From an uncultured Planctomycetales bacterium (lineage in GTDB: Bacteria; Omnitrophota; Gorgyraeia; Zapsychrales; Zapsychraceae): 64,000 nt of DNA. Positions within the stretch are counted from its first letter, which is position 1, and each line of letters opens with the position of its first letter. This document shows positions 1 through 64,000 of this stretch, in pieces. The notes beneath the pieces are model-generated. The model was not told the DNA's origin. It made no database searches and saw only the letters and a list, made by a program, of their open reading frames with translations. The stretch covers positions 19,648-83,647 of the forward strand of contig CAZVZR010000002.1 in assembly GCA_964630825.1 (NCBI GenBank), in the 5' to 3' direction. The translations under genes were made by a program, and so were the position numbers.

Positions 1-1
1 C

Positions 2-961
2 GACGACAAAAGTTATCCTTATATCGAGATTACGAAAGAAACATACCCGCGCATTTCTGTCCAGCGCCCGCGGCAAAGAAAAAAGGGATATGTTTATTAC
101 GGCCCTTATGTCGATGCGCAACTTATTCGGGAGGCGTTAAAAATTTTGCGGAAGATTTTTTATTTCCGTACGGATGAGAAATTAAAAGAGCGCGACCGGT
201 TTGATTATCAAATTGGCTTGGTGGATGTTCCCAATGTGGATGCGTTGGACAAAAAGAAATATGCCCAGAATATCCGTAATGTCCGTCTCGTTTTGGAAGG
301 GAAAAAAGATGAATTGTATAAACGATTAAAAGAGGAGATGGAGGCTTTCGTTAAGACCAAAGATTTTGAAGAAGCCGCCAAAGTGCGTGATCAGCTTCGG
401 GCCATCGGCGCGTTGTATTCCGGGACAAAAGATATTAATTACCATAAAGAGGCCGAGCAACTTCAGCGAGCCTTGAGCCTTTCAAAACTTCCAGAGAGAA
501 TAGAAGCGTTTGACATTTCCAATATTATGGGCAATCAGTCTGTCGGCTCGATGGTGTCATTTGTGCAAGGGAAGCCTGATAAAAGTAATTACCGAAGATT
601 TCGCATCAAAGAAACGACCGGGATCGATGACTTTAAAATGATGGCGGAAATCGTCAGGAGGCGTTACCGGCGCATGAAAGATGAAGGTAAATCTTTTCCC
701 GATTTGATTGTTATTGACGGAGGGAAAGGGCAGCTCTCAGCGGCGAATTTTGAATTACAAAAACTTGATGTCGAGATTCCGATTATCTCTTTGGCAAAAA
801 AAGAAGAGGAAATTTTTCTTCTGAAGAAAAAAGAATCCGTCAGGTTGCCCGACGACTCTTTAGGGCTTAATCTGCTTAAACGTATAAGAGATGAGGCCCA
901 TCGTTTTGCTGTGGCTTATCATCGCAAATTGCGTGGTAAAAATATATTTCATAACGGTTAA
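2..961 (+). CDS. uvrC: Excinuclease ABC subunit C (UvrC), 5'-truncated by the window edge. It ends right after the RNase H-like endonuclease domain, with no C-terminal (HhH)2 domain.
   Basis: The frame is open from nt 2 (DDKSYPYIEITKETYPRI...KKGYVYYGPY). UVR-domain motif FEEAAKVRDQLRAI. Endonuclease-domain motifs IEAFDISNIMG and IRDEAHRFAVAYHRKLR, then a stop at 959-961. Confidence 0.85.
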   Translation, partial: DDKSYPYIEITKETYPRISVQRPRQRKKGYVYYGPYVDAQLIREALKILRKIFYFRTDEKLKERDRFDYQIGLVDVPNVDALDKKKYAQNIRNVRLVLEGKKDELYKRLKEEMEAFVKTKDFEEAAKVRDQLRAIGALYSGTKDINYHKEAEQLQRALSLSKLPERIEAFDISNIMGNQSVGSMVSFVQGKPDKSNYRRFRIKETTGIDDFKMMAEIVRRRYRRMKDEGKSFPDLIVIDGGKGQLSAANFELQKLDVEIPIISLAKKEEEIFLLKKKESVRLPDDSLGLNLLKRIRDEAHRFAVAYHRKLRGKNIFHNG

Positions 962-975
962 TCAGGGAGCTAAAA

Positions 976-1290
976 ATGAAAAATCATAAACAAAATAATT
1001 TAACACTTTTCCAATGGAAGGTTCTTCAAGCAGCGATGAAGATTCCTTTGGGCGAAACACGCTCCTACAAATGGGTAGCCCAATCTATTGGTAATCCGAA
1101 AGCTGTCCGCGCGGTCGGGCAGGCATTGCGCAGGAATCCTTACCCTATAGTTATTCCTTGCCATCGGGTGATTAAAGAAGATGGGTCCTACGGTGGCTAT
1201 GCCGGCAAGTACGGTAGAAAGAAAATGTCTCTTATTAATCTGGAGAAAGAAATTGCCGGGAATTTACGCCGGGCAAAACGAGGAAATTAA
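976..1290 (+). CDS. ogt: Methylated-DNA-[protein]-cysteine S-methyltransferase, DNA-binding/active-site domain only (104 aa)
   Basis: PCHRV active-site motif (IVIPCHRVIKEDGSYGGY) in a winged-helix MGMT C-terminal-domain context. Confidence 0.8.
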   Translation: MKNHKQNNLTLFQWKVLQAAMKIPLGETRSYKWVAQSIGNPKAVRAVGQALRRNPYPIVIPCHRVIKEDGSYGGYAGKYGRKKMSLINLEKEIAGNLRRAKRGN

Positions 1291-1368
1291 TCGAAAGGTT
1301 TTCTCTTTTCATTTATTAAGAGAGAATTAAAATAGTATTGTTGGGATGGAAAACTAAGGAGAAAAAAT

Positions 1369-2451
1369 ATGGATTTGAGCCGTCTTTTTAAATTAATGGT
1401 TGAGAAAGAAGCTTCTGATTTATATCTGCGTGCCAAGGCGTATCCGCGGGCACGTATCAATGGAAAAGTCCAAATCATCGCCCCGGAAATAGTGTCCAAG
1501 GAAGAGGTTTCCCATGCCGTCTCCTTTCTTTTAGAGACAGACCAGCGCCGGCAGGCATTTCATCAAAACCTGGATGTTGATTTTATCCATGAAGAGCCTG
1601 GCGTAGGCCGGTTTCGGGTCAATATTTTTATCCAACGCGGGACACCGGTTATCGTCGCCAGGCATGTCCACATGCACGTAAAGACTTTTGAGGAATTAAA
1701 TTTGCCAGTTGAGATTTGCCGAAAATTATGTGAAGAGACAAAAGGGTTGTTTTTAGTTTGTGGTCCGGCCGGGAGCGGAAAATCAACGACGATCGCCAGC
1801 ATGATCGAGTTTATCAATCAAACCAGCGAACAACATGTCATTACCATCGAAGATCCGATAGAATATTTATTTAAGGATAAAAAGAGTTTGGTTAATCAAC
1901 GAGAACTCGGCATCGATGTCCTTACCTATTCGTCGGCCTTAAAACATGTAACCCAGCAAAGCCCGGATATTATTTATATCGGTAATATCCGTGATATTGA
2001 TACCATGCGGGCGGCGATCAACGCCACCGAGCTGGGGACGTTTGTGATGACGACTTTTCATACGATCAATGCTGTTCAGACAATTATCCGTATTGTTAAC
2101 TTTTTTCCGCCTCACTTGCATGACGAAGTGCGGATGCAATTATCGATGATCCTTAAAGGTGTTATATCGCTTAGGCTGTTGGCCCGCAAAGATGGCCGGG
2201 GGCGTATTCCGGCCTGCGAAACAATGATCGTGACGCCCTCCATTGCCCGGTTGATCCGCGAGGGAAAAATCCGTGAGATTCAGAGTTTTATCGATGAGGG
2301 CCAGCTCTACGGGATGCAGTCATTTAAAAAAGCCCTGGTGACATTAGTCAGAAGCGGACTTGTTGATGAAAAAGAAGCCCGCCGCCATGCCGACAGCAAG
2401 GATGATTTTGATTTGGAACTAAAGGGAGTAAAAAGGTTAACGGAGAAATGA
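1369..2451 (+). CDS. pilT: Type IV pilus retraction ATPase PilT (twitching motility)
   Basis: Walker A GPAGSGKSTT. PilT-family N-terminus MDLSRLFKLMVEKEASDLYL. IARLIREGKIREIQSFID motif. AGGAG RBS 8 nt upstream. Confidence 0.85.
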   Translation: MDLSRLFKLMVEKEASDLYLRAKAYPRARINGKVQIIAPEIVSKEEVSHAVSFLLETDQRRQAFHQNLDVDFIHEEPGVGRFRVNIFIQRGTPVIVARHVHMHVKTFEELNLPVEICRKLCEETKGLFLVCGPAGSGKSTTIASMIEFINQTSEQHVITIEDPIEYLFKDKKSLVNQRELGIDVLTYSSALKHVTQQSPDIIYIGNIRDIDTMRAAINATELGTFVMTTFHTINAVQTIIRIVNFFPPHLHDEVRMQLSMILKGVISLRLLARKDGRGRIPACETMIVTPSIARLIREGKIREIQSFIDEGQLYGMQSFKKALVTLVRSGLVDEKEARRHADSKDDFDLELKGVKRLTEK

Positions 2452-2505
2452 AAGTCAGCATTACACGGCAGAAAGGTTGAGCCGTGTGCCTGCGGTTAAA
2501 GCACG

Positions 2506-3519
2506 ATGATTTCTATCATTATTCCCACTTATAATCGTCTTAATTTATTAAAGTCATTACTGGATTCTATAAGAAGGCAATCTTATCAGGATTATGAGGT
2601 TATAGTTGTTGATGATGCCAGCACGGATGGGACATATGAGTATATTCATCACAAATATTCGGAAGTTCATATTTATAGATTTAGAAGAAGGTGCGGGCCC
2701 ACACACGCTAAGAATATAGGAGTTTTGCAAAGCAAAGGTGAATACTTATTATTTCTTGACTCCGATGTTGAGTTTTTGGATAATACCGCTTTAGGTCGTT
2801 ATGTGCAAATTATTCAGAGAGAGAAAGGTTGCGGCCAATTGGGAGGAGAGGGGTTTTATCGAGACGCTAAAAAAGTTTTTGTTTATGGCCGAAAAATGAA
2901 GACGGCTGATCGCATTGATACGGATTATATTGAAACAAATGAAAAGGAAAAACAAAGATATTGTGACTATATTCCAACCTCCAATTGTTTTATTCTTAGG
3001 GAGGCTTTTCTAAAAGTTGGAGGCTTTGACCCGCGGTTTATTTATCCGGGAGAAGATATCGATTTAGGTATCAGGCTTAAAAAAGCCGGATATCAGAATA
3101 TTGTCCATTATGACGTCGGAGTTTTGCATCGTTTCAGTAAGACTTCCAGAATCAGGCGTTCTTTCAGTTTTTATAGGGCCCAAACTATATTTACTATTAA
3201 ATATTTCGGTTTTGGAGGAATTTTGATGAACCCCCTGCGGGACATTTTAGATGAATATATCCCGAGAATCAGGGGGTTCACCCAACGACGGTTTAAGCGC
3301 AGGTTAAATTATTTTTCCCCCGAGAAGACGAAATCGTTGGACATTCCCGGCGAAAAATCATTTTGGGATACGGCAGTGTATATGTTACGGTTGCCTTTTG
3401 ATTTGATATTGGCTTATTTCTGGTGTTTTGGGCATATGGGCACAATTTGCGCCCCACAAGTAAGTCATATAAATCAAAGCCGGGAATATGTTGTTAAACG
3501 AAATGTATTGTTGGATTGA
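2506..3519 (+). CDS. Family 2 glycosyltransferase
   Basis: N-terminus IIIPTYNR...SQSYQDYEVIVVDDASTDGT, then a DxD region (LFLDSDVEF). Confidence 0.8.
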   Translation: MISIIIPTYNRLNLLKSLLDSIRRQSYQDYEVIVVDDASTDGTYEYIHHKYSEVHIYRFRRRCGPTHAKNIGVLQSKGEYLLFLDSDVEFLDNTALGRYVQIIQREKGCGQLGGEGFYRDAKKVFVYGRKMKTADRIDTDYIETNEKEKQRYCDYIPTSNCFILREAFLKVGGFDPRFIYPGEDIDLGIRLKKAGYQNIVHYDVGVLHRFSKTSRIRRSFSFYRAQTIFTIKYFGFGGILMNPLRDILDEYIPRIRGFTQRRFKRRLNYFSPEKTKSLDIPGEKSFWDTAVYMLRLPFDLILAYFWCFGHMGTICAPQVSHINQSREYVVKRNVLLD

Positions 3520-4601
3520 TGGGATTACTTCTAAATTTACATAATAGTCGGGTTGAGCCTATTAGCCGGATGGCTGGGCGGCTAAGAGCCTTTCTGGATG
3601 AGAGGAAATTTTTCCCATCCACGTTAACTTTTTTTGTTACTGATCGATGCAATTTAAGGTGCCAACATTGTTTTTATATTCACGAAGTAGAGAATCCGAC
3701 CCCCAAGGAATTGTCGGTTGAAGAGATTCGAAAGATTCTAAGCGGCCTTAAAAGGTGTTCGCATTACATCATAACCGGTGGAGAGCCTTTTTTAAGAGAA
3801 GATATCCTGCCTATTTGTGAGATGATGCAAGGCAAAGAACACACCTTAAGAATTTGTACAAACGGGTTACTTAATGATCGCATTCAGGCTTTTGCACAGA
3901 GAATCCCCGATCTTTTGTTTAAAGAGGTTAGAATTCAGATATCCTTTGATGGCCCTGAGATGATTCACGATAAAATACGCGGGGTAGGTGCTTTCCGAAA
4001 AGCAAAAAAGACATTGCTCGACATTTTGCCGCTATTAGGCGGAAGAAATAATTTTTATATACAAATTGCTTTAACGTTAAATAAAATGAATCTTAATTAT
4101 TTGGAAGAGTTTTTGGCCGAATTTGTTTATTATCAATTACCGATAAATTTTATTGTGATGCGTGGGAGCGATCACGGCGTTTTTCATTTACCTCCCAATA
4201 TATCTCGCCAACAATTCCCTGCCAATAAAGAACTTTACCTCAATGCGGAAGAGATAGAATCTGCTATAGAACAAATAAAAGTTATCAATGATGCTTCAAA
4301 ATATAATTTTTTTAGTCAAGAGAATTGGGAAGTATTAGCTTGTTCAGCCGGTATTCTGCAAACAGGATACAATCTTTATAAGTGTTTTGCCGGGTCATTG
4401 GATGCTGTTATGTACCCGCAGGGTGAGGTGAGTTTTTGTGAGATAACCAAACCCATCGGAAACATTAGGGATTATGGATATAGTTTCTCCAGACTTTGGT
4501 ATTCTTTTGCAGCTCAAAATCTAAGGCCGTCAATCAAGCAGTGCAGTTGTATACATGGTTGCAATCTGTCCACGGGATTAGCGTTGAAAGTTTACCGTTA
4601 A
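3516..4601 (+). CDS. Radical SAM enzyme with a C-terminal SPASM/twitch-like Cys-rich domain
   Basis: CNLRCQHC (CxxxCxxC) cluster motif and a GGEPFL motif. C-terminal cysteines CSAG...CFAG...FCE...CSCIHGC. ATGA start overlap with the upstream GT2 gene. Confidence 0.8.
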   Translation: MMGLLLNLHNSRVEPISRMAGRLRAFLDERKFFPSTLTFFVTDRCNLRCQHCFYIHEVENPTPKELSVEEIRKILSGLKRCSHYIITGGEPFLREDILPICEMMQGKEHTLRICTNGLLNDRIQAFAQRIPDLLFKEVRIQISFDGPEMIHDKIRGVGAFRKAKKTLLDILPLLGGRNNFYIQIALTLNKMNLNYLEEFLAEFVYYQLPINFIVMRGSDHGVFHLPPNISRQQFPANKELYLNAEEIESAIEQIKVINDASKYNFFSQENWEVLACSAGILQTGYNLYKCFAGSLDAVMYPQGEVSFCEITKPIGNIRDYGYSFSRLWYSFAAQNLRPSIKQCSCIHGCNLSTGLALKVYR

Positions 4602-4624
4602 AATAAGTTGATAAGGGCAAAATT

Positions 4625-5470
4625 TTGAAAGATAACACTAGAGAAATATTCATCATCGAGTCGTTTTTGAAAAGAGTAGTGAATTATTTACGGCTGGTCA
4701 GGTTTTGGGAGTGGCAGGGGAGGTTGCAGATATTCATTGTCTGCGGTTTTTTGTTGTGGGTATTTTCAGGAAGCGATCATTTCCCCACGAAAGAGTTTTT
4801 GGTCCTTATTATTTATCTTCATTTTGCTTATAGTTATGGATACGGCTTAAATTCTTTGGCGGACAGGAGGGCTGATCTAGTTATTAGCAGGGATAACTTT
4901 TGTGATTTTTCTCGTCGTTTTTTAATCAGTACGGTAGTCTTCAATGGTTTTTTCACGATTGTTATAGCATGGTTTCTCCACAATATTTATATTTTTACCC
5001 TAACCATTATCGGTTTGCTGTTAGCGACTTTCTATTCGCTTAAGCCGATATGCTTTAAAGAGAAAGGCATGCTCGCTTTGTTCGTATCTGCATTATCGCA
5101 TTCTTTACCGTTCTTGTTTTTTGTATTTTTATTAAAGAGCCATTATTGGTTGATGGCTTATTTGTTTGGATGGATGATGATACTTGGTTTTTTTCTAGAA
5201 ATATCGCAGCAAATAGGAGATTATTTTAATGACCAATTAACACAAACCAGGACATTTGCCCGGGATAAAGGTGTGGTTTTTACCAAGAAGGTCGTTTATT
5301 TGACGGGAGCTCTGCTTTTGCTTTATCTGGTCCCTCCGGCTTTTGTCGAAGGAGTTTATGGGGCTTTAGTGTCTCTGGTTTTATTAGCTTTTTCCAAAGA
5401 TGCCGTGGATTATGCAATTCAAAGAGTCGGCTTAGTTAACGCCAAATTAAAAGTGATTAATAAGATATGA
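4625..5470 (+). CDS. UbiA-family polyprenyl transferase (integral membrane)
   Basis: About 8 predicted TM helices. Asp-rich motif N-SLAD-RRAD (NxxxDxxxD) in the first cytoplasmic loop. TTG start, so the start is uncertain. Confidence 0.6.
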   Translation: MKDNTREIFIIESFLKRVVNYLRLVRFWEWQGRLQIFIVCGFLLWVFSGSDHFPTKEFLVLIIYLHFAYSYGYGLNSLADRRADLVISRDNFCDFSRRFLISTVVFNGFFTIVIAWFLHNIYIFTLTIIGLLLATFYSLKPICFKEKGMLALFVSALSHSLPFLFFVFLLKSHYWLMAYLFGWMMILGFFLEISQQIGDYFNDQLTQTRTFARDKGVVFTKKVVYLTGALLLLYLVPPAFVEGVYGALVSLVLLAFSKDAVDYAIQRVGLVNAKLKVINKI

Positions 5471-6207
5471 TGACAGTTTACAACTCCCCTAAGATTAGAG
5501 TTTCCTTTATGGCATGCTTATTTGTAGGCGTTGTGTTGGTCCGGTTTTGTTATGCAGATCATGGAAAGAGCTTTCCCCAAGGCGACAATCCGGGGGATTA
5601 CATTGACAGGATGTACCGCGACGATGACACAATCCGTTGGGAGGAATATTTTAGTAACAATATTTTGGAGAAACATATTAGTTACTATGGAAATGGGAAG
5701 AAGGAATCGGATGTTAGTTTTAAAGGAGTAAGGAATCAAGACGGGCCGTTTAAGCGTTATTATGAAAATGGGAATCTGCTCGAGGAAGGTCAAATGAAGG
5801 ATGGTCAGATGGAGGGAACATATCGCCGTTATTATGATAACGGGAAATTGAAATTGGAAATTCCCTACCACAACGGATCGGCCAATGGAACAGTCAATCA
5901 ATATTATTCTAATGGCCAGTTAATGAATTCTTCGACCGTTAATGACGGCATGGTTGTAGACGGCGGAGAGTTTTATAATGAGGATGGTTCTCTCGTCGAT
6001 GGTCATTTTGCTTTATATTATGATGACGGTAGATCATTGCGCTTTGAAGGGGATTTTAAACATGGGAAAGCCGATGGAGAAATTATACAGTACTATTCGG
6101 ATGGGAGTGTGAACCAGAGCGGTGAATATAAAAACGGTAAGCTTGCAAAGAAAATAAAAAAGAGTAAGGAGAAAGATATTCCGGATTTTGGGCGTCCTGA
6201 TAAATAG
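5467..6207 (+). CDS. Secreted MORN-repeat (YwqK-like) protein
   Basis: N-terminal hydrophobic signal-like segment, then tandem YYxNGxL/YYDNGKLK repeats. Confidence 0.7.
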   Translation: MMTVYNSPKIRVSFMACLFVGVVLVRFCYADHGKSFPQGDNPGDYIDRMYRDDDTIRWEEYFSNNILEKHISYYGNGKKESDVSFKGVRNQDGPFKRYYENGNLLEEGQMKDGQMEGTYRRYYDNGKLKLEIPYHNGSANGTVNQYYSNGQLMNSSTVNDGMVVDGGEFYNEDGSLVDGHFALYYDDGRSLRFEGDFKHGKADGEIIQYYSDGSVNQSGEYKNGKLAKKIKKSKEKDIPDFGRPDK

Positions 6208-6213
6208 GAAGAA

Positions 6214-7302
6214 ATGAAGAAACTCGCGGTGTTTCATAATGCCATGGACGCTATTGGGGGCGCGGAAATAGTCGCCTTGACCTTAGCTAGAGAATTAAAG
6301 GCAGAATTTTTTTCCACCAATATAAGTAGAATCAAAGTGGACAGAATGGGGTTTGAGGATATTGATATTCAATCTATAGACACCGTCCCTCTTAATGCCC
6401 CCTTCCGGCAGCAGATGGTTTCCCACCGGTTTCGTAAGTTAGCTTTAAATGGAAAATATAGTTTTTACATTATCGCCGGTGATTGGGCGCTGTCGGCAGC
6501 GGTAAACCATAAGCCCAATTTGTGGTATGTTCACTCTCCGGCCAGAGAATTGTGGGATTTATATGAACATACACGTAAACATACAGTGCCCGGGATAGGC
6601 CGATGGTTTTTTGATATGTGGGTACAATTGAATAGATTCTTGAGCCGACAATACATTCAGAGTGTCGATTGTGTGGCCTGTAATTCTTCCAACACACAAA
6701 AAAGGATTAAAAAATATTTTAACCGGGATGCGGTTGTTATTTATCCTCCTGTCCATACGTCAAGATTTTATTATCGGCAAAATGGCAATTTTTGGCTAAG
6801 CGTTAATCGTTTGGTGAGCCACAAAAGGGTCGAAATGCAAATAGAAGCTTTTCGCAAGTTGCCGCAGGAAAAACTTGTTATCGTGGGAAGCTACGAAGAG
6901 GTAAAATGTTTTAAAAAATACATAAAATATTTAATGCAGATTAAACCGGATAATGTTGAGATTAAAAGTTGGGTGGATGTGGCGCAATTGACCGAACTTT
7001 ATGCCGATTGCAAAGCGTTTATTACGACGGCAAAAGACGAAGATTTTGGGATAACGGTGGTGGAAGCCATGGCTTCGGGAAAGCCGGTGGTGGCCCCCAA
7101 CGAAGGCGGTTATCGCGAGACGATGATTAATGAGGTCACAGGAATGTTGATTGATAATATCGATGTGGATAAACTTGTTCTGGCCATAGAAGAGGTCGGA
7201 AGAAATCCGCAACAATATAAAGAAGCATGTTTAAAGCAAGCCAAGAATTTTGATACTCAGATCTTTATCCAGAAAATAAAAGAGCAAGTACATAACTGCT
7301 AA
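6214..7302 (+). CDS. GT4-family (GT-B fold) glycosyltransferase
   Basis: N-terminus AVFHNAMDAIGGAEIV. C-terminal motif ITTAKDEDFGITVVEAMASGKPVVAPNEGGYRETMINEVTGML (EX7E-type). Confidence 0.8.
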   Translation: MKKLAVFHNAMDAIGGAEIVALTLARELKAEFFSTNISRIKVDRMGFEDIDIQSIDTVPLNAPFRQQMVSHRFRKLALNGKYSFYIIAGDWALSAAVNHKPNLWYVHSPARELWDLYEHTRKHTVPGIGRWFFDMWVQLNRFLSRQYIQSVDCVACNSSNTQKRIKKYFNRDAVVIYPPVHTSRFYYRQNGNFWLSVNRLVSHKRVEMQIEAFRKLPQEKLVIVGSYEEVKCFKKYIKYLMQIKPDNVEIKSWVDVAQLTELYADCKAFITTAKDEDFGITVVEAMASGKPVVAPNEGGYRETMINEVTGMLIDNIDVDKLVLAIEEVGRNPQQYKEACLKQAKNFDTQIFIQKIKEQVHNC

Positions 7303-7803
7303 ATGAAAGTTGCTATTTTACACGATTATTTTGATGAAATCGGCGGAGCAGAGCTCTCTCTTTTGGTAATGGCCCAGGCCCTGAAAGCAACAATTGTGAC
7401 CACTAATTTTAATAAGAAAAAAATCGACGAATTAGGGTTTCAAGATATATCCATTGTGTCCATTGGCAAGATTCCGCAACAGGCTTACGTGAAACAATTA
7501 ATGGCCAGATTGCGATTCTTTTTTTGTAATTTTCGGAATAATTTTGATTTGTTTATTTTTGGCGGTGTCTGCAGTATCTTTGCGGCAAAAATCCATCAAA
7601 ATAATGTATGGTATTGTTTTAGCCCCGAACGCCGGTTATATGACTTACATTCCTGGGAAGGCCTTAGAGATAATACATTTATTTGTGTGTTAAAAAAAGC
7701 CTTTAGTTTCATTGATCAATATTTTGTCAAACATATTCAGAAGACCATAGCCATAAGTGAAACAGTAGCAGAAAGAGTTCAGAAATATTATGGCCACCTA
7801 TAA
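7303..7803 (+). CDS. GT4 N-terminal-domain-only ORF (166 aa), a paralogue of the N-terminal half of the upstream GT4. Possible remnant or pseudogene.
   Basis: MKVAILHDYFDEIGGAELSLLVMAQALKA...ELGFQDISIVSIG aligns with MKKLAVFHNAMDAIGGAEIVALTLARELKA...RMGFEDIDIQSID. There is no sugar-donor-binding C-terminal domain, and the ORF stops 14 nt into the next gene. Confidence 0.5.
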   Translation: MKVAILHDYFDEIGGAELSLLVMAQALKATIVTTNFNKKKIDELGFQDISIVSIGKIPQQAYVKQLMARLRFFFCNFRNNFDLFIFGGVCSIFAAKIHQNNVWYCFSPERRLYDLHSWEGLRDNTFICVLKKAFSFIDQYFVKHIQKTIAISETVAERVQKYYGHL

Positions 7804-8695
7804 CCTTCAAACAGCGTCAATGAGCCCGTTATCTGATTTGGGCCAAAGGGAAAGAATCCGTTTCCCCAATCTTTTTATTGTCGGCTTCCCCCGAAGCGGG
7901 ACGACATCTTTGCATTATTGTCTTAATCAACACAAAGATATTTATATGCCGCCGCAAAAGGAATTATTTTTTTTTGCTCAAGAAATTTTTCAAAGATTAT
8001 GTCCACAGAGCAAGCCAGTATCTCTTGAGGAATACTTGGAACATTTTCATGACAGAAGCCATAAATGGGTGGGAGAGGCAACGGCGTCATATATTTTTTA
8101 TAAACCTTCCCTAGAGCGCATCAAAGATTTTCTTCGAGACTCTGGCGAACCGTCTAAATTTATCATCATGATCCGCAATCCTGCCGAGGCCGTTTATTCT
8201 CTTTATAAATTTGTTTTTATGAAGTATCGAAATTTTATCAATGAAGATTTTCCGACATCCTGGCAAAATAGAGTCCTTAAAAGGAATGTGAACGGAATTG
8301 AAACTGCGGACTTCTATCCTTGGGAAATTTTTAATATTCACCAGCATACCAGGTGTTACATTGACGCATTTGGCAAGGACAGAGTTAAAATCATTCTTTT
8401 CGATGATTTTAAACAATCCCCGGGGCTAGTTTATCAGGACACCTTACGTTTCTTAGGCCTAGAAGAAGACGGCCGTCTCAATTGGAGTATTCAAAACCAA
8501 AGTTTTTCTGGCACTGGTTTCTTAAGGCGAGCTATAAACAAACTTTTAAGTTTTGACAGGCAAAAGTTTTGTGTTTACCCTAACGAATTAAAAACGGAAA
8601 TCGTTTCTTATTATAGTAATGAAATTGATGGGTTAGCCGATTTAATCAAACGTAATTTGACGCATTGGAAGAATATTAAAAATATCAAAACTTGA
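7790..8695 (+). CDS. Sulfotransferase (PAPS-dependent family)
   Basis: 5'-PSB motif FIVGFPRSGTTSL. 3'-PB-like region IIMIRNPAEAVYSLY. Confidence 0.8.
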   Translation: MATYNLQTASMSPLSDLGQRERIRFPNLFIVGFPRSGTTSLHYCLNQHKDIYMPPQKELFFFAQEIFQRLCPQSKPVSLEEYLEHFHDRSHKWVGEATASYIFYKPSLERIKDFLRDSGEPSKFIIMIRNPAEAVYSLYKFVFMKYRNFINEDFPTSWQNRVLKRNVNGIETADFYPWEIFNIHQHTRCYIDAFGKDRVKIILFDDFKQSPGLVYQDTLRFLGLEEDGRLNWSIQNQSFSGTGFLRRAINKLLSFDRQKFCVYPNELKTEIVSYYSNEIDGLADLIKRNLTHWKNIKNIKT

Positions 8696-8701
8696 TTGTC
8701 C

Positions 8702-9580
8702 ATGACCTCTTCGGTTTCCATCGTTATCCCAGTTTACAACGGCGCCAAAACTTTACGGCGATGCTTGAATTCCGTCCTGGATCAAGATTTTACCGATTAC
8801 GAAGTGATTGTTGTTAACAATAACTCGCTTGACGAAACAGAGCACGTTATTAAGGATTTCGCGAGCCAGTTCCCAAAAATCAAATATGTGTTTGAACCTT
8901 ACCGTTCCCGGGGCGCCGCTAGAAACACCGGTATCAGGTCAGCGCAAGGGGAAATCATCGCCATGACGGATTGTGATTGTATCGTGCCAACCCATTGGTT
9001 GAGCGAGCTTATAAAACCTATCGTCAATGAAAATGAGTCGATCGTTATGGGTGGCGAAATAGATTTAGTTGATACGGACTGGACAAGATTAATACAACGG
9101 AAAGACGAAGAGCTTCATGAGCGCAACACCGAAGGGGAGCACATTCATTTTTTAGATACAAAAAATTTTGCTGCGCGCAAAGAAGTTTTTCAGGAATTTA
9201 TGTTTGATCCGCATATAAAAAACCTCGAAGATTTTGAATTTTTATTAAAAATTGAAAAGAAAATAATGGTTCGGTATCTTAAGGAGGTTAAAGTTGGCCA
9301 TTTCCACGCGATTTCTTTAAGAAAATGGTTTAGTTGTAATTTTGACCGAGGCTATTGGGCAAGGAAGATTTATGAAAATCATAAAAGCAAGTTGCATATC
9401 AAGGATATCCCGATATTAAGCGGCATGTCTTTGAGAAGTAGTTTAGCTTTTCCTTTCTGGATAATTATGCAGTTTATGGTTAAGCCTTTTCAAGAGGCAT
9501 GTTTTACATTTGTTTCAGAAATTTCCTGGAGATCGGGTATTCTTACCGCACAATTATATAAATGGGCTCCGCAGAACTAA
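8702..9580 (+). CDS. Family 2 glycosyltransferase, paralogue A of a tandem pair
   Basis: VSIVIPVYNGAKTLRRCLNSVLDQDFTDYEVIVVNNNS. DCDC region. C-terminal amphipathic/membrane segment. ATG at 8702; the track's 8696 start is a TTG. Confidence 0.8.
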   Translation: MTSSVSIVIPVYNGAKTLRRCLNSVLDQDFTDYEVIVVNNNSLDETEHVIKDFASQFPKIKYVFEPYRSRGAARNTGIRSAQGEIIAMTDCDCIVPTHWLSELIKPIVNENESIVMGGEIDLVDTDWTRLIQRKDEELHERNTEGEHIHFLDTKNFAARKEVFQEFMFDPHIKNLEDFEFLLKIEKKIMVRYLKEVKVGHFHAISLRKWFSCNFDRGYWARKIYENHKSKLHIKDIPILSGMSLRSSLAFPFWIIMQFMVKPFQEACFTFVSEISWRSGILTAQLYKWAPQN

Positions 9581-10461
9581 CGAATCCTTTCGTCACGGTC
9601 ATTATTCCTGTTTATAACGGGGCATCGACATTGCAACAATGTTTGCGGTCGGTCTTAAATCAAGAATATTCTCACTTTGAGATTGTCGTTGTTGATAATA
9701 ATTCCACTGATACATCAAGAAGAGTTATTCAAGAAGTGCAAAAGAACGAGAAAAAATTGAGTTATATTTTTGAGCCAATGCAAGCAAGGGGCGCTGCCCG
9801 GAATGCGGGTATTAATGCCGCTTGCGGCGAGATTATTTTAATGACCGATCAACATTGTTTCGTGCCTAGCGATTGGATAAAAAAGCTCATTGGGCCCATT
9901 ATTAACGAAGGTGAATTTATTGTTATGGGAGGTGAGCGCGACGCGGTTGGCCGTTTTTGGACAAAAATTATCAGTCAGCGTAATAAGGAATTTCGTGCCC
10001 GAAACCGCAATGGTTTATATATAAAGTATCTGGATACAAAAAATTTCGCCGCGCGTAAAGATGTCCTCAGGCAATATATGTTTAATCCACAACAAAGAAA
10101 TTTAGAAGACATTGAATTTTCTTTGAGGATTGCCGGTAATATTCGTATCCGTTATATGCCTGAAGTTTACGTTGATTATTTTCGTCCGATTTCGCTGGGG
10201 CGCTTGGCTAAAAATAGTTTTTCCCGGGGTTTTTGGGCTAGGAAGATTTATGACAATTATAAAAATAAACCGAATCTTGAGAGAATGCCGATGCTGGAGA
10301 GCATGTCGTTAAAGAACCAATTGGCCTTTATCCCGTGGGCAATATACCAGTTCATAAAGAAGCCGTTTAGTGAAGCATTTTTTATATTGGTTGCCGACGG
10401 GTCCTGGAGGTTGGGCGCCTTGGCGTCCCAACTAAATAAGAGAGTTGAAAGCTTTACTTAA
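9562..10461 (+). CDS. Family 2 glycosyltransferase, paralogue B of a tandem pair
   Basis: VTVIIPVYNGASTLQQCLRSVLNQEYSHFEIVVVDNNS. About 50 % identical to the preceding gene along its whole length (NFAARKDVLRQYMFNP vs NFAARKEVFQEFMFDP). Confidence 0.8.
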   Translation: MGSAELTNPFVTVIIPVYNGASTLQQCLRSVLNQEYSHFEIVVVDNNSTDTSRRVIQEVQKNEKKLSYIFEPMQARGAARNAGINAACGEIILMTDQHCFVPSDWIKKLIGPIINEGEFIVMGGERDAVGRFWTKIISQRNKEFRARNRNGLYIKYLDTKNFAARKDVLRQYMFNPQQRNLEDIEFSLRIAGNIRIRYMPEVYVDYFRPISLGRLAKNSFSRGFWARKIYDNYKNKPNLERMPMLESMSLKNQLAFIPWAIYQFIKKPFSEAFFILVADGSWRLGALASQLNKRVESFT

Positions 10462-10540
10462 AAAGTCTTCTTGCCTATAGGCCCAGCTGTTGTTATGTAA
10501 ACTTAAAGATTCCGGCTCGTAAACAGGTACATCTATTCCG

Positions 10541-11641
10541 CTATCCACCTGAAGGGCTTTTATCCAAAAGGTATAAAAACATAACGGCCATTGCTGTTTT
10601 ATTTTCAGAGCTTGTGTTGTTATAAACGCTGATTAATTCATATCGATGATTTTTATAAACGGGTATGCCCTCTTGGCTGGAAAAGTCATGGAAGGGAGCG
10701 AGGCTTTTTTGGTCCGGAGTATTTTGGACGGAACTTTTAAACAGAGACACATTGTCGGTAGCGTCCCTTAATTCAATAGATTCCGCGAAGGGATGTACAT
10801 GAAAGTTAATGTAATGGATAGTGGTGTCGTAGGGAATGGCTAGGTATTTGGTTATATCAGAACGGTTTATATCCCGGCCCGGTTTAACCAGCCAGTGAAG
10901 GGTGACAAAATCATCGGAAACATTAGAGCAGTTTCTTTCATTGACCCCACCAAAATGAAAGGGGAAGCCTTTATTGCGACAATTTAATCCGAATAAATAT
11001 TTTACATCGAACCAAAAATCGTTCCAGGAACGCAGGTGGGAGAAGAGGCCGAATTTTTCGCCTTTTTTAAAGGCAATCGCTGTACGCAAGAAAAGCGGTT
11101 TAAGCGGATGAGTGAGCGCATGATCGTCAATTACATGAACGGTTGATTTATTCCTGACGGTAATCTTTTCATGCGTATCATCTGGGTTGAGTACTTGAGA
11201 AAATAAGGTTAATTTTGTGTCACCTGATGTGGGAATGCCAAAACCTTCAGGGAAACGGATATTTTCTTGCCCCTGAGAAATCGTCACCAAGGCTTTATCA
11301 CCCCTGGTAATGACGCTGTGGCAGAGGTATTTTTGTGGTTCCGGTAAGGCGGCATTTTCGCTTAATATTTCAACATCATATCCGGTAATCCAGAGTTGAT
11401 CGGCTTTGTTATCTTGGCTTATTGAGAATTCGTGCGTACTGTACGGCCCCTCCATATTCAAATATTTTTTGTCCAAGGTATAACTCTCCGATACAATTTC
11501 TGTGGCAAAAGGAAAATAGGTAACCGTTCCTGGTTCTCTTGACTTCTTTTTGACTACATGGCATTCCTGGCCGAAGATAGTTTGGCAGTGAAAAAGAAAG
11601 AGGATAAGGAGCATACATTGGTATATTTTGGGGCTGGTCAT
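10541..11641 (-). CDS. Secreted protein of unknown function (signal peptide, His-rich conserved blocks)
   Basis: N-terminus MTSPKIYQCMLLILFLFHCQTIFGQE is signal-peptide-like. The 366-aa ORF diverges from a shared AT-rich intergenic region. No recognisable catalytic motif apart from His clusters (HVIDDHALTH, FHVHPF). Confidence 0.55.
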   Translation of the reverse strand: MTSPKIYQCMLLILFLFHCQTIFGQECHVVKKKSREPGTVTYFPFATEIVSESYTLDKKYLNMEGPYSTHEFSISQDNKADQLWITGYDVEILSENAALPEPQKYLCHSVITRGDKALVTISQGQENIRFPEGFGIPTSGDTKLTLFSQVLNPDDTHEKITVRNKSTVHVIDDHALTHPLKPLFLRTAIAFKKGEKFGLFSHLRSWNDFWFDVKYLFGLNCRNKGFPFHFGGVNERNCSNVSDDFVTLHWLVKPGRDINRSDITKYLAIPYDTTIHYINFHVHPFAESIELRDATDNVSLFKSSVQNTPDQKSLAPFHDFSSQEGIPVYKNHRYELISVYNNTSSENKTAMAVMFLYLLDKSPSGG

Positions 11642-11804
11642 TTTTTAAAAAAATATTTTCTTAATAATCTAGTATTTCGACAACGGCGGTGTATGTAAGT
11701 TTTAAAATGAAGAAATTAATTTGTCCGGCCAATAATTTCGTATATACTAAACTGTCTTTACCTAAATTGTCAAATTGATTGAGATTAGAATATTTTAACA
11801 AAAA

Positions 11805-12815
11805 ATGAGAAAAAAATTATTTTTAATTCTTATATTTTCTTTTTTATGCGGAGTATATCTTACTAATCGGCTGTCTTGGAGGGGGGGATTAGAGAAGGTG
11901 CCTTTCAACAACGATCCTATTCATAAGAAAGATGAGATCTTTTGGCATAATTTTATGCTTTTTCTGGATGAAGACAATCGCGTTATAAAGACACTGCATG
12001 AAAATAACGGTTGGCTATTATTGGAAGCAATTATGCGTGAAAAACTTGATGGGGTCGTTCCGGAAAGATTAAAAATATTGGCGCGCAGTTTTGGGAATGA
12101 GGCAGGCTTGTGGGGCTGGTGGCCTGAAAATGTTATGAAGACAGGCAGAAGATACTTTATACCAGCGCCTCATTTAAAAACGTATAAGTCTTATGACGTC
12201 GATGATACGGCGTGGGGGGCCAAATTAAATCATCGGCTTTTAACCGAGGAAATTGTTAAGAATTTTATGTATGATACTGATCTATCTGGAGATTTTCAGT
12301 CACGCTGTGCGGAAATCAAATGCCAAAAACAGTTTATATTGCGGTTATGGAAAGATATTCAGAATCTCCCCCCAAAATATAACATCAATATTGTCTGCAT
12401 CGCCAATGCCATTTCGGTTTTGGACTTAAACTCAGGCCAAAATCGGGTTATATTTGAAGAGAATAAAAAGTTTATAAATCATATCGTGGAAAATTTTGAC
12501 TATAACGAGTATTTTGAGTTCTATGCCCCCAAAATTACCGGAACATTTCTATTGCTTTTCTATGACAAGGAATATAGAAACTTTCTATCGAACGCCGCTA
12601 GAGATAAATTGATGAAAGATCTGTTGGCGCATTATGAGGAATTGCAAGACGCGGCCATTGAGGCTAAATGGGGTGTGAGTGAGAGGGTCTTACTTAATGT
12701 CGGCGGGTATAATATCACTGCCGTTAACGCTAAAATACCGCAATTAATGTATGCTTATGTGATAAAAAATTGGTTGAAAGAAAATGCACAACAGCCAGCC
12801 ACAACCGCAAATTAA
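11805..12815 (+). CDS. Hypothetical protein with an N-terminal membrane anchor
   Basis: A 336-aa ORF with an N-terminal hydrophobic helix (LFLILIFSFLCGVYL), plausible coding composition and no recognisable domain. Confidence 0.5.
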   Translation: MRKKLFLILIFSFLCGVYLTNRLSWRGGLEKVPFNNDPIHKKDEIFWHNFMLFLDEDNRVIKTLHENNGWLLLEAIMREKLDGVVPERLKILARSFGNEAGLWGWWPENVMKTGRRYFIPAPHLKTYKSYDVDDTAWGAKLNHRLLTEEIVKNFMYDTDLSGDFQSRCAEIKCQKQFILRLWKDIQNLPPKYNINIVCIANAISVLDLNSGQNRVIFEENKKFINHIVENFDYNEYFEFYAPKITGTFLLLFYDKEYRNFLSNAARDKLMKDLLAHYEELQDAAIEAKWGVSERVLLNVGGYNITAVNAKIPQLMYAYVIKNWLKENAQQPATTAN

Positions 12816-14295
12816 ATCTATGAATGTCATCCTCGTCGCTGTCCAGGGACAGCTTGCTAATGACGGGACGCGCTTGATCTCTTCTTTATTGAAAAGAGAG
12901 GGACACCGCGTTAAAACCGTTTTTTTGGCGCGTTACGCACCTATTCTTTATCAAGATCAAGAAATAGAGGAGCTCGACGACATCCTTCGGGATGGGGACC
13001 TTGTCCTTATGTCTGTTTACAGCTGTTACGTTGGAAGAGCCATTCAGATCACCAATTATATTCATAAAGAATACCCGGGGATGAAAGTCATTTGGGGCGG
13101 GCCACACTGCATCGGCGCCGCCGAACTAAGCCTGCGTTACGCCGATGGTGTTTGCTTTGCTGAGGCTGAAGATGCGATCGTTGAGCTGGTTAACAAATTG
13201 GCAGCCAGAGAAGATTATCAAGGTATTCGTAATATGGCATTTAAAGAAAAAGGGTCGCCTATTATAAACAGCGTGCGGCCGGCGATAATGGATCTGGACA
13301 GGCTTCCTTATTTTGATTATGACAGGAAGGATCATTTTATATTAGACAAAGAACTTTTGCCGATGACACCGGAATTGTTTGTTAAGAACCATTGCAAGTA
13401 TCCTTTTAATCGCCCGATGTTGCATGTTTTGACCACCAGGGGCTGTCCTTTAAAATGTACTTTTTGTAATAATGTCCGGTTTACGGAAATGTATGGAAAG
13501 AACCGCCTTCGGTTTCGCAGCTTTGAAAATGTTATCGGCGAAATCGAGTATATATTCAATAAAATCGATTGTTTTGATGAAGTAGGTTTTGCCGACGATG
13601 ATTTTCTGGCCAGGCCGGCGAAGGAACTGGCAGAGTTTGCCCAGCAATATAAAAAAAGAATAGGCCGGCCTTTTGCTCTGGCGACGTCGCCTACAACTTA
13701 TCAAAAAGAAAAGATGGAAATCTTGCTTGATGCCGGCCTTGTTTTTATCCAAATCGGGGCGCAATCAGGCAGCGAGCGCGTTTTAAAGGAGGTTTATGAC
13801 AGGCATATCCCTATTAAAAAGACCTTGGATGTTGTGCGTCAGGTTTCTTCTTACCAAAAATCACACGGTATGCAGTTGGTTATGGACTTTATTGTCGATA
13901 ATCCCTACGAGACACCGGAGGATATTATTCAGACATACCATCATTTTGTAGACATTCTCGGTTATGGGGTCGGTATCAATATTTTTCCGCTTTCTTTTTA
14001 TCCCGGCACACCGCTTTTTAAGAAAGCCCTTCAGGATGGCCTTATCAGCCCGGAAGGCATGGAACTTTTCCGTCCAGGGAAAGATCCTGACTCACGGTTT
14101 CAGAATAATTATCCAATGGTGCTCTTATTGTTGGCGTATGTTTTATATCAGCGGAATTTATTTTTTAGAGTGCCCAGGCGTTTGTTAAAGTTTCTCGGAA
14201 GCCCGGGAGTATGCAAAATTGCTTCAATTTTACCGCGAAGTTTTTATGCCTTTCTGTTGAAAGTTGTAAATCATTTCACCATTAAATTTGGTTAA
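12784..14295 (+). CDS. B12-binding-domain radical SAM enzyme (class-B-like)
   Basis: N-terminal Rossmann-like cobalamin-binding-type domain (MNVILVAVQG...VIWGGPH). Radical SAM motif CPLKCTFC. The start may be the internal Met at 12820. Confidence 0.75.
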   Translation: MHNSQPQPQIKSMNVILVAVQGQLANDGTRLISSLLKREGHRVKTVFLARYAPILYQDQEIEELDDILRDGDLVLMSVYSCYVGRAIQITNYIHKEYPGMKVIWGGPHCIGAAELSLRYADGVCFAEAEDAIVELVNKLAAREDYQGIRNMAFKEKGSPIINSVRPAIMDLDRLPYFDYDRKDHFILDKELLPMTPELFVKNHCKYPFNRPMLHVLTTRGCPLKCTFCNNVRFTEMYGKNRLRFRSFENVIGEIEYIFNKIDCFDEVGFADDDFLARPAKELAEFAQQYKKRIGRPFALATSPTTYQKEKMEILLDAGLVFIQIGAQSGSERVLKEVYDRHIPIKKTLDVVRQVSSYQKSHGMQLVMDFIVDNPYETPEDIIQTYHHFVDILGYGVGINIFPLSFYPGTPLFKKALQDGLISPEGMELFRPGKDPDSRFQNNYPMVLLLLAYVLYQRNLFFRVPRRLLKFLGSPGVCKIASILPRSFYAFLLKVVNHFTIKFG

Positions 14296-14353
14296 GTGGC
14301 CGGGGAATTTTTTGCATTTTTTGGACTTAAATTCCTTAGGGCTTAATGAGTTA

Positions 14354-16486
14354 ATGCCTAATATGAAAATAAAAATTATTGGGATTTTTATATTCATCGC
14401 AGTGGCCTGCCTACTTATCTTTCTTAGGAAAGAAGTTTTAATATCAAAAAATTATTCTCTGCAGTCTTTAATGCAACGGCGGATAGTAGATTTAAAAAGG
14501 GACTTAAGGAGGTTACCTAAGGGACACCAGTTGGAAAGATTTAATATTTTAGGCGAATTGGGTTTTTCGGCTCTTATTCTCAACCGGCATGAGGAGTCCG
14601 AATCATATTATTTAGAAGCTCGGGAAGTACTTAAAAATCTGCAATTAACGAAGTATGAATTGGTGGAGAACGCTCAACCGTTTTATCTGGATATGGCGCT
14701 GAATTATTTGAAATGGGCGGATAAAGATAACGCAAAAGAGAAGAAAATTCAGAAAGCAACAGCTCTTTTATACGAATACCTAGGGTTAGACCATGATAAT
14801 CTGACAGCTTATTGGTTACTCAACTTATGTTATTTAAAGCTCGAGCGCTACGATGAGCTTGAAGAAAAGTACAAGGTGCTGTTTCCTGGTTTAGGAGCGC
14901 AGGGTAGTTTATCTTTGTTTAAAAATATTGCGCCTAAATTAAAGGTGGATGTCTTGGGATACCTAGGTGGTATAGTTATCGAGGATTTTGATAATGATGG
15001 GTTCCTGGACATTATGGTATCTGATTATGATGCCGGGGCTCAGTTGCGGTATTTTCATAATAATGGTAACGGATCATTTACGGATAAAACTCAGGAAGCT
15101 CATTTGACTGGAGTTGTGGGCGGGCGGAATCTCGTGCAAGCAGATTATGATAATGATGGCTTTATTGATGTCTTTGTTGTGCGCGGTGTTGGGTATGATG
15201 GCTCAAATTTACTTTTGCATAATAACGGTGATGGTACGTTTAGTGACGTGACATTCGAGGCTGCACCAAGCGGCATGGGTTCTTTTTCCATGGTGGCGGC
15301 ATGGTCGGATTTTGATAATGACGGCGATCTCGATCTTTTCGTCGGTAATGCGGTCGGGAGAATCACCGATACATTATTGAGTTATCGTTACCATAATGAA
15401 TCAAAGAGTAAGAAAGAAATTTCTTTTGAAAATTATCTCTTCCTTAATGATGGTAAGGGGCATTTTAAGAACATCGCCAAACAAGCGGGAGTTGATAGGA
15501 CTTTTTACCTGTATGGTGCAAGCTGGGGAGATTTTAATAATGATCGTTTCTCCGATCTTTATGTTTCAACATACAACGGCAATAACTTACTTTTTCGCAA
15601 TAATCGTGATGGAACGTTTACTGATGTATCTGAAGTATTTGGGCCAACTAAGCCTTGGACCGGGTCATCGGCATGGTTTTGGGATTATAATAACGACGGT
15701 AATTTGGATATTTTTGCTTCACAAAATCATTTAGATGAAAATATAACAGTTAAAAGTTACACCTCACCACCTTATGCAGAGCAATTTTTACCGGCTCTTT
15801 ATGAGGGCAGCAAGGACGGCCGATTCCGTAATGTAGCGCCGAAAAAAGGTTTTCAAGTTGCTTCGTCTTCACCCGGCTCTAATTTCGCTGATTTGGATAA
15901 TGACGGTTATCCAGATATATTCTTGGGTAATTTGGGACTATTTGTTTATGGCTTATCTGTTAACAGAATTTATCATAATAGACAAGGCGAAAGTTTTGAC
16001 GTCGCGGGGAATTGGATCGGGGCGGATATTATCCATCAAGATATTGGCGGTGTTGCTTTCGGGGATTTGGATAATGACGGAGATCAGGATATTTATTTAA
16101 ATACCGGGGGAGTGATTTGGCAGGACAATGATGTATTATTAGAAAATCCCGGATTTGGCAACAATTGGATAAAGATCAGGTTAGTTGGAAAAGTTTCTAA
16201 CCGTTCGGCAATCGGCGCTCGGATAAGGGCTGATATAATCGAAGGAAATCAGAAGCGAAGCGTCTATGCTTATGTTGATAGCGGTGGGAAGTGTGGGTCT
16301 AACAGTTTACAGCAGCATTTGGGTTTAGGCAAAGCGGTGAATGTAGATACACTTGAAATTTACTGGCCGACATCAAATACAACTCAAGTATTTCATAATG
16401 TACCGGCGAATGTGTCGCTTAAAATTGTCGAAGGTGAGGATAAATACAGCGTTATTGAGTTACCAGCCGTGAATAATTCTCGGTAA
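14354..16486 (+). CDS. CRTAC1-family protein: TPR-like N-terminus, FG-GAP/VCBS repeats and a C-terminal ASPIC/UnbV domain
   Basis: Repeated FDNDGFLDIMVS, YDNDGFIDVFVV and FDNDGDLDLFVGN blocks. C-terminal NNWIKIRLVGKVSNRSAIGARIRA (ASPIC/UnbV). Signal-anchor MPNMKIKIIGIFIFIAVACLLIF. Start chosen at the first in-frame ATG. Confidence 0.75.
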   Translation: MPNMKIKIIGIFIFIAVACLLIFLRKEVLISKNYSLQSLMQRRIVDLKRDLRRLPKGHQLERFNILGELGFSALILNRHEESESYYLEAREVLKNLQLTKYELVENAQPFYLDMALNYLKWADKDNAKEKKIQKATALLYEYLGLDHDNLTAYWLLNLCYLKLERYDELEEKYKVLFPGLGAQGSLSLFKNIAPKLKVDVLGYLGGIVIEDFDNDGFLDIMVSDYDAGAQLRYFHNNGNGSFTDKTQEAHLTGVVGGRNLVQADYDNDGFIDVFVVRGVGYDGSNLLLHNNGDGTFSDVTFEAAPSGMGSFSMVAAWSDFDNDGDLDLFVGNAVGRITDTLLSYRYHNESKSKKEISFENYLFLNDGKGHFKNIAKQAGVDRTFYLYGASWGDFNNDRFSDLYVSTYNGNNLLFRNNRDGTFTDVSEVFGPTKPWTGSSAWFWDYNNDGNLDIFASQNHLDENITVKSYTSPPYAEQFLPALYEGSKDGRFRNVAPKKGFQVASSSPGSNFADLDNDGYPDIFLGNLGLFVYGLSVNRIYHNRQGESFDVAGNWIGADIIHQDIGGVAFGDLDNDGDQDIYLNTGGVIWQDNDVLLENPGFGNNWIKIRLVGKVSNRSAIGARIRADIIEGNQKRSVYAYVDSGGKCGSNSLQQHLGLGKAVNVDTLEIYWPTSNTTQVFHNVPANVSLKIVEGEDKYSVIELPAVNNSR

Positions 16487-17183
16487 TTTCACGAGAATTT
16501 CCCTCCTCTAAAATTTTTCCCTTCTTTAACCAAATCACGCGGTCACAGCTTTTCAAATGGGCCATATTATGATCGACAAAAATAATTGTTGTTCCTTCCG
16601 CCGCTTTTTTGATTAATGCCTGTTTAAATAATTCAACATACTGTTGATCAAGATTATTTGCCGGCTCATCTAAAAGAAGGATATCGGGGTCACAATGCAT
16701 GGCTATGGCAAAGATGAAACGGCTTATCATTCCCATGGATAACTGATTGAGCTTTGTGTCTTGGCGGCCTTGAAGCCCGGCCATTTTGATAATAGAAGGA
16801 ATTTTTTCTTTAATGGTTTTTCGGGTAAGTCCAAATAAGGAGCAATATAAATAGATATTATCAAGAAGCGTTAAACGGATTCTAAAGGCTTGGCTTAGGC
16901 CAATGAAGGAAACAATATGCCCGTGCACCTTGATTTCCCCTTGGTCGGGCGTGTAAATACCGGCAATGAGGCTTATCAAAGTAGTTTTTCCTGCACCATT
17001 GTCACCTATAATTCCGACGATTTCTCCGGCTTTAATGGAAAAGGAAACATTTTGTATGGCCCACAGGTATTTTTGGGTTTCTTCTTTAGCGAAAAATTGA
17101 ATAAACTTAGTCAGCGAATCTTGAGGATGAGAATCCCGGACAAGAAACCGTTTCGATAAATTATTGACGACGATGCGGTCCAT
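16452..17183 (-). CDS. ABC transporter ATP-binding protein, Wzt/TagH/KpsT-like polysaccharide exporter, lacking a C-terminal carbohydrate-binding domain
   Basis: Walker A GIIGDNGAGKTTL. Signature LSMGMISR. Walker B ILLLDEP. The 3' end overlaps the convergent CRTAC1-like gene by 35 nt. Confidence 0.8.
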   Translation of the reverse strand: MDRIVVNNLSKRFLVRDSHPQDSLTKFIQFFAKEETQKYLWAIQNVSFSIKAGEIVGIIGDNGAGKTTLISLIAGIYTPDQGEIKVHGHIVSFIGLSQAFRIRLTLLDNIYLYCSLFGLTRKTIKEKIPSIIKMAGLQGRQDTKLNQLSMGMISRFIFAIAMHCDPDILLLDEPANNLDQQYVELFKQALIKKAAEGTTIIFVDHNMAHLKSCDRVIWLKKGKILEEGNSREITENYSRLVTQ

Positions 17184-17824
17184 TAGATAAATTCAGGGAT
17201 TTTTTTTGTTAATTTTTGAAATAACATATGCCCTATTAAAAAAAATAGCAGGCTTTGAACAACCAAGCCTCCAACTAGCCAAGCCTGAGGCAGGCGTTCA
17301 TAAATAATCAAATCTCTGGCGATGGTGATGAAATAGTAGAGAGGATTGATTTTGTTAATTAAAAACAGCACGGGATAATCATTAGCGGAGTAAAAAATGG
17401 GAGTGGCAAACCAAAATAACTGTGAGACAAAAAGCCAAATATTGCTTAAGTCCTTAAAATGAACGGTTAAGGAAGATAAAGCCAGGCAAACTCCATAGCT
17501 GAAAATCATAAAAAATAATAAAAGTAACGGGTAATACAATAGATTAAAGAGCGATAATTTGAAGTATAGCAAGAAAATCGCGAAGACAAAAATTTCAAAC
17601 AAATGGGCATAAAAATTTTTTAAGATAATACAGCCAATAAGAGCTTCTAAAGGAAATTTTATAGATTTGATGACAACACGGCTTTCATCCAGAATGCGAG
17701 TTGCTTCGGCAGTGACAAGGCGAAAATAGTTAAAGAGAATAACTCCTAAAAGAAGATAGAGAGGATATCCGGGCACACTAGTACCGAGATTGTGGGAGAA
17801 TATTACTAAGAGGAGGGTAAACAA
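17183..17824 (-). CDS. ABC-2 type transporter permease (Wzm/TagG-like)
   Basis: Six hydrophobic helices. Immediately upstream of, and start/stop-coupled to, the ATPase gene. Confidence 0.7.
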   Translation of the reverse strand: MFTLLLVIFSHNLGTSVPGYPLYLLLGVILFNYFRLVTAEATRILDESRVVIKSIKFPLEALIGCIILKNFYAHLFEIFVFAIFLLYFKLSLFNLLYYPLLLLFFMIFSYGVCLALSSLTVHFKDLSNIWLFVSQLFWFATPIFYSANDYPVLFLINKINPLYYFITIARDLIIYERLPQAWLVGGLVVQSLLFFLIGHMLFQKLTKKIPEFI

Positions 17825-17950
17825 TAAGAGAGGGTTTAATAAATACCAGAGGATGCCCAGGAAATTTCCTTCATTTTTTAATTTAAACTCGGCTCGGGCT
17901 AATGCTATACTTAATTTTAAACTTTCTAACGAAATTGAAATCTCCTTTTT

Positions 17951-19729
17951 ATGCTTTCAACAGCCATCGGTCTAATTCTCTTTCTGTTTCCTTTATTATT
18001 AGTTTATCGTTTCCAAGATAAAATTTTAGGTTTTGTCTATATTCTTTCTGGAATTATTGCCGGACATCTCATTATTGCTCTAGTGACCCAGGCCTTAAAT
18101 ATTTTTACCTATCCCTGTATTATTTTTGTTCACACTATAATTATGTTATTGGTTATAGGCGATATCATCAAGGATAAAAATTTTCGTTTAATTTTTTTAA
18201 AAAAATTGAAAGTAGATTGGATATTTATTCTAAGTTTAATCATTATATTTATTCATCTTTACCAAGTCCATTACAATTATTCCGGAAAATATTCAACAGT
18301 TGTTTTAAATCCAACCTTTCAGGAAGCGAGGGGGATGGTTTATCCCTACCCCTATTTCGTGGATGAATGGCATGCCATTATCTTTACGAAATATGCAATA
18401 CGGTATAATACATTGGCGTTAACCAATCCATTGTTACCTTTTCATTCTCTCATCCCGAATTTTGCTTTTGTTTTTCACGGTTTCCTGGCCGAACTTTTTG
18501 TTTTATTTTCCCTCGACCCTCTTAAATATTATGTACCGTTAACTATGATTTGCAGCATGCTTATCTGCATTTTAATTTATTGGCTACTGCGTTATGAGAA
18601 AGCAGGAAAATTAACAGCAGCGATGGCGAGTTTGTCAACCTTATACATTACCAATGGGGCTAATCTGCCGGGCTTGTGGACACTGATTCCAGCGACGATG
18701 ACGGTTATTTGCCTTTTATTAGCTTTTTTCTTTGTTATTGCAAAAGATTTCAGGGTGGTGGTTGTTGCGCTGTTAATGGGTTTGGCTTTTTACCCGGCAG
18801 CGCTGTTTTTTTATTTAATAATTTTTATAGCCGCTGTTATAGGCGATCGAAAATTGATCTTAAGAGATAAAATAAATTTAAGCGCCATATTGTTATTGGG
18901 TATTTTTATTGTTGGGGGCGTTCATGCAGGGGCGTATTGGGGAATGGGGAAAAGCTTTAGCAGCTTACTAAAAAACAGGGTTTATGCGGAAAATTTGATT
19001 ACAGATTCTATTCCTCAATACGTCATGGGAGATATTGTTCCGGTACCGATTATTATTTTTGCGGCGGTAGGTTTTTTAAAGATCTGGCGACGGCGCCCTT
19101 GGCTGGCCGGATTGCTGGTTTTAGGTTTGTCGTATTGGCTTTTTTATGCGTTTTCGACAAAGCGGATTCTTATCGATTATCAACGCGTGGTTATTTTGAC
19201 TTCTATTATTTTGGTTATTATATCGGGGTATGGGTTGGATGTTGTGGTAACAGCTGTTTCAAAAAGGTGGCCACCTTTTTTGGTAAAAATAGCTAGTGCC
19301 CTGGTGTTGCTGTTTTCATTTTCAATTTCTTTTCACTATACACAAAGAGAACAATGGAGAAAACTGGTTGTTATAAATCAGAAAACCAAAGAAGTTTATC
19401 ATTCGGCAGCACCGGCGAACCGTTATCTGCAGGAAGATGATTTAGAAATTTTTAGAAATATTAAGCGCCGTATTTTTCTTGCTCCGCCTTGGAAAGGGAC
19501 GGTGGTCGCTGCCGCTACGGATAATTTTCCTTTAACCAGTAAGGTCGGGGTCATAGGCGATACCATCGATGTATACCGAAAATTTATGAGTGCCGATTGT
19601 GAGCAGAAATATACTTCTGCAAGAAATACGTACTTGGATTATGTGTATGTTCCATTTTTTAAATGTCCGCATTTTGAGCCTCTGATCCAAAGCCGGGAAG
19701 GCCTGGTTTTGTACCGCTTTTTGCCGTAA
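17951..19729 (+). CDS. Polytopic membrane protein (over 12 TM helices plus a ~130-aa C-terminal soluble domain). Possible GT-C-fold glycosyltransferase.
   Basis: Dense TM topology over ~460 aa. An acidic motif (PYFVDEWH) sits in an early extracytoplasmic loop. The gene lies between the ABC-2 exporter and the giant surface protein. Confidence 0.5.
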   Translation: MLSTAIGLILFLFPLLLVYRFQDKILGFVYILSGIIAGHLIIALVTQALNIFTYPCIIFVHTIIMLLVIGDIIKDKNFRLIFLKKLKVDWIFILSLIIIFIHLYQVHYNYSGKYSTVVLNPTFQEARGMVYPYPYFVDEWHAIIFTKYAIRYNTLALTNPLLPFHSLIPNFAFVFHGFLAELFVLFSLDPLKYYVPLTMICSMLICILIYWLLRYEKAGKLTAAMASLSTLYITNGANLPGLWTLIPATMTVICLLLAFFFVIAKDFRVVVVALLMGLAFYPAALFFYLIIFIAAVIGDRKLILRDKINLSAILLLGIFIVGGVHAGAYWGMGKSFSSLLKNRVYAENLITDSIPQYVMGDIVPVPIIIFAAVGFLKIWRRRPWLAGLLVLGLSYWLFYAFSTKRILIDYQRVVILTSIILVIISGYGLDVVVTAVSKRWPPFLVKIASALVLLFSFSISFHYTQREQWRKLVVINQKTKEVYHSAAPANRYLQEDDLEIFRNIKRRIFLAPPWKGTVVAAATDNFPLTSKVGVIGDTIDVYRKFMSADCEQKYTSARNTYLDYVYVPFFKCPHFEPLIQSREGLVLYRFLP

Positions 19730-19836
19730 GTCCCTGCCTTAAAAATCTTATCATTAAAAAAAATGAATAAGTATTGCAAATAGTATTAAGAAGTATATTA
19801 ATAAAAGTACAAACTTTATAAATATAAAGCTATAAG

Positions 19837-22800
19837 ATGCCCAACCTGTATAGTCACGGTCAATTCCGAATGATTCCATTTAGGCAAGTAATCCTTATTT
19901 GCCTTTTTATTTTAATTATTACAACACAAAGCGAAGCTGTCACCGTTAGCGGTACCGTCTACACCGACGAAGGCACCAGCCGCATGAGCGGCGGGGTGAC
20001 GGTGCGAGTTGTCGTGGAAGGGGTTTCGGCCGGGACAGATACGACCAGCACGACCAATTGCGCTACCAATGCCGCTCCCTGCGGTGCTTACAATGTCAGT
20101 GGAGTAACTATCAACGCGACAACTAATAGTATAATCGCTTATCTGGATACTAATGGTGGCAATGTCGGGACTGTTATTACACACAGCACATCAGCTGTCT
20201 TAGACAACACAACAGGTTTTGATATTTATCAAAATCATATCGCGATTGAGATGTTTCCTAATAACGGCAATGCTAATAAATCAGCTAGCAATCCTTGGAT
20301 AGATTCCGCCAATGATGCCTGTGATTATGATAAAGATAATGATACGGATATGCCCTATCAATGCTATCAGTATTTATTGTATGGCGATAATAATATTGAA
20401 TTTTATATTTGGTCAGCATCCACGTTTTCTTGGAATTCTGCCTCAACAGCACCTAGGTTAAATGTAGATGGTGTGGATATTCGGGGGCGCCTTTTGAGAG
20501 CAACAGCTAATTTTTATGTGGTTGACCGCGGGGATTGGAATTGCAGCAATTGTACACACGATGTTTCCACAACGGATATAACAACATTCGGCAGCGGTAG
20601 CAAGGCGCATTCTATTACGACAGGGAATGCACCTTTTGGATTAGTTGTCATTGACGAAGCAGGGCAAACCGTATCGACTACTGACGAGCTTTTAATAAAT
20701 GGTAATGTTGGGATAACTGTAACCGCCGGGACTTTGTCTCTGGGGGCAAAACTTCAGGACTATGGCGACTTGACCATTGGGGCTACAGGAACTTTAACAA
20801 CAAATAATTATCAAGTAAATGTGGGGGATGATTTTGTGATTAATTCCGGTGGTGTATTTAATGCCGGCTCGGGAACAGTGAGTTTTTCTGGCTTCACAAA
20901 CACCATGGCTGATCAAACCGTTACTACCTCCGGCCAGTTATTTAATAATGTATATATTAATAATACCCAGGGATCCAGTTCCGATGATATCATTCCTACG
21001 GATGATTGGGATATTGATGGGAATTTAATCATTAATGACGGGAATTTAAATATGAGCACGAATAATAAATCTATTATCCTGGCCGGGAATTGGGTGAGAG
21101 AACCGAATACAAATCATACTTGGGCTAAGGGGACGGGTAATTCGACAGTTACTTTCGATGGCGGCAGTACATCGACGTTTTCCAATAATGGCCTTAATGC
21201 GTCAAGAGTTGATAATTCAACTTACGATTTCAATAAAGTGGACGTGACCAACAATACGACTTTAAAGCTAGTGAATGGAGAACTTGAAGTAGATGGCACC
21301 TTGACGATTGCCTCGGGCGCGACGGTGAATCTTAATGGGCAGACACTGGATCTCAATGGGACGCTCAATAATAACGGAACGTTAAAGATACAGGGAAACG
21401 AAACCGATGTGGATATCGGTGTCATGGATAATGATTCGGGGACCGTCATGTATATTGGCGACGGTAATGGGACATCAAATGTCTATGCGGTACGTAATCA
21501 CAGCGCCGGCGCTTACTATAACCTGACCATCAATGATACAAATTCTACGGTCGACACGTTTACTTTTGATGCGCAAGCAGCGATTAATGGCACGCTTACG
21601 GTTGCCAACGGAAATACACTGGGCTTAAATGGTCAGACTCTGAATATGACCGGGGCGACGTTGTCGAATTCGGGGACGATCACAATGTTTGGTTCGGAAA
21701 CAGTGACTGTTGGGACATGGGACAATGACAGCGGGACCATAGTGTATGTCGGTAACGGCGATGGAGTAGTAGATACACGCAATATTTTGAACCCATCTTC
21801 CGTTGCGGGAACAGGTGATTTTTATAATTTGAGAATAAATGATACCAATTCTACCAAAGATGTATTTGCGTTGCAGGGGGACTTGGACGTTGACGGTGAT
21901 TTAACGATATCTTCAGGGACGTTGGATGTTTCTACCAATAATTATGCCATTGTCTTAGCCGGGACGTGGTTTAATAGCGGTACATTTGCTTCCCGGAGTG
22001 GGACGGTCACTTTCAATGGGACAATAGGCCAAGGGATTACTTTTTGCAGTGCCTGCAACACGACTTCATTTAGTTCGGTTGTGCTTACCAATGCTTCGAG
22101 TAGCGGCGTGACGTTTCTTGACGGTTTTACGACAACGAACTTGACAGATCAAACAGCGGGGTCTACTGTTACGGTTGCAGCGAGCAGTACATCAACGATT
22201 TCGGGAGCAATGACTATGCAGGGAACAAGTTCAAGCCAAGTACGGCTTAAAAGCGGCACGAGCTCAACACAGTTTACGTTTGATGTTCCTGGGGTCAAAC
22301 AAAACGTTTTTAATGTCAATGTGTCTGACTCAGCAGCCAGCAGCAATGATATTGTATGCCACAGTTGTACTAACGGCGGCGGCACGGATGCAGCTCAAGC
22401 CAGCCCGCATTGGGAATTTAGCTCCATAATCAGCGGTGTTGTTTACACGGATGAAGGCACCAGCCGCATGAGCGGCGGGGTGACGGTGCGAGTTGTCGTG
22501 GAAGGGGTTTCGGCCGGGACAGATACGACCAGCACGACCAATTGCGCTACCAATGCCGCTCCCTGCGGTGCTTACAATGTCAGTGGAGTAACTATCAACG
22601 CGACAACTAATAGTATAATCGCTTATCTGGATACTAATGGTGGCAATGTCGGGACTGTTATTACACACAGCACATCAGCTGTCTTAGACAACACAACAGG
22701 TTTTGATATTTATCAAAATCATATCGCGATTGAGATGTTTCCTAATAACGGCAATGCTAATAAATCAGCTAGCAATCCTTGGATAGATTCCGCCAATGAT

Positions 22801-24945
22801 GCCTGTGATTATGATAAAGATAATGATACGGATATGCCCTATCAATGCTATCAGTATTTATTGTATGGCGATAATAATATTGAATTTTATATTTGGTCAG
22901 CATCCACGTTTTCTTGGAATTCTGCCTCAACAGCACCTAGGTTAAATGTAGATGGTGTGGATATTCGGGGGCGCCTTTTGAGAGCAACAGCTAATTTTTA
23001 TGTGGTTGACCGCGGGGATTGGAATTGCAGCAATTGTACACACGATGTTTCCACAACGGATATAACAACATTCGGCAGCGGTAGCAAGGCGCATTCTATT
23101 ACGACAGGGAATGCACCTTTTGGATTAGTTGTCATTGACGAAGCAGGGCAAACCGTATCGACTACTGACGAGCTTTTAATAAATGGTAATGTTGGGATAA
23201 CTGTAACCGCCGGGACTTTGTCTCTGGGGGCAAAACTTCAGGACTATGGCGACTTGACCATTGGGGCTACAGGAACTTTAACAACAAATAATTATCAAGT
23301 AAATGTGGGGGATGATTTTGTGATTAATTCCGGTGGTGTATTTAATGCCGGCTCGGGAACAGTGAGTTTTTCTGGCTTCACAAACACCATGGCTGATCAA
23401 ACCGTTACTACCTCCGGCCAGTTATTTAATAATGTATATATTAATAATACCCAGGGATCCAGTTCCGATGATATCATTCCTACGGATGATTGGGATATTG
23501 ATGGGAATTTAATCATTAATGACGGGAATTTAAATATGAGCACGAATAATAAATCTATTATCCTGGCCGGGAATTGGGTGAGAGAACCGAATACAAATCA
23601 TACTTGGGCTAAGGGGACGGGTAATTCGACAGTTACTTTCGATGGCGGCAGTACATCGACGTTTTCCAATAATGGCCTTAATGCGTCAAGAGTTGATAAT
23701 TCAACTTACGATTTCAATAAAGTGGACGTGACCAACAATACGACTTTAAAGCTAGTGAATGGAGAACTTGAAGTAGATGGCACCTTGACGATTGCCTCGG
23801 GCGCGACGGTGAATCTTAATGGGCAGACACTGGATCTCAATGGGACGCTCAATAATAACGGAACGTTAAAGATACAGGGAAACGAAACCGATGTGGATAT
23901 CGGTGTCATGGATAATGATTCGGGGACCGTCATGTATATTGGCGACGGTAATGGGACATCAAATGTCTATGCGGTACGTAATCACAGCGCCGGCGCTTAC
24001 TATAACCTGACCATCAATGATACAAATTCTACGGTCGACACGTTTACTTTTGATGCGCAAGCAGCGATTAATGGCACGCTTACGGTTGCCAACGGAAATA
24101 CACTGGGCTTAAATGGTCAGACTCTGAATATGACCGGGGCGACGTTGTCGAATTCGGGGACGATCACAATGTTTGGTTCGGAAACAGTGACTGTTGGGAC
24201 ATGGGACAATGACAGCGGGACCATAGTGTATGTCGGTAACGGCGATGGAGTAGTAGATACACGCAATATTTTGAACCCATCTTCCGTTGCGGGAACAGGT
24301 GATTTTTATAATTTGAGAATAAATGATACCAATTCTACCAAAGATGTATTTGCGTTGCAGGGGGACTTGGACGTTGACGGTGATTTAACGATATCTTCAG
24401 GGACGTTGGATGTTTCTACCAATAATTATGCCATTGTCTTAGCCGGGACGTGGTTTAATAGCGGTACATTTGCTTCCCGGAGTGGGACGGTCACTTTCAA
24501 TGGGACAATAGGCCAAGGGATTACTTTTTGCAGTGCCTGCAACACGACTTCATTTAGTTCGGTTGTGCTTACCAATGCTTCGAGTAGCGGCGTGACGTTT
24601 CTTGACGGTTTTACGACAACGAACTTGACAGATCAAACAGCGGGGTCTACTGTTACGGTTGCAGCGAGCAGTACATCAACGATTTCGGGGACATTGACGT
24701 TGCAGGGGACACATAGTAGTGAAATGAGACTTAAAAGTAGCAGCGGCGGAACGCAATTTACCCTTAATGTCACTGGCGGTAACCAGAAGGTCTATCATGT
24801 CAATGTGTCTGACTCAGCAGCCAGCAGCAATGATATTAATTGCCGTAGCTGTACCAACGGCGGCGGCACGGATGCAGCTCAAGCCAGCCCGCATTGGGTA
24901 TTTAGCCCGCTGGTAGGTGCCGTGATGCGGGCGGAGGATAACTGA
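19837..24945 (+). CDS. Giant (1702 aa) Asn/Thr/Gly-rich beta-helical surface protein (adhesin or S-layer-like passenger repeats). No C-terminal beta-barrel.
   Basis: N-terminal signal-like segment MIPFRQVILICLFILIITTQSEA. Repetitive GxLxLxGxxxxxG and PATR-like blocks. About 35 N-x-S/T sequons per 828-aa repeat unit. Contains two tandem 2484-bp units. Confidence 0.8.
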   Translation: MPNLYSHGQFRMIPFRQVILICLFILIITTQSEAVTVSGTVYTDEGTSRMSGGVTVRVVVEGVSAGTDTTSTTNCATNAAPCGAYNVSGVTINATTNSIIAYLDTNGGNVGTVITHSTSAVLDNTTGFDIYQNHIAIEMFPNNGNANKSASNPWIDSANDACDYDKDNDTDMPYQCYQYLLYGDNNIEFYIWSASTFSWNSASTAPRLNVDGVDIRGRLLRATANFYVVDRGDWNCSNCTHDVSTTDITTFGSGSKAHSITTGNAPFGLVVIDEAGQTVSTTDELLINGNVGITVTAGTLSLGAKLQDYGDLTIGATGTLTTNNYQVNVGDDFVINSGGVFNAGSGTVSFSGFTNTMADQTVTTSGQLFNNVYINNTQGSSSDDIIPTDDWDIDGNLIINDGNLNMSTNNKSIILAGNWVREPNTNHTWAKGTGNSTVTFDGGSTSTFSNNGLNASRVDNSTYDFNKVDVTNNTTLKLVNGELEVDGTLTIASGATVNLNGQTLDLNGTLNNNGTLKIQGNETDVDIGVMDNDSGTVMYIGDGNGTSNVYAVRNHSAGAYYNLTINDTNSTVDTFTFDAQAAINGTLTVANGNTLGLNGQTLNMTGATLSNSGTITMFGSETVTVGTWDNDSGTIVYVGNGDGVVDTRNILNPSSVAGTGDFYNLRINDTNSTKDVFALQGDLDVDGDLTISSGTLDVSTNNYAIVLAGTWFNSGTFASRSGTVTFNGTIGQGITFCSACNTTSFSSVVLTNASSSGVTFLDGFTTTNLTDQTAGSTVTVAASSTSTISGAMTMQGTSSSQVRLKSGTSSTQFTFDVPGVKQNVFNVNVSDSAASSNDIVCHSCTNGGGTDAAQASPHWEFSSIISGVVYTDEGTSRMSGGVTVRVVVEGVSAGTDTTSTTNCATNAAPCGAYNVSGVTINATTNSIIAYLDTNGGNVGTVITHSTSAVLDNTTGFDIYQNHIAIEMFPNNGNANKSASNPWIDSANDACDYDKDNDTDMPYQCYQYLLYGDNNIEFYIWSASTFSWNSASTAPRLNVDGVDIRGRLLRATANFYVVDRGDWNCSNCTHDVSTTDITTFGSGSKAHSITTGNAPFGLVVIDEAGQTVSTTDELLINGNVGITVTAGTLSLGAKLQDYGDLTIGATGTLTTNNYQVNVGDDFVINSGGVFNAGSGTVSFSGFTNTMADQTVTTSGQLFNNVYINNTQGSSSDDIIPTDDWDIDGNLIINDGNLNMSTNNKSIILAGNWVREPNTNHTWAKGTGNSTVTFDGGSTSTFSNNGLNASRVDNSTYDFNKVDVTNNTTLKLVNGELEVDGTLTIASGATVNLNGQTLDLNGTLNNNGTLKIQGNETDVDIGVMDNDSGTVMYIGDGNGTSNVYAVRNHSAGAYYNLTINDTNSTVDTFTFDAQAAINGTLTVANGNTLGLNGQTLNMTGATLSNSGTITMFGSETVTVGTWDNDSGTIVYVGNGDGVVDTRNILNPSSVAGTGDFYNLRINDTNSTKDVFALQGDLDVDGDLTISSGTLDVSTNNYAIVLAGTWFNSGTFASRSGTVTFNGTIGQGITFCSACNTTSFSSVVLTNASSSGVTFLDGFTTTNLTDQTAGSTVTVAASSTSTISGTLTLQGTHSSEMRLKSSSGGTQFTLNVTGGNQKVYHVNVSDSAASSNDINCRSCTNGGGTDAAQASPHWVFSPLVGAVMRAEDN
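19957..24924 (+). repeat. Intragenic tandem duplication of two 2484-bp units. The 2235-bp core (19972-22206) is identical to 22456-24690. The 3' ~200 bp of each unit has diverged.
   Basis: Direct comparison of the text. The track's antisense ORFs 19912-20184 and 22330-22668, and 21222-21449 and 23706-23933, are identical pairs exactly 2484 nt apart. Confidence 0.9.
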
Positions 24946-25191
24946 TAACTCGTTGCTTTTTTGAAAAAAACGGGGATAATATTGGACGCAGATGAAGCTA
25001 GAGACGCAGAGGTATTGCGGAAAAAATAGAAGCGTAGTGGTAGAGGGGTATTGAAGAAAAGCAAGGTGTAGTGGTAAAGTGGGTATTTAGAAGGGCATTT
25101 ATTTTTACCACGAGCATCGTTTTGGCTGGTTACCACTATGCTTCGCTAGGCAAATCTATACCACTATTACTACTACTTTTATATTTTTTTT

Positions 25192-26287
25192 ATGTTAGCT
25201 GACTTAAACAAGCAGATCGATGGCATCACGAAGAAGCTCACGGAGCTAAGGGGGTTTCTTTGACCTGTCCGCTAAAGAAGAAAAAATCCAGGCTATTCAA
25301 GATAAAATGAATCTGCCAAATTTTTGGGACAATGCTGCGGAAGCTAATCAACAAATGCGCGAGTTAAAATATTTAAAAAGCTGTGTTGAGCCTTTTGAAG
25401 AAAGCGCAAAGAAAGTGCAAGAATTTAAAGAGTTGATAGATTTATCGTCCGAAGACGAGGAAATGCTTAAACAAATTGAAGAAGAACTGGGCCAGCTTCA
25501 AAGAACTGTTGATGCTCTCGAATTAAACAGTCTCTTGAGCGGCGAGTTTGACCGCAACAATGCCATTTTAAGCATTAATGCCGGCGCCGGTGGGACAGAA
25601 TCTTGCGATTGGGCGAATATGCTGCTGCGCATGTACACGCGTTGGGCGGATGAAAAAGGTTACAGCGTGAAAACTTTGGACATTCTTCCCGGTGAAGAAG
25701 CGGGAATTAAAAATGTGACCTTGGGCATCGAAGGCGAAATGGCTTATGGTTATCTTAAAAGCGAAAAAGGCGTGCATCGTTTGGTGAGGATTTCTCCGTT
25801 TGATTCTAATAAACGCCGGCACACTTCTTTTGCTTCGGTCGATGTTATTCCGGAAATTGAAGATGATATAAAGATTGAAATTACTCCTGATGAGTTGCGT
25901 ATTGATGTGTACCGCTCTTCCGGGCCGGGCGGTCAAAGTGTGAACACCACCGATTCGGCAGTCAGAATAACACATTTATCGACGGGAATTGTTGTTCAGT
26001 GCCAGAATGAGCGTTCGCAGCTGCAGAACCGCCAGAGTGCGATGAAAATCTTGAAAGCGCGGTTATATGAACTTAAAAGCAAAGAACAGGATGAGAAGAT
26101 GGCCAAAGAACACGGGCAGAAGCAGAAAATCGAATGGGGCAGCCAGATCCGTTCCTATACGATGCAACCGTATTCTCTGGTGAAAGACCACCGCACCGAT
26201 GTAGAAACCGGAAACGTTTCGAAAGTGATGGATGGCGGGATTGATATTTTTATTGAGGCTTTTCTGCGTTGGCGGCCAACAGTTTAG
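25192..26287 (+). CDS. prfB: Peptide chain release factor 2, with a programmed +1 frameshift at 25258-25263 (CTT TGA C)
   Basis: ORF0 is MLADLNKQIDGITKKLTELRGFL-stop. The +1 frame continues DLSAKEEKIQAIQDKMNLPNFWD and carries the RF2 SPF motif (RISPFDS) and GGQ (SSGPGGQSVN). An SD-like AGGGGG lies 3 nt before CTT. Confidence 0.9.
25246..25264 (+). promoter_or_regulatory. RF2 autoregulatory +1 frameshift cassette: internal Shine-Dalgarno AGGGGG, slippery CUU, UGA stop, then C
   Basis: ctaAGGGGGtttCTTTGAcc matches the canonical enterobacterial prfB recoding site AGGGGGUAUCUUUGAC. Confidence 0.85.
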
Positions 26288-26338
26288 TAGAAAAGATTTG
26301 ATGAATGTATCAAATATGGTACACTTATAGTGTAAAGA

Positions 26339-26683
26339 ATGAAATTTAATTATCCTTTGCAGGTTGTTTTCTATAAGACGCAAACAGGGATAGAGCCTAC
26401 CCGAGATTGGTTGCGCAATTTATCAAAGCAGGAAAAAAGAGTTCTTGGCAAGGATATTAAGATAGTTCAATTCAGCTGGCCGCTGGGTTTCCCCTTGGTG
26501 AAAAAATTAGAGCCTGGATTGTGGGAAATAAGATCCAGGGCTGGTCATAAAATTTTTCGTATTATTTTTACTATTTACCAAAATTATATTGTTTTGTTAC
26601 ATGGATTTGTCAAGAAGTCACAAAAAATACCTGAGCAAGATTTAGCATTAGCCAGAGAGCGCAAGAAACAATTGGGAGGATAA
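26339..26683 (+). CDS. higB: Type II toxin, HigB/RelE superfamily (Gp49-like, DUF891-type)
   Basis: 114 aa. C-terminal IVLLHGFVKKSQKIPEQDLALARERKKQL is typical of Gp49-like toxins. The HTH antitoxin follows 4 nt downstream. Confidence 0.7.
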   Translation: MKFNYPLQVVFYKTQTGIEPTRDWLRNLSKQEKRVLGKDIKIVQFSWPLGFPLVKKLEPGLWEIRSRAGHKIFRIIFTIYQNYIVLLHGFVKKSQKIPEQDLALARERKKQLGG

Positions 26684-26686
26684 ACA

Positions 26687-26968
26687 ATGGCCAATAAACA
26701 CATAGGAAGTAATTTCGATGATTTTCTTCAAGAAGAAGGGATTTTAGTAGAAACAGAAGCGTCTGCTGTTAAAAAGGTCATTTCTTCTCAGCTTCAGCAG
26801 ATTATGCGCAAAAAGCATATTTCCAAGATAGAAATGGCGCAGAAGATGAAGACATCCCGAGCAGCCCTAGACAGGCTTCTGGAACCGGATAATGTATCCA
26901 TCACCCTTTTGACATTGGAAAGAGCGGCCTTAGCGCTTGGGAAAAAATTAAAAATCAGGCTGGCTTAA
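26687..26968 (+). CDS. higA: XRE-family HTH antitoxin (HigA-like)
   Basis: 93 aa. [35 protein letters not shown]. Toxin-then-antitoxin gene order. Confidence 0.7.
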
Positions 26969-26973
26969 ACAGG

Positions 26974-29900
26974 ATGTTAGACTTCTTACTAAGAAATTCC
27001 TCAGTCCAATCCGCGCAGAAGTATATTGATAAGCTTCAGCCGAAGGTTGAATTGCATATTCCTTCCGACCTGCCGTTGCCGAGCATCTCCGTCGTAAAGA
27101 AATTTGCGCAAACAGTTTCGCAAGTAAAAGCATTGGAAGAAACTTTGAGCAAACTTTCGGACCAGCAGTTGCGTGCAAAAACCGAAGAGTTTAAAGAAAA
27201 ATATCAAGTGGCCATTAACGAAAAGAAAGACCGGCTTAAGCAGGCCGTCGAAAATTATCAAAAAGCCCTTCAGCCCGAAGAAAAAGAAAGCCTTAACATT
27301 GACAGGGAAAATATTGAGAAGGAGTTTGTTGCGGCCAAGAAAACAATTTTGGACGAAATCCTTCCCGAGGCTTTTGCCGTCGTGCGTGAAGCAAGCAAGC
27401 GCACATTGCGCATGCGGCATTTCGACGTGCAGATCTTAGGCGGCATGGTGTTGCATAACGGCGATATTGCTGAAATGACCACCGGGGAAGGAAAAACTTT
27501 GGTGGCGACTTTACCGGCGTACCTTAATGCCTTAACCGGTGAAGGCGTTCATGTCGTGACTGTTAATGATTATCTCGCCAAGCGCGACCGCGAATGGATG
27601 GGGCCAGTTTATGAATTTTTGGGTTTGGTCGTCGGGGTCATCCAGCATGATATGGGCCCAGCCGAGCGCCAACATGCCTATAATTGCGATATTACCTATG
27701 GAACCAACAACGAGTTCGGTTTTGATTATTTGCGTGATAACATGGTTAGTTTTAAAGAAGAAATGGTCCAGCGCAAGCATAATTTTGCCATTGTCGATGA
27801 GGTTGACAGTATTCTCGTCGATGAAGCGCGTACACCTTTGATTATTTCCGGCCCGGCGGAAGAGTCCACCGATAAATATTACCGTGCCTTTAATATTTCC
27901 AAACAGCTCAAAGGCAAGCGCGTTGTCGATATGGAAAAAGAAAAAATCGAAGCCAAATACCGCGACGAGAGTTTTGAAAGTTTAACGAAAGGCTATGATT
28001 ACGTCGCGGATGAAAAAGCGAAAGCGGTTTCGTTGACGGAAGAAGGAGAAGAAAAAGCGGCAAAAATGTTCGGCGTCGAAACGTTGCACGACATGGAAAC
28101 CATTGAATATCGGCATCATATCTTGCAATCGCTAAAAGCCAAAGAATTTTTCTTCATCGATGTTGATTATGTCGTGCGTGACGGCGAGGTCATTATTGTC
28201 GATGAGTTTACCGGGCGCCTCATGCCCGGCCGCCGCTGGTCAGATGGGTTGCATCAGGCGGTTGAGGCTAAAGAAGGCATCAAGATTGAGCGGGAAAATC
28301 AGACACTGGCGACGATTACTTTTCAAAATTATTTTAGATTGTACGAGAAATTATCCGGCATGACCGGTACGGCCGTTACCGAGGAGATTGAATTTAAAAA
28401 AATTTATGATTTGGATGTTACGGTTGTTCCGACGAATAAACGGGTTAACCGGACGAATCATCCGGACAGCATTTATAAAAATATAAAAGAAAAATACGCG
28501 GCTGTCGTCAATGAAATTGCGGAGTTGCATAAGACCGGCCGCCCGGCATTAGTGGGGACCATTTCGATTGAAAAATCAGAGCGGCTTTCTTCTTTGTTGA
28601 AACAAAAAGGCGTTCCACACCAAGTTTTAAATGCCAAGTTTCATGAAATGGAAGCGCAGATCATCGCGCAGGCCGGCCGTTTTAAAGCTGTCACCATCGC
28701 CACGAACATGGCCGGGCGAGGAACGGATATTGTTTTAGGCGGGAACCCAGAATATTTGGCGAAGAATTTAGCGGAAGAAAAAAATAAAGATAATAAAGAT
28801 GAGGCCGAACGCCAGGCGACGGTCCAAAAATTTTTAGAACAGCTGCGCAAACAGTGCAAGGAAGAACACGATAAAGTTGTTGAGTTAGGCGGGCTGCATG
28901 TTATCGGCACCGAGCGGCATGAATCCCGCCGGATTGACAATCAGCTGCGCGGCCGCCAGGGCCGCCAGGGTGATCCGGGTTCATCGCGGTTTTATGTTTC
29001 GCTGGAAGACGACCTCATGCGCCTTTTTGGCCCGGCGATGGAACGCGTCGGCGGGCTTATGGATAAATTAGGCGAAGCCGGCGAAGCTCTCGAGCACCCG
29101 TGGCTATCAAAGGCGCTGGAAAATGCCCAGAAGCGCGTCGAGGCGCATAATTTTGAAATCCGCAAACATTTACTTGAATACGACGATGTCATGAACAAAC
29201 AAAGGGAAGTGATTTACGGCATGCGCCGTTCTGTTTTAGACAGCCAGGACGTTAAATATTTAATAGTGGAGGCTGTTTTGGAAACCGTCAACGGCATGGT
29301 CAATCAATGTTTAGCGCCGGCAGCGGAAGATTCCCAGCCGGATTTGGAAGGGTTTGTTATTTATTTAAAATCGAAATTCGGTTACGAATTTAATATTGCG
29401 AAAGAGCAACTGGCCGGTATGACCAAAGAAGAAGTTTTTGACCGGATCAGCGAGGATTTAAAGAAGTTATACGACGAGCGGGAAAAAGAATTCGGCGCCG
29501 AAGCCATGCGGCATTTGGAAAGAATGCTTTTGTTAAATACCATCGACGCGAAATGGAAGGACCACCTTTATGCCATGGATCAACTCAAAGAGGGCGTGGG
29601 GTTGAGGTCTTATGGGCAACGTAATCCTTTGATTGAATATAAAAAGGAAGGCTTTGAAATGTTTCAGATGATGTACGGCTCGATCAATCAGGAAGTTGCT
29701 GAGATCATTTTCCGTATTCAGCCAATTAATCAAGAGCTCCATCGGCCGCGCGGTGTATTCAGCGCCTTGCCCAAGAAACTTGTTCACGATGAAATTTCCG
29801 GCATGTCGCATATGGCTTCTCAACAACCGCCTATGCAAGACATGTCGCCACAACGCGGCGCCCCGCCGTCGGCTCAAAAGCCACGAGAAGCCGAACCTGT

Positions 29901-29985
29901 CCGCAATACCGGCCCCAAGGTCGGGCGTAATGACCCCTGTCCTTGCGGCAGCGGCAAAAAGTATAAAAAATGCTGCGGGGCGTAG
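26974..29985 (+). CDS. secA: Preprotein translocase ATPase SecA
   Basis: [70 protein letters not shown]-terminal zinc finger [14 protein letters not shown]. Confidence 0.95.
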
Positions 29986-29986
29986 C

Positions 29987-31603
29987 ATGATTTCTCTCGC
30001 CTTAAGTTTCTTCTCCGGCATATTATTAATTTTTGCTTTTCCTCAAACCGATATCTGGCCATTAGCGTGGGTCGGGTTAATCCCGCTTTTTTACGCGCTT
30101 GACGGGAAAAAGCCTTTTTCGGCTTTTGGTGCCGGGTATTTATGCGGAATAGTTTTTTTTAGCGGGACACTTTATTGGCTGGGGCATGTGACAGTTATTG
30201 GCACGGTTGTTTTGATTTTCTATCTTTCCTTATATTTCGGTTTATTTGGAATTCTCTACAGTTATTTTGTCGATTTTCCGTTTACGACAAAAAGCATTCT
30301 TCTTCCGAGCAGCTGGGTCGCTCTTGAATATTTGCGAGCACATTTATTTTCTGGTTTTGGCTGGGTAAGCCTGGGGCATTCGCAGTATAAATTTTTGCCG
30401 CTTATTCAAATCGCCGATGTAACGGGTGTGGGGGGTGTTTCTTTTCTTCTTGTTTTATCTAATTTAATTTTAAAGGAACAAGTCGGCCGCCGTCATATAT
30501 TAAACCCAAATTTTGCATCGGATACGAACTACCGTGAGTACTCCCAAAACAAAAGGATGCATGCAAAAGGTGGGTTTAACCCCGACAAGCGTGGTCAAAT
30601 CTCGGCGAGATTTGACCAGTCGGCCCTACGGGCGGATTTTGCTATTGCAAAATCCGGGTTAAGAGTAACGTGGGCTTTTATTTTCATTGTTTTTGTTGTG
30701 TTAAGTTACGGCTATTTTTGTTTATCCCAACCGTACGGGGCAAAAACCATTAATGCCGCAGTTGTTCAAGGCAACGTCCCGCAGCATTTAAAATGGGATG
30801 AGCCTTTATGGCCCAAGACCTTTGATGAACATATAACCTTAACCAAGGAAGCTGCCCAAGCGCACGCTGATTTGGTTGTCTGGCCGGAAACATCTTTGCC
30901 CGGAATTTTAGAAGAGGATGTCCAATATCCTGCCGCCTTGTCGGATTTTATCAAATCGATACAAATTCCTTTATTGTACGGTGTTGTCACCAAGGAAGAT
31001 CATTATTACAATGCTGCGGTCTTATTGTCAAAGGACGGAGATGTTCTTGATAAATACAGGAAGATTCATTTGGTTCCTTTTGGTGAGTTTGTTCCTTTCC
31101 GCAAAGAGTTGCCGTTTTTGGCCTCTTTGGTGCAAGTAGAAGATTTTTCCCCGGGCAGAAAATATACTTTATTTTCACTAGCGCAGAACAAGTTTGCCGT
31201 TTTAATTTGTTTTGAAGATACTCTCGCTAATCTCGTGCGGGAATTTGTCCGGCAAGGGGCGCAACTTTTGGTGAATATCACCAATGATGCCTGGTTTATG
31301 GATACAAAAGAGCCGTTTATTCATTTACAATCGGCTGTCTTTTCCGCCGTTGAAAATAAGCGCGATCTTATCCGTGCGGCGAATACCGGCGTGAGTTGTT
31401 TTATTGATCGTTATGGGCGGGTGACGAAATATTTAGAGGATTCCCGCGGGAAAAAAACATTTACTCCCGGTATGGCTTTACACGAAGTTCATTTTTATGA
31501 CGGCCTGACCTTTTATACAAAATTCGGAGATTTTTTTACATATTTGTGTTTTTTATGTATACTATTAGCGATTTTCAAAAAAGGCCGAACACGTCCCGTT
31601 TGA
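29987..31603 (+). CDS. lnt: Apolipoprotein N-acyltransferase
   Basis: N-terminal multi-TM domain. C-terminal CN-hydrolase domain with VVWPETSLPG, KIHLVPFGEFVP and VLICFEDT (E-K-C triad). The first ATG lies 1 nt after the secA stop. The track ORF starts upstream, inside secA. Confidence 0.85.
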   Translation: MISLALSFFSGILLIFAFPQTDIWPLAWVGLIPLFYALDGKKPFSAFGAGYLCGIVFFSGTLYWLGHVTVIGTVVLIFYLSLYFGLFGILYSYFVDFPFTTKSILLPSSWVALEYLRAHLFSGFGWVSLGHSQYKFLPLIQIADVTGVGGVSFLLVLSNLILKEQVGRRHILNPNFASDTNYREYSQNKRMHAKGGFNPDKRGQISARFDQSALRADFAIAKSGLRVTWAFIFIVFVVLSYGYFCLSQPYGAKTINAAVVQGNVPQHLKWDEPLWPKTFDEHITLTKEAAQAHADLVVWPETSLPGILEEDVQYPAALSDFIKSIQIPLLYGVVTKEDHYYNAAVLLSKDGDVLDKYRKIHLVPFGEFVPFRKELPFLASLVQVEDFSPGRKYTLFSLAQNKFAVLICFEDTLANLVREFVRQGAQLLVNITNDAWFMDTKEPFIHLQSAVFSAVENKRDLIRAANTGVSCFIDRYGRVTKYLEDSRGKKTFTPGMALHEVHFYDGLTFYTKFGDFFTYLCFLCILLAIFKKGRTRPV

Positions 31604-31637
31604 AAATACGTTTGATAAAGAACACACAATAACCACT

Positions 31638-32027
31638 ATGAAAAATAATTTAATAACAGTGAAAATTGTCGGTTGGTTGGAAACAATTATCTCCGCCCGG
31701 ATTTTGCTTTTTTGTATTCCGGTCCTTTTAAGCAAATATCTTCAGAAGAATTTTTCTCCCCTTAACTTAGAAGACTGGTTTATTGTTATCTTAACGTATA
31801 CCGCCTTTGTTTATTTTCTCGTTGGCGTATCCACATTAACAGTTTATCGTTCCTGGAGGTTTTTGCATTATGCCGCATTTATCCTTACGGCGGTGGTAAC
31901 CTCAAGTTTGGTGAGGGTATCTTTGCAAACACAAATACCTGTCCACTGGGGGCATTTTATTCCTTTATCGGCAGCTATTTTTGTGATATTAGTATTAAAG
32001 TTGTTGGAAGATAAGCAAAAACAGTAA
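31638..32027 (+). CDS. Small integral membrane protein (4 TM), unknown function
   Basis: A 129-aa hydrophobic ORF in the intergenic slot between lnt and the response regulator. Confidence 0.5.
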   Translation: MKNNLITVKIVGWLETIISARILLFCIPVLLSKYLQKNFSPLNLEDWFIVILTYTAFVYFLVGVSTLTVYRSWRFLHYAAFILTAVVTSSLVRVSLQTQIPVHWGHFIPLSAAIFVILVLKLLEDKQKQ

Positions 32028-32039
32028 GGAGGTTCTCCG

Positions 32040-32435
32040 ATGGGTGCAGCTGAAAAAACGAAATGGAAATGTGTTTTAATCATCGACGATGACGAGACAC
32101 AGATAAAAACCGTCCGGCCGATATTGATTTCAAGCGGTTATTCTGTTATTTCAGCGCAAACGGGGGAAGAGGGGTTACAGTTGGCCAGGGCGCAATTACC
32201 CGACCTTATCCTTTTAGATGTTATTCTTCCCGGGATTAAAGGGCGGGATGTTTGCCGGCAAATCAAAGAAGATGAAAAAACGAAAAAAATTCCGGTTATA
32301 TTTTTGACAGCCAAAGGTTCGATGGATGATATAGAAGCTGAACTAGATGCGGGGGCGGTGGCGCATTTAACGAAGCCGGTTGACAGGAAAAAATTAATCA
32401 CTCTTATCCAAGAAACTTTAAAAGACGAAAAGTAA
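32040..32435 (+). CDS. Single-domain response regulator (CheY-like receiver)
   Basis: VLIIDDDETQ...LPDLILLDVILPGIKGRDVCRQIK...IPVIFLTAKG (phospho-acceptor Asp, conserved T and K). Confidence 0.8.
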   Translation: MGAAEKTKWKCVLIIDDDETQIKTVRPILISSGYSVISAQTGEEGLQLARAQLPDLILLDVILPGIKGRDVCRQIKEDEKTKKIPVIFLTAKGSMDDIEAELDAGAVAHLTKPVDRKKLITLIQETLKDEK

Positions 32436-32506
32436 AGATTTGTTCTTCGCAGGCACCCTTCCTTTTTTAATTCTGTCTAAAGTTAACAACACAGACTCCT
32501 TGATTC

Positions 32507-33445
32507 ATGAACCAAAAAAATTATTTTAAACGATTCCAGAGAGCATCGGCCCGCTATGGGCTGTCTGTTTTTTACCGAGTTTTCTCCGTCCTTCCTTTTT
32601 GGATAATCCGCGGGATAGCAACAATTCTGTTAGCCATCGGCTTTAGCCTTATCCTTCGTCAGAAAAAAGTGGCCCGGGAGAGTTTGAAAATAGCTTTTGG
32701 CAAGGAAAAGTCAAAAGAAGAAGTTGAGTCTATCATGAACCAGTGCTTTATGAACCTGGGCTGGAATATGGTAGAGATGATTTATTCTCTTTCCCATGCC
32801 CAGGAAGTTCCTCGGCATATAACCGTTGAGGGTCAACAGTATCTTGATCAGGCTTTGGCAAAAGGACGCGGCGTTGTGGCCGTGACCGCCCATTTTGGGA
32901 ATTTTCCTTTGATGATGTTGTATTTCGCGGTACAAAAATATAAAACGAACGCCATCATTCGTCCGGCACGGGATGAAAAATTGGAAGAATTTCTGCTTCA
33001 AAAACGTAAAGAATGCGGACTCAATACCGTTTATGCCGTCCCGCGGCATCAGTGCGTGACCGAGGCGATTAAAGTCTTAAGGAATAATGAAATTCTTTTT
33101 GTGCCTATGGATCAGAATTTTGGCAGTTCCGGCGGTATTTATGTTGATTTCTTCGGCCAAAAAGCAGCGACGGCCACCGGCCCGATTGTTTTTGCCAGCC
33201 GCACCCAAGCGGCGATTGTCCCGATGTTTATTGTCCGGCAAGGGAGGGACACGCATAAAATTATTATTGAAAAACCTCTTGAGCTGGAAAAAGGCAGTAA
33301 TGATGATGAAATGATGTACAAAAATATTTCCAAGCTTACAAATTTGATTGAACAATATATCCGCCGTTATCCCTATGAATGGGGCTGGATGCACCGGCGC
33401 TGGAAGACGCGGGAATATGAATCGAAGTATCTTCCTAATGCGTAA
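32507..33445 (+). CDS. Lipid A late acyltransferase (LpxL/HtrB/MsbB family)
   Basis: N-terminal membrane anchor. HX4D/E-type motif VTAHFGNFPLMM. Family-typical length (312 aa) and C-terminus YPYEWGWMHRRWK. Confidence 0.75.
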   Translation: MNQKNYFKRFQRASARYGLSVFYRVFSVLPFWIIRGIATILLAIGFSLILRQKKVARESLKIAFGKEKSKEEVESIMNQCFMNLGWNMVEMIYSLSHAQEVPRHITVEGQQYLDQALAKGRGVVAVTAHFGNFPLMMLYFAVQKYKTNAIIRPARDEKLEEFLLQKRKECGLNTVYAVPRHQCVTEAIKVLRNNEILFVPMDQNFGSSGGIYVDFFGQKAATATGPIVFASRTQAAIVPMFIVRQGRDTHKIIIEKPLELEKGSNDDEMMYKNISKLTNLIEQYIRRYPYEWGWMHRRWKTREYESKYLPNA

Positions 33446-33511
33446 ATGTAAAGAGGAGTCGCTCGTTGCTGGGCGCTCGAGCAACGAAAAAACGAGCAAC
33501 GGAGTGAAATA

Positions 33512-33676
33512 ATGAATAAACATTTTTTAATGTCAATAATAGGCTGTTTGCTGTTGGTCGTTGGCGTGGCGCTCATTCTGCGCTGGTGGCCGGACTTAGC
33601 CAGCTTCTTCCGCGGCGTGATCGGCATAATATTGACGCTGGCTGGTCTGCTTGTGCTTTATTCTTTAAAGAAATGA
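33512..33676 (+). CDS. Small (54 aa) two-helix membrane protein, not in the ORF track
   Basis: MNKHFLMSIIGCLLLVVGVALILRWWPDLASFFRGVIGIILTLAGLLVLYSLKK. GGAG RBS 8 nt upstream. Its stop overlaps (ATGA) the start of the HAD gene. Confidence 0.45.
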   Translation: MNKHFLMSIIGCLLLVVGVALILRWWPDLASFFRGVIGIILTLAGLLVLYSLKK

Positions 33677-34329
33677 GCAGAGTTAAGTTAGTCATCTTCG
33701 ACCTTGATGGGACGCTGGTTGATGCCTATAAAGCGGTATGGCTGAGTCTGAATTTTGCTTTAAAGAAAGCAAGGTTACCCGCCATTGATTATAGGACGGT
33801 CAAGCGCAGCGTCGGCTGGGGAGAGAAAATTTTAGTTGCTTCCTTTGTTTCGCCTCACTTGCAGGAAAAAGCGTTAGCGTTTTATCGAAGACACCATAAA
33901 AAAGCCTTAAAAACTGGGACAAAGTTATTGCCGGGAGCTAAAAATATTCTGGAGTGTCTGCGCAAAAAAGACTTTAAATTAGCAATTGCCAGTAATCGTC
34001 CTACCTTTTTCACCCGTGCCATCCTTAGACATTTGAAAATTTTAAAATATTTTGATTGTGTTTTGTGCGCCGATAAAGTCAAACGGCCCAAGCCTCATCC
34101 TGATCTTTTTCGGGAAATTCTCAAGAGATTAAAAATGAAACCAAACGAAACTGTTTATGTCGGCGATATGGTTATTGATGTGCAGGCCGGCAAAAGAGCC
34201 AAAATAAAAACAATCGCGGTGGCTACGGGATCCAGTACAAAAGCGGAGTTGAGGTGTGCTAAACCCTTTAAATTGATAGATAATTTATCCGGGATAAAGG
34301 GGAGCTTTAAAGGCGCAAAATTACCGTAA
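33673..34329 (+). CDS. HAD-superfamily hydrolase (phosphoglycolate-phosphatase-like)
   Basis: Motif I VIFDLDGTLVD. Motif II IASN. Motif III/IV K...VGDMVIDVQAG. The start is taken at the ATG overlapping the upstream small ORF rather than the track's upstream Met. Confidence 0.75.
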   Translation: MSRVKLVIFDLDGTLVDAYKAVWLSLNFALKKARLPAIDYRTVKRSVGWGEKILVASFVSPHLQEKALAFYRRHHKKALKTGTKLLPGAKNILECLRKKDFKLAIASNRPTFFTRAILRHLKILKYFDCVLCADKVKRPKPHPDLFREILKRLKMKPNETVYVGDMVIDVQAGKRAKIKTIAVATGSSTKAELRCAKPFKLIDNLSGIKGSFKGAKLP

Positions 34330-34486
34330 AAAAAAGTAATGACAATTAATTAATCATGGATATAATGTGGTGGGTAAAAAATATGAGTAAGAGAAAAAGA
34401 AGAGGCAAACTCAACTGGCGTTCCAAAAAAGCCAATCACGGCAACAAACCCAATCAGGGTTAAATTCCCTCTATTAGGATAATACC

Positions 34487-36583
34487 GTGTTTGACATTTT
34501 TATACTTGTTCCTGTTTCAGTCGCAGGCGCGTTAACTTTTGTCTGCTTTCTGGTTGTTTCCATCCTCAAATACAGCGAGGGCAGTCCTAAAATGCAGGAA
34601 ATTGCCGCCGCTGTTCGTGAAGGGGCTTCGGCCTATCTGCAAAGGCAATACCGCGTTTCGAGTGCTTTTTTTGCCGTTGTATTTTTCATCCTGCTGTATC
34701 TTTCCACTCAAGGTTATTTCGTCATTTTTGTCCCGTTTGCTTTCTTAACCGGCATGTTTTTTTCTGTGTTAGCTGGCTTTTGTGGAATGAAGGTGGCTAC
34801 ACTTTCCAGCGCGCGCACGGCCCACGCTTGTCAAACCAGCCTGAATGCGGGTTTGCGTTTGGCGTTTTCATCAGGAGCGGTTATGGGCCTGCTTGTTGTC
34901 AGTTTAGGTTTACTTGATTTAGCCTTATGGTATTACAGTTTGGATTGGTATTATTCTCATAATCCGACACCCATCGGTATGAATAAGATTACGGCCATTA
35001 CCAGTACTATGCTTACTTTTAGTTTGGGGGCTGGCTTTCAGGCCCTCTTCGCCAGAGTTGGCGGCGGGATATTTACCAAGGCCGCCGATGTCGGTGCTGA
35101 TCTTGTAGGAAAAGTAGAGGCCGGTATTCCCGAAGATGACCCGCGTAATCCGGCTGTTATCGCCGACAACGTGGGTGATAATGTCGGTGATGTCGCCGGA
35201 ATGGGAGCGGATTTGTATGAATCGTCCGTCGCTTCCATTGTGGCCACTGCGTCTTTGGGTGTTTCAGCTGGGCTGGGATCAAATGGCGTAATTCTTCCCA
35301 TGCTTATTGCCGCAGCGGGAATATTTGCCTCGATAGTGGGGATCATGCTGGTACATACTAAGGAAGATGCTTCCCAGAAATCTTTACTTAATGCTTTGCG
35401 CAAAGGGATTTTTGCCGCTTCTTTAATTGTGGTTATATCATCGTATTTTCTTATCAAGATTCTATTGGGCGATCAACACATTGGGATTTTTTATTCTATC
35501 ATTTCCGGCTTGGTTGCTGGTATCCTCATCGGATTGTCCACGGAATATTTTACTTCCAGCGAATATGCGCCGACAAAAATAATTGCTGCGGCTTCGCCAA
35601 CAGGGTCCGCGACAGTCGTTATTTCGGGTTTTTCCATAGGCATGTTGTCCACAGCGATCCCGATGGTTATTATCAGCGTTACGATCATTGCCAGTTTTGC
35701 CTTTGCCGGAGGCTTTCAGCATTATCCGTTGGGGCTTTATGGGATTGCTATTGCGGCGGTGGGAATGTTAAGTACGTTGGGGATTACGTTAGCTACGGAT
35801 GCTTATGGGCCGGTCGCTGATAATGCCGGCGGTAACGCCCAAATGGCGGGATTGGACCCGAAAGTCAGGGAACGCACCGATGCCTTGGATGCGCTAGGGA
35901 ATACAACAGCAGCGACGGGAAAAGGCTTTGCGATAGGCTCCGCCCTGTTGACAACATTGGCATTAACTGCCGCATTCAGCGAAAGTGTTGTTCTTAAAGG
36001 GGGAACGATTAATCTCAATTTGATGAATCCGTTGGTTCTTGCCGGATTGCTGTTAGGGGCGATGATGCCTTATTTATTTTCTTCGTTGACGATCAATGCG
36101 GTCGGGCGCGCTGCCGGTCAGATTGTTGTTGAAGTCAGGCGGCAGTTTAAGGAAATTAAAGGCCTTATGGAAGGGAAAGCAAAGCCCGAATATGCGCGTT
36201 GTATTGATATTGTAACAACGGCGGCACTTAAACAAATGTTCCTTCCGGTCCTGTTGTCCGTATTAACACCGATCTTGGTAGGGATAATTTTAGGAATAAA
36301 CAGCCTGGGTGGCTTTTTAGTTGGCGCGACGGCCTCCGGCTTTATGCTCGCTGTTATGATGGCTAATACCGGCGGGGCCTGGGATAATGCCAAGAAATAT
36401 ATTGAGGAAGGGCATTATGAAGGCAAGGGTTCTTTTGCCCATAAAGCCGCTGTGGTGGGCGATACGGTCGGCGATCCGCTTAAAGATACCGCTGGCCCGA
36501 GCATCAATATCCTTATTAAGGTTATGAGTATGGTGGCGATTGTTTTTACCGCGTTTATTTTGCAGCATACTTTTGTGCACTGA
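34487..36583 (+). CDS. hppA: Membrane-bound proton/sodium-translocating pyrophosphatase
   Basis: GGIFTKAADVGADLVGKVE, DDPRNPAVIADNVGDNVGDVAGMGADLYES and AGGNAQMAG. About 16 TM helices. Confidence 0.95.
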   Translation: MFDIFILVPVSVAGALTFVCFLVVSILKYSEGSPKMQEIAAAVREGASAYLQRQYRVSSAFFAVVFFILLYLSTQGYFVIFVPFAFLTGMFFSVLAGFCGMKVATLSSARTAHACQTSLNAGLRLAFSSGAVMGLLVVSLGLLDLALWYYSLDWYYSHNPTPIGMNKITAITSTMLTFSLGAGFQALFARVGGGIFTKAADVGADLVGKVEAGIPEDDPRNPAVIADNVGDNVGDVAGMGADLYESSVASIVATASLGVSAGLGSNGVILPMLIAAAGIFASIVGIMLVHTKEDASQKSLLNALRKGIFAASLIVVISSYFLIKILLGDQHIGIFYSIISGLVAGILIGLSTEYFTSSEYAPTKIIAAASPTGSATVVISGFSIGMLSTAIPMVIISVTIIASFAFAGGFQHYPLGLYGIAIAAVGMLSTLGITLATDAYGPVADNAGGNAQMAGLDPKVRERTDALDALGNTTAATGKGFAIGSALLTTLALTAAFSESVVLKGGTINLNLMNPLVLAGLLLGAMMPYLFSSLTINAVGRAAGQIVVEVRRQFKEIKGLMEGKAKPEYARCIDIVTTAALKQMFLPVLLSVLTPILVGIILGINSLGGFLVGATASGFMLAVMMANTGGAWDNAKKYIEEGHYEGKGSFAHKAAVVGDTVGDPLKDTAGPSINILIKVMSMVAIVFTAFILQHTFVH

Positions 36584-36643
36584 GGGCTTGCTTCGGCAAT
36601 TTTTATTATCGACAACAAGTTGAAGGATTGTTAGAATAAAAAA

Positions 36644-37048
36644 ATGAAAAATTTTTTCAATAATTGCTTAAAGGCAATAGTTATGGGCGGATTGTTGTTG
36701 TCCCTTTCCGGCTGCGTTTATTTGATTATCGGCGGGATAGGGGCAGTGGGTGGTTACGTGATTAGTCCGGATACCGTTGAAGGGATGACGAATGCCAAGG
36801 AAAAGGAAGTTTGGAACTCGGCTGTTGATGTGATTTCCATCATGGGGTTAATCATGGAGCAAAAGGAATCCGGTGGCATCATGATTGCCAACATTCAGGG
36901 TGCTAAAGTCACAATTACGTTGCAGACAATCAATTCCACCACCACGAGGCTGCGGGTCAAAGCCCGTCGGGCTTTTATTCCTAAAATATCCATTGCCCAA
37001 GAAGTATTTGTGAAAATCATGGGGCAAACCAGTAGTGAGAGTAAGTAA
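36644..37048 (+). CDS. Lipoprotein of unknown function
   Basis: Signal peptide with lipobox LSLSGC. 134 aa. Confidence 0.6.
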   Translation: MKNFFNNCLKAIVMGGLLLSLSGCVYLIIGGIGAVGGYVISPDTVEGMTNAKEKEVWNSAVDVISIMGLIMEQKESGGIMIANIQGAKVTITLQTINSTTTRLRVKARRAFIPKISIAQEVFVKIMGQTSSESK

Positions 37049-37144
37049 GGTCTTGACAATTGACCACTTTGTGTTTTATATTTAAACCCGGATGGCATAG
37101 TAGTCATCAATTTAGAACAGTAAAAAGTTAAGAAGGCAATGTTG

Positions 37145-37180
37145 CCCTGCATCAAGTGCGATGCGGGGCTTTTTTATTTT
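37145..37180 (+). terminator. Rho-independent terminator (first of a tandem pair)
   Basis: CCCTGCATC-aagtgc-GATGCGGGG, then cTTTTTTATTTT. Confidence 0.6.
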
Positions 37181-37216
37181 GTAAACAGTGTTTGTTTACA
37201 AGTTTTAGGCGAGGGA

Positions 37217-37250
37217 GCCCTGGAAGAAATAGTCCAGGGCTTTTTTTATT
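37217..37250 (+). terminator. Rho-independent terminator (second of a tandem pair)
   Basis: GCCCTGGA-agaaatag-TCCAGGGC, then TTTTTTTATT. Confidence 0.8.
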
Positions 37251-37335
37251 CGCAGTCCCGACATTCGCTCTGCTCAGTCGGGATCCCGACCGAACGCAAG
37301 GGAGTGTCGGGAAAGACCACAGGGTCCATTTTTAT

Positions 37336-37717
37336 GCACGAGAGGCGAGACAAAGAAAAAAGGCTATGGCGTGATAATATGCGCCGCAATATCGAAGAGA
37401 CGATTTTGCCCTTGATCGAAAGAATGAAAAAGCGTGGCAGTCCCTCCGACCAAAAAAATTTAATGTTGTTAGAAAGATCGCTGCAGAGCTTGGCAGGATC
37501 GTTTGAATTTACTTTAATGGATAGAAAATGGCGGCTTTCAGTTAGGGAAATCGAAATTTGCAAGATGTTAAAAAATGATTGCACGACAAAAGATGTTGCC
37601 GAAATGCTCAATATTTCTGAACGTACCATTGACCATCACCGTAATCACATCCGCAAGAAATTGGGGATCTCTCGGGCGGTAGATTTGGCGAAATATTTAA
37701 AAAAATTCTTTCTCTAA
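37336..37717 (+). CDS. LuxR/FixJ-family HTH transcriptional regulator (small, no receiver domain)
   Basis: C-terminal HTH LSVREIEICKMLKNDCTTKDVAEMLNISERTIDHHRNHIRKKLGI. The track's upstream Met (37139) would read through two terminators. The start is placed at the first ATG after them and remains uncertain. Confidence 0.65.
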
Positions 37718-37850
37718 GAAGGTACCTATAAAAATGGGCATTGACGCTGTGAAAATATAACTTATACTTAACGTAACTTGTTTTAGGGTTAGCAAAGACG
37801 CAGCCTTGAAACAGCCGTTTCAGCGAAGAAACATAAAAAGGACTATGACG

Positions 37851-37879
37851 CCCGAGGAATACCTCGGGTTTTTTATTTT
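37851..37879 (+). terminator. Rho-independent terminator
   Basis: CCCGAGG-aata-CCTCGGG, then TTTTTTATTTT. Confidence 0.8.
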
Positions 37880-37904
37880 GGGGAAGGTTTTATCAGGGAC
37901 ATAG

Positions 37905-37950
37905 AAGCCCCTTGTTCAAAGAAGAACTTTGAATGAGGGGCTTTTTTTAT
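37905..37950 (+). terminator. Rho-independent terminator (extended imperfect hairpin)
   Basis: AAGCCCCttgTTCAAAGaagaaCTTTGAAtgaGGGGCTT, then TTTTTTATT. Confidence 0.65.
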
Positions 37951-38140
37951 TAAAACATTGTAAAAAAGGAGAAAAGGCAATGTATACACAACAAGAGAAG
38001 ATGGTAGGTCCGCTTTCTAGATTAGCCGTAGTTTTTGCTTCTAGCATTTCGATTTTGTCGATAGGTTTATTCATCGCCAGCTTGTACCGGCTTATTTAGT
38101 TTCAAGTTCAGAATGTAAAGTTTTTTAGGAGAGGTTACAC

Positions 38141-40639
38141 GTGAAAAAACCAACAATCGTTGTGATCGGTAACGGCATGGCCGGTGCCAGAGTCGCGGAA
38201 GAGATTTTAAAGCGCGATTCCCAGCAATTTAAAATTGTAATGTTCGGCGCCGAACCATACGGGAACTATAATCGTATTTTATTGAGTAATGTCTTGAACC
38301 AAACGCAACAACCCCAAGAGATTTTTATTAATCCGCTTACTTGGTATCAAGAGAACAATATCCAACTACATGCCGGAGTCAAAGCCGTTAAGATCGATCG
38401 TGAAAACAAAAAAGTGATAGGAATTAAACTCTCGGGACAAGATGTCCCTTATGCTGCTGAAATCAAAGAGAACAAAGAAACTGAATTTATTGAAGAACCT
38501 TATGATTATGTGATAATTGCGACCGGATCCCGCCCTTTTATCCCGCCTATGGAAGGACACGACAAAGAGGGTGTCTTCCAATTCCGCACCATAAATGATT
38601 GTTACCTGATCGCTGAATACGCCAAAAAGTGTCAGAAAGCGGTCGTTATCGGCGGTGGCCTATTAGGCTTAGAAGCAGCGCGTGGACTTATAACCCACGA
38701 TGTTCAAGTTTCAGTCGTTGAAGCAGCCCTCCAACTCATGCCGGCTCAATTGGACACTGAGGCGGCACAAATTTTAAAGCGAACGATGGAAGCGATGGGT
38801 GTGCGCGTCTTAACCGGCGCGTTGACAGCAAAGATTACAGAGAAGGATGGAAAAGCCGCCGGACTTCTTTTTAAAGACGGGAATATTTTGGAAACGGATA
38901 TGGTGGTTATCAGTGCCGGGATCCGTCCGATTACCGAAATTGCCAAGGTAAGCGGAATTGAAGTTAACAAAGGGATTGTTTGTAACGATCAGATGCGGAC
39001 CAGCGATGATAATATTTTTGCAGTAGGCGAATGTGTTGAGCATCGCGGGAAGATTTATGGGTTGGTGGATCCGATTTGGGAACAGGCCAAAGTCTTAGCC
39101 GATGTCATTACCGGAACAAATCCTGATGCAGCTTATCAAGGGTCTAAGACGGGGACGAAACTTAAAGTCATGGGTGTGGAATTAGCCTCCATGGGAGAAA
39201 AAGAAACTAATGATCCCAGCGATGAAGTTTTGGTGTACCGTGACCCTAATCGCGGGATTTATAAAAAACTAATTGTGCGCGGGAATAAAATCCATGGGAA
39301 CATTTTGTTGGGTGATGCCGAAGGCGCGGATAGTTTGTTGCAGCTTTTTTATAGTGAGAAAGATTTGCCGAAAAATCGCGGGGAAGTCTTATTCGGTTCG
39401 GTTGAGGGAACAACGCTAGTTAACGCTGCCGACTTGCCGGATACCGCCCAAATATGCAATTGTAACGGGGTATGCAAAAAAGAAATCATCGATGCTATTG
39501 AGGCAGGTTGTAAGAGTGTTGCGGGAGTTGGCGCCAAAACAAAGGCGGGCAAAGGGTGCGGCTCATGCCGGGGAATGATTGCGCAGATTATTGAAGCTAC
39601 CGCCGGCGAGGTTTCTTATGATGCCAGTGAACATTATTATGTCCCGGGGATTCGTTTAGAAAAGTCACAATTAGTCCGTGAGATCAGAAACAGAAAAATT
39701 AAATCGGTGAGCGGCGTCTTCGTGCAATTAGCCGATAGCAAAGAAGACGCGGACAGCAAGGTCGGTCTTGCTTCCTTATTAAAAATCTTATGGCCCAAAG
39801 AGTATGAAGATGAACGGGACGCCCGTTTTATTAATGACCGTGTTCACGCTAATATTCAAAAAGACGGGACATTTTCCGTAGTGCCGCGGATTTATGGCGG
39901 AGTGACAACACCTGAACAACTTATGCGCATTGCTCAAGCAGCGGTCAAATATAAAGTAAAAATGGTAAAGATTACCGGCGGACAACGGATTGATCTATTG
40001 GGCTTAAAGAAAGAGGACCTGCCAAAAATTTGGAAAGATTTGGATATTCCCAGCGGCCATGCTTACACCAAAGCTTTCCGTACGTGCAAAAGTTGTGTCG
40101 GGACGGATTTCTGTCGATACGGGTTGGGGGATTCGATTAGTTTGGCGCAGAAAATCGAATACCGATTTCAAGGAATCGAATCGCCGCACAAAATGAAACT
40201 AGCGACGGCCGGATGCGCGCGCAATTGTTCGGAAGCGTATGTGAAAGATTTAGGTGCTGTCGCTATCGGAGAAGAAAAATGGGAAATTTATGTCGGCGGC
40301 GCGGCCGGCGGTACCGTACGTAAAGGCGATATCCTTTGTGTCGTAGACAGCCACGATGAGGTTTTAAGATACATGGGCCGATTTATCCAGTATTACCGCG
40401 AGCATGGAAAATATTTGGAAAGGACGTATGGATTTGTCGAACGCATTGGGATTGATATTTTAAAAGGTATTTTAGTCAAAGACTCTTTGGGCATCTGTGC
40501 TCAGCTTGAAGAAAGAATTCAGGAAGCCGTCGAGGCTTATAAGGATCCGTGGAAAGAGGCCGAGGCCCCGGCCTATGATCATCAGTTTGAAGGGCCACGC
40601 ATCGTTGAAGTAATTCATGAGGTTAATAACAATGGTTGA
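38141..40639 (+). CDS. nirB: Assimilatory NAD(P)H-nitrite reductase large subunit
   Basis: GTG start 6 nt after AGGAGAGG. FAD/NAD Rossmann IVVIGNGMAG. BFD-like 2Fe-2S region CNCNGVCKKEI...GKGCGSCRG. Siroheme/4Fe-4S domain TCKSCVGTDFC...TAGCARNCSEA. Confidence 0.9.
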   Translation: MKKPTIVVIGNGMAGARVAEEILKRDSQQFKIVMFGAEPYGNYNRILLSNVLNQTQQPQEIFINPLTWYQENNIQLHAGVKAVKIDRENKKVIGIKLSGQDVPYAAEIKENKETEFIEEPYDYVIIATGSRPFIPPMEGHDKEGVFQFRTINDCYLIAEYAKKCQKAVVIGGGLLGLEAARGLITHDVQVSVVEAALQLMPAQLDTEAAQILKRTMEAMGVRVLTGALTAKITEKDGKAAGLLFKDGNILETDMVVISAGIRPITEIAKVSGIEVNKGIVCNDQMRTSDDNIFAVGECVEHRGKIYGLVDPIWEQAKVLADVITGTNPDAAYQGSKTGTKLKVMGVELASMGEKETNDPSDEVLVYRDPNRGIYKKLIVRGNKIHGNILLGDAEGADSLLQLFYSEKDLPKNRGEVLFGSVEGTTLVNAADLPDTAQICNCNGVCKKEIIDAIEAGCKSVAGVGAKTKAGKGCGSCRGMIAQIIEATAGEVSYDASEHYYVPGIRLEKSQLVREIRNRKIKSVSGVFVQLADSKEDADSKVGLASLLKILWPKEYEDERDARFINDRVHANIQKDGTFSVVPRIYGGVTTPEQLMRIAQAAVKYKVKMVKITGGQRIDLLGLKKEDLPKIWKDLDIPSGHAYTKAFRTCKSCVGTDFCRYGLGDSISLAQKIEYRFQGIESPHKMKLATAGCARNCSEAYVKDLGAVAIGEEKWEIYVGGAAGGTVRKGDILCVVDSHDEVLRYMGRFIQYYREHGKYLERTYGFVERIGIDILKGILVKDSLGICAQLEERIQEAVEAYKDPWKEAEAPAYDHQFEGPRIVEVIHEVNNNG

Positions 40640-40769
40640 ACTGTATCGTATCTTAGACTTTATCATGGACTCTTTTAAAATAGAGAAAATCTATTTTAGA
40701 GTTTTCATTTACCCGCGTACGGGTGTCAAAGTCATTTTAAATTAAGAATATTTTTGAGGGAGGAATCTT

Positions 40770-41123
40770 ATGGAAACACTCTTAATTGTTAATTTGGGAC
40801 ACATCAATGATATTCCGGTAGGACAGGGAGTCTGTTTCATTATTAAAGGAGAAGAGGTTGCTGTGTTCCGTGACCGGGACGGAAAGATTTTTGCGGTTGA
40901 AAACCAATGTCCGCATCGTCGTGGACCATTGGCGGAAGGCGTGATTGGCGGCGGCAAGGTCGTATGCCCCTTGCATGGGCACAAGTTTGACCTGGCAACA
41001 GGACAGGGCCATGAGCCGCGGGAATGTGTACGGGTTTTTAAAACCTGGGTCGACAATGAGCAGATCTTTTTGCAATATAGTAAATCAAGTCAATACGCTG
41101 AAGATAAAATGGCCATTTCTTAA
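40770..41123 (+). CDS. nirD: Nitrite reductase small subunit (Rieske-like)
   Basis: CPHRRGPL...CPLHGHKFDLATG Rieske-type motif pair. 117 aa. Confidence 0.85.
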   Translation: METLLIVNLGHINDIPVGQGVCFIIKGEEVAVFRDRDGKIFAVENQCPHRRGPLAEGVIGGGKVVCPLHGHKFDLATGQGHEPRECVRVFKTWVDNEQIFLQYSKSSQYAEDKMAIS

Positions 41124-41150
41124 AATAAAATAGTAACAAAAGGAGCAGTC

Positions 41151-42515
41151 ATGAATTCGTTAATGAAAAGATTTGTTAAAGAAGCTCAAAGAATGCGGTT
41201 CCTAGGATTGTTATTTGTACTTTTTGTGGGAATTTCTTTCTCTTCCGCCAAAGAGGTTGCCGCCGGAATGTTGGAAAAAGACGAATTGACCCTTGGTTTT
41301 ATTAAACTCACAGACTGTGTCGCACTTGTGGTAGCGAAAGAAAAGGGATTTTTTGAGGACGAAGGGTTATTTGTGAAACTCGAACCTCAGGCAAATTGGA
41401 AAGTACTGATGGATAGAGTTATCGATGGGCAACTTGACGGATCGCATATGTTGGCTCCGGCGCCGCTGGGACATACCGACGGAATTCTGACAAAATCTCA
41501 TATCATTGTTCCTTATGTAATGTCGGTTAATGGCGCGGGAATATCTGTTTCAAATGAAGTTTGGGCAAAAATGAAGCCGAATATTCCTTTGCAAGAAGAT
41601 GGAAAACCAGTCCATCCGATCAGTGCCGCCGCGATGAAACCAGTTGTTGAAGAATTTAAAAATGAGGGGAAACCTTTTAAAATGTCGATGACCTATCCGG
41701 TGGGTGTACATAATTATGTTCTGCGTTACTGGCTGGCCGCCGGCGGTCTTAACCCAGGTTATTACACCGCAACGGATACGACCGGCTTAACGGATGCGGA
41801 TGTGCAGCTTTCGGTCACACCGCCTCCACAGATGCCCTCGGTATTGGAAGCCGGGACAAGTAATGGCATTTGTGTCAATGACCCTTGGCATAAACAGGTC
41901 ATTGAAAAAGGTGTTGGCGTTCCCGTGACATCGAGTTATTTCGTTAATAACGGTATTTCCGATAAAGTTTTTGGTGTGACTAAGCAGTGGGCCGACGCCA
42001 ATCCCAATACGCTCAAAGCGGTCGTTAAGGCGTTGATTCGCGCCGGTAAATGGCTTGACGAGGATGTTAAAAACCGCGATGAGGCTGCCAAAATCTTATC
42101 AAGGCCAGAGTATGTGGGGGCAAATTATGAAGTTATCCGTCCTATGCTTGTTGGGAAGTTTGAATATGAAAAGGGGGATGTCCGCTCCGAACCCGATTGG
42201 GATGTTTTCTTTAGAAATAATGCCTCTTATCCTTATTACAGCGATGCTATTTGGTGGTTGACACAGGTGCGCCGGTGGGGGCAGGTCGAAAAGAAACCGG
42301 ATGAATGGTATTTTGACCTGGTAAAAAAAGTTTATCAGCCCGATATCTGGCTTAGCGCCGCCAAAGAGTTAGTTAAAGAAGGGAAATTAACAGAGGCCGA
42401 AATTCCCCAGACGGATGGATTTAAGGAACCTTCCGGTAATTTTATTGATGGGATTGTTTTTGACGGCCATACACCTAATGCGTATTTAGAAAAATTTCCG
42501 ATTGGGATGAAATAA
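41151..42515 (+). CDS. nrtA: Nitrate/nitrite ABC transporter substrate-binding protein (NrtA/CmpA family)
   Basis: Signal peptide. LGFIKLTDCVALVVAKEKGFFEDEGL core typical of NrtA. Confidence 0.8.
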   Translation: MNSLMKRFVKEAQRMRFLGLLFVLFVGISFSSAKEVAAGMLEKDELTLGFIKLTDCVALVVAKEKGFFEDEGLFVKLEPQANWKVLMDRVIDGQLDGSHMLAPAPLGHTDGILTKSHIIVPYVMSVNGAGISVSNEVWAKMKPNIPLQEDGKPVHPISAAAMKPVVEEFKNEGKPFKMSMTYPVGVHNYVLRYWLAAGGLNPGYYTATDTTGLTDADVQLSVTPPPQMPSVLEAGTSNGICVNDPWHKQVIEKGVGVPVTSSYFVNNGISDKVFGVTKQWADANPNTLKAVVKALIRAGKWLDEDVKNRDEAAKILSRPEYVGANYEVIRPMLVGKFEYEKGDVRSEPDWDVFFRNNASYPYYSDAIWWLTQVRRWGQVEKKPDEWYFDLVKKVYQPDIWLSAAKELVKEGKLTEAEIPQTDGFKEPSGNFIDGIVFDGHTPNAYLEKFPIGMK

Positions 42516-42535
42516 CTTTTTAAAAAGGAAAGTAT

Positions 42536-43510
42536 ATGAAAAATAAGATTTTTAACAAAAAAGGACAAGCAACATTGTCATTGGCTGTTCAATTACCATT
42601 GCAGAAATTTTGGGATTCTTTTGGGCTTCCTGCCTTGGCCTTTATCGTCTTCTTGGGGTTATGGTCACTGGCCTCTTCAAAGATTGAAACTAATTTGGGA
42701 GCATTGCCCGGGCCTAAAGAAGCCTTAGTCCAATTTAAGGAATTATGGAACGAGCATTGGAGCGAAAAGGCTAAAGCGCGGGAATTTTATCAAAAACAAA
42801 AAGAGGATAATGTTTTAAAACTTGCTCAAGATCCGCAAGCTAAAGTGAAAATCCGTAAATATACTGGCAAAGTAACATTTTTAAACCAAATTCTCACCAG
42901 TTTGTACACTGTATTTACCGGTTTTACCTTGGCATCCTTGGTGGCTATTCCGATAGGTATTATTTGCGGATTAAATCGTTCGATGATGTCAGCCTTAAAT
43001 CCATTCATTCAACTTTTTAAGCCAGTTTCCCCTTTAGCTTGGTTGCCTTTAGTCACCATTATGGTAAGTGCCGTCTATACCACCCAACAAGGCGGATTGG
43101 AAAAATGTTTTATTATATCTGCGATTACTGTTTCCTTGTGTTCGATGTGGCCAACCATGATCAATACGGCCCAAGGGGTTTCTTCCGTGGATAAAGACCT
43201 TATCAATGTTTCGCGGGTGCTGCAGCTGGGCTGGTTTACGCATGTTTTTAAAATTATTTTGCCTTCTTCCTTGCCGTTTATTTTTACCGGTTTACGCATT
43301 TCTTTAGGCGTAGGCTGGATGGTTTTGATTGCTTCCGAAATGCTCGCGCAAAATCCAGGATTAGGCAAATTCGTTTGGGATGAATTTCAAAATGGCAGCA
43401 GCCAATCCTTGGCGCGCATTATGGTCGCGATTTTGACGATCGGCTTTATCGGGTTCATTCTCGATCGGATTATGGTCGCCTTGCAGAAAGCGATGAGCGT
43501 GTACCGTTAA
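42536..43510 (+). CDS. nrtB: Nitrate ABC transporter permease
   Basis: Six TM helices. The EAA-like loop region precedes the ALQKAMS C-terminus. Sits between nrtA and the ATPase genes. Confidence 0.8.
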   Translation: MKNKIFNKKGQATLSLAVQLPLQKFWDSFGLPALAFIVFLGLWSLASSKIETNLGALPGPKEALVQFKELWNEHWSEKAKAREFYQKQKEDNVLKLAQDPQAKVKIRKYTGKVTFLNQILTSLYTVFTGFTLASLVAIPIGIICGLNRSMMSALNPFIQLFKPVSPLAWLPLVTIMVSAVYTTQQGGLEKCFIISAITVSLCSMWPTMINTAQGVSSVDKDLINVSRVLQLGWFTHVFKIILPSSLPFIFTGLRISLGVGWMVLIASEMLAQNPGLGKFVWDEFQNGSSQSLARIMVAILTIGFIGFILDRIMVALQKAMSVYR

Positions 43511-43529
43511 ATTTTTTAAGGACAATAAT

Positions 43530-44372
43530 ATGAATTTTTTAGAATTAAAAAATGTTAACAAAAGTTATGGTGCAGGAAAAAATCGTCTGAGCGTTCTTAA
43601 GGATATTAACTTAAGTATTGCACAAGGTGAATTTGTGGCCCTCATGGGATTTTCGGGAACGGGGAAGACAACCATCATCTCGCTTATCAGCGGTTTGTTA
43701 AGTCCGGATGAAGGGGAGGTTTTATTCCAGGGAAAACCGATCAAAGGCCCCGGCGCTGAGCGCGGGGTGGTATTTCAGAACTATTCTCTTTTACCTTGGC
43801 TTAATGTTTATCAGAACGTGGCGCTGGCCGTCGATAATATTTTTCCCGATTGGCCGTTGGAAAAACGCAAAAAGCACATCGAAAAATATATTGCGATGGT
43901 GAATTTAACTCCAGCGATGTCCAAGCGTCCAGGAGAACTTTCCGGGGGCATGCGGCAAAGAGTGGCTGTCGCCCGGGCTTTGGCCATGAACCCGGAAATT
44001 CTTTTATTAGATGAGCCATTAAGCGCTTTGGATGCCCTGACCCGGGGGACGCTGCAGCAAGAGATAGAAAAGATTTGGTTACGTGATCGAAAAACCGTGG
44101 TTCTTATTACCAATGATGTGGACGAAGGCATTTTATTGGCGGATAGAATCATTCCTCTGAAACCAGGAACAGGGACTACTTTAGGCCCTGCTTTTAAAAT
44201 TCCGTTTGAGCGCCCGCGCCGCCGCCATAGTTTCAATAATGACCCGCTATTCCGTCGAGTCCGTAATGATATTGTCAGTTACTTTATGGACCTTCGCGCC
44301 GAAACCAGAAATCATTCGGTTACGAACTCTTTACGTTTACCTACCCTAAGGCCTATGTACAAGGAAGATTAA
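43530..44372 (+). CDS. nrtC: Nitrate/sulfonate/bicarbonate-family ABC transporter ATP-binding protein
   Basis: Walker A GFSGTGKTT. Signature LSGGMRQRVAVARAL. Walker B LLLDEP. Short form without an NrtA-like C-terminal domain. Confidence 0.8.
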   Translation: MNFLELKNVNKSYGAGKNRLSVLKDINLSIAQGEFVALMGFSGTGKTTIISLISGLLSPDEGEVLFQGKPIKGPGAERGVVFQNYSLLPWLNVYQNVALAVDNIFPDWPLEKRKKHIEKYIAMVNLTPAMSKRPGELSGGMRQRVAVARALAMNPEILLLDEPLSALDALTRGTLQQEIEKIWLRDRKTVVLITNDVDEGILLADRIIPLKPGTGTTLGPAFKIPFERPRRRHSFNNDPLFRRVRNDIVSYFMDLRAETRNHSVTNSLRLPTLRPMYKED

Positions 44373-44373
44373 T

Positions 44374-45261
44374 ATGTTTCTAAAGACAGACGCGAGTTTT
44401 GTACAACCTTATTTATATTTTGATCATTTGACAAAAATATATCCGACCAAAGAGGGCCCTTATGTCGTTTTAGAGGAATTTAAATTAGGTATCAATAAGG
44501 GCGAATTTGTGTGCATCATCGGCCATTCCGGTTGCGGTAAGTCAACCGCCTTAATGATGTTAGCCGGTTTGGTAACGTGCACTGCCGGTGGGATTTTTTT
44601 AGATAAGCGTCTTATCAATGACGAGCCGGGCCCGGACCGCGGGGTTGTATTTCAGTCACCCAGCCTTTTTCCGTGGATGACGGCAATGGAAAATGTCATG
44701 TTGGGCGCGCGGCAGGTTTATCCGCATGCTAATCCCAAAGTATGTGCGGATATTTGTAAATATTATTTACACCGGGTTGGCTTAGGCGACTCGCTTCATA
44801 AAAAAGCTTCGGAATTATCGAATGGTATGAAGCAGAGAGTGGGTATTGCCCGGGCCTTTGCGTTGAAACCAAAACTTTTACTTCTTGATGAACCTTTTGG
44901 AATGCTGGACTCCCTGACCCGGGCAGAGTTGCAGGAAGTTTTGATGGAAGTTTGGCATACAGAAAAAATTACCGCTGTCATGGTAACCCATGATGTGGAT
45001 GAGGCAGTTTTTTTGTCCGACCGTGTGGTCATGATGACCAGCGGCCCCAAGGCCAGAGTTGGCGACATTCTCACCGTTGAGTTTTCCCGCCCGCGGCATC
45101 GCAAAGAAGTGATGGAACATCCTCATTATTACCCTTACCGAGGATACTTAGTTGATTTTTTGGAAGGGAGAGACCCTAAAGAAAATTTTTCTTTAGGGAT
45201 AAGACCGCCATGTCTTTTACATCAGGATGTGGTAAAGCCGGTTGTTGCCCTACAGAGATAA
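44374..45261 (+). CDS. nrtD: Second ABC transporter ATP-binding protein of the nitrate transporter
   Basis: Walker A GHSGCGKST. Signature LSNGMKQRVGIARAF. Walker B LLLDEP. Confidence 0.8.
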   Translation: MFLKTDASFVQPYLYFDHLTKIYPTKEGPYVVLEEFKLGINKGEFVCIIGHSGCGKSTALMMLAGLVTCTAGGIFLDKRLINDEPGPDRGVVFQSPSLFPWMTAMENVMLGARQVYPHANPKVCADICKYYLHRVGLGDSLHKKASELSNGMKQRVGIARAFALKPKLLLLDEPFGMLDSLTRAELQEVLMEVWHTEKITAVMVTHDVDEAVFLSDRVVMMTSGPKARVGDILTVEFSRPRHRKEVMEHPHYYPYRGYLVDFLEGRDPKENFSLGIRPPCLLHQDVVKPVVALQR

Positions 45262-45305
45262 GTTAATTTTTATCCCCAACTTTAATAAACAATGGGAGGA
45301 TCATT

Positions 45306-46640
45306 GTGAATCCATATAGAATAATTTTAGCGGCGGCACTTTTAACTTTGGTTGGCGTGCCGGTTGTTTATGCCGGGCCCCTTATCAACAAACATTTACC
45401 ACCGATGTTAAAGTCAGATATCGAACTGCGTCAGCGGATAGAATACCGCAATAATTTTGATTTTAATGACGCTCGCGATGATGAGGATGCTTTTTATTTA
45501 AAAAGGCTGCGGGTCAGCCTTAATTTTATTCCGGTCAAAGAATGGAATCTTTTCATTCAGGGACAGGATTCCCGTATTTTTGATTCTGAATACGTCAATA
45601 AGGCAACCTTTGAGAATCAAATGGATGTCCGTCAACTCTATATCAATTATGAGGATGCGGTGGCTTTTGAAACATTGCAAATCAATAAGGTTTCAGCACG
45701 GTTTGGCCGTCAGGAATTTTCTTACGGCGCACAACGCCTGCTCGGTGCTTTTAATTGGTCTAATCTCGCCCAGACCTTCGATGGTGTAAAGGCCGGGGTC
45801 CATTTTGTGCCTTTGCATGTTGGGCTGGAATTTTTCTGGGGGAACAAATCACCAATAAAAACGCCGCGGGAATTTGACGATTTGTTCGATGAAACCTCTC
45901 AAGAACAGATTTGGGGTTATTATGCCACGGCCAAGCCGTTCGGCGATACGATAGTGGAACATTATTTGATCAGCCGCAATACGGACAAAGTGGTGTCTTT
46001 CGGGCCCAGCGGCTCAGGTGACATTGAAGATTACACCGTGGGCGGCCGGATAAAGAATGCTTTTCCCAATGGGATCGATTATGAGTTAGAGGTGGCCAAA
46101 CAGTGGGGCGATTTTAAGAATTTGGAGGTCGACGGCATGATGACCATTGCCTTGATCGGTTATACGTTTAAAGCAATGGCCTGGAAACCGCGTATTGGTT
46201 TTGAATTTGATTACGGTTCGGGGGATAGTGACCGCAGCGACGGTAAAATGAGCACGTTTGATAATTTATATCCGACTAACCATCTTTTTTATGGATATGC
46301 CGATCTTATTAGTTTGCAAAACTTAAATGACTACATTCTCCAGTTTAATATGAAACCGAATAAGAAACTCAAAATTCAAACAGATTTCCATATGATGTAT
46401 TTGGATACCGTTAAGGATTCTTATTATTCGGTGGCCCGGGCAGTTGTCCGAACGGCGACATCAAGTAATGTCGATGATCATTTCGGGAACGAAATCGATT
46501 TTACAACGGATTATAAATTTAATGATAATTTGAGCTTTTTGTTGGGGTATTCCTATTTTATTCCCGGTCAGTACTTAAAAGATACTGGCGCTCATGATGA
46601 TACCCATTTTGCCTATTTCCAAACAACAGTATCTTTTTAA
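45306..46640 (+). CDS. Outer-membrane beta-barrel porin (alginate-export/OprO-like family)
   Basis: Signal peptide. Alternating amphipathic strands. C-terminal aromatic ...FQTTVSF. GTG start behind GGGAGGA. Confidence 0.7.
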   Translation: MNPYRIILAAALLTLVGVPVVYAGPLINKHLPPMLKSDIELRQRIEYRNNFDFNDARDDEDAFYLKRLRVSLNFIPVKEWNLFIQGQDSRIFDSEYVNKATFENQMDVRQLYINYEDAVAFETLQINKVSARFGRQEFSYGAQRLLGAFNWSNLAQTFDGVKAGVHFVPLHVGLEFFWGNKSPIKTPREFDDLFDETSQEQIWGYYATAKPFGDTIVEHYLISRNTDKVVSFGPSGSGDIEDYTVGGRIKNAFPNGIDYELEVAKQWGDFKNLEVDGMMTIALIGYTFKAMAWKPRIGFEFDYGSGDSDRSDGKMSTFDNLYPTNHLFYGYADLISLQNLNDYILQFNMKPNKKLKIQTDFHMMYLDTVKDSYYSVARAVVRTATSSNVDDHFGNEIDFTTDYKFNDNLSFLLGYSYFIPGQYLKDTGAHDDTHFAYFQTTVSF

Positions 46641-46643
46641 TTT

Positions 46644-48266
46644 ATGATCAAGGAATTAATCAATACCGATGTTGATAAAAAGACTTTTGCTTCAGCCGTC
46701 GAGCGCTTTGCTTCTTTGCATCAGACGCATCAAGTCAACAGCAAAGAAAAAAATTACCGCGAGCTTATTCCGCAGAAAGTTCCCGGCGTAGGGCAACAGT
46801 ATGCTTTTGAAGTGGATTTGGATAAATGCACGGGATGTAAGGCCTGTGTCACGGCCTGTCATAATGAAAATGGGCTTGATGAAGATGAAACTTGGCGTTC
46901 GGTCGGCCTTATCCAGGGAGGCACCAGTGCCAAGCCGGCGATTCAGCATATTACCACCGCGTGCCATCACTGCGCCGAACCGGCGTGCATGAAGGGCTGT
47001 CCCACGTTAGCCTATACGAAGGACGAAGCGACCGGCATTGTTCAACATTTAGAAGATCAATGTTTTGGCTGCCAATACTGTATTTTGAAATGTCCTTACG
47101 ATGTCCCCAAATATAATAAGAAAAGGGGGATTGTTCATAAATGTGATATGTGCATCGGCCGTTTAAGTGCCGGGCAAGCTCCCGCTTGTGCCCGCGCCTG
47201 TCCCAATGGTGCCATCCGTATTACGCTGGTTGATAAAAAAGACGTTAAAGCTCATCCCGAAGAGTATGTGAAGGTTCCCGACGCGCCGGCTTCCGATTAC
47301 ACTTATCCGACGACAAAGTACATAACCAATCGTGTTTTCCCCAGCAATATGGAATCGGTGGATTATTATACGATTAAACCGGAACATTCACATTTGCCTT
47401 TAGTCTACATGCTGGTTTTGACCCAATTATCCGTAGGGGCTTTTTTCGCGGAATCCATATTGCGGCAGATTATCAATCCGTATTACAGCCATGCTTTTTA
47501 TTTATTTCAAATCCCTTTCGCGTTAGTAATTGGTGTCCTGGCCTTGGCCTCGAGCATTCTGCATTTGGGACGTCCGCATTTGGCTTTTCGGGCCATATTG
47601 GGTTTTAAAACATCATGGTTAAGCCGGGAAATTATCGCTTTGGGGATGTTTTCAATCTCAATGATCTTATACGCCTTGGTTCATTGGGTAAAATTTTTAA
47701 GCCCTTTAGCTGATGGATTGGCTTTATCCGTTTTCTTTTTCGGCGGGATGGGTATTACGTGTTCGATCATGGTCTATCGCGATACCAAGCGCCCTTTTTG
47801 GGATAACCATTTAACGACCATAAAATTTATATTAACAACGGTTATCCTGGGATCGGCGACAACTTTATTAAGTGCGGCTGTTTTGCGGTTTATTAGCCCG
47901 GAAATTTCCTTACTGAATATAGGAAAGATCTTTTGTGAAATGATTTGTTTAAACACCATTGCCAAGCTGATTATAGAATCCACGATCTTTCTGCATTTAT
48001 TAGAGCGCAACGGATTATCTTTTTTTAAAAAGACGGCGATTTTGTTAAGCGGGCCATTGAAAATACCAACGCGATGGCGTTTTGCCTGCGGTATAGTTGG
48101 GGGGATACTGCTTCCTTTTATATTTCTGCAAATGAGTATTGAAGCGGGGCGGGTTTTTGTCATTTTATCATTGTTGATTTTTGCCATCTCCCTGGCGGGA
48201 GAGTTGCTGGAACGGTATCTTTTTTTTAAAGCGGTGGTTCCATTGAAAATGCCGGGAGGGAATTGA
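46644..48266 (+). CDS. Fusion protein: a 4x[4Fe-4S] ferredoxin-type subunit (DmsB/PsrB/HybA-like) joined to a ~8-TM quinol-interacting membrane anchor (NrfD/DmsC-like)
   Basis: Four Cys clusters: [37 protein letters not shown] and [21 protein letters not shown]. From residue ~230 on, 8 hydrophobic helices. Confidence 0.8.
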
Positions 48267-48291
48267 TCTGAAAAATAAATTTCAAAACTTT

Positions 48292-50475
48292 ATGTATCAA
48301 CGGACTGGTAAGCTGACGGAAGAATTAGAATTGGCTCAATCACCATTGGCCGGCGGACAATTACCCAAGCGTTTGTTACCCGATGAAATAAAACATTTGA
48401 TTTGCGGCTATTGTTCCGTCGGCTGCAGCCTGGATGTTCACATGAAAAATAAAGAAGCGATTAATTTAATCCCCACGGAAGATTATCCCGTGAATATGGG
48501 CGAAGCCTGCCCCAAAGGCTGGGAGGCCTTAACGCCTTTAAAAGCGCCTGACCGGGCGACGCAGCCTTTATTGCGCAATGAGATGGGGAAGTTAGAAAAA
48601 GTTGATTGGCCAACGGCGATGGAGGCCTTCGTCAATAATTTTAATCGGATTATGCAAAAATACGGCAAAGAGAGCGTGGCATTTTTAAGCACTGGACAAA
48701 TTCCTATGGAAGAAATGGCGCTATTGGGTGTGGTGGCCAAATTGGGCATGGGCATAATCCATGGGGATAGCAATACACGCCAATGCATGGCGACGTCGGC
48801 GGTGGCTTATAAACAATCCTTTGGCTTCGACGCGCCGCCTTATAGTTATAAAGATTTGGAAGAGTCAGATGTTCTTATCTTTGTAGGCGCTAATCCCTGC
48901 ATCGCTCATCCTATTTTGTGGCAACGGGTGTTGATGAATAAAAACCGTCCGGAAATTATTGTCGTTGATCCTCGCAAAACAGAAACAGCCATGGCGGCAA
49001 CGCGGCATTATGCCTTGACGCCCAAATCGGATTTAACTTTATTTTATGGCCTGGCGCACACTTTAATTGAGAACGGCTGGATTGATAAAGAATATATTCA
49101 TCGTTACACCTCTGGATTTGGGGAATTTGAAAATCATGTTCAAGCGTTTACCCCTGATTTAGTTAGCCAGAAAACGGGCTTGAGCGTCCGTGAGGTTTAT
49201 GAATTTGCCAATATTATTCGTAAAGGCAAGAAGGTGTCGTTTTGGTGGACGATGGGGGTCAATCAAAGTTATGAAGGCGTCCGTACGGCGCAGGCCTTGA
49301 TTAACTTAAGTTTGATGACGGGGAATATGGGGAGACCAGGTACCGGGGCCAATTCTATTACCGGGCAATGTAATGCCATGGGGTCAAGATTATTTAGCAA
49401 TACCACGAATTTATTAGGCGGCCATGATTTCACCAATCCCGAACATCGAGAAAAGATCGCGACACTCCTTAACATAACCGAAGACCGGATCCCGGATAAA
49501 AACAGCCTTGCCTATGATCAAATCCTCGATGGAATTATGCAGAACAAGATAAAAGGTTTATGGATTATTGCTACCAATCCGGCGCATTCATGGATTAATC
49601 AGAATGAATTCCATGATTATATTAAAAACCTGGAATTCTTGGTGGTTCAGGATATGTACCATACGACGGAAACAGCCCGGCTGGCGCATTTAGTCTTACC
49701 GGCCGCTGGCTGGGGGGAAAAGGAAGGGACGTTTATTAATTCGGAAAGGCGGATCGGTTTAATTACAAAAGTTGCGCAGGCACCGGGAGAGGCGTTAGCG
49801 GACTTTGACATTTTTAAATTGATTGCCAAATATTGGGGCTGCGAACGGCTTTTTGAAAAGTGGGATTCTCCCGAGGCTGTATTTCAGATTCTAAAAGAAA
49901 TCTCTAAGGAGCAACCGTGCGATATTACCGGGATTAAGGATTATCAAATGATTTATGAAAATGGCGGCATTCAGTGGCCGTTTAAAGAGGGCGATACGTT
50001 AAAAGACAACGAACGGCGGCTTTTTGAAGACGGTCAATATTATCATGCGGATAAGAAGGCTAAATTTATTTTTGAGGCCAGCCGGGATAAACCCGAGCCG
50101 ATAAGCGAAAAGTATCCTTTTGAACTTTTGACCGGCCGCGGCACATCATCCCAGTGGCATACACAAACCAGAACCGGCAAATCCAAGATTCTGCAGAAAA
50201 TGTATCCACCAGATGTTTATGCGGAAATTAATCCTGAGGATGCCGAAAGATTAAATATCCAACAAGGCCAAGATGTTTTTATTTCAACACGCCGGGCCAG
50301 AGTTAAAGCGCGGGCTTTTATTACGCCCATTGTCAAACCCCAGCAGATTTTTATGCCGATGCATTATGAGGCAACCAATAAATTAACGTTTCCGGCATTT
50401 GACCCTTATTCAAGGCAGCCATCGTACAAGACTTGTGCCGCAATGATTTTATTAAACGAGAAGCAAGAGGTATAA
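48292..50475 (+). CDS. nasA: Molybdopterin (bis-MGD) oxidoreductase catalytic subunit, assimilatory nitrate reductase NasA/NarB-like (a formate-dehydrogenase-H-like enzyme is not excluded). No Tat signal.
   Basis: N-terminal 4Fe-4S motif [10 protein letters not shown]...CPKGW. 727 aa. Context with nirBD and nrtABCD. No twin-arginine motif. Confidence 0.7.
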
Positions 50476-50477
50476 TC

Positions 50478-51023
50478 ATGCTCGATTCTTTAGGAATTCA
50501 ACCCGTCGTGGTGTCCATTAATATTTCCAGAGGAGGAATCCCCAAGTTACCTGTTGAGCGTATTTTCGTCAGCGTTCAAGGATTAGAAGGCGATGGGCAT
50601 AATCACGATAAGCATAAAAGGTTAACTCAGGCCGTCTGTCTACAAGATCTAGAAAAGCTTCATGAATTAAGGAAAGAAGGTTATCCTTTAGCCTCGGGAG
50701 AAACCGGAGAGAATCTTACGGTGAGCAATTTACATGTTAACGCGTTGCCGCTAAGATCCATATTAGAATTTTCGGGTGGTGTTATTTTGGAATTAACTAA
50801 AATCCGGCAACCCTGTTACGTTCTTGATAGCATACATCCGCAACTAAAACAAGATATCGCAGGCCGTTGCGGAATTTATGCCAAAGTTTTAAAGGAAGGT
50901 TTTTTAAAAAAAGGTGAAAGCATCAAGATCATTGAGCCTGTCTTGTGGGGCGCGACGATTAACTATTTTCCCTCCCTTATAATTAGAAATCCTGCTTTAC
51001 AGCCCGAAGGAAATTTGGTATAA
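50478..51023 (+). CDS. MOSC-domain protein (YiiM-like)
   Basis: beta-barrel MOSC core GENLTVSNL...ELTKIRQPCYVLDSIHPQL with the conserved Cys. Start set at the ATG just after the nasA stop, TATAAT-like AT-rich leader. Confidence 0.7.
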   Translation: MLDSLGIQPVVVSINISRGGIPKLPVERIFVSVQGLEGDGHNHDKHKRLTQAVCLQDLEKLHELRKEGYPLASGETGENLTVSNLHVNALPLRSILEFSGGVILELTKIRQPCYVLDSIHPQLKQDIAGRCGIYAKVLKEGFLKKGESIKIIEPVLWGATINYFPSLIIRNPALQPEGNLV

Positions 51024-51169
51024 ATGAACCCGCCACTTATGGAGCTTTGATTTTTTTAGATTTTTTTTCCTGCCGCATCAGTTTTAAATGCCTCACGGAC
51101 TTCTCTAAAAGAATTTTATGGAAGTCAGTGCGGCATGTTTCTTTCTAAATAAATTTTGTAGTAAAACAT

Positions 51170-51243
51170 GCCGAGATAGCTCAGCTAGGTAGAGCAGTGG
51201 ACTGAAAATCCATGTGTCCCCAGTTCGATCCTGGGTCTCGGCA
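51170..51243 (+). tRNA. tRNA-Phe (GAA). No encoded CCA.
   Basis: Cloverleaf by hand: acceptor GCCGAGA/TCTCGGC, D-arm GCTC..GAGC, anticodon loop CTGAAAA, T-arm CCCAG-TTCGATC-CTGGG. Followed by TTTTTT. Confidence 0.9.
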
Positions 51244-51280
51244 TTTTTTCATAATTTTTTATTATAGAGAAAAAAGGCCG

Positions 51281-51556
51281 ATGCTGATTACTACCCCAAG
51301 CATGTTTAATAAAATAGATACAGAAACGATTAAAATGAAGCTGGATCAGGCCTGCGGTATGTACCTGGCAGAGCAGGAAAAACTACGAGGATTTGCCCAG
51401 GTTATATTTAACTTGAATCATTCGATGACTTACAGAGCTTTTGATAATGTGCTCAAAAGGCTCATTGAATCCAACGATCCAAGCAGACCCCAGAAGTTAA
51501 TTGCCGAGATTGAAAAATTCGTACAAATGGCAAAAAGGTTAGACAAGAATCTTTAA
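51281..51556 (+). CDS. Hypothetical small protein (91 aa)
   Basis: MLITTPSMFNKID... The ORF begins after the tRNA. The track's longer form overlaps the tRNA and was trimmed. Confidence 0.4.
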   Translation: MLITTPSMFNKIDTETIKMKLDQACGMYLAEQEKLRGFAQVIFNLNHSMTYRAFDNVLKRLIESNDPSRPQKLIAEIEKFVQMAKRLDKNL

Positions 51557-51563
51557 AAAATGC

Positions 51564-52388
51564 ATGAGCTCACCGGCACCATTTTTCTCTGTCATAGTTC
51601 CCACCTACGATCGCGCAAAATTTCTAAAGATTGCGCTTGATTCGGTTTTATCCCAAAGTTACTCCGATTTTGAATTGATTGTCATCGATGATGGCTCTAC
51701 GGATGGTACTAAAATTTTAATTAAAGAATGTAATGACCCGCGGATTGTGTATTTCTATCAGGACAATCACGGCGTGGCGCATGCCCGCAATAGAGGATTG
51801 GAAAAAGCCACGGGAGAGTGGGTTGCGTTTTTGGATTCGGACGATCAATGGATACGGGACAAGCTTAAGAAAACGGCAGAATATATCAAAGAATTCCCAT
51901 CGGTTAAGATTTTTCACACAGAAGAAAAATGGTACCGTAACGGCAAGGTTTTGAATCAAAAAAAGAAGCATAAAAAGCCGACGGGTTTTATTTATCGCGA
52001 CGCATTGCCCATTTGTTGTATTGGGATGTCGACGTCAGTAGTTCATCGCAGTGTCTTTGATAAGATTGGGTTGTTTGATGAGTCTTTAACGGCATGCGAA
52101 GATTATGATTTCTGGTTAAGGGCGGCACATGAGTTTGAAGTAAAATTAATTCCGGAGGTCTTGACGATTAAAGATGGCGGCCGGCCGGACCAACTTTCCG
52201 CACAGCCGGGATTGGATCGTTTCCGCATCAAGGCCCTTCACAAAATGCTCTCCTCGGGGAAGTTAAATCAAGAGGAGGCGCAACTGACACAAAAATATTT
52301 GCAAGAAAAAGCCGTCGTCTACATTGAGGGCGCAAAGAAGCGGGGAAAATTTGAAGAGGCAGAGAATTATCAATGGGCACTAAAGTAA
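51564..52388 (+). CDS. Family 2 glycosyltransferase
   Basis: FFSVIVPTYDRAKFLKIALDSVLSQSYSDFELIVIDDGSTDGT. DSDD. Confidence 0.8.
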   Translation: MSSPAPFFSVIVPTYDRAKFLKIALDSVLSQSYSDFELIVIDDGSTDGTKILIKECNDPRIVYFYQDNHGVAHARNRGLEKATGEWVAFLDSDDQWIRDKLKKTAEYIKEFPSVKIFHTEEKWYRNGKVLNQKKKHKKPTGFIYRDALPICCIGMSTSVVHRSVFDKIGLFDESLTACEDYDFWLRAAHEFEVKLIPEVLTIKDGGRPDQLSAQPGLDRFRIKALHKMLSSGKLNQEEAQLTQKYLQEKAVVYIEGAKKRGKFEEAENYQWALK

Positions 52389-54130
52389 AAGCCTTTATTC
52401 TGTTGGTTGTTTTGGTGTTTCTTGCTTACGCCAATGTCTTGACGCACGGCTTTGCCGGGGATGACCACACACTTTTTGGGATTAATGATTTTTATCGTAA
52501 CCCCAATAACCTGTCTAAACTATTTTCGCCGGAGTTTATTACCCGTCCGGAAGACTTCAACGCGCAAAAGTCATTGTCACGTAATTTGTCGGTGTCGGGC
52601 TGTGTTTCCTATCGGCCGGTTACGGCGCTGTCGTTTTTTGTCGATTGTTTTATTTGGCATCTTCAACCCTTCGGTTACCATCTGACAAATATTATTCTGC
52701 ACGGTGTTATAGCGTATCTTTTGTATTGCCTGGTATTTTTATTGGTCAAGGATTCAGCGGTCGCCGTGCTGGCGGCATTATTTTTTGCGCTGCATCCCGT
52801 TCAGGCGGAGCTCATCAACAATATCGGGTACCGTTCCGACCTGATTTGCACATTGTTTTATCTCTTGGGGTTTCTATTTTATGTCCGGTGGCGCGCGGGC
52901 GAATTCAAGCGGGTGGGGTTGGTTCACGGCTGCTTCTTTATTGCTTTGTTTACCAAGGAAACGGCCGTTACGTTCCCGGCGGTCATTCTAGCTTACGAAT
53001 ATTTCTTCGGCCGGGAAAAATCTTTCAACATGATTTTACAGAAAAATAAAATTTTTTTCTCAGCTCAGGCATGTCTTTTACTGTTCTATCTTTTTATTTA
53101 TTTTTTTGTCTTCCCGAACTCCAGCCTGGCGGGAGTAAAACATTTTTCCCTGGTTGGGCAGATCCGGATTGCGCTGGGGGCAGGTTATGAATATCTTTTG
53201 GCGCTAATACTTCCCTGGAAAGTCAAAATCCTGCCGTCGTTTTACGTGCCGTCATTAGAAGGTATTCGTTTGTCCGAGATTTTGCTGTTGGGGATTTTAA
53301 TTGCTGTTTGCTGGGGCATTTTTCGAAAATGCGTTGTCCAAAAGAAAGCGGCCGCTTTCTTTGTCGCGTGGTCTTTTCTGACGTATTTGCCGACGGCAAA
53401 TTTATTCCCAGTTCCTAATCCGCTGGCGTACCGTTTTTTGTATTTGCCTTCGGTGGGATTTTTTACTTTCACTGCGATTATTTTAGGGTGGCTGCTGGCA
53501 AAATTGGACACAAAAACGAAGAAAAAGTTTTATTCTTTTCTGTTAAAAGTTACGGCTGTTGGCTTGTTAGTGGGAGTAACAATGCCGTTAAACGAGTATT
53601 ACCAAAATGACATTGCCTGGAATAAGAAAATTATTGAGGATTTCCCAGAGAGCACGTACAATTATCTTCTCTTGGCGAGCTTCTACCGGCAAAGTGGAAA
53701 ATACGATGCGGCCATTGCTTTTTTGCGGAAATATTTGGATAATAGGAGGAAAAGTTCGAGCGGTTTTGCGGAGAAGGAAGACTACGAAATCTTGACGGAA
53801 ATCGGGACCTGTTACGTCAACAACCCCGATGAAGCAATTAAATATTTTAAGCACGCGATTGATTTGAAACCTGATTACGCGCTCGCGTACGCGCAAATGG
53901 GCAAGGCGTATTTGCTCAAAGGCGACGCGGTCAAATCTTTGGAGTTGAGCCAGCGGGCGTTATTTTTGAAGAAAGATTTGTTGGAAGGTTACGCGTACGC
54001 CGTCGAAGCTGCGCTGGCGTTGGGGGACAGGGATTCGGTGAAAATATTGCTCACCCGGGCGCTCAAAGTTTACCCGCAGGAGCAGTTGTTTTTGGGGTTA
54101 AAAGCGCAGTTGGAAAAAAAGATTCATTGA
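52373..54130 (+). CDS. TMTC-like protein: N-terminal multi-TM (DUF1736/PMT-like, GT-C-type) domain plus C-terminal TPR repeats
   Basis: YRPVTALSFFVDCFIWHLQPFGYHLTNIILHG block. About 10 TM helices. C-terminal TPR-like repeats (AIKYFKHAIDLKPDYALAYAQMGKAY). Confidence 0.7.
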   Translation: MGTKVKAFILLVVLVFLAYANVLTHGFAGDDHTLFGINDFYRNPNNLSKLFSPEFITRPEDFNAQKSLSRNLSVSGCVSYRPVTALSFFVDCFIWHLQPFGYHLTNIILHGVIAYLLYCLVFLLVKDSAVAVLAALFFALHPVQAELINNIGYRSDLICTLFYLLGFLFYVRWRAGEFKRVGLVHGCFFIALFTKETAVTFPAVILAYEYFFGREKSFNMILQKNKIFFSAQACLLLFYLFIYFFVFPNSSLAGVKHFSLVGQIRIALGAGYEYLLALILPWKVKILPSFYVPSLEGIRLSEILLLGILIAVCWGIFRKCVVQKKAAAFFVAWSFLTYLPTANLFPVPNPLAYRFLYLPSVGFFTFTAIILGWLLAKLDTKTKKKFYSFLLKVTAVGLLVGVTMPLNEYYQNDIAWNKKIIEDFPESTYNYLLLASFYRQSGKYDAAIAFLRKYLDNRRKSSSGFAEKEDYEILTEIGTCYVNNPDEAIKYFKHAIDLKPDYALAYAQMGKAYLLKGDAVKSLELSQRALFLKKDLLEGYAYAVEAALALGDRDSVKILLTRALKVYPQEQLFLGLKAQLEKKIH

Positions 54131-54149
54131 AAACTAAAGCGTTAAAGAT

Positions 54150-54200
54150 TCTGCTGGCGTCCCGTTTTCTAAAGTAGAATGCGGGACTTAGCAGATTTTT
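54150..54200 (+). terminator. Rho-independent terminator (interrupted 12-bp stem)
   Basis: TCTGCTggcGTCCCG-ttttctaaagtagaatg-CGGGACttAGCAGA, then TTTTT. Confidence 0.65.
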
Positions 54201-54222
54201 CGAGAATAAATTGTTGTAATCT

Positions 54223-54295
54223 GCTGGCGTAGCTCAGTTGGTAGAGCAGCTGATTCGTAATCAGCAGGTCACCAGTTCAACTCTGGTCGCCAGCT
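54223..54295 (+). tRNA. tRNA-Thr (CGT)
   Basis: Acceptor GCTGGCG/CGCCAGC, D-arm GCTC-AGTTGGTA-GAGC, anticodon arm GCTGA-TTCGTAA-TCAGC, T-arm ACCAG-TTCAACT-CTGGT. Confidence 0.85.
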
Positions 54296-54425
54296 TTTTA
54301 AATGAACGTACAGAGCAACGCATTCGCCCCTAGGCGACCTCTAAAAATTAATGTACCTAGGGGTTACTCGCCTAAGTAGTCCCGAGCGCTTTAAAAAATA
54401 AGATCGAGGGCGAGGGATAATGCGT

Positions 54426-54455
54426 GGGTCAGGAGTTCGACTCTCCTCGTCGGCT
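54426..54455 (+). other. tRNA-like 3' fragment: variable-loop, T-arm and acceptor 3' strand with no matching 5' half
   Basis: GGGTC-AGGAG-TTCGACT-CTCCT-CGTCGGC-T has the same layout as the 3' third of the adjacent tRNA-Thr. I could not find the complementary GCCGACG 5' strand within 200 nt. Confidence 0.4.
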
Positions 54456-54483
54456 TGTTTTTCTTGTTGGTTAATAATTGTGA

Positions 54484-56397
54484 ATGAATCAACCTCAACA
54501 CAACCTTCTTCTTTCCCGCAAATTTTTAATCCTCATTGTTTTTGTTTTGGGCTTTTGCGCCTACTCGTTTAATTTAACCGGTAAATTTAAACTTGTCGAC
54601 GACCAAGTCTCGATTGTCAAAAATGAGACCGTCAAAAATTTGACGGCCGCCAACGTCAATCAAATTTTCCATTCCTCGTTTTTCGGCGACAAGGAGAAGG
54701 CTTACTACCGGCCGTTGGTTCTGTTGTCGTTCGCGCTGGAATACCGTTTTTTCGGCCCGGATCCGTTTTATTTTTACTTGACCAATATTTTACTTCACGT
54801 TTTTAATGCCCTTTTACTTTTTTTTGCCGTTGAGGCACTGACGAAACGAACTTTGCCCGCCTTCTGGGTTGCGCTTCTTTTTGTCATTCATCCTGTCCAT
54901 TGGGAAGCTGTGGCCAACATTGCCGGCCGTTCAATTTTACTGTGTGCTTTTGGGTATTTCGCGGCCTTTTTATTCTTTGTAAAGTTTGACCAGGAACCGG
55001 AAAAAAAGAAATACCTGCTTCTTTCTTTGTTGGGGTTTGCGTGGGCGTTGCTTAGCAAAGAGTCCGGCGTAACGTTTTTGCTGATTCTGCTCAGTTACGT
55101 TTTATTTTTCGAATCATCCTCGGGGATTAAAGGAATTTTTTCTAAAGCCCTGAACCGCCTTTGGCCGTATTTGATTATTTTCCTTGGGTACATGGCAACC
55201 CGACGGTCACTGGGCATTGTTAAGATTTATTACTGGGAAAATTATTGGCAGATGTTTTTAGGGGTGGCCACTTTTTTGCGGGGGGTGCTCACGTACTTGC
55301 GGCTGATTGTTTTGCCCTACGATTTGCATTTTGAGCGCTCGATCGCGTATTTTTTCCGGCCTAACGACCCGGAGCTTATTTGGACTTTTATTTTTTACGG
55401 ACTCTTGCTTGCCTTGCTGGTAAGGCGAAGAAAAAGCTTCTCGCCGGTACAAAAGTTTTTTTTGGCGTGGTTTTGCCTGGATTTAATCCTGGTTGCCCAG
55501 GTTATCCCGGTTAAGTTTCAGCAATTTTACGCGGCGCTCTTTGAGCATTTTCTTTACATTCCACTCGCGGGGATATTGGCCTTTGCTGTTTTCACGGTTG
55601 AAAAACTTTGGGCAAGCCCAAAACGACGCGGGCTTTTCTCACGCCAAAGCTTGGCAGTGCTCGTCGCCGGTTTTTGTTCCTTTTTATTTGTAACGAGCAT
55701 CACGCAGAGCATTTACGCCGCCAATGAAGTGGCCATGCTCAAGCGAACGTTGGATTTTGCTCCTTACAGTTTGCGTGTCCGGCGGTCGTACGCGTTTACG
55801 TTTGTTAAAGACGGTAATTATAAAGAAGCGGAACGGCAATACCGCTTGGCCTTGGACGCCGAGCCGTGGGATGCCGCCGCCCGCATCGGCTTAGGGAAAA
55901 CCCTTTGCGACCAGGACCGGTATTGGGAAGGGATTGCCGAATACGATAAAGTCCACGATGCCGGCGACTTAACCGAGATGCTCAAGAAAAATAAGCGTTT
56001 GGCTTACGGCATCCTCATCGACAAATACAAAAATAAAATTAACCAGGAGCCGCAGAATGCCGCACTTTATTACAGTTTGGGTGTTATGTACTCTAAAACT
56101 GATAAAATGATGGATGCCCTTGCCAATTACAAAATTGCCGTCGATCTTGACCCAACTCACACGGATGCTTTATTTAATTTGGCGTCGAGCTATGAAGCCT
56201 TGGGTCGGCTGCCCGAGGCAGCCGGTTATTACGAACAGATGCTTGCGGTTAAAAAATCGCGGGATTATCTCGATTACCACGCGTATCAGCATTTGGGAAA
56301 GATTTATCAAATTCTCGGCGACGAAGAAAGGGCAAAGGATTATAGTAAGAAGGCCAAAGAATTGGAGGGGGTCGTTCTTCCAAAGACAAAACAATGA
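54484..56397 (+). CDS. TMTC-like protein, paralogue 2 (multi-TM DUF1736/PMT-like domain plus TPR repeats)
   Basis: YYRPLVLLSFALEYRFFGPDPFYFYLTNILLH aligns with the corresponding block of the 52373 gene. C-terminal TPRs (ALYYSLGVMYSKTDKMMDALANYKIAVDLDP). Confidence 0.7.
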   Translation: MNQPQHNLLLSRKFLILIVFVLGFCAYSFNLTGKFKLVDDQVSIVKNETVKNLTAANVNQIFHSSFFGDKEKAYYRPLVLLSFALEYRFFGPDPFYFYLTNILLHVFNALLLFFAVEALTKRTLPAFWVALLFVIHPVHWEAVANIAGRSILLCAFGYFAAFLFFVKFDQEPEKKKYLLLSLLGFAWALLSKESGVTFLLILLSYVLFFESSSGIKGIFSKALNRLWPYLIIFLGYMATRRSLGIVKIYYWENYWQMFLGVATFLRGVLTYLRLIVLPYDLHFERSIAYFFRPNDPELIWTFIFYGLLLALLVRRRKSFSPVQKFFLAWFCLDLILVAQVIPVKFQQFYAALFEHFLYIPLAGILAFAVFTVEKLWASPKRRGLFSRQSLAVLVAGFCSFLFVTSITQSIYAANEVAMLKRTLDFAPYSLRVRRSYAFTFVKDGNYKEAERQYRLALDAEPWDAAARIGLGKTLCDQDRYWEGIAEYDKVHDAGDLTEMLKKNKRLAYGILIDKYKNKINQEPQNAALYYSLGVMYSKTDKMMDALANYKIAVDLDPTHTDALFNLASSYEALGRLPEAAGYYEQMLAVKKSRDYLDYHAYQHLGKIYQILGDEERAKDYSKKAKELEGVVLPKTKQ

Positions 56398-57662
56398 TTC
56401 GGTTTCTCACTCATTTAAAAAATCGGAATTTTTTGCGGTTGTATTTAGCCCAGCTCATTTCCCAATTTGGTGACCGCATCCATCAGCTCGCGTTAGTCGG
56501 TTTGATTGCCGAACGGTCATCCGGATCAGAAATCCATTTGGCCAAAATTTTAGCTTTTACCATTTTGCCGGTATTTATTGTCCAGCCGATTGCCGGTGTT
56601 TTTGTTGACCGCTGGAACAGGAGGATCACACTCTTTGTCTGCGACGTGGCGCGCGGCGTGTTGGTCCTTTTGATTCCTTTAATCTTTATTTACTGGCATT
56701 CCATCATCCCGATTTACATTATTGTTTTTGTCGTATTTTCGTTTTCGCGGTTTTACATTCCGGCAAAGATGTCGTTAATCCCCGACTTGGTTGAGGAAAA
56801 AGATCTCATTACCGCCAATTCATTTGTTTCAACGACGGGAATGATCGCTTTCTGCCTGGGGGCGGCCCTGGGCGGATTTTTTATCGACTGGTGGGGCGCC
56901 CGGAGCGGTTTTATCATTGATTCCGTCACGTTTTTTATTTCAGCGACACTGCTTATTACCATGAACCTTAAAAAACGATTGCGGGAGACGCGCAAAGAAT
57001 GGCTCCAAAAAAGCCGGCAGCTGCAAACCGTCAATCGTTCCGTTTGGGCGGAAATAAAAGAAGGCTTTCTCTATTTAAAGAAGCACAAAGAAATCAATAC
57101 CGTCGTCAATATGCTGTATATTCTTATGTCGGCCTGCGGGGCAATTTATGTCGTCATCATTGTTTTCATTCAACATTCGTTTCATAGCGTGACTAAAGAC
57201 TTGGGTCTTATCGCGGTTTCTGTCGGTATTGGGTTGTTTTGCGGGGTCCTGCTCTATGGGAAATGGGGGCGCAATATCCGTTGGAACAAAACAATTTTCG
57301 GCTGCCTTGGTTTAAGCGGGCTGATGATTATTGTTTTTGCTTTAGTTGTGTATTATTTCCCTCATCTGACCGTTGCTATGGGCATGGCGTTTTGTTTGGG
57401 GATGGTCATCGGGCCAGTTTTTATATCGGCCAATACCGTTGTTCACATTGTAACCGATGAAGCAATGCGCGGGAAAGTTTTCAGCGCCTTGGAAATTGTG
57501 ATCCATTTTGGTTTTTTGACGACGATGTTTTTAAGTTCGTGGCTGTCTAAGTTTATCGGCGAGGTATGGGTCTTGACAGCGGCGGGAGGAATCGTTAGCA
57601 TAGTCGGGTTGGTGGGCTTAATCAGTACCCGCAAAGATTCAACATTTGCATTGAAGGTGTAG
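56394..57662 (+). CDS. MFS transporter (12 TM)
   Basis: LRLYLAQLISQFGDRIHQLALVGLI. Motif-A-like GVFVDRWNRR between TM2 and TM3. Confidence 0.8.
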   Translation: MIRFLTHLKNRNFLRLYLAQLISQFGDRIHQLALVGLIAERSSGSEIHLAKILAFTILPVFIVQPIAGVFVDRWNRRITLFVCDVARGVLVLLIPLIFIYWHSIIPIYIIVFVVFSFSRFYIPAKMSLIPDLVEEKDLITANSFVSTTGMIAFCLGAALGGFFIDWWGARSGFIIDSVTFFISATLLITMNLKKRLRETRKEWLQKSRQLQTVNRSVWAEIKEGFLYLKKHKEINTVVNMLYILMSACGAIYVVIIVFIQHSFHSVTKDLGLIAVSVGIGLFCGVLLYGKWGRNIRWNKTIFGCLGLSGLMIIVFALVVYYFPHLTVAMGMAFCLGMVIGPVFISANTVVHIVTDEAMRGKVFSALEIVIHFGFLTTMFLSSWLSKFIGEVWVLTAAGGIVSIVGLVGLISTRKDSTFALKV

Positions 57663-57885
57663 ATGGGGCATACTTTAATGAGCGCATGGTTTACGGAAAC
57701 GATAGTGAACGTAAACCATAAGCGCGAATTAACCCCCACGATTTAGTTTCCGAAGGAAACATGTGGGGGGTAAACGAGGCTGTATCCCGATTTTCGCTTT
57801 GCGAAAACGGGATTAATTCCGGCAGTCACTTATGTTCGCTCATAAACTCGCTCCATATGTGACGCCGTCATTAAGGAGTCAGGAA

Positions 57886-58527
57886 ATGAAATTCGCAGTC
57901 TTTGCTTCCGGAAACGGCACAAACCTACAAAGAATCATTGAAGCGGTTAAAGCCGGGGAGATTACCGGTGAACTCGCACTGGTTTTTTCTGATAAAAGAA
58001 AATCCCTTGCTTTAAAACGTGCCGAAGAAGCTGGTATCCCTACTCTTGTATTAGAATACAAGGATTACACAAACAAACAAAGCCTTGAGCGTGATTTGAT
58101 CATTTATTTACGCCGGGCAAACATTGATTTTATTGTTTTAGCCGGATTTATGCGGATCCTTTCGCCTTATGTTATCCGTGAATACCCCGATAAAATTTTA
58201 AACATCCACCCGTCGCTTTTGCCTTCCTTTAAAGGAACCACATCCGTTAAAGATACCCTTACTTACGGCTGTAAAGTCGCCGGTGTTACGATTCATTTTG
58301 TCGACGACAAGATGGACCACGGGCCGATTATCCTGCAGGATTCCGTTAAGGTGCAGGAAGATGATAATCTTGAATCACTTGCCGAAAAAGTCCGCCAGGT
58401 GGAACACAAAATTTTTCCGAAGGCCATTCAATTGTTTATTGAAGGGCGTTTGAGAATCAAGGGCCGCAAAGTTAAAGTTCTTGAGAAAAAAAATACCCAC
58501 CTTGGAACCCCCGCCACCATTAAATAG
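57886..58527 (+). CDS. purN: Phosphoribosylglycinamide formyltransferase
   Basis: MKFAVFASGNGTNLQ, FIVLAGFMRIL, NIHPSLLP and HFVDDKMDHGPII. AGGAGTCAGG RBS before the ATG at 57886. The track start is upstream. Confidence 0.9.
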   Translation: MKFAVFASGNGTNLQRIIEAVKAGEITGELALVFSDKRKSLALKRAEEAGIPTLVLEYKDYTNKQSLERDLIIYLRRANIDFIVLAGFMRILSPYVIREYPDKILNIHPSLLPSFKGTTSVKDTLTYGCKVAGVTIHFVDDKMDHGPIILQDSVKVQEDDNLESLAEKVRQVEHKIFPKAIQLFIEGRLRIKGRKVKVLEKKNTHLGTPATIK

Positions 58528-58545
58528 TTTACTGACGATTAATAT

Positions 58546-60765
58546 ATGATCCGATTAATCAATTGGCTTATTGCACATTCGATCTATAATCTGCGCGTGG
58601 TGGGCGCGGGAAATGTTCCTGAAAAAGGCGGCGCCCTTATTGCCCCCAACCATATTTCTTTTGTCGATGCCATCTTGGTTTTGGCCTGCATTAAACGGCC
58701 GGTACGTTTTGTTATGGTCAAGGAAATGTACGAGTTGTCGGTTATTAATTGGTTTTGCCGCGCCTTACGCGTTATCCCCATCGACCCTAAATCCGGGCCC
58801 AAAGCCATCGTTGCCAGCTTGACTGAAGCGCGTAACGCCATTAAAGAAGGGGAGATCGTCTGTATTTTTCCGGAAGGGCATCTTACCCGCACGGGAAACA
58901 TGCTGCCGTTTCGCAAAGGTTTTGAGTTTATCATGAAAGAGTTGGATGCTCCGATTGTACCGCTTTATTTGGACAATGTTTGGGGCAGCATTTTTAGTTA
59001 CGCCAATGGGCGGTATTTCTGGAAATTTCCCAAATCAACACGTTACCCTGTTTCACTTTTTTTCGGTAAACCTTTACCGGCATCCGCCAAAGTCTTTGAG
59101 GTCAGGCTGGCCGTCCAGGAATTAGGCGCTGAAGCCAATATTTTGCGCGGCGGATTTCGCCAGAAACTTCATTTGTCCTTTTTGGATGAAGCCAAGCGGC
59201 ACGCTTTTTGTTTTTGTATGGCTGACTCCGTGGGAATGAAATTGCGTTACTTCGAAGTTTTAGCCGGCGCATTAGCCTTGTCACGGACGTTATTTTTGTC
59301 TTCGCGAGAATCATCAAAGTCTAACGAAATGGTCGGTGTTGTTTTGCCGTCTTCATGTGTCGCGTCGATGGTGAATTTAGCGGTGGCTTACGCCGGGAAA
59401 ATCCCGGTCAATTTGAATTTCACGCTTTCGGCGGAAGCTTTTAGTTCGTGCGTTAAGCAATGTCAGATGAAAATGATTGTTACCTCGCGTGCCTTTATTG
59501 AAAAGATCGGTTTGGCGCCTAGGCCAGAGATGGTTTTTGTCGAGGATATTAACAAACGGATTTCAAAATTTCAGAAAGCCTTGTTGGCTGCCTGTGCCGT
59601 CATTTTGCCGCGGTGGTTAATCAAATTGCTTTTGGTACGTGGGGACAAAAAGAATGTTGATGACGTGGCCACTGTGATCTTTTCCAGCGGCTCCACCGGG
59701 GAACCCAAAGGCGTACTGCTCACGCACGCGAATATTTTTTCCAACATTGAAAGTTTCTACCAGCTTTTTGATATTAAACATTCCGATGTGGTGATGGCAG
59801 CGCTGCCGTTTTTCCATTCTTTTGGTTTTACCGCGACATTATGTTTTCCCATCGGGACCGGAATCGCCGTTGTTTACCACACGAACCCTTTGGATGCGGC
59901 GACGATTGGAAAGCTCACTGAAAAATACAAAGCCACCATGATTATGGGCACACCGACGTTTATGTCGGCTTATTTGCGTAAATGCACGCCTGAACAATTT
60001 GCTTCCTTGCGGATGGCGGTGGTGGGCGCCGAGAAACTCAAAGAATCATTAGCCAATGCCTTCTACGAAAAATTTAAGGTCATGCCGTTTGAAGGCTACG
60101 GGGCGACTGAACTTTCCCCGATTGTCTCCGTCGGCTTTCCCGGTTATTTCAACGAAGAGACAAGGGAACGCCAGGTTGGAAATAAAGTCGGCAAGGTCGG
60201 CCATCCGATTCCCGGCGTGGCCATTAAGGTCGTTGATCCGGACACTTTTGAAATTAAAAATTTTGACGAAGCCGGATTGCTTTTGGTCAAAGGCGCCAAT
60301 GTAATGAAAGGGTATTTAAATAATCCCGCCAAGACCGCGGAAGTCCTCAAAGACGGCTGGTACGTCACCGGGGACATCGCCACGATTGATTCCGACGGCT
60401 TTGTGAAAATTACTGACCGCCTGAGCCGTTTTAGCAAGATCGGCGGCGAGATGGTCCCGCACATCAAAATTGAAGACAATATTATGGAAATTTTGGGAGC
60501 AGTCGATCCGGTGGTCGCCGTGAGCGCAGTAGCCGACGACAAAAAAGGGGAACGGCTGGTCGTCTTGCACGCCGTTGATTTGGATGTGGCGGCAGTTTGT
60601 GAAGAACTGGCGAAGAAGGGGCTGCCGAATCTGTGGATTCCCAAGAAGGAAAATTTTTACCGTATCGAGGCTATTCCGTTATTGGGCACGGGGAAATGTG
60701 ATTTAAAGAAAATTAAATCAATCGCGCAAGAACTCTCCAGCAAACATGAAAACGTTAACCCTTAA
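58546..60765 (+). CDS. aas: Bifunctional lysophospholipid acyltransferase / acyl-ACP synthetase (Aas-type: PlsC-like domain plus AMP-binding domain)
   Basis: HX4D motif NHISFVDA and FPEGH in the N-terminal domain. AMP-binding motifs IFSSGSTGEPKG, YGATE and GWYVTGD in the C-terminal domain. Confidence 0.85.
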   Translation: MIRLINWLIAHSIYNLRVVGAGNVPEKGGALIAPNHISFVDAILVLACIKRPVRFVMVKEMYELSVINWFCRALRVIPIDPKSGPKAIVASLTEARNAIKEGEIVCIFPEGHLTRTGNMLPFRKGFEFIMKELDAPIVPLYLDNVWGSIFSYANGRYFWKFPKSTRYPVSLFFGKPLPASAKVFEVRLAVQELGAEANILRGGFRQKLHLSFLDEAKRHAFCFCMADSVGMKLRYFEVLAGALALSRTLFLSSRESSKSNEMVGVVLPSSCVASMVNLAVAYAGKIPVNLNFTLSAEAFSSCVKQCQMKMIVTSRAFIEKIGLAPRPEMVFVEDINKRISKFQKALLAACAVILPRWLIKLLLVRGDKKNVDDVATVIFSSGSTGEPKGVLLTHANIFSNIESFYQLFDIKHSDVVMAALPFFHSFGFTATLCFPIGTGIAVVYHTNPLDAATIGKLTEKYKATMIMGTPTFMSAYLRKCTPEQFASLRMAVVGAEKLKESLANAFYEKFKVMPFEGYGATELSPIVSVGFPGYFNEETRERQVGNKVGKVGHPIPGVAIKVVDPDTFEIKNFDEAGLLLVKGANVMKGYLNNPAKTAEVLKDGWYVTGDIATIDSDGFVKITDRLSRFSKIGGEMVPHIKIEDNIMEILGAVDPVVAVSAVADDKKGERLVVLHAVDLDVAAVCEELAKKGLPNLWIPKKENFYRIEAIPLLGTGKCDLKKIKSIAQELSSKHENVNP

Positions 60766-61483
60766 TACCAAAGACAAGCACACCATTTTTATGAATCATT
60801 ACCAGGAAGGCCATCGGCAGGCGGTCATCCTGGCGCACGGATTTTTTAATAATAAAGACGTCTATCTTTTTAAAAAGATGGCGGAGGATTTATCGCAAAA
60901 TTATGATGTCGTCACTTTTGATTTCCGCGGGCACGGCAAAAGCAGCGGACTATTTGGCTGGACGTCACGTGAATATGAGGATCTGGAAGAGGTTTTTCAA
61001 TACACCCAAAAGCAAGGATACAGCAAGATCGGCGTACTGTCATTTTCTTTGGGGGCGGCCACAGCTTTGATTTGGGCCAGTCGAAAAAAGGAGATCCATT
61101 CGCTTATCGCGGTGAGCGCGCCGTTTGATTTTTGGCAGATTAATTTTCATTTTTGGGAACCGGAAATGCTGCATGATTTGAAACTCAATCTCAGTTATAA
61201 AGGCACTGGCAAAGGCGTCCGCCCGGGGAATCCACTCGTCGCCAAGATACGGCCGTTGGATGTTGTTGCGCAAGTTGCGCCGACACCGGTATTTTTTATT
61301 CACGGAGAAAAAGATTGGCTGATCAAGCCGCACCACAGCCAAAAATTATTTGAAAAAGCAAACGAACCCAAGAGGCTCGCCATTATGCCTAACGTCGGGC
61401 ATGCCGAAAATATTTATGATACGCATCCCAGTGAGTTCATGAGTTTGTGCAAAGAATGGTTTGGGGAAACATTGAAAAATTAG
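60746..61483 (+). CDS. Alpha/beta-fold hydrolase
   Basis: HGFFNNKD, nucleophile elbow GVLSFSLGA, and C-terminal His (NVGHAEN). Confidence 0.75.
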   Translation: MKTLTLNTKDKHTIFMNHYQEGHRQAVILAHGFFNNKDVYLFKKMAEDLSQNYDVVTFDFRGHGKSSGLFGWTSREYEDLEEVFQYTQKQGYSKIGVLSFSLGAATALIWASRKKEIHSLIAVSAPFDFWQINFHFWEPEMLHDLKLNLSYKGTGKGVRPGNPLVAKIRPLDVVAQVAPTPVFFIHGEKDWLIKPHHSQKLFEKANEPKRLAIMPNVGHAENIYDTHPSEFMSLCKEWFGETLKN

Positions 61484-61505
61484 TCCCTAATTAAAAGGAG
61501 GGCAA

Positions 61506-62192
61506 ATGATTTTATCTATCATTCAGGGGATCATTGTTTTATTTTTATATTTTCTGGGTGCGGTAGTTGTCGGCATGGCGCTTACACCCAGTATAATGCT
61601 TTTTATGAGCCTTCTTGATTGGGCGGCCCCGTTTAATGAAGGCATCAAGGCGGTGATTTTGGGGCTGGGCATCGCGGGCGGATTTTTTATCTTCGGGCTT
61701 TGCTTGCTTTTATTAGTGGGTTTCTTAAATATAATCCTTAATTTACGTTTGAAAGAAGGTAATTATAGTTTTAAAGACGGTGAATTGCTCAAATGGTATT
61801 TCTTAAATGCCTTGGTGCAGGCGGTGAAGGCATTTTTTATGGATTTTATGTTACTCACGCCCTTTGCCAGTTTATTTTACCGGATGATGGGTGCGCGTCT
61901 GGGGAAGAACGTACAGATCAATTCGAAAAACGTTGCCGATATTTCCTTGCTTGAAATCGGCGACAATTCGGTAATCGGCGGCAACGCTACTGTCATTGGG
62001 CATATATTTGAGAGAAGAGGGCTCAAATTAAAGAAAGTAAAAATTGGGGCCAATGCCGTCATCGGCCTTAATTCGGTCATTATGCCGGGCGCCCAAATCG
62101 GTGACGGGGCCATTGTCGCCGCCGGGGCGATTGTCCCCAAAGATACCGTCATCGAGCCACGTAGTGTGTATAAAGGAACCGATCATCCCTAA
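61506..62192 (+). CDS. Membrane-anchored hexapeptide-repeat (LbH) acyl/acetyltransferase
   Basis: Two or three N-terminal TM helices, then a left-handed beta-helix of hexapeptide repeats (IGDNSVIGGNATVIGHI...IGANAVIGLNSVIMPGAQIGDGAIVAAGAIV). Confidence 0.75.
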   Translation: MILSIIQGIIVLFLYFLGAVVVGMALTPSIMLFMSLLDWAAPFNEGIKAVILGLGIAGGFFIFGLCLLLLVGFLNIILNLRLKEGNYSFKDGELLKWYFLNALVQAVKAFFMDFMLLTPFASLFYRMMGARLGKNVQINSKNVADISLLEIGDNSVIGGNATVIGHIFERRGLKLKKVKIGANAVIGLNSVIMPGAQIGDGAIVAAGAIVPKDTVIEPRSVYKGTDHP

Positions 62193-62225
62193 TTTATGAG
62201 TAGTTATTTAATATCTAAAAAATAG

Positions 62226-62260
62226 TTGACAAATTAATAGTTAAATGTTAAACTATATTT
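62226..62260 (+). promoter_or_regulatory. Sigma70-type promoter (TTGACA, 17 nt, TAAACT) overlapped by an imperfect ATAGTTAAA/TTAAACTAT palindrome
   Basis: tagTTGACAaattaatagttaaatgtTAAACTatattt sits 20-50 nt upstream of the marR start codon. Confidence 0.6.
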
Positions 62261-62278
62261 AGAAATGAGGAAACAGCA

Positions 62279-62746
62279 ATGAAAGAACTGGAAACATACG
62301 GAATAGTAAAGGGAGAAGGCAAGTACCACGAAGAGGCTGTTTACAGCCTGGCGCTTCTCTATAATATCATCAGCGATGAAGTTTCCACATATCTCACCAA
62401 GTACAATCTCACGATCGGCAAGCTCAATGTCCTGATCGCCATCAAGCACCACGGCGGTGAAGAAGGCATCCCGCAGGTCGAAGTCAGCAAACATTTGATT
62501 GTCACTCCTTCTAATATGACTAATATGGTCGACAAACTGGAAGCCGATGGCTTGGTGAAAAGATATCCCTTGGAAGGGGACCGCCGGGTCAATATCACCA
62601 AAATCACTAAAAAAGGGGTAGATCTTCTGGATGGTTTATGGCCCGGATATACGGAAGTATTAAAGAAACAAATGGAAGGTTTAACAAAAGAGAAACAAAA
62701 GGCCTTGGCTAATTTATTGACTGAATGGTTTGAAGAACGGGCCTAA
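62279..62746 (+). CDS. MarR-family transcriptional regulator
   Basis: Winged HTH LTIGKLNVLIAIKHHGG...VSKHLIVTPSNMTNMVDKLEADGLVKRYPLEGDRRVNITKITKKG. Confidence 0.85.
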   Translation: MKELETYGIVKGEGKYHEEAVYSLALLYNIISDEVSTYLTKYNLTIGKLNVLIAIKHHGGEEGIPQVEVSKHLIVTPSNMTNMVDKLEADGLVKRYPLEGDRRVNITKITKKGVDLLDGLWPGYTEVLKKQMEGLTKEKQKALANLLTEWFEERA

Positions 62747-62808
62747 ATTTTTTTGGCTATATAGTTAACTAATTAACTATTTGATGGTTAATAAAAGGAG
62801 AAGCGCAC

Positions 62809-64000
62809 ATGGGAGTTATATGGATTGTCTCGATAATTATCACGATGGTTATTGTTGATGAGAAGAAGCTCAATTCCGTTTTATTTTTCATTCTAGCAGT
62901 GGCTACCGGGCCTTTGGCTGTCTTTGTTGCCCTGTTCTTTCCTTCGGGAAAGAAGAATATAGAGAAAGCAACTAACTTAGAAGATGCGCAAAGGCAATTG
63001 AGCGGTGTTAAAGATTCTCTGTTCACATTGCACCAAAGAGTCAATAACCTGGAAACTTTGATTGATAAATTAGCTCAACATACCGCGGCCCCCGAAGCCA
63101 AAGATAATTTAAAAGTTGAAGTGGCCGATGAGCAGTTTATTAAAGAAGAAGTTCAAGCTATGGAGAAGGAACATCTTCAGGAGGAGGCTGTAATTAAATC
63201 TCAACACACCAAAGATTCGGATATTGAAACCAAAATGGTTGAACCTTCAGAATCAACAACTGTCACGACGCATCAGGATATGGAGATCAATTTCGGCCGA
63301 AACTGGCTCAACAAAATCGGGATGGTTGTTTTTACTTTAGGGATGGGATTTTTGATCAGTTATACCTTTAAGTATTTCGGGCCATTTTTAAAGATTGCCT
63401 TCGGCTATGCGGTGAGCGCAGCTACATTTTTTATCGGTTTAAGATTGGAAACTAAAGAAAAGTTTGTGCATTTTGGCCGTGTCCTTTTAGGCGGCGCCTG
63501 GGCGTTGATCTATTTTACGACTTATGCGATGCACCATTTTGAAGCCTCGCGCCTTATCACCAGCCAGCTTTTGGATTTATGCCTTCTAGCTTTGGTCATC
63601 ATTGGCATGATGATCCATGTCTTAAAATATAAATCGGAAAGTGCGATGTCTTTGGCCATTTTTATCGCTTATATCACGGCGACATTAGGGCACATAACAA
63701 CTTTTACCGTCATTTATTGCCTGTTTTTATCTTTGATGGTTTTCTTCTTGGTTTATCATTTTGAGTGGGTAAAGACTTTTGTCATCAGCATCCTGATGAC
63801 CTATGGCATTCATTACATCTGGGTTATGCCCAATATCGCCGCGTCAGCGCAAAAAGACGCCCTCTTAGGAAATATCCCTGACTATTATACGATGATGAAT
63901 TTTATTTTTCTGACATCGTACTGGCTGGTCTTTCTTGTCGGGAATCATATTGCCCGCAGGGTCAAGGATTCTCGGCTGGTCGACATTCTTGCAGCCACTA
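62809..64000 (+). CDS. DUF2339-like polytopic membrane protein, 3'-truncated by the window end (absent from the ORF track because there is no stop)
   Basis: AAAGGAG RBS 8 nt before the ATG at 62809. The frame is open to the window end (397 codons). N-terminal TM helix, a charged coiled-coil-like linker, then more than 8 TM helices. Confidence 0.7.
   Translation, partial: MGVIWIVSIIITMVIVDEKKLNSVLFFILAVATGPLAVFVALFFPSGKKNIEKATNLEDAQRQLSGVKDSLFTLHQRVNNLETLIDKLAQHTAAPEAKDNLKVEVADEQFIKEEVQAMEKEHLQEEAVIKSQHTKDSDIETKMVEPSESTTVTTHQDMEINFGRNWLNKIGMVVFTLGMGFLISYTFKYFGPFLKIAFGYAVSAATFFIGLRLETKEKFVHFGRVLLGGAWALIYFTTYAMHHFEASRLITSQLLDLCLLALVIIGMMIHVLKYKSESAMSLAIFIAYITATLGHITTFTVIYCLFLSLMVFFLVYHFEWVKTFVISILMTYGIHYIWVMPNIAASAQKDALLGNIPDYYTMMNFIFLTSYWLVFLVGNHIARRVKDSRLVDILAAT

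What the first reader, a model, noticed from the sequence alone, without database searches (positions are those of the whole stretch)
46644..51023. Nitrate reductase-like molybdoenzyme paired with a fused 4x[4Fe-4S] membrane-anchor subunit and a MOSC protein
A cytoplasmic NasA/NarB-like bis-MGD catalytic subunit ([11 protein letters not shown]-terminus, no twin-arginine signal) sits next to a single polypeptide that fuses a DmsB/PsrB-type four-cluster ferredoxin to an 8-TM NrfD/DmsC-like anchor. Characterised assimilatory nitrate reductases take electrons from ferredoxin or flavodoxin (NarB) or from NAD(P)H via NasC/NasB. A quinol-linked membrane anchor is instead the hallmark of respiratory Psr/Dms/Nrf-type complexes, and in those the catalytic subunit is periplasmic. 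The arrangement suggests a cytoplasm-facing, quinol-coupled nitrate reductase. Alternatively it could be a different molybdoenzyme, such as an FdhF-like enzyme, recruited into the nir/nrt cluster. A MOSC-domain protein directly downstream is also atypical here.
Basis: partly seen in the sequence, partly recalled or inferred. Interest (0 to 1): 0.7.

Follow-up and report, generated by a model that had tools for sequence, protein, structure and literature searches.

The report
Membrane-anchored, quinol-fed assimilatory nitrate reductase
This nitrate-assimilation operon pairs a Nas-type nitrate reductase with one protein that fuses a four-cluster iron-sulfur wire to an inverted DmsC-type quinol anchor, a pairing found in more than 500 species but not described in the papers I could search, which implies these bacteria reduce nitrate for growth with electrons from the membrane quinone pool.

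Summary
Window 46644-48266 encodes one 540-aa protein with 16 Cys in four [4Fe-4S] motifs, fused to an 8-helix DmsC-family anchor. Window 48292-50475 encodes a 727-aa bis-MGD enzyme, and 50478-51023 a MOSC protein. They close a tight nirB-nirD-nrtABCD-porin operon.

The Mo enzyme is a nitrate reductase, not a formate dehydrogenase. It has Cys165-Met166 and TGQxNAMGSR, and it groups with NasA/NapA.

Neither subunit has a Tat signal. In 59 homologues, K+R averages 16 on the FeS-side loops and 3 on the opposite loops, the reverse of E. coli DmsC. The FeS domain therefore faces the cytoplasm. All four DmsC quinol-site residues are invariant.

The gene pair is nearly universal. It was found in 71 of 71 genome loci and 51 of 52 metagenome loci with enough flanking DNA. 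The one metagenome exception carries a transposase. It spans Planctomycetota, Myxococcota, Verrucomicrobiota, Acidobacteriota, Poribacteria and Omnitrophota, next to nirBD, nirA, narK, amt or nasST genes.

Best reading (about 0.7): a cytoplasm-facing menaquinol:nitrate oxidoreductase for assimilation. This would be a third electron-supply mode besides ferredoxin and NAD(P)H. Nine literature searches found no description, and one review states the opposite. MOSC linkage is restricted to this lineage. Nothing is shown biochemically.

The parts
46644..47393 (+). N-terminal half of the fused protein (residues 1-250): a cytoplasmic four-cluster [4Fe-4S] ferredoxin domain of DmsB/FdnH/PsrB type, preceded by a ~50-aa family-specific leader (AVERF...Y..LIP)
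   Evidence: Pfam Fer4_11 and related families. NCBIfam DmsB model 133.8 bits. PDB FdnH E 1.8e-26. 16 Cys in four motifs, all invariant in 59 homologues. Foldseek matches PsrB with TMt 0.73. No signal peptide: maximum 12-aa hydropathy 0.72.
47394..48266 (+). C-terminal half of the fused protein (residues 251-540): an 8-helix DmsC-family quinol anchor, predicted N-in/C-in, which is inverted relative to E. coli DmsC. The quinol site is S304/H307/S324/E329.
   Evidence: Pfam DmsC E 3.4e-16. Helices. K+R 16 vs 4 in the window protein, and mean 16.0 vs 2.9 in 59 homologues. E. coli DmsC shows the reverse, 4 vs 8. H307 and E329 align to DmsC H65 and E87. S304/H307/S324/E329 are invariant. Foldseek matches ActC and PsrC.
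48292..50475 (+). Catalytic subunit: a cytoplasmic Nas-type Mo-bisMGD nitrate reductase (727 aa). FS0 Cys 38/41/45/73, Lys75, Mo ligand Cys165 followed by Met166. It has a family-specific conserved ~35-aa N-terminal extension.
   Evidence: Pfam. NCBIfam NasA/NasC/Fdh-alpha models all match but below cut-off. Active-site columns. NJ tree. N-termini. Homologues are auto-named 'nitrate reductase'.
50478..51023 (+). MOSC-domain protein (181 aa), a lineage-specific third gene. Role unknown: a Moco-related helper or an N-hydroxylamine-type detoxifier.
   Evidence: Pfam MOSC. Nearest solved relative is YiiM, E 8e-10. The same gene lies directly after the Mo gene in L001 and L093-L099 only. The 181-aa gene call is on record.
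38141..41123 (+). nirB (38141-40639) and nirD (40770-41123): NAD(P)H sirohaem nitrite reductase, the next step of the pathway in the same operon
   Evidence: NCBIfam nirB 835 bits, above its cut-off. nirD scores 70.2 bits, just below its cut-off. Pfam.
41151..45261 (+). NrtABCD-type ABC nitrate importer: substrate-binding protein 41151-42515, permease 42536-43510, ATPases 43530-44372 and 44374-45261
   Evidence: Pfam NMT1_2, BPD_transp_1, ABC_tran.
45306..46640 (+). Alginate_exp-family outer-membrane porin, 3 nt upstream of the fused gene. Probably an outer-membrane anion channel for nitrate or nitrite.
   Evidence: Pfam Alginate_exp E 8e-65. Homologous porins lie near the pair in at least 10 other loci.
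37741..38140 (+). Operon leader. It holds a promoter-like site (37741-37768), two terminator-like hairpins (37850-37869, and 37903-37945 with 19 pairs plus a T-run), and a 39-aa hydrophobic small ORF (37980-38099).
   Evidence: A regulatory role is inferred, not tested.

Best explanation

**Proposed path.**
1. [quoted passage not shown]
2. Electrons pass along the four [4Fe-4S] clusters of the fused N-terminal domain.
3. They reach the FS0 cluster (C38/41/45/73) of the Nas-type subunit, then the Mo-bisMGD centre (Cys165), and finally nitrate.
4. Nitrite then goes to NirBD, or to NirA in other lineages.

The quinol site and the active site are on the same (N) side, so the enzyme by itself should not form a redox loop. 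Routing reductant through the quinone pool lets upstream dehydrogenases conserve energy, and it removes the need for a ferredoxin or an NAD(P)H-flavoprotein partner.

**Shown by sequence:** domain content, cluster ligands, nitrate-reductase-type active site, absence of export signals, charge bias of the loops, conserved quinol-site residues, obligatory gene pairing, and the assimilatory neighbourhood.

**Inferred:** physical complex formation, quinol as donor, quinone type, direction and energetics.
For: **Architecture.**

**Nitrate-reductase identity.** The Cys-Met and TGQxNAMGSR motifs are shared with NasA and NapA and differ from FdhF. The family is a tight clade within Nas/Nap, with FdhF outside.

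**Cytoplasmic orientation.**
- No RR motif or signal in true N-termini of either subunit.
- K+R averages 16.0 on FeS-side loops against 2.9 on opposite loops in 59 of 59 homologues, with a minimum difference of 8.
- E. coli DmsC, whose DmsAB face the P-side (PMC8076601), shows the opposite bias.

**Quinol site.** Window S304/H307/S324/E329 correspond to DmsC S62/H65/S82/E87, the residues listed as the DmsC quinol site in PMC8076601. All four are invariant.

**Functional coupling.**
- In genome contigs, 71 of 71 loci with downstream DNA have the Mo gene immediately after the fused gene.
- Sampling independently from the Mo side in metagenomes, 51 of 52 loci have the fused gene directly upstream. 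A further 22 truncated loci show its 3' end.
- The single exception among those 52 (L134) has a transposase at the junction. So does L089, from a separate look-up of the window's closest Mo homologue.

**Assimilatory context in 71 loci**: NirB(D) 40, MFS NarK-like 39, NirA-like 16, NarX-like (PilJ-domain) kinase 9, ANTAR NasT-like 3, NasS-like 3. Amt, P-II and GS lie nearby in L089/L090.

**Operon structure.** In the window, the ATP-driven NrtABCD importer and the pair share one operon, with gaps of 3, 25 and 2 nt.
Against: - There is no biochemical, genetic or expression evidence for any member.
- Complex formation is inferred from synteny only. I could not run a multimer prediction.
- NirBD and a quinol-fed cytoplasmic nitrate reductase could also serve dissimilatory nitrate ammonification or redox balancing.
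- The Mo subunit fails the curated equivalog cut-offs for NasA (447 vs 1000 bits) and NasC (429 vs 1100). Substrate assignment therefore rests on motifs and context.
- My tree used few references: no cyanobacterial NarB and no B. subtilis NasC. Bootstrap values for the deep nodes were lost on rooting.
- Charge bias could partly reflect contacts with the FeS domain rather than topology alone.
- The quinone type is not determined.
Confidence: 0.72

Rival explanations
1. The same membrane complex exists, but its main role is dissimilatory. It would act as a cytoplasmic quinol:nitrate oxidoreductase that re-oxidises the quinol pool, either as a Nar-like electron sink or as the first step of NirBD-dependent nitrate ammonification, rather than supplying nitrogen for growth.
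For: The architecture is that of respiratory CISM enzymes. NirBD also works in fermentative nitrate ammonification (established knowledge). The NO3-/NO2- couple at +433 mV (PMC10100899) makes quinol oxidation strongly exergonic.
Against: The quinol site and active site are predicted on the same side, so there is no redox loop. The linked genes are an ATP-consuming NrtABCD importer, NirA-type assimilatory nitrite reductases, NasS/NasT-like regulators, and Amt/P-II/GS. There are no narK-narGHJI-like respiratory genes or cytochrome genes in the clusters. Many carriers are aerobic heterotrophs such as Sorangium and planctomycetes (background knowledge).
Confidence: 0.13
2. The Mo subunit is an ordinary soluble NarB/NasC-like enzyme fed by ferredoxin, flavodoxin or NirB/NirD. 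The fused FeS-anchor protein is an unrelated neighbour, or serves another enzyme such as nitrite reductase.
For: The 727-aa size and lack of a C-terminal [2Fe-2S] extension resemble ferredoxin-type NarB (background knowledge). In Paracoccus, NasC is fed through the nitrite-reductase system (background knowledge). The sister clade in Cetobacterium uses a soluble 4Fe-4S protein plus a FAD oxidoreductase.
Against: The pair is kept adjacent and co-oriented across at least six phyla, whether the nitrite reductase is NirBD, NirA, or not nearby. The only unpaired Mo genes sit beside a transposase. The Mo subunit carries a family-specific conserved N-terminal extension absent from NasA, the Cetobacterium protein and FdhF. 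This is consistent with a dedicated docking surface.
Confidence: 0.08
3. The catalytic subunit acts on another substrate (formate, chlorate, selenate, or an N- or S-oxide) and was recruited into nitrogen clusters for a side function.
For: The best single NCBIfam score is to the broad Fdh-alpha model (493 bits). No nitrate-reductase equivalog cut-off is reached. The best PDB sequence matches are formate dehydrogenases.
Against: The FDH-defining Sec/Cys-His pair and active-site Arg are replaced by Cys-Met and Thr, exactly as in NasA and NapA. The tree places FdhF outside. The neighbourhood is nitrate and nitrite uptake and reduction in nearly every locus.
Confidence: 0.04

Closest known systems
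Assimilatory nitrate reductases NasA/NasC/NarB (MopB/DMSOR family)
   Same: Cytoplasmic Mo-bisMGD enzyme with an N-terminal [4Fe-4S], a Cys Mo ligand followed by Met, and the TGQxNAMGxR motif. Genetically linked to nitrite reductase and nitrate transporters.
   Different: Known members take electrons from ferredoxin or flavodoxin, or from NAD(P)H via soluble flavoprotein or Rieske partners. A DMSOR-family phylogeny paper states that no member of the Nas/Nap/Aio clade is associated with the canonical four-cluster or membrane-anchor subunits (PMC7331816). Here the obligate neighbour is exactly such a module. Identity to reference NasA is only 33-37%. Curated NasA/NasC cut-offs are not reached. 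There is an extra conserved N-terminal extension.
DmsABC / YnfFGH DMSO-selenate reductases (E. coli)
   Same: A four-cluster DmsB-type protein plus a DmsC-family 8-helix haem-free menaquinol anchor, with the same quinol-site residues (S62/H65/S82/E87).
   Different: DmsAB are Tat-exported and face the periplasm, and DmsB and DmsC are separate proteins. DmsA is a different clade with a different Mo ligand. Here the FeS and anchor parts are fused, there is no Tat signal, the charge bias is inverted, and the catalytic subunit is Nas-type.
SoeABC sulfite:quinone oxidoreductase (Allochromatium vinosum, Aquifex aeolicus)
   Same: SoeABC is the one described CISM proposed to face the cytoplasm with an inverted NrfD-like anchor whose quinone site is on the N-side (PMC8076601). 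No subunit has an export signal.
   Different: SoeABC oxidises sulfite and reduces quinone. It has three separate subunits and a NrfD/PsrC-type rather than a DmsC-type (PF04976) anchor, and a different catalytic clade. I did not compare the sequences directly.
NarGHI respiratory nitrate reductase
   Same: A cytoplasm-facing, quinol-dependent nitrate reductase with a four-cluster electron-transfer subunit.
   Different: NarG has an Asp Mo ligand and belongs to another clade. NarI is a dihaem cytochrome b with a periplasm-side quinol site, which creates a redox loop. Here the anchor is haem-free DmsC-type and the quinol site is predicted on the cytoplasmic side.
Cetobacterium somerae Mo-oxidoreductase + 4Fe-4S dicluster protein + FAD oxidoreductase cluster (uncharacterised sister clade)
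   Same: It is the closest non-family relative of the Mo subunit (47% identity) and has an identical [14 protein letters not shown] motif and Cys-Met.
   Different: Its partner is a soluble 135-aa ferredoxin plus a flavoprotein. It has no membrane anchor and no N-terminal extension.

Membership tests
Assimilatory nitrate reductase catalytic subunit (NasA/NasC/NarB) | N-terminal CX2CX3C...C [4Fe-4S] (FS0) with a following Lys | tested here: met
   C38/C41/C45/C73 and K75. Invariant in 16 homologues.
Assimilatory nitrate reductase catalytic subunit (NasA/NasC/NarB) | Cys Mo ligand in a Cys-Met context, and the TGQxNAMGxR motif (not Sec/Cys-His plus Arg as in FDH) | tested here: met
   RQC165M166ATS and [10 protein letters not shown] align with the NasA and NapA motifs. 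FdhF has C(U)H and RGQNNVQG.
Assimilatory nitrate reductase catalytic subunit (NasA/NasC/NarB) | Cytoplasmic, with no Tat signal | tested here: met
   No RR motif or hydrophobic region in the window protein or in true N-termini of homologues.
Assimilatory nitrate reductase catalytic subunit (NasA/NasC/NarB) | Scores above the curated equivalog cut-off (NCBIfam NF041323 NasA, NF047855 NasC) | tested here: not met
   447 vs 1000 bits and 429 vs 1100 bits. It is a separate clade.
Assimilatory nitrate reductase catalytic subunit (NasA/NasC/NarB) | Electron donor is ferredoxin/flavodoxin, or NAD(P)H via a soluble partner | tested here: not met
   No such partner is encoded in the operon. The conserved partner is the fused FeS-anchor protein.
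Assimilatory nitrate reductase catalytic subunit (NasA/NasC/NarB) | Nitrate-reducing activity required for growth on nitrate | not testable with these tools
   Only the genomic context supports it.
Complex iron-sulfur molybdoenzyme (CISM: catalytic + four-cluster protein + membrane anchor) | Mo-bisPGD catalytic subunit with FS0 | tested here: met
Complex iron-sulfur molybdoenzyme (CISM: catalytic + four-cluster protein + membrane anchor) | Four-cluster protein with 16 Cys in four groups | tested here: met
   The fold matches FdnH, ArrB and PsrB.
Complex iron-sulfur molybdoenzyme (CISM: catalytic + four-cluster protein + membrane anchor) | Quinol-binding membrane anchor of NrfD/DmsC type | tested here: met
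   Pfam DmsC. Eight helices. ActC and PsrC fold matches. Quinol-site residues invariant.
Complex iron-sulfur molybdoenzyme (CISM: catalytic + four-cluster protein + membrane anchor) | The three modules form one physical complex | not testable with these tools
   Inferred from near-universal adjacency. A multimer prediction was not possible.
DmsABC-type DMSO reductase | Tat-exported, periplasm-facing DmsAB, with the DmsC termini periplasmic | tested here: not met
   No Tat signal. The charge bias is inverted relative to E. coli DmsC.
DmsABC-type DMSO reductase | DmsA-clade catalytic subunit | tested here: not met
   23.5% identity to DmsA, which served as the outgroup. The active-site region is not alignable with DmsA motifs.
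Formate dehydrogenase (FdhF/FDH-H type) | Sec/Cys-His at the Mo ligand, and a conserved active-site Arg (RGQNN) | tested here: not met
   Cys-Met, and Thr in place of Arg. FdhF lies outside the clade. No fdh genes are in the neighbourhoods.
NarGHI respiratory nitrate reductase | NarG-type subunit with NarI dihaem cytochrome b anchor | tested here: not met
   The anchor is DmsC-family. The narH model scores only 60 bits against a cut-off of 524.
SoeABC-like cytoplasm-facing CISM | No export signals on any subunit, and an inverted anchor with an N-side quinone site | tested here: met
   This shows a shared working principle only. Homology to SoeA or SoeC was not tested.
MOSC domain proteins | Pfam MOSC above the gathering score | tested here: met
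   46.8 bits against a cut-off of 22.7. The nearest solved relative is YiiM. Cofactor binding and function were not tested.

The most novel reading that the evidence does not exclude
The enzyme may be an energy-conserving assimilatory nitrate reductase. The inverted DmsC/NrfD-like module would release the quinol protons to the periplasm through its second four-helix bundle, whose conserved Glu-Arg pair (E520/R524, corresponding to DmsC E267/R271) is invariant in the family. Nitrate reduction consumes protons in the cytoplasm. Nitrate assimilation would then generate proton-motive force, although the quinol site and the active site lie on the same side. QrcABCD is reported to be electrogenic in this same-side manner (PMC6303296). 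That would make nitrogen assimilation partly self-financing in these phyla.
Probability: 0.2. Interest if true: 0.85.

Novelty: new variant of a known kind. Interest (0 to 1): 0.66.

Why it matters
**A third way to feed nitrate assimilation.** Textbook bacterial nitrate assimilation has two electron supplies: ferredoxin/flavodoxin (NarB, NasA) and NAD(P)H (NasBC, NasCA, or NirB-linked). This module implies a third, the membrane quinone pool.

**It is common.** The fused gene was found in at least 527 species-level genomes. The 80 loci kept came from Planctomycetota, Myxococcota (including cultivable Sorangium), Verrucomicrobiota, Acidobacteriota, Poribacteria and other groups. The window's closest homologues are named Omnitrophota. 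The Mo gene was found on at least 489 metagenome contigs. All of these groups are abundant in soil, freshwater, marine or sponge habitats.

**Consequences if true.**
- Surveys that count these genes simply as nasA or narB would be pooling bioenergetically different enzymes.
- Linking assimilation to the quinol pool changes the energy budget, because reductant can first pass a coupling dehydrogenase.
- It makes nitrate assimilation sensitive to the redox state of the respiratory chain.

**It contradicts a published generalisation.** One DMSOR-family phylogeny paper states that the Nas/Nap/Aio clade never uses the canonical four-cluster and anchor subunits (PMC7331816).

**It adds to anchor biology.** This would be a second, independent example of an inverted NrfD/DmsC-type anchor after SoeABC. 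It could serve as a natural test case for whether these haem-free anchors translocate protons.

Tried and rejected
**Hypotheses rejected**
- **FDH identity.** Rejected on active-site motifs, tree position and gene context.
- **Periplasmic orientation.** Rejected. Apparent 'Tat-like' hits all lay in spurious upstream extensions of GC-rich ORFs, not in true N-termini. The charge bias is strongly N-in.
- **Nitrite oxidation (reverse reaction) to quinone.** Dismissed on thermodynamic grounds: NO3-/NO2- is +433 mV (PMC10100899) against a low-potential menaquinone (background knowledge).

**Things that led nowhere**
- **Organism identification.** The exact-sequence look-up of the fused protein found no contig. 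The cluster look-up gave no names or accessions. The closest named homologues are Candidatus Omnitrophica/Omnitrophota, and some related MAGs are labelled Planctomycetales, so the taxon remains 'probably Omnitrophota/PVC'.
- **Bootstrap support for deep tree nodes.** It was lost after rooting, and the run used most of its time limit, so I did not repeat it.
- **RNA element in the operon leader.** An Rfam gathering-threshold scan of 36000-52000 found only a tRNA.
- **MOSC as a general part of the system.** It is found only in the window's sub-clade.
- **Literature.** Nine of the ten allowed full-text searches were run (one search was a malformed query), and three papers were read in part (PMC7331816, PMC8076601, PMC10100899). 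None describes a Nas-type enzyme with a four-cluster or anchor partner. The library lacks most subscription journals, so a prior description cannot be excluded.

Full report
**1. What is in the sequence**

ORF 46644-48266 (540 aa) combines a DmsB/FdnH-like ferredoxin domain with a DmsC-family membrane domain.
- Pfam gives Fer4_11 at E 4.7e-23, and NCBIfam's DmsB model scores 133.8 bits.
- Pfam PF04976 (DmsC) scores E 3.4e-16 over residues 250-528.
- The N-terminal 250 residues carry 16 cysteines in four classical cluster motifs. All 16 are invariant in 59 homologues.
- Hydropathy and an AlphaFold2 model (pLDDT 86.4, pTM 0.86) give eight long helices.
- Foldseek matches the first half to FdnH, ArrB and PsrB (TM up to 0.73). 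It matches the second half to ActC of alternative complex III and to PsrC.

ORF 48292-50475 (727 aa) has the three Pfam domains of a bis-MGD enzyme.

The MOSC ORF is real. Its start is the ATG at 50478 (181 aa), which is the gene call on record, not the TTG at 50433.

The three genes end a compact co-directional operon. It runs nirB, nirD, nrtA, nrtB, two ABC ATPases, an Alginate_exp porin, the fused gene, the Mo gene, then MOSC, with gaps of 3, 25 and 2 nt between the last four genes. A tRNA-Phe at 51169-51244 bounds it.

**2. The catalytic subunit is a nitrate reductase, not a formate dehydrogenase**

HMM scores alone do not decide. The broad Fdh-alpha model scores 493 bits, NasA 447 and NasC 429, and all three are below their curated cut-offs. 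The best PDB sequence matches are formate dehydrogenases and NapA.

The active-site columns do decide.
- The Mo ligand is Cys165 followed by Met, in RQCMATS. NasA has RLCMSS and NapA has RHCMAS. FdhF has Sec-His.
- The second motif is [10 protein letters not shown]. NasA has TGQPNAMGGR and NapA has TGQPSACGTAR. FdhF has RGQNNVQG, which contains the catalytic Arg.

In a neighbour-joining tree the window protein and 12 homologues from six phyla form one tight clade at 60-71% identity. Its sister is an uncharacterised Cetobacterium Mo-oxidoreductase (47%). Next come Sinorhizobium and Hymenobacter NasA, a Halomonas/Deinococcus 'nitrate reductase' clade, and NapA. FdhF is outside.

Two caveats apply. 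The reference set is small, and bootstrap values for the deep nodes were lost on rooting.

Public pipelines already call these proteins 'nitrate reductase' or 'assimilatory nitrate reductase catalytic subunit'.

**3. Orientation: the iron-sulfur domain and the quinol site face the cytoplasm**

Neither subunit has a twin-arginine motif or a hydrophobic signal region, in the window or in the true N-termini of homologues. An FeS domain that precedes the first transmembrane helix and has no Tat signal is expected to stay in the cytoplasm.

The positive-inside rule agrees.
- Loops 2, 4 and 6 plus the C-terminus are on the same side as the FeS domain. In the window protein they carry 16 Lys+Arg, against 4 on loops 1, 3, 5 and 7.
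- Over 59 homologues the means are 16.0 and 2.9. Every sequence has a difference of at least 8.
- E. coli DmsC, whose partners DmsAB face the periplasm (PMC8076601), shows the opposite bias on the aligned loops, 4 against 8.

The anchor is therefore inverted relative to DmsC.

Its quinol site is conserved. BLAST aligns window residues 303-398 to DmsC residues 61-158. Window S304/H307/S324/E329 fall on DmsC S62/H65/S82/E87, the residues listed as the DmsC quinol site (PMC8076601). All four are invariant in the family.

**4. The two genes are an obligate pair inside nitrate-assimilation clusters**

The 80 loci kept came from Planctomycetota, Myxococcota (including complete Sorangium genomes), Verrucomicrobiota, Vicinamibacterales, Poribacteria, Fibrobacteria and others.

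In all 71 of the 80 retrieved loci that contain enough downstream DNA, an orthologue of the Mo subunit (57-73% identity) follows immediately on the same strand. The other nine contigs end too soon.

I then sampled independently from the Mo side in metagenomes.
- 51 of 52 loci with at least 1.7 kb upstream carry the fused gene directly upstream.
- 22 truncated loci show its 3' end.
- The single exception, L134, has an rve transposase at the junction. So does L089, the closest relative of the window gene.

Clustering the neighbours in the 71 genome loci gave the following counts.

| Neighbour | Loci (of 71) |
|---|---|
| NirB(D) | 40 |
| MFS NarK-like transporter | 39 |
| NirA-type sirohaem nitrite reductase | 16 |
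| Porin | 10 |
| PilJ/NarX-type sensor kinase | 9 |
| CysJ-like flavoprotein | 7 |
| ANTAR (NasT-like) regulator | 3 |
| NasS-like protein | 3 |

Amt, P-II and GS lie nearby in L089/L090. No fdh, nar or cytochrome genes recur.

The Mo subunit also carries a family-specific, conserved extension of about 35 residues before FS0 (consensus G-x-L-T-x-E-L...G-L-G-x-V/L-P...P-D). It is absent from NasA, the Cetobacterium sister and FdhF. It could be a docking element; that is inference.

**5. Most likely mechanism**

I propose a cytoplasm-facing quinol:nitrate oxidoreductase used for assimilation.
- Quinol, probably menaquinol, is oxidised at the DmsC-type site on the N-side. DmsC is a menaquinol oxidase, and the carrier phyla are menaquinone users as far as I know.
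- Electrons run through four [4Fe-4S] clusters to FS0 and the Mo centre.
- Nitrite passes to NirBD.

Both half-reactions occur on the cytoplasmic side, so the enzyme is not expected to form a redox loop. Feeding it from the quinone pool allows upstream dehydrogenases to conserve energy. It also dispenses with a dedicated ferredoxin or flavoprotein.

| Status | Points |
|---|---|
| Shown by sequence | Modules, ligands, motifs, absence of signals, charge bias, pairing, context |
| Inferred | Complex formation, donor, quinone type, energetics |

I put this reading at about 0.72.

The rivals are:
- the same complex in a dissimilatory or redox-sink role (0.13);
- a ferredoxin- or NirB-fed soluble enzyme with an unrelated neighbour (0.08);
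- another substrate (0.04).

**6. Comparison with what is known**

The catalytic subunit works like, and groups with, NasA/NasC/NarB. It fails their curated equivalog cut-offs and lacks their electron donors.

The partner is a DmsB-DmsC fusion in the opposite orientation to DmsABC.

The working principle of a cytoplasm-facing CISM with an inverted haem-free anchor has one proposed precedent, SoeABC. That enzyme runs in the oxidative direction on sulfite (PMC8076601).

NarGHI is cytoplasm-facing and quinol-fed, but it uses a dihaem cytochrome b and an unrelated catalytic clade.

A DMSOR-family phylogeny paper states explicitly that no member of the Nas/Nap/Aio clade is associated with the canonical four-cluster or membrane-anchor subunits (PMC7331816). 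A catalogue of NrfD-like complexes lists no nitrate reductase (PMC8076601; the phrase occurs zero times). A 2023 survey of the superfamily mentions no such partner in the passages I searched (PMC10100899).

Nine full-text searches found no description. The library omits most subscription journals, so an earlier report cannot be excluded.

I therefore rate this a new variant of a known kind. It is widespread and appears not to have been recognised as a distinct class, since database annotation labels the two genes separately as 'nitrate reductase' and 'DmsC/YnfH anchor' or 'formate dehydrogenase iron-sulfur subunit'.

**7. The MOSC gene**

MOSC directly follows the Mo gene only in the window, in L001, and in seven metagenome loci that are its closest relatives at 66-70% identity. 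It is absent from the other lineages.

Its nearest solved relative is YiiM. By name, an NCBIfam model links that family to reduction of N-hydroxylated bases.

It is a lineage-specific accessory. A role in Moco handling, or in detoxifying hydroxylamine-type by-products, is plausible but untested.

**8. Most novel reading not excluded**

The anchor keeps the Glu-Arg pair of the second helix bundle (E520/R524, corresponding to DmsC E267/R271). PMC8076601 lists these among the putative ion-pathway residues. They are invariant here.

QrcABCD is reported to be electrogenic although its two sites lie on the same side (PMC6303296). If quinol protons leave to the periplasm through this module, nitrate assimilation would itself generate proton-motive force. 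I give this about 0.2.

**9. Limits**

- There are no experiments behind any of this.
- No multimer model was possible.
- The organism is not identified.
- The tree uses a small reference set.
- Topology comes from the positive-inside rule rather than from a dedicated predictor.

Noticed in passing
window 37741-38140: The leader of the nirB operon contains a promoter-like site (TTGACG-16-TATACT) and two terminator-like hairpins (37850-37869, and 37903-37945 with 19 pairs plus a T-run). A 39-aa hydrophobic small ORF with a good RBS follows (37980-38099, MYTQQEKMVGPLSRLAVVFASSISILSIGLFIASLYRLI). This may be attenuation or antitermination control, as in nasR/nasT systems, or a small membrane peptide. 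No Rfam family matched.
   Followed up: partly
window 51169-51244 and 51212-51556: A tRNA-Phe(GAA) lies 145 nt after the MOSC stop and marks the operon end. The 114-aa ORF at 51212-51556 overlaps the tRNA, has no Pfam or NCBIfam match, and is probably not a gene. A second tRNA, Thr(CGT), is at 54223-54295.
   Followed up: partly
window 45306-46640; also L013, L015, L022, L026, L031, L035 and others: An Alginate_exp-family outer-membrane porin is encoded inside the nitrate operon, 3 nt before the fused gene. Homologous porins recur near the pair in at least 10 other loci. This suggests a dedicated outer-membrane channel for nitrate or nitrite.
   Followed up: partly
L089 5781-6932 and L134 3523-4449: The only two Mo-subunit genes found without the fused partner each have an rve-family transposase immediately upstream. 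In L089 (81% identical to the window protein) the downstream genes are Amt, P-II and GS type III. These look like IS-disrupted loci.
   Followed up: partly
L082 5980-10697 (Cetobacterium somerae plasmid p1): The sister clade of the Mo subunit (47% identity, identical [14 protein letters not shown] motif) sits with a 135-aa 4Fe-4S dicluster protein, a FAD-dependent oxidoreductase and a TDT-family transporter. It looks like an uncharacterised soluble NAD(P)H-linked nitrate reductase system in Fusobacteria.
   Followed up: no
window 48292-48402 (Mo subunit residues 1-37) and homologues: A conserved ~35-residue N-terminal extension precedes the FS0 cluster in all family members (…G-x-L-T-x-E-L…G-L-G-x-V/L-P…P-D…). 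It is absent from NasA, FdhF and the Cetobacterium sister. It is not a Tat signal and may be a docking tail.
   Followed up: partly
L011 11960-13906 and 14957-17032 (Verrucomicrobiae MAG): Two tandem copies of the Mo-subunit gene (both about 64% identical to the window protein) follow a single fused FeS-anchor gene.
   Followed up: no
window 34487-37717: Upstream of the operon lie a membrane H+-pyrophosphatase (34487-36583), a 134-aa ORF with no family match, and a 192-aa protein with only a C-terminal LuxR/GerE HTH (37139-37717). The last could be the operon's regulator.
   Followed up: no
L031 5730-7517 and six other loci: A CysJ-like flavodoxin/FAD/NAD(P)H reductase recurs near the pair in 7 loci, and NirA-type nitrite reductases in 16 loci. 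This may be an NADPH-driven donor for the ferredoxin-type nitrite reductase in those lineages.
   Followed up: no

Follow-up and report, generated by a model that had tools for sequence, protein, structure and literature searches.

A non-functional second tRNA-Thr(CGT) copy, interrupted in its anticodon, as a probable recombination scar in an Omnitrophota genome

The tRNA-Thr locus and its neighbourhood

We analysed a 64-kb stretch of an uncultured Omnitrophota contig (64,000 nt; hereafter the window) in which an intact tRNA-Thr(CGT) gene lies between two genes for TPR proteins, here called A and B (Table 1). ARAGORN and Rfam call two tRNAs in the window, tRNA-Phe(GAA) and tRNA-Thr(CGT), the latter with acceptor strands of the type GCTGGCG/CGCCAGC and an anticodon stem GCTGA/TCAGC, and presumably functional. 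The two are separated by a variable segment that is missing from the related loci L001-L004 (L numbers denote related loci and contigs), where both tRNA genes are adjacent. The base composition of the region from 51.3 to 54.3 kb was checked and shows no anomaly, and hence no compositional sign of a foreign origin. Furthermore, the orthologue of gene A is found downstream of tRNA-Thr in 18 loci, so the ancestral gene order in the lineage of the window is uncertain.

Close to the tRNA-Phe gene, starting 32 nt past its end in a region where related loci usually have 12-60 nt between tRNA-Phe and tRNA-Thr, is the string GCCGATG. An acceptor type that pairs GCCGATG with CGTCGGC is real and occurs in L014 and L059, and the string could be what remains of the 5' acceptor strand of an ancestral tRNA-Thr gene, a speculative assignment. 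The string also shares bases with a likely ATG start codon, and a match of 7 nt may arise by chance.

Table 1. Features of the tRNA-Thr locus in the window (positions in the 64-kb stretch)
Feature	Coordinates	Strand	Remarks
tRNA-Phe(GAA)	51169..51244	+	conserved left landmark; called by ARAGORN and Rfam
GCCGATG	51277..51283	+	possible 7-nt 5' acceptor strand remnant of an ancestral tRNA-Thr (speculative)
Variable segment, tRNA-Phe to tRNA-Thr	51284..54130	+	small ORF, GT2 glycosyltransferase and gene A
GT2 glycosyltransferase	51564-52388	+	Pfam assignment
TPR/TMTC-like paralogue (gene A)	52373-54130	+	Pfam assignment
Terminator-like hairpin 3' of gene A	54145..54200	+	-28.4 kcal/mol; followed by TTTTT
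Miniature 5' tRNA-Thr fragment	54150..54160	+	TCT leader and positions 1-8 (GCTGGCGT)
Intact tRNA-Thr(CGT)	54223..54295	+	ARAGORN; Rfam tRNA, 71.6 bits; alignment with 67 homologues
Spacer, 16 nt (TTTTAAATGAACGTAC)	54296..54311	+	intact tRNA-Thr to relic; read from the sequence
Relic, part 1	54312..54326	+	positions 21-35: D-stem 3' strand, anticodon-stem 5' strand, TTCG of the loop
91-nt insertion	54327..54417	+	between anticodon bases G35 and T36; no flanking duplication
Relic, part 2	54418..54455	+	positions 36-73; nhmmer E = 1.7e-4
TPR/PMT_2-like membrane protein gene (gene B)	54484..56397	+	conserved right landmark; starts 28 nt past the relic

The initial annotation of this DNA, made from the letters alone, had pointed out that the 5' arm of the terminator behind gene A repeats the beginning of tRNA-Thr, and the identity is indeed exact: TCTGCTGGCGT stands at 54150-54160 and again at 54220-54230, where it covers 3 nt of leader and tRNA positions 1-8. 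Local repeats of 11 nt are not rare as such (5 observed in the window, 2.1 +/- 1.5 expected), but the position of this one makes it more than chance: it spans the 5' end of a tRNA, with a TCCCG...CGGGA hairpin directly behind it. The 11-mer forms the outer 5' arm of the hairpin, and the inner stem, GTCCCG..CGGGAC around an AT-rich loop, resembles the TCCCGAC..GTCGGGA hairpins that stand behind 5' tRNA fragments in L012, L017, L023, L027 and L080. The same succession of a 5' tRNA fragment and a hairpin of this type is thus seen in other loci.

A second, incomplete tRNA-Thr(CGT) gene

Downstream of the intact gene and in the same orientation lies a second tRNA-Thr(CGT) copy, which is in two parts and incomplete. 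A variable loop, T arm and acceptor 3' strand had been proposed at 54426-54454, and they are real: an nhmmer profile built from 67 Omnitrophota tRNA-Thr genes matches 54418-54455 as its positions 36-73. This part consists of TAA, the 3' strand of the anticodon stem, the variable loop GGGTC, the T arm AGGAG/CTCCT, the acceptor 3' strand CGTCGGC and the discriminator T, and its acceptor type, GCCGAYG/CGTCGGC, is common in Omnitrophota. The accompanying statement that no matching 5' half exists holds for positions 1-20, which are absent and for which nhmmer finds no second 5' half in the 64-kb window, whereas positions 21-35 are present at 54312-54326 (AGAGCAACGCATTCG). The 15/15 match of this first part is to an idealised sequence made of the fragment itself and a canonical 5' end, and fixes the block boundaries only. 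Both stems of the copy pair perfectly.

Once joined, the two parts (53 nt) agree with intact tRNA-Thr(CGT) genes from L085 and from other Omnitrophota at 45-47 of the 53 positions. Agreement with the intact gene next to them falls to 39 of 53, with differences in the anticodon stem, the T stem and the acceptor alike. Exact scans with the 28-mer at 54427-54454 gave no match in viral contigs, none in representative genomes and one in metagenomes, namely the 3' end of an ordinary intact tRNA-Thr(CGT) in the metagenome contig L085. There is no second copy of the relic in the window.

Neither ARAGORN nor Rfam calls anything in 54296-54470, so the region is not folded into a standard tRNA or tmRNA, and ARAGORN recognises a tRNA-Thr(CGT) only after the intervening 91 nt are removed and 20 canonical 5' bases are added. 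The fold of 54296-54460 is no more stable than that of shuffled sequence (z = -1.0). No tmRNA was found by ARAGORN or among Rfam matches up to E = 10, and two sub-threshold Rfam matches, to YrlA (14.5 bits against a gathering score of 69, E = 4.5) and, on the minus strand, to glmS (18 bits against 37), were treated as chance. The idea that the region encodes an unusual structured, permuted or atypical tRNA-like RNA consequently finds no support, given the missing positions 1-20, the lack of any ARAGORN or Rfam call, the unremarkable fold and an insert that is found in no other copy in the window or in L001-L084.

We conclude that 54312-54455 is a relic, no longer functional, of a second tRNA-Thr(CGT) gene, a recombination scar and not a new RNA gene. 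Most likely it has no present role beyond contributing to the spacer, or 5' leader, that runs from tRNA-Thr to the TPR gene.

The insertion in the anticodon

Nested inverted repeats had also been noted downstream of the intact gene, and both pairs are present, CCCCTAGG/CCTAGGGG at 54327-34 and 54356-63 and AGGCGA/TCGCCT. As AGAGCAACGCATTCG represents positions 21-35, the segment that holds them is an insertion inside the anticodon. It is predicted to fold into two GC-stemmed hairpins with AT-rich loops, around which the anticodon stem can close as a three-way junction; in a manual pairing, TTCGCCC (54323-29) joins GGGCGAG (54408-14), which puts the 5' junction within a helix.

An insertion that shares both the G35|T36 point and the left-end motif C(A)CC..GGCGAC occurs at L027:3269 and L034:5726 and nowhere else in a tRNA context. 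We rejected the 91-nt sequence as a repeat family in its own right, as no other copy was found in the window or in L001-L084.

Partial tRNA-Thr copies in related loci

Gene order was compared across 80 related Omnitrophota loci, and partial copies across 67 loci with an intact tRNA-Thr gene; all comparison sequences are metagenome assemblies. The succession of tRNA-Phe, tRNA-Thr(CGT) and a TPR gene is conserved, tRNA-Phe preceding tRNA-Thr in most loci, and in 12 loci, L001 included, the intact tRNA-Thr ends at most about 61 nt before the start of the tblastn match to gene B. The called TPR gene overlaps the tRNA in L001-L003; for L001, direct reading of the sequence gives a gap of about 13 nt. 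With 28 nt between its end and the start of gene B, the relic occupies the native tRNA-Thr slot. A 3' fragment also lies in the slot before the TPR gene in L009 and L053, with the intact gene farther upstream.

Co-oriented partial copies of tRNA-Thr accompany the intact gene in 16 of the 67 loci (E <= 1), all 22 matches being on the tRNA strand. All 5'-type pieces are upstream and all 3'-type pieces downstream of the intact gene, and the boundaries and lengths of the fragments vary between loci. Several of the copies are broken by hairpins with GC stems and AT loops at fixed tRNA positions; when these are taken out, the pieces restore tRNA identity, from 26/26 to 72/73. In L014, the intact and interrupted copies are separated by a 16-nt spacer (TTTAAATATCATACAT) similar in sequence to that of the window. 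An interrupted copy as the sole tRNA-Thr(CGT) is found in 0 of the 67 loci. Parts of the tRNA are missing from the interrupted Omnitrophota copies, each of which has an uninterrupted gene beside it, so that they behave as pseudogenes.

The best available gene orthologue shares only about 43% protein identity, so that with relatives no closer than this the events can be neither dated nor ordered by synteny. Among the 25 Pfam families listed (34 matched) for 24 small cargo ORFs from related variable regions, there is no integrase or transposase; the families include methyltransferases, GT2, ORF6N, a Gp49/HTH pair, an ECF sigma factor and DUF2059. Our literature search on tRNA fragments or hairpin insertions in Omnitrophota returned nothing specific to the phylum.

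Integrases at tRNA genes

The initial annotation saw no integrase in the window, and homology searches agree: among the 64 kb there is no homologue of six Omnitrophota integrases, XerD or lambda Int (best tblastn E = 0.06), the XerD and lambda Int queries being approximate sequences and the search having been repeated with the integrases found in relatives. Likewise, no integrase lies within about 6 kb in 83 of 85 sequences (84 loci and the window), the exceptions being L061 and L072.

Tyrosine integrases nevertheless act at tRNA genes in this phylum, as they directly adjoin tRNAs or tRNA fragments in L061, L072, L086, L087 and L091. The integrase gene of L061 ends 23 nt before the intact tRNA-Thr, that of L072 is followed after 140 nt by a fragment of tRNA-Phe (positions 31-73), and in L086 a displaced 5' fragment (positions 1-38) is found 4.2 kb away. 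Homologues are furthermore placed 3-24 nt upstream of tRNA-Gln, tRNA-Lys and tRNA-Met. In this commonest Omnitrophota integrase family seen, with its gene 3-24 nt upstream of the tRNA, the element replaces the 5' half of the tRNA; such an integrase would leave 5' fragments upstream and not the 3' fragment of the window.

Islands that build up at tRNA genes are known from the tycheposons of Prochlorococcus, in which repeated integration leaves partial tRNAs scattered in islands beside tRNAs (bioRxiv 10.1101/2020.12.28.424599).

A proposed history of the locus

The locus shares several traits with the attL/attR remnants of tyrosine-integrase elements. The relic is a partial tRNA 16 nt downstream of an intact gene with the same anticodon and orientation, the arrangement by which an att scar is recognised; the tRNA has variable cargo beside it, in the form of glycosyltransferase, TPR and methyltransferase genes and toxin-antitoxin pairs; fragments recur, with integrases degraded or missing; and the junctions of relatives fall in the anticodon loop and T loop, with intact, integrase-bearing examples in L072 and L086.

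Other traits differ. The window has neither an integrase nor an identical core repeat, and the 'element' between the two copies would measure 16 nt. The relic and the intact gene are different alleles (39/53) and therefore share no att-core repeat, and the relic carries in addition the 91-nt insertion, which, lacking a flanking duplication or duplicated overlap, is not the product expected of conservative site-specific recombination. The initial reading of partial copies as footprints of an integrative element thus stands in its general form, an old scar with no integrase left in the window, which is partly supported by the phylum-wide recurrence of partial copies and the integrases adjoining tRNAs in relatives. 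A simple attL/attR pair is contradicted by the different alleles, by their distance of only 16 nt and by the insertion without flanking duplication. An old or multi-step event could account for the missing core repeat. As regards the junction, the start of the relic at position 21, in the 3' strand of the D stem, is compatible with attP homology that extends 5' of a crossover in the anticodon loop; the sole break in that loop is the 91-nt insertion, with no duplicated overlap.

The relic is most likely the former resident tRNA-Thr gene, as it sits in the conserved slot directly before the TPR gene. Its inactivation would have involved the entry of a two-hairpin element of 91 nt between anticodon bases G35 and T36 and the placement of a different, intact tRNA-Thr(CGT) allele, with a trailer of 16 nt, immediately upstream, a rearrangement that would also have deleted positions 1-20 of the old gene. 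About 3 kb with the glycosyltransferase and TPR genes may have come along with the incoming allele. The 11-nt copy of the tRNA 5' end in the upstream terminator, a 5' fragment followed by a hairpin, would be a further small remnant of the same turnover. More broadly, the site of tRNA-Phe, tRNA-Thr and the TPR gene is a phylum-wide hot spot at which tRNA genes are repeatedly broken and replaced, probably by tyrosine-integrase elements and small hairpin insertions that leave partial copies behind.

We consider this account of the locus as a whole likely. Some observations sit uneasily with it. The window has no integrase and no identical att core, and only 16 nt separate the copies; the 91-nt insertion does not carry the duplicated overlap of a tyrosine or serine recombinase; the 3-kb segment is compositionally inconspicuous, and the GCCGATG remnant has only 7 nt.

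Alternative explanations

The pattern may owe nothing to integrases, a view that we regard as unlikely, although it has the most in its favour among the alternatives. DNA bearing tRNA genes would be duplicated, or moved by illegitimate (homology-facilitated) recombination, and would then receive REP/MITE-like hairpins that prefer the hairpin loops of tRNA genes, so that hairpin elements and not integrative islands drive the pattern. Direct repeats in L039 and L034 span the tRNA 3' part and its trailer, as from a tandem duplication, and L080 duplicates the leader too. The insertions have no att duplication and occupy fixed positions: 15|16 and 19|20 in the D loop, the 24|25 junction, 35|36 in the anticodon, and 48-53 in the variable loop or T arm. 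The four hairpins of L014 each end in CAG, and TCCCGAC..GTCGGGA motifs, which form doublets away from tRNAs as well (37256-37312 in the window, for example), show an approximately 2.8-fold enrichment at distances of up to 400 nt from tRNAs. On the other hand, the relic differs in allele from its neighbour and so is not a recent local duplication, the 91-nt insert of the window, having no second copy, is unlike an active repeat family, and integrase action at tRNAs is evident in the phylum from the genes that adjoin them. No RAYT or IS200/IS605 TnpA came to light either in the integrase and Pfam searches.

Much less probable is that the relic has been retained as a useful RNA or DNA signal, such as a tRNA-like processing site, a terminator, an attenuator or a tRNA-mimic regulator. 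The 3' part of a tRNA directly precedes the TPR gene in many lineages, and here the stems of the relic are intact; its T arm and acceptor strand, followed by TTGTTTTTC, score as terminator-like, and, judging from the sequence, the 5' strand GCUGGCG of the intact tRNA could pair with CGUCGGC of the relic through two G-U pairs. Selection is unnecessary to explain such a position, however, since the 3' part of a tRNA stays beside the gene whatever is inserted into the tRNA. Fragment boundaries and lengths differ by locus, the sequence of the insert is not conserved, the fold is no better than shuffled sequence, and no Rfam family reaches its threshold (the YrlA score above included).

A functional atypical tRNA gene, whether intron-containing, split with a trans-joined 5' half, or permuted, is highly improbable: positions 21-73 are intact without the 91 nt, the anticodon stem can close around the insert and three lineages share the insertion site, but positions 1-20 are absent with no second 5' half in 64 kb, ARAGORN and Rfam call nothing, and an intact isoacceptor lies 16 nt away; each of the 67 loci, too, has an intact gene. 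Archaeal tRNA genes in pieces are similar in having several short structured inserts whose removal restores a perfect tRNA. In an archaeal tRNA intron, both splice sites lie in 3-nt bulges with a 4-bp helix between them. The host of the window is bacterial, and its predicted 5' junction, 54326|54327, lies inside a helix without the flanking bulges of a bulge-helix-bulge motif. We know of no splicing endonuclease in such a bacterial host. Group I introns do enter the anticodon loops of bacterial tRNA genes, as in tRNA-Leu(UAA), but the smallest exceed 200 nt, have a conserved P3-P8 core, carry U at the 5' splice site and end in G. The insert of the window has 91 nt, follows G35, ends in A, matches no Rfam intron and is preceded by an incomplete 5' exon.

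Hairpin insertions in tRNA-gene loops

Whichever process placed the two alleles side by side, the hairpins themselves suggest a reading that we put forward tentatively, as possible but doubtful: that Omnitrophota carry non-coding hairpin elements of 40-90 nt that insert into tRNA-gene loops without target duplication. They would occur singly or in pairs, each with a GC stem closed by an AT-rich loop, and would enter one another's loops as well. Their targets would be the D loop (15|16 and 19|20), the anticodon (35|36) and the variable loop or T arm, and one sub-family, with the 91-nt insert of the window as a member, would be specific for the tRNA-Thr(CGT) anticodon. Together with incoming replacement tRNA copies, the hairpins would give rise to nested, 'Russian-doll' tRNA genes such as that of L027.

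The closest known systems are REP/REPIN sequences (RAYT) and the hairpin-ended miniatures of IS200/IS605. Shared with them are short intergenic hairpins with GC stems, often paired; a G-rich tetranucleotide (GTAG, GCAG or GGAG) ahead of TCCCGA(C/G) hairpins; a defined short insertion sequence with no target duplication; and an apparent preference for DNA that can fold when single-stranded. Unlike REPs, which are near-identical throughout a genome, the Omnitrophota hairpins have stems that vary among copies, with similar AT-rich loops; the insert of the window, moreover, is single-copy in 64 kb. Insertion within tRNA-gene loops has not, to our knowledge, been described for REPINs.

Implications

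There is nothing unusual in kind about a relic scar beside a tRNA gene; the site-specific hairpin insertions are mildly novel. If the reading of the hairpins is right, they represent a mobile element that targets tRNA genes, or a mutational process on single-stranded DNA, and we are aware of no described element or process of this kind. For annotation, the relic should be recorded as a pseudo-tRNA, neither counted as a gene nor taken for a new RNA. The locus itself belongs to a hot spot that is conserved in this uncultured phylum, where cell-surface genes and small cargo genes change places between tRNA-Phe, tRNA-Thr(CGT) and a TPR/glycosyltransferase-like gene, and where tRNA genes are overwritten again and again. 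Should the hairpins prove to be a mobile family aimed at tRNA loops, they would provide a new example of parasitism on essential genes, with rescue by replacement copies, and a useful marker for gene flow among Omnitrophota.

A split tRNA-Thr relic

ARAGORN and Rfam identified two tRNA genes in the window, and neither made a call between 54296 and 54483, permissive thresholds included. Three features had been described at the locus from sequence, and we recovered them all: the 11-mer TCTGCTGGCGT occurs at both 54150 and 54220, a repeat search returned the nested inverted repeats, and 54426–54454 comprises a tRNA variable loop, T arm and acceptor 3′ strand. The initial annotation took this as an orphan 3′ fragment with no 5′ half, which holds for tRNA positions 1–20, the only ones missing, but not for positions 21–35, which are present at 54312–54326. 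There, in addition to those three features, AGAGCAACGCATTCG parallels AGAGCAGCTGATTCG of the intact tRNA in the repeat search, covering the 3′ strand of the D stem, the 5′ strand of the anticodon stem and the first four loop bases. The relic picks up again at 54418 as TAA-TGCGT-GGGTC-AGGAG-TTCGACT-CTCCT-CGTCGGC-T. The region thus holds positions 21–35 and 36–73 of a tRNA-Thr(CGT), 91 nt apart and broken between anticodon G35 and T36, and the segment of nested inverted repeats is therefore that insertion.

Spliced alignment gave two blocks, 54312–54326 and 54418–54455, with 53/53 identities, a score that fixes the block boundaries only, because the query was the fragment itself with a canonical 5′ end. 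ARAGORN called a tRNA-Thr(CGT) from the joined relic preceded by 20 canonical 5′ bases, and called nothing in the native relic sequence. The relic and the intact gene are separated by 16 nt.

Features of the locus and of comparison loci (L-numbers, mostly Omnitrophota; coordinates after a colon are within that locus, all others within the window)
Feature	Location	Basis or content
tRNA-Phe(GAA)	51169–51244	ARAGORN, Rfam
tRNA-Thr(CGT), intact	54223–54295	ARAGORN, Rfam
Approximately 3-kb segment between tRNA-Phe and tRNA-Thr		Small ORF, GT2 glycosyltransferase, TPR paralogue gene A
Short tyrosine integrases by tRNA	L061:61–684; L086:1351–5701; L087:5001–5927; L091:2227–2940	
Hairpin site after G15	L012, L014, L023, L027	
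Hairpin site after G19	L017, L023, L080	
Hairpin site 24/25	L027	
Hairpin site 35/36	Window, L034, L027	
Hairpin site around 48–53	L009, L027	

Allelic origin of the relic

The acceptor types of tRNA-Thr in related loci differ by compensated transitions, the main ones being GCTGGCG/CGCCAGC, carried by the intact window gene, and GCCGACG/CGTCGGC, carried by the relic. Judged by sequence comparison, the relic is a genuine tRNA-Thr(CGT) allele and no recent copy of the adjoining gene, because the joined relic is 45–47/53 identical to real intact genes of its own acceptor type (for example, in L048, L041, L037 and L029) and only 39/53 identical to its neighbour, and because its last 28 nt match exactly the 3′ end of an intact tRNA-Thr(CGT) on the metagenome contig L085.

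In an alignment of tRNA-Thr(CGT) from 67 loci, the acceptor types are discrete and two compensated transitions apart (U3-A70/G5-C68 versus C3-G70/A5-U68). Copies at the same locus may have an identical anticodon arm but different acceptor types (L014, L027), and such mixing of acceptor and anticodon arm suggests that recombination within the tRNA has produced mosaic genes.

Locus organization

The flanking TPR/PMT_2-like protein assigns the window to an Omnitrophota metagenome-assembled genome. Syntenic loci were gathered by exact protein look-up (L001–L004) and by a scan of representative genomes (L005–L084); all comparison sequences are metagenome assemblies, and the best orthologues of the flanking protein are only about 43% identical, with no closer relative available. 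Most loci have the order tRNA-Phe(GAA), tRNA-Thr(CGT), TPR gene. In L001 and 11 other loci, the end of the intact tRNA-Thr lies at most about 61 nt from the TPR gene, measured to the start of the tblastn match (about 13 nt in L001, read off the sequence). In the window, 28 nt separate the end of the relic from the TPR gene, and 189 nt separate the end of the intact gene from it; L009 and L053 are laid out alike, with a 3′ fragment in the slot beside the TPR gene and the intact tRNA farther upstream.

Compared with L001–L004, the window carries an extra 3 kb or so between tRNA-Phe and tRNA-Thr, and gene A has an orthologue downstream of tRNA-Thr in 18 other loci. The 7-mer GCCGATG, 32 nt past tRNA-Phe, could represent the old gene's 5′ acceptor strand, which would make 51284–54311 a single insertion into that gene; the evidence is weak, because the 7-mer shares bases with a likely start codon and the base composition of the segment is unremarkable. 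The ORF called mechanically at 51212–51556 starts within tRNA-Phe, and its true start is probably the ATG at 51281 (that of GCCGATG) or the next one downstream.

Both tRNA genes of the window are preceded by a hairpin (51131–51173 and 54190–54225) whose 3′ arm comprises the leader and the first 3–4 tRNA bases, and whose loops are 20–23 nt long, AT-rich and similar (TTTCTAAATAAATTTTGTAGTA and TTTCGAGAATAAATTGTTGT); these hairpins may be promoters, processing sites or remnants. Elsewhere, a single ORF (19837–24945, 1702 aa) contains a tandem duplication (19948–24900; period 2484 nt) whose copies are 100% identical, which reflects either a very recent duplication, internal to the ORF, of an 828-aa repeat or an artefact of assembly.

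Partial tRNA copies and hairpin insertions in relatives

A profile built from 67 intact tRNA-Thr genes and run on all loci with nhmmer returned 22 partial copies at E ≤ 1, all of them on the tRNA strand; the opposite strand gave no match. These E-values apply to a search space of about 1 Mb. Of the 67 loci with an intact tRNA-Thr, 16 have one partial copy or more. All pieces starting at tRNA positions 1–3 lie upstream of the intact gene and all those ending at position 73 lie downstream; tRNA-Phe behaves likewise in L026, L028, L032, L040 and L072. About 140 nt of homologous multi-hairpin sequence, with a common motif GC-TTTT-RGGGTKACAG, sits between the intact tRNA-Thr and a repeated T arm and acceptor fragment in L039:3526–3779 (complete chromosome OY759724.1) and L079:2187–2430. 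The L039 repeat takes in the trailer too, which points to a tandem duplication.

Hairpins of 40–55 nt, with stems of GC pairs and loops rich in AT, split several partial copies at fixed tRNA positions (see table), and the pieces, once freed of inserts, are 26/26 to 72/73 identical to a functional tRNA. The 91-nt insert folds into two such hairpins closed by the anticodon stem, and shares its left-end motif, C(A)CC..GGCGAC, and its insertion point with inserts in L027 and L034; none of the 28 remaining occurrences of the motif in 1.9 Mb is in a tRNA context. The upstream terminator in the window is built in this way too, with a TCCCG..CGGGA hairpin immediately after a 5′ tRNA fragment (GCTGGCGT).

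In L027:3046–4122 (JAHFFX010000065.1, Omnitrophota nzgw301; contig coverage only about 3×), four tRNA-Thr(CGT) copies are nested like Russian dolls, each outer copy being split by hairpins and the next inner copy. Their acceptor types alternate (GCTGGCG, GCCGACG, GCTGGCG, then intact GCCGACG), and layer 2, with inner layers masked, is 72/73 identical in five blocks. L014:1917–2181 holds a full-length pseudo tRNA-Thr, 16 nt past the intact gene, with four tandem hairpins of about 45–50 nt in its D loop, all ending in CAG, with alike AT-rich loops and stems that are dissimilar yet still complementary. A phylum-wide hairpin family with the stem base TCCCGAC..GTCGGGA occurs as a doublet at window 37256–37312 and upstream of tRNAs in L012, L017, L023, L080 and L001, often paired with CTCCGAC..GTCGGAG and sometimes self-nested. 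Within 400 nt of tRNA genes its 7-mers show an enrichment of about 2.8-fold, and the family may be REP-like.

The hairpin insertions resemble REP/REPIN or IS200/IS605-derived miniature elements in lacking a target duplication, in their defined site and in the G-rich tetranucleotide ahead of the hairpin. They differ in that no transposase was identified for them, stems vary from copy to copy and the 91-nt insert is single-copy, with no further copies found in the window or in L001–L084.

Integrases beside tRNAs

No integrase homologue was found within the 64 kb, as had been noted from sequence, and only 2 of the 85 sequences searched (84 loci and the window) contain one. In L072, a tRNA-Phe fragment starting in the anticodon loop lies 140 nt past a 345-aa tyrosine integrase (Pfam PF00589, E = 3.6e-29). 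In L061, the integrase gene ends 23 nt ahead of the intact tRNA-Thr(CGT). The L061 integrase has more than 2,000 homologues, whose named matches are mostly from Omnitrophota and many of which are on short contigs; in the three places examined, the gene ends 3–24 nt before an intact tRNA-Gln, Lys or Met. These short tyrosine integrases (about 200–275 aa) form a large Omnitrophota family whose genes stop 3–24 nt short of an intact tRNA (for Thr, Gln, Lys or Met). In L086, the displaced 5′ fragment (positions 1–38, 92% identical), 4.2 kb upstream, forms the boundary of an element with cargo, and these elements therefore replace the 5′ half of the tRNA and not the usual 3′ part. In four loci (L023, L048, L058 and L083), tRNA-Thr 5′ fragments stop at the anticodon loop and small cargo genes come next, which fits elements of the L061/L086 type. 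Cargo of the variable region includes methyltransferases, GT2, an ORF6N protein, a Gp49/HTH pair and an ECF sigma factor, with no recombinase among the 25 families listed of 34 matched. This pattern of partial tRNAs, integrases and cargo matches published tRNA-adjacent islands, which grow and become littered with partial tRNAs and degraded elements (bioRxiv 10.1101/2020.12.28.424599).

Discussion

We conclude that a second tRNA-Thr(CGT) allele has left its relic here, a pseudo-tRNA, at a hot spot for the turnover of tRNA genes across the phylum. The suggestion of an old integration scar was broadly right, but a simple scar does not fit. The relic and the intact gene have no identical core in common and are only 16 nt apart; the integrase family met most often here would yield 5′ fragments on the upstream side and no 3′ fragment on the downstream side; and the 91-nt insertion, having no duplicated overlap, was therefore not made by conservative site-specific recombination. 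To explain the arrangement takes two or more events, of two or more kinds.

The other proposal, an unusual structured RNA, is not supported, given an incomplete cloverleaf, a fold no better than that of shuffled sequence and the lack of any RNA-family match. On the same results, and with fragment boundaries that differ among loci, there is no support for a function today. The T arm and acceptor strand, with the T-rich run that comes after them, have a terminator-like score, and we infer only that the relic may incidentally serve as part of the TPR-gene leader.

As a scar, the relic is of an ordinary kind. What is unusual are the recurrent, position-specific hairpin insertions and the nested tRNA copies of relatives, which merit a genome-wide census.
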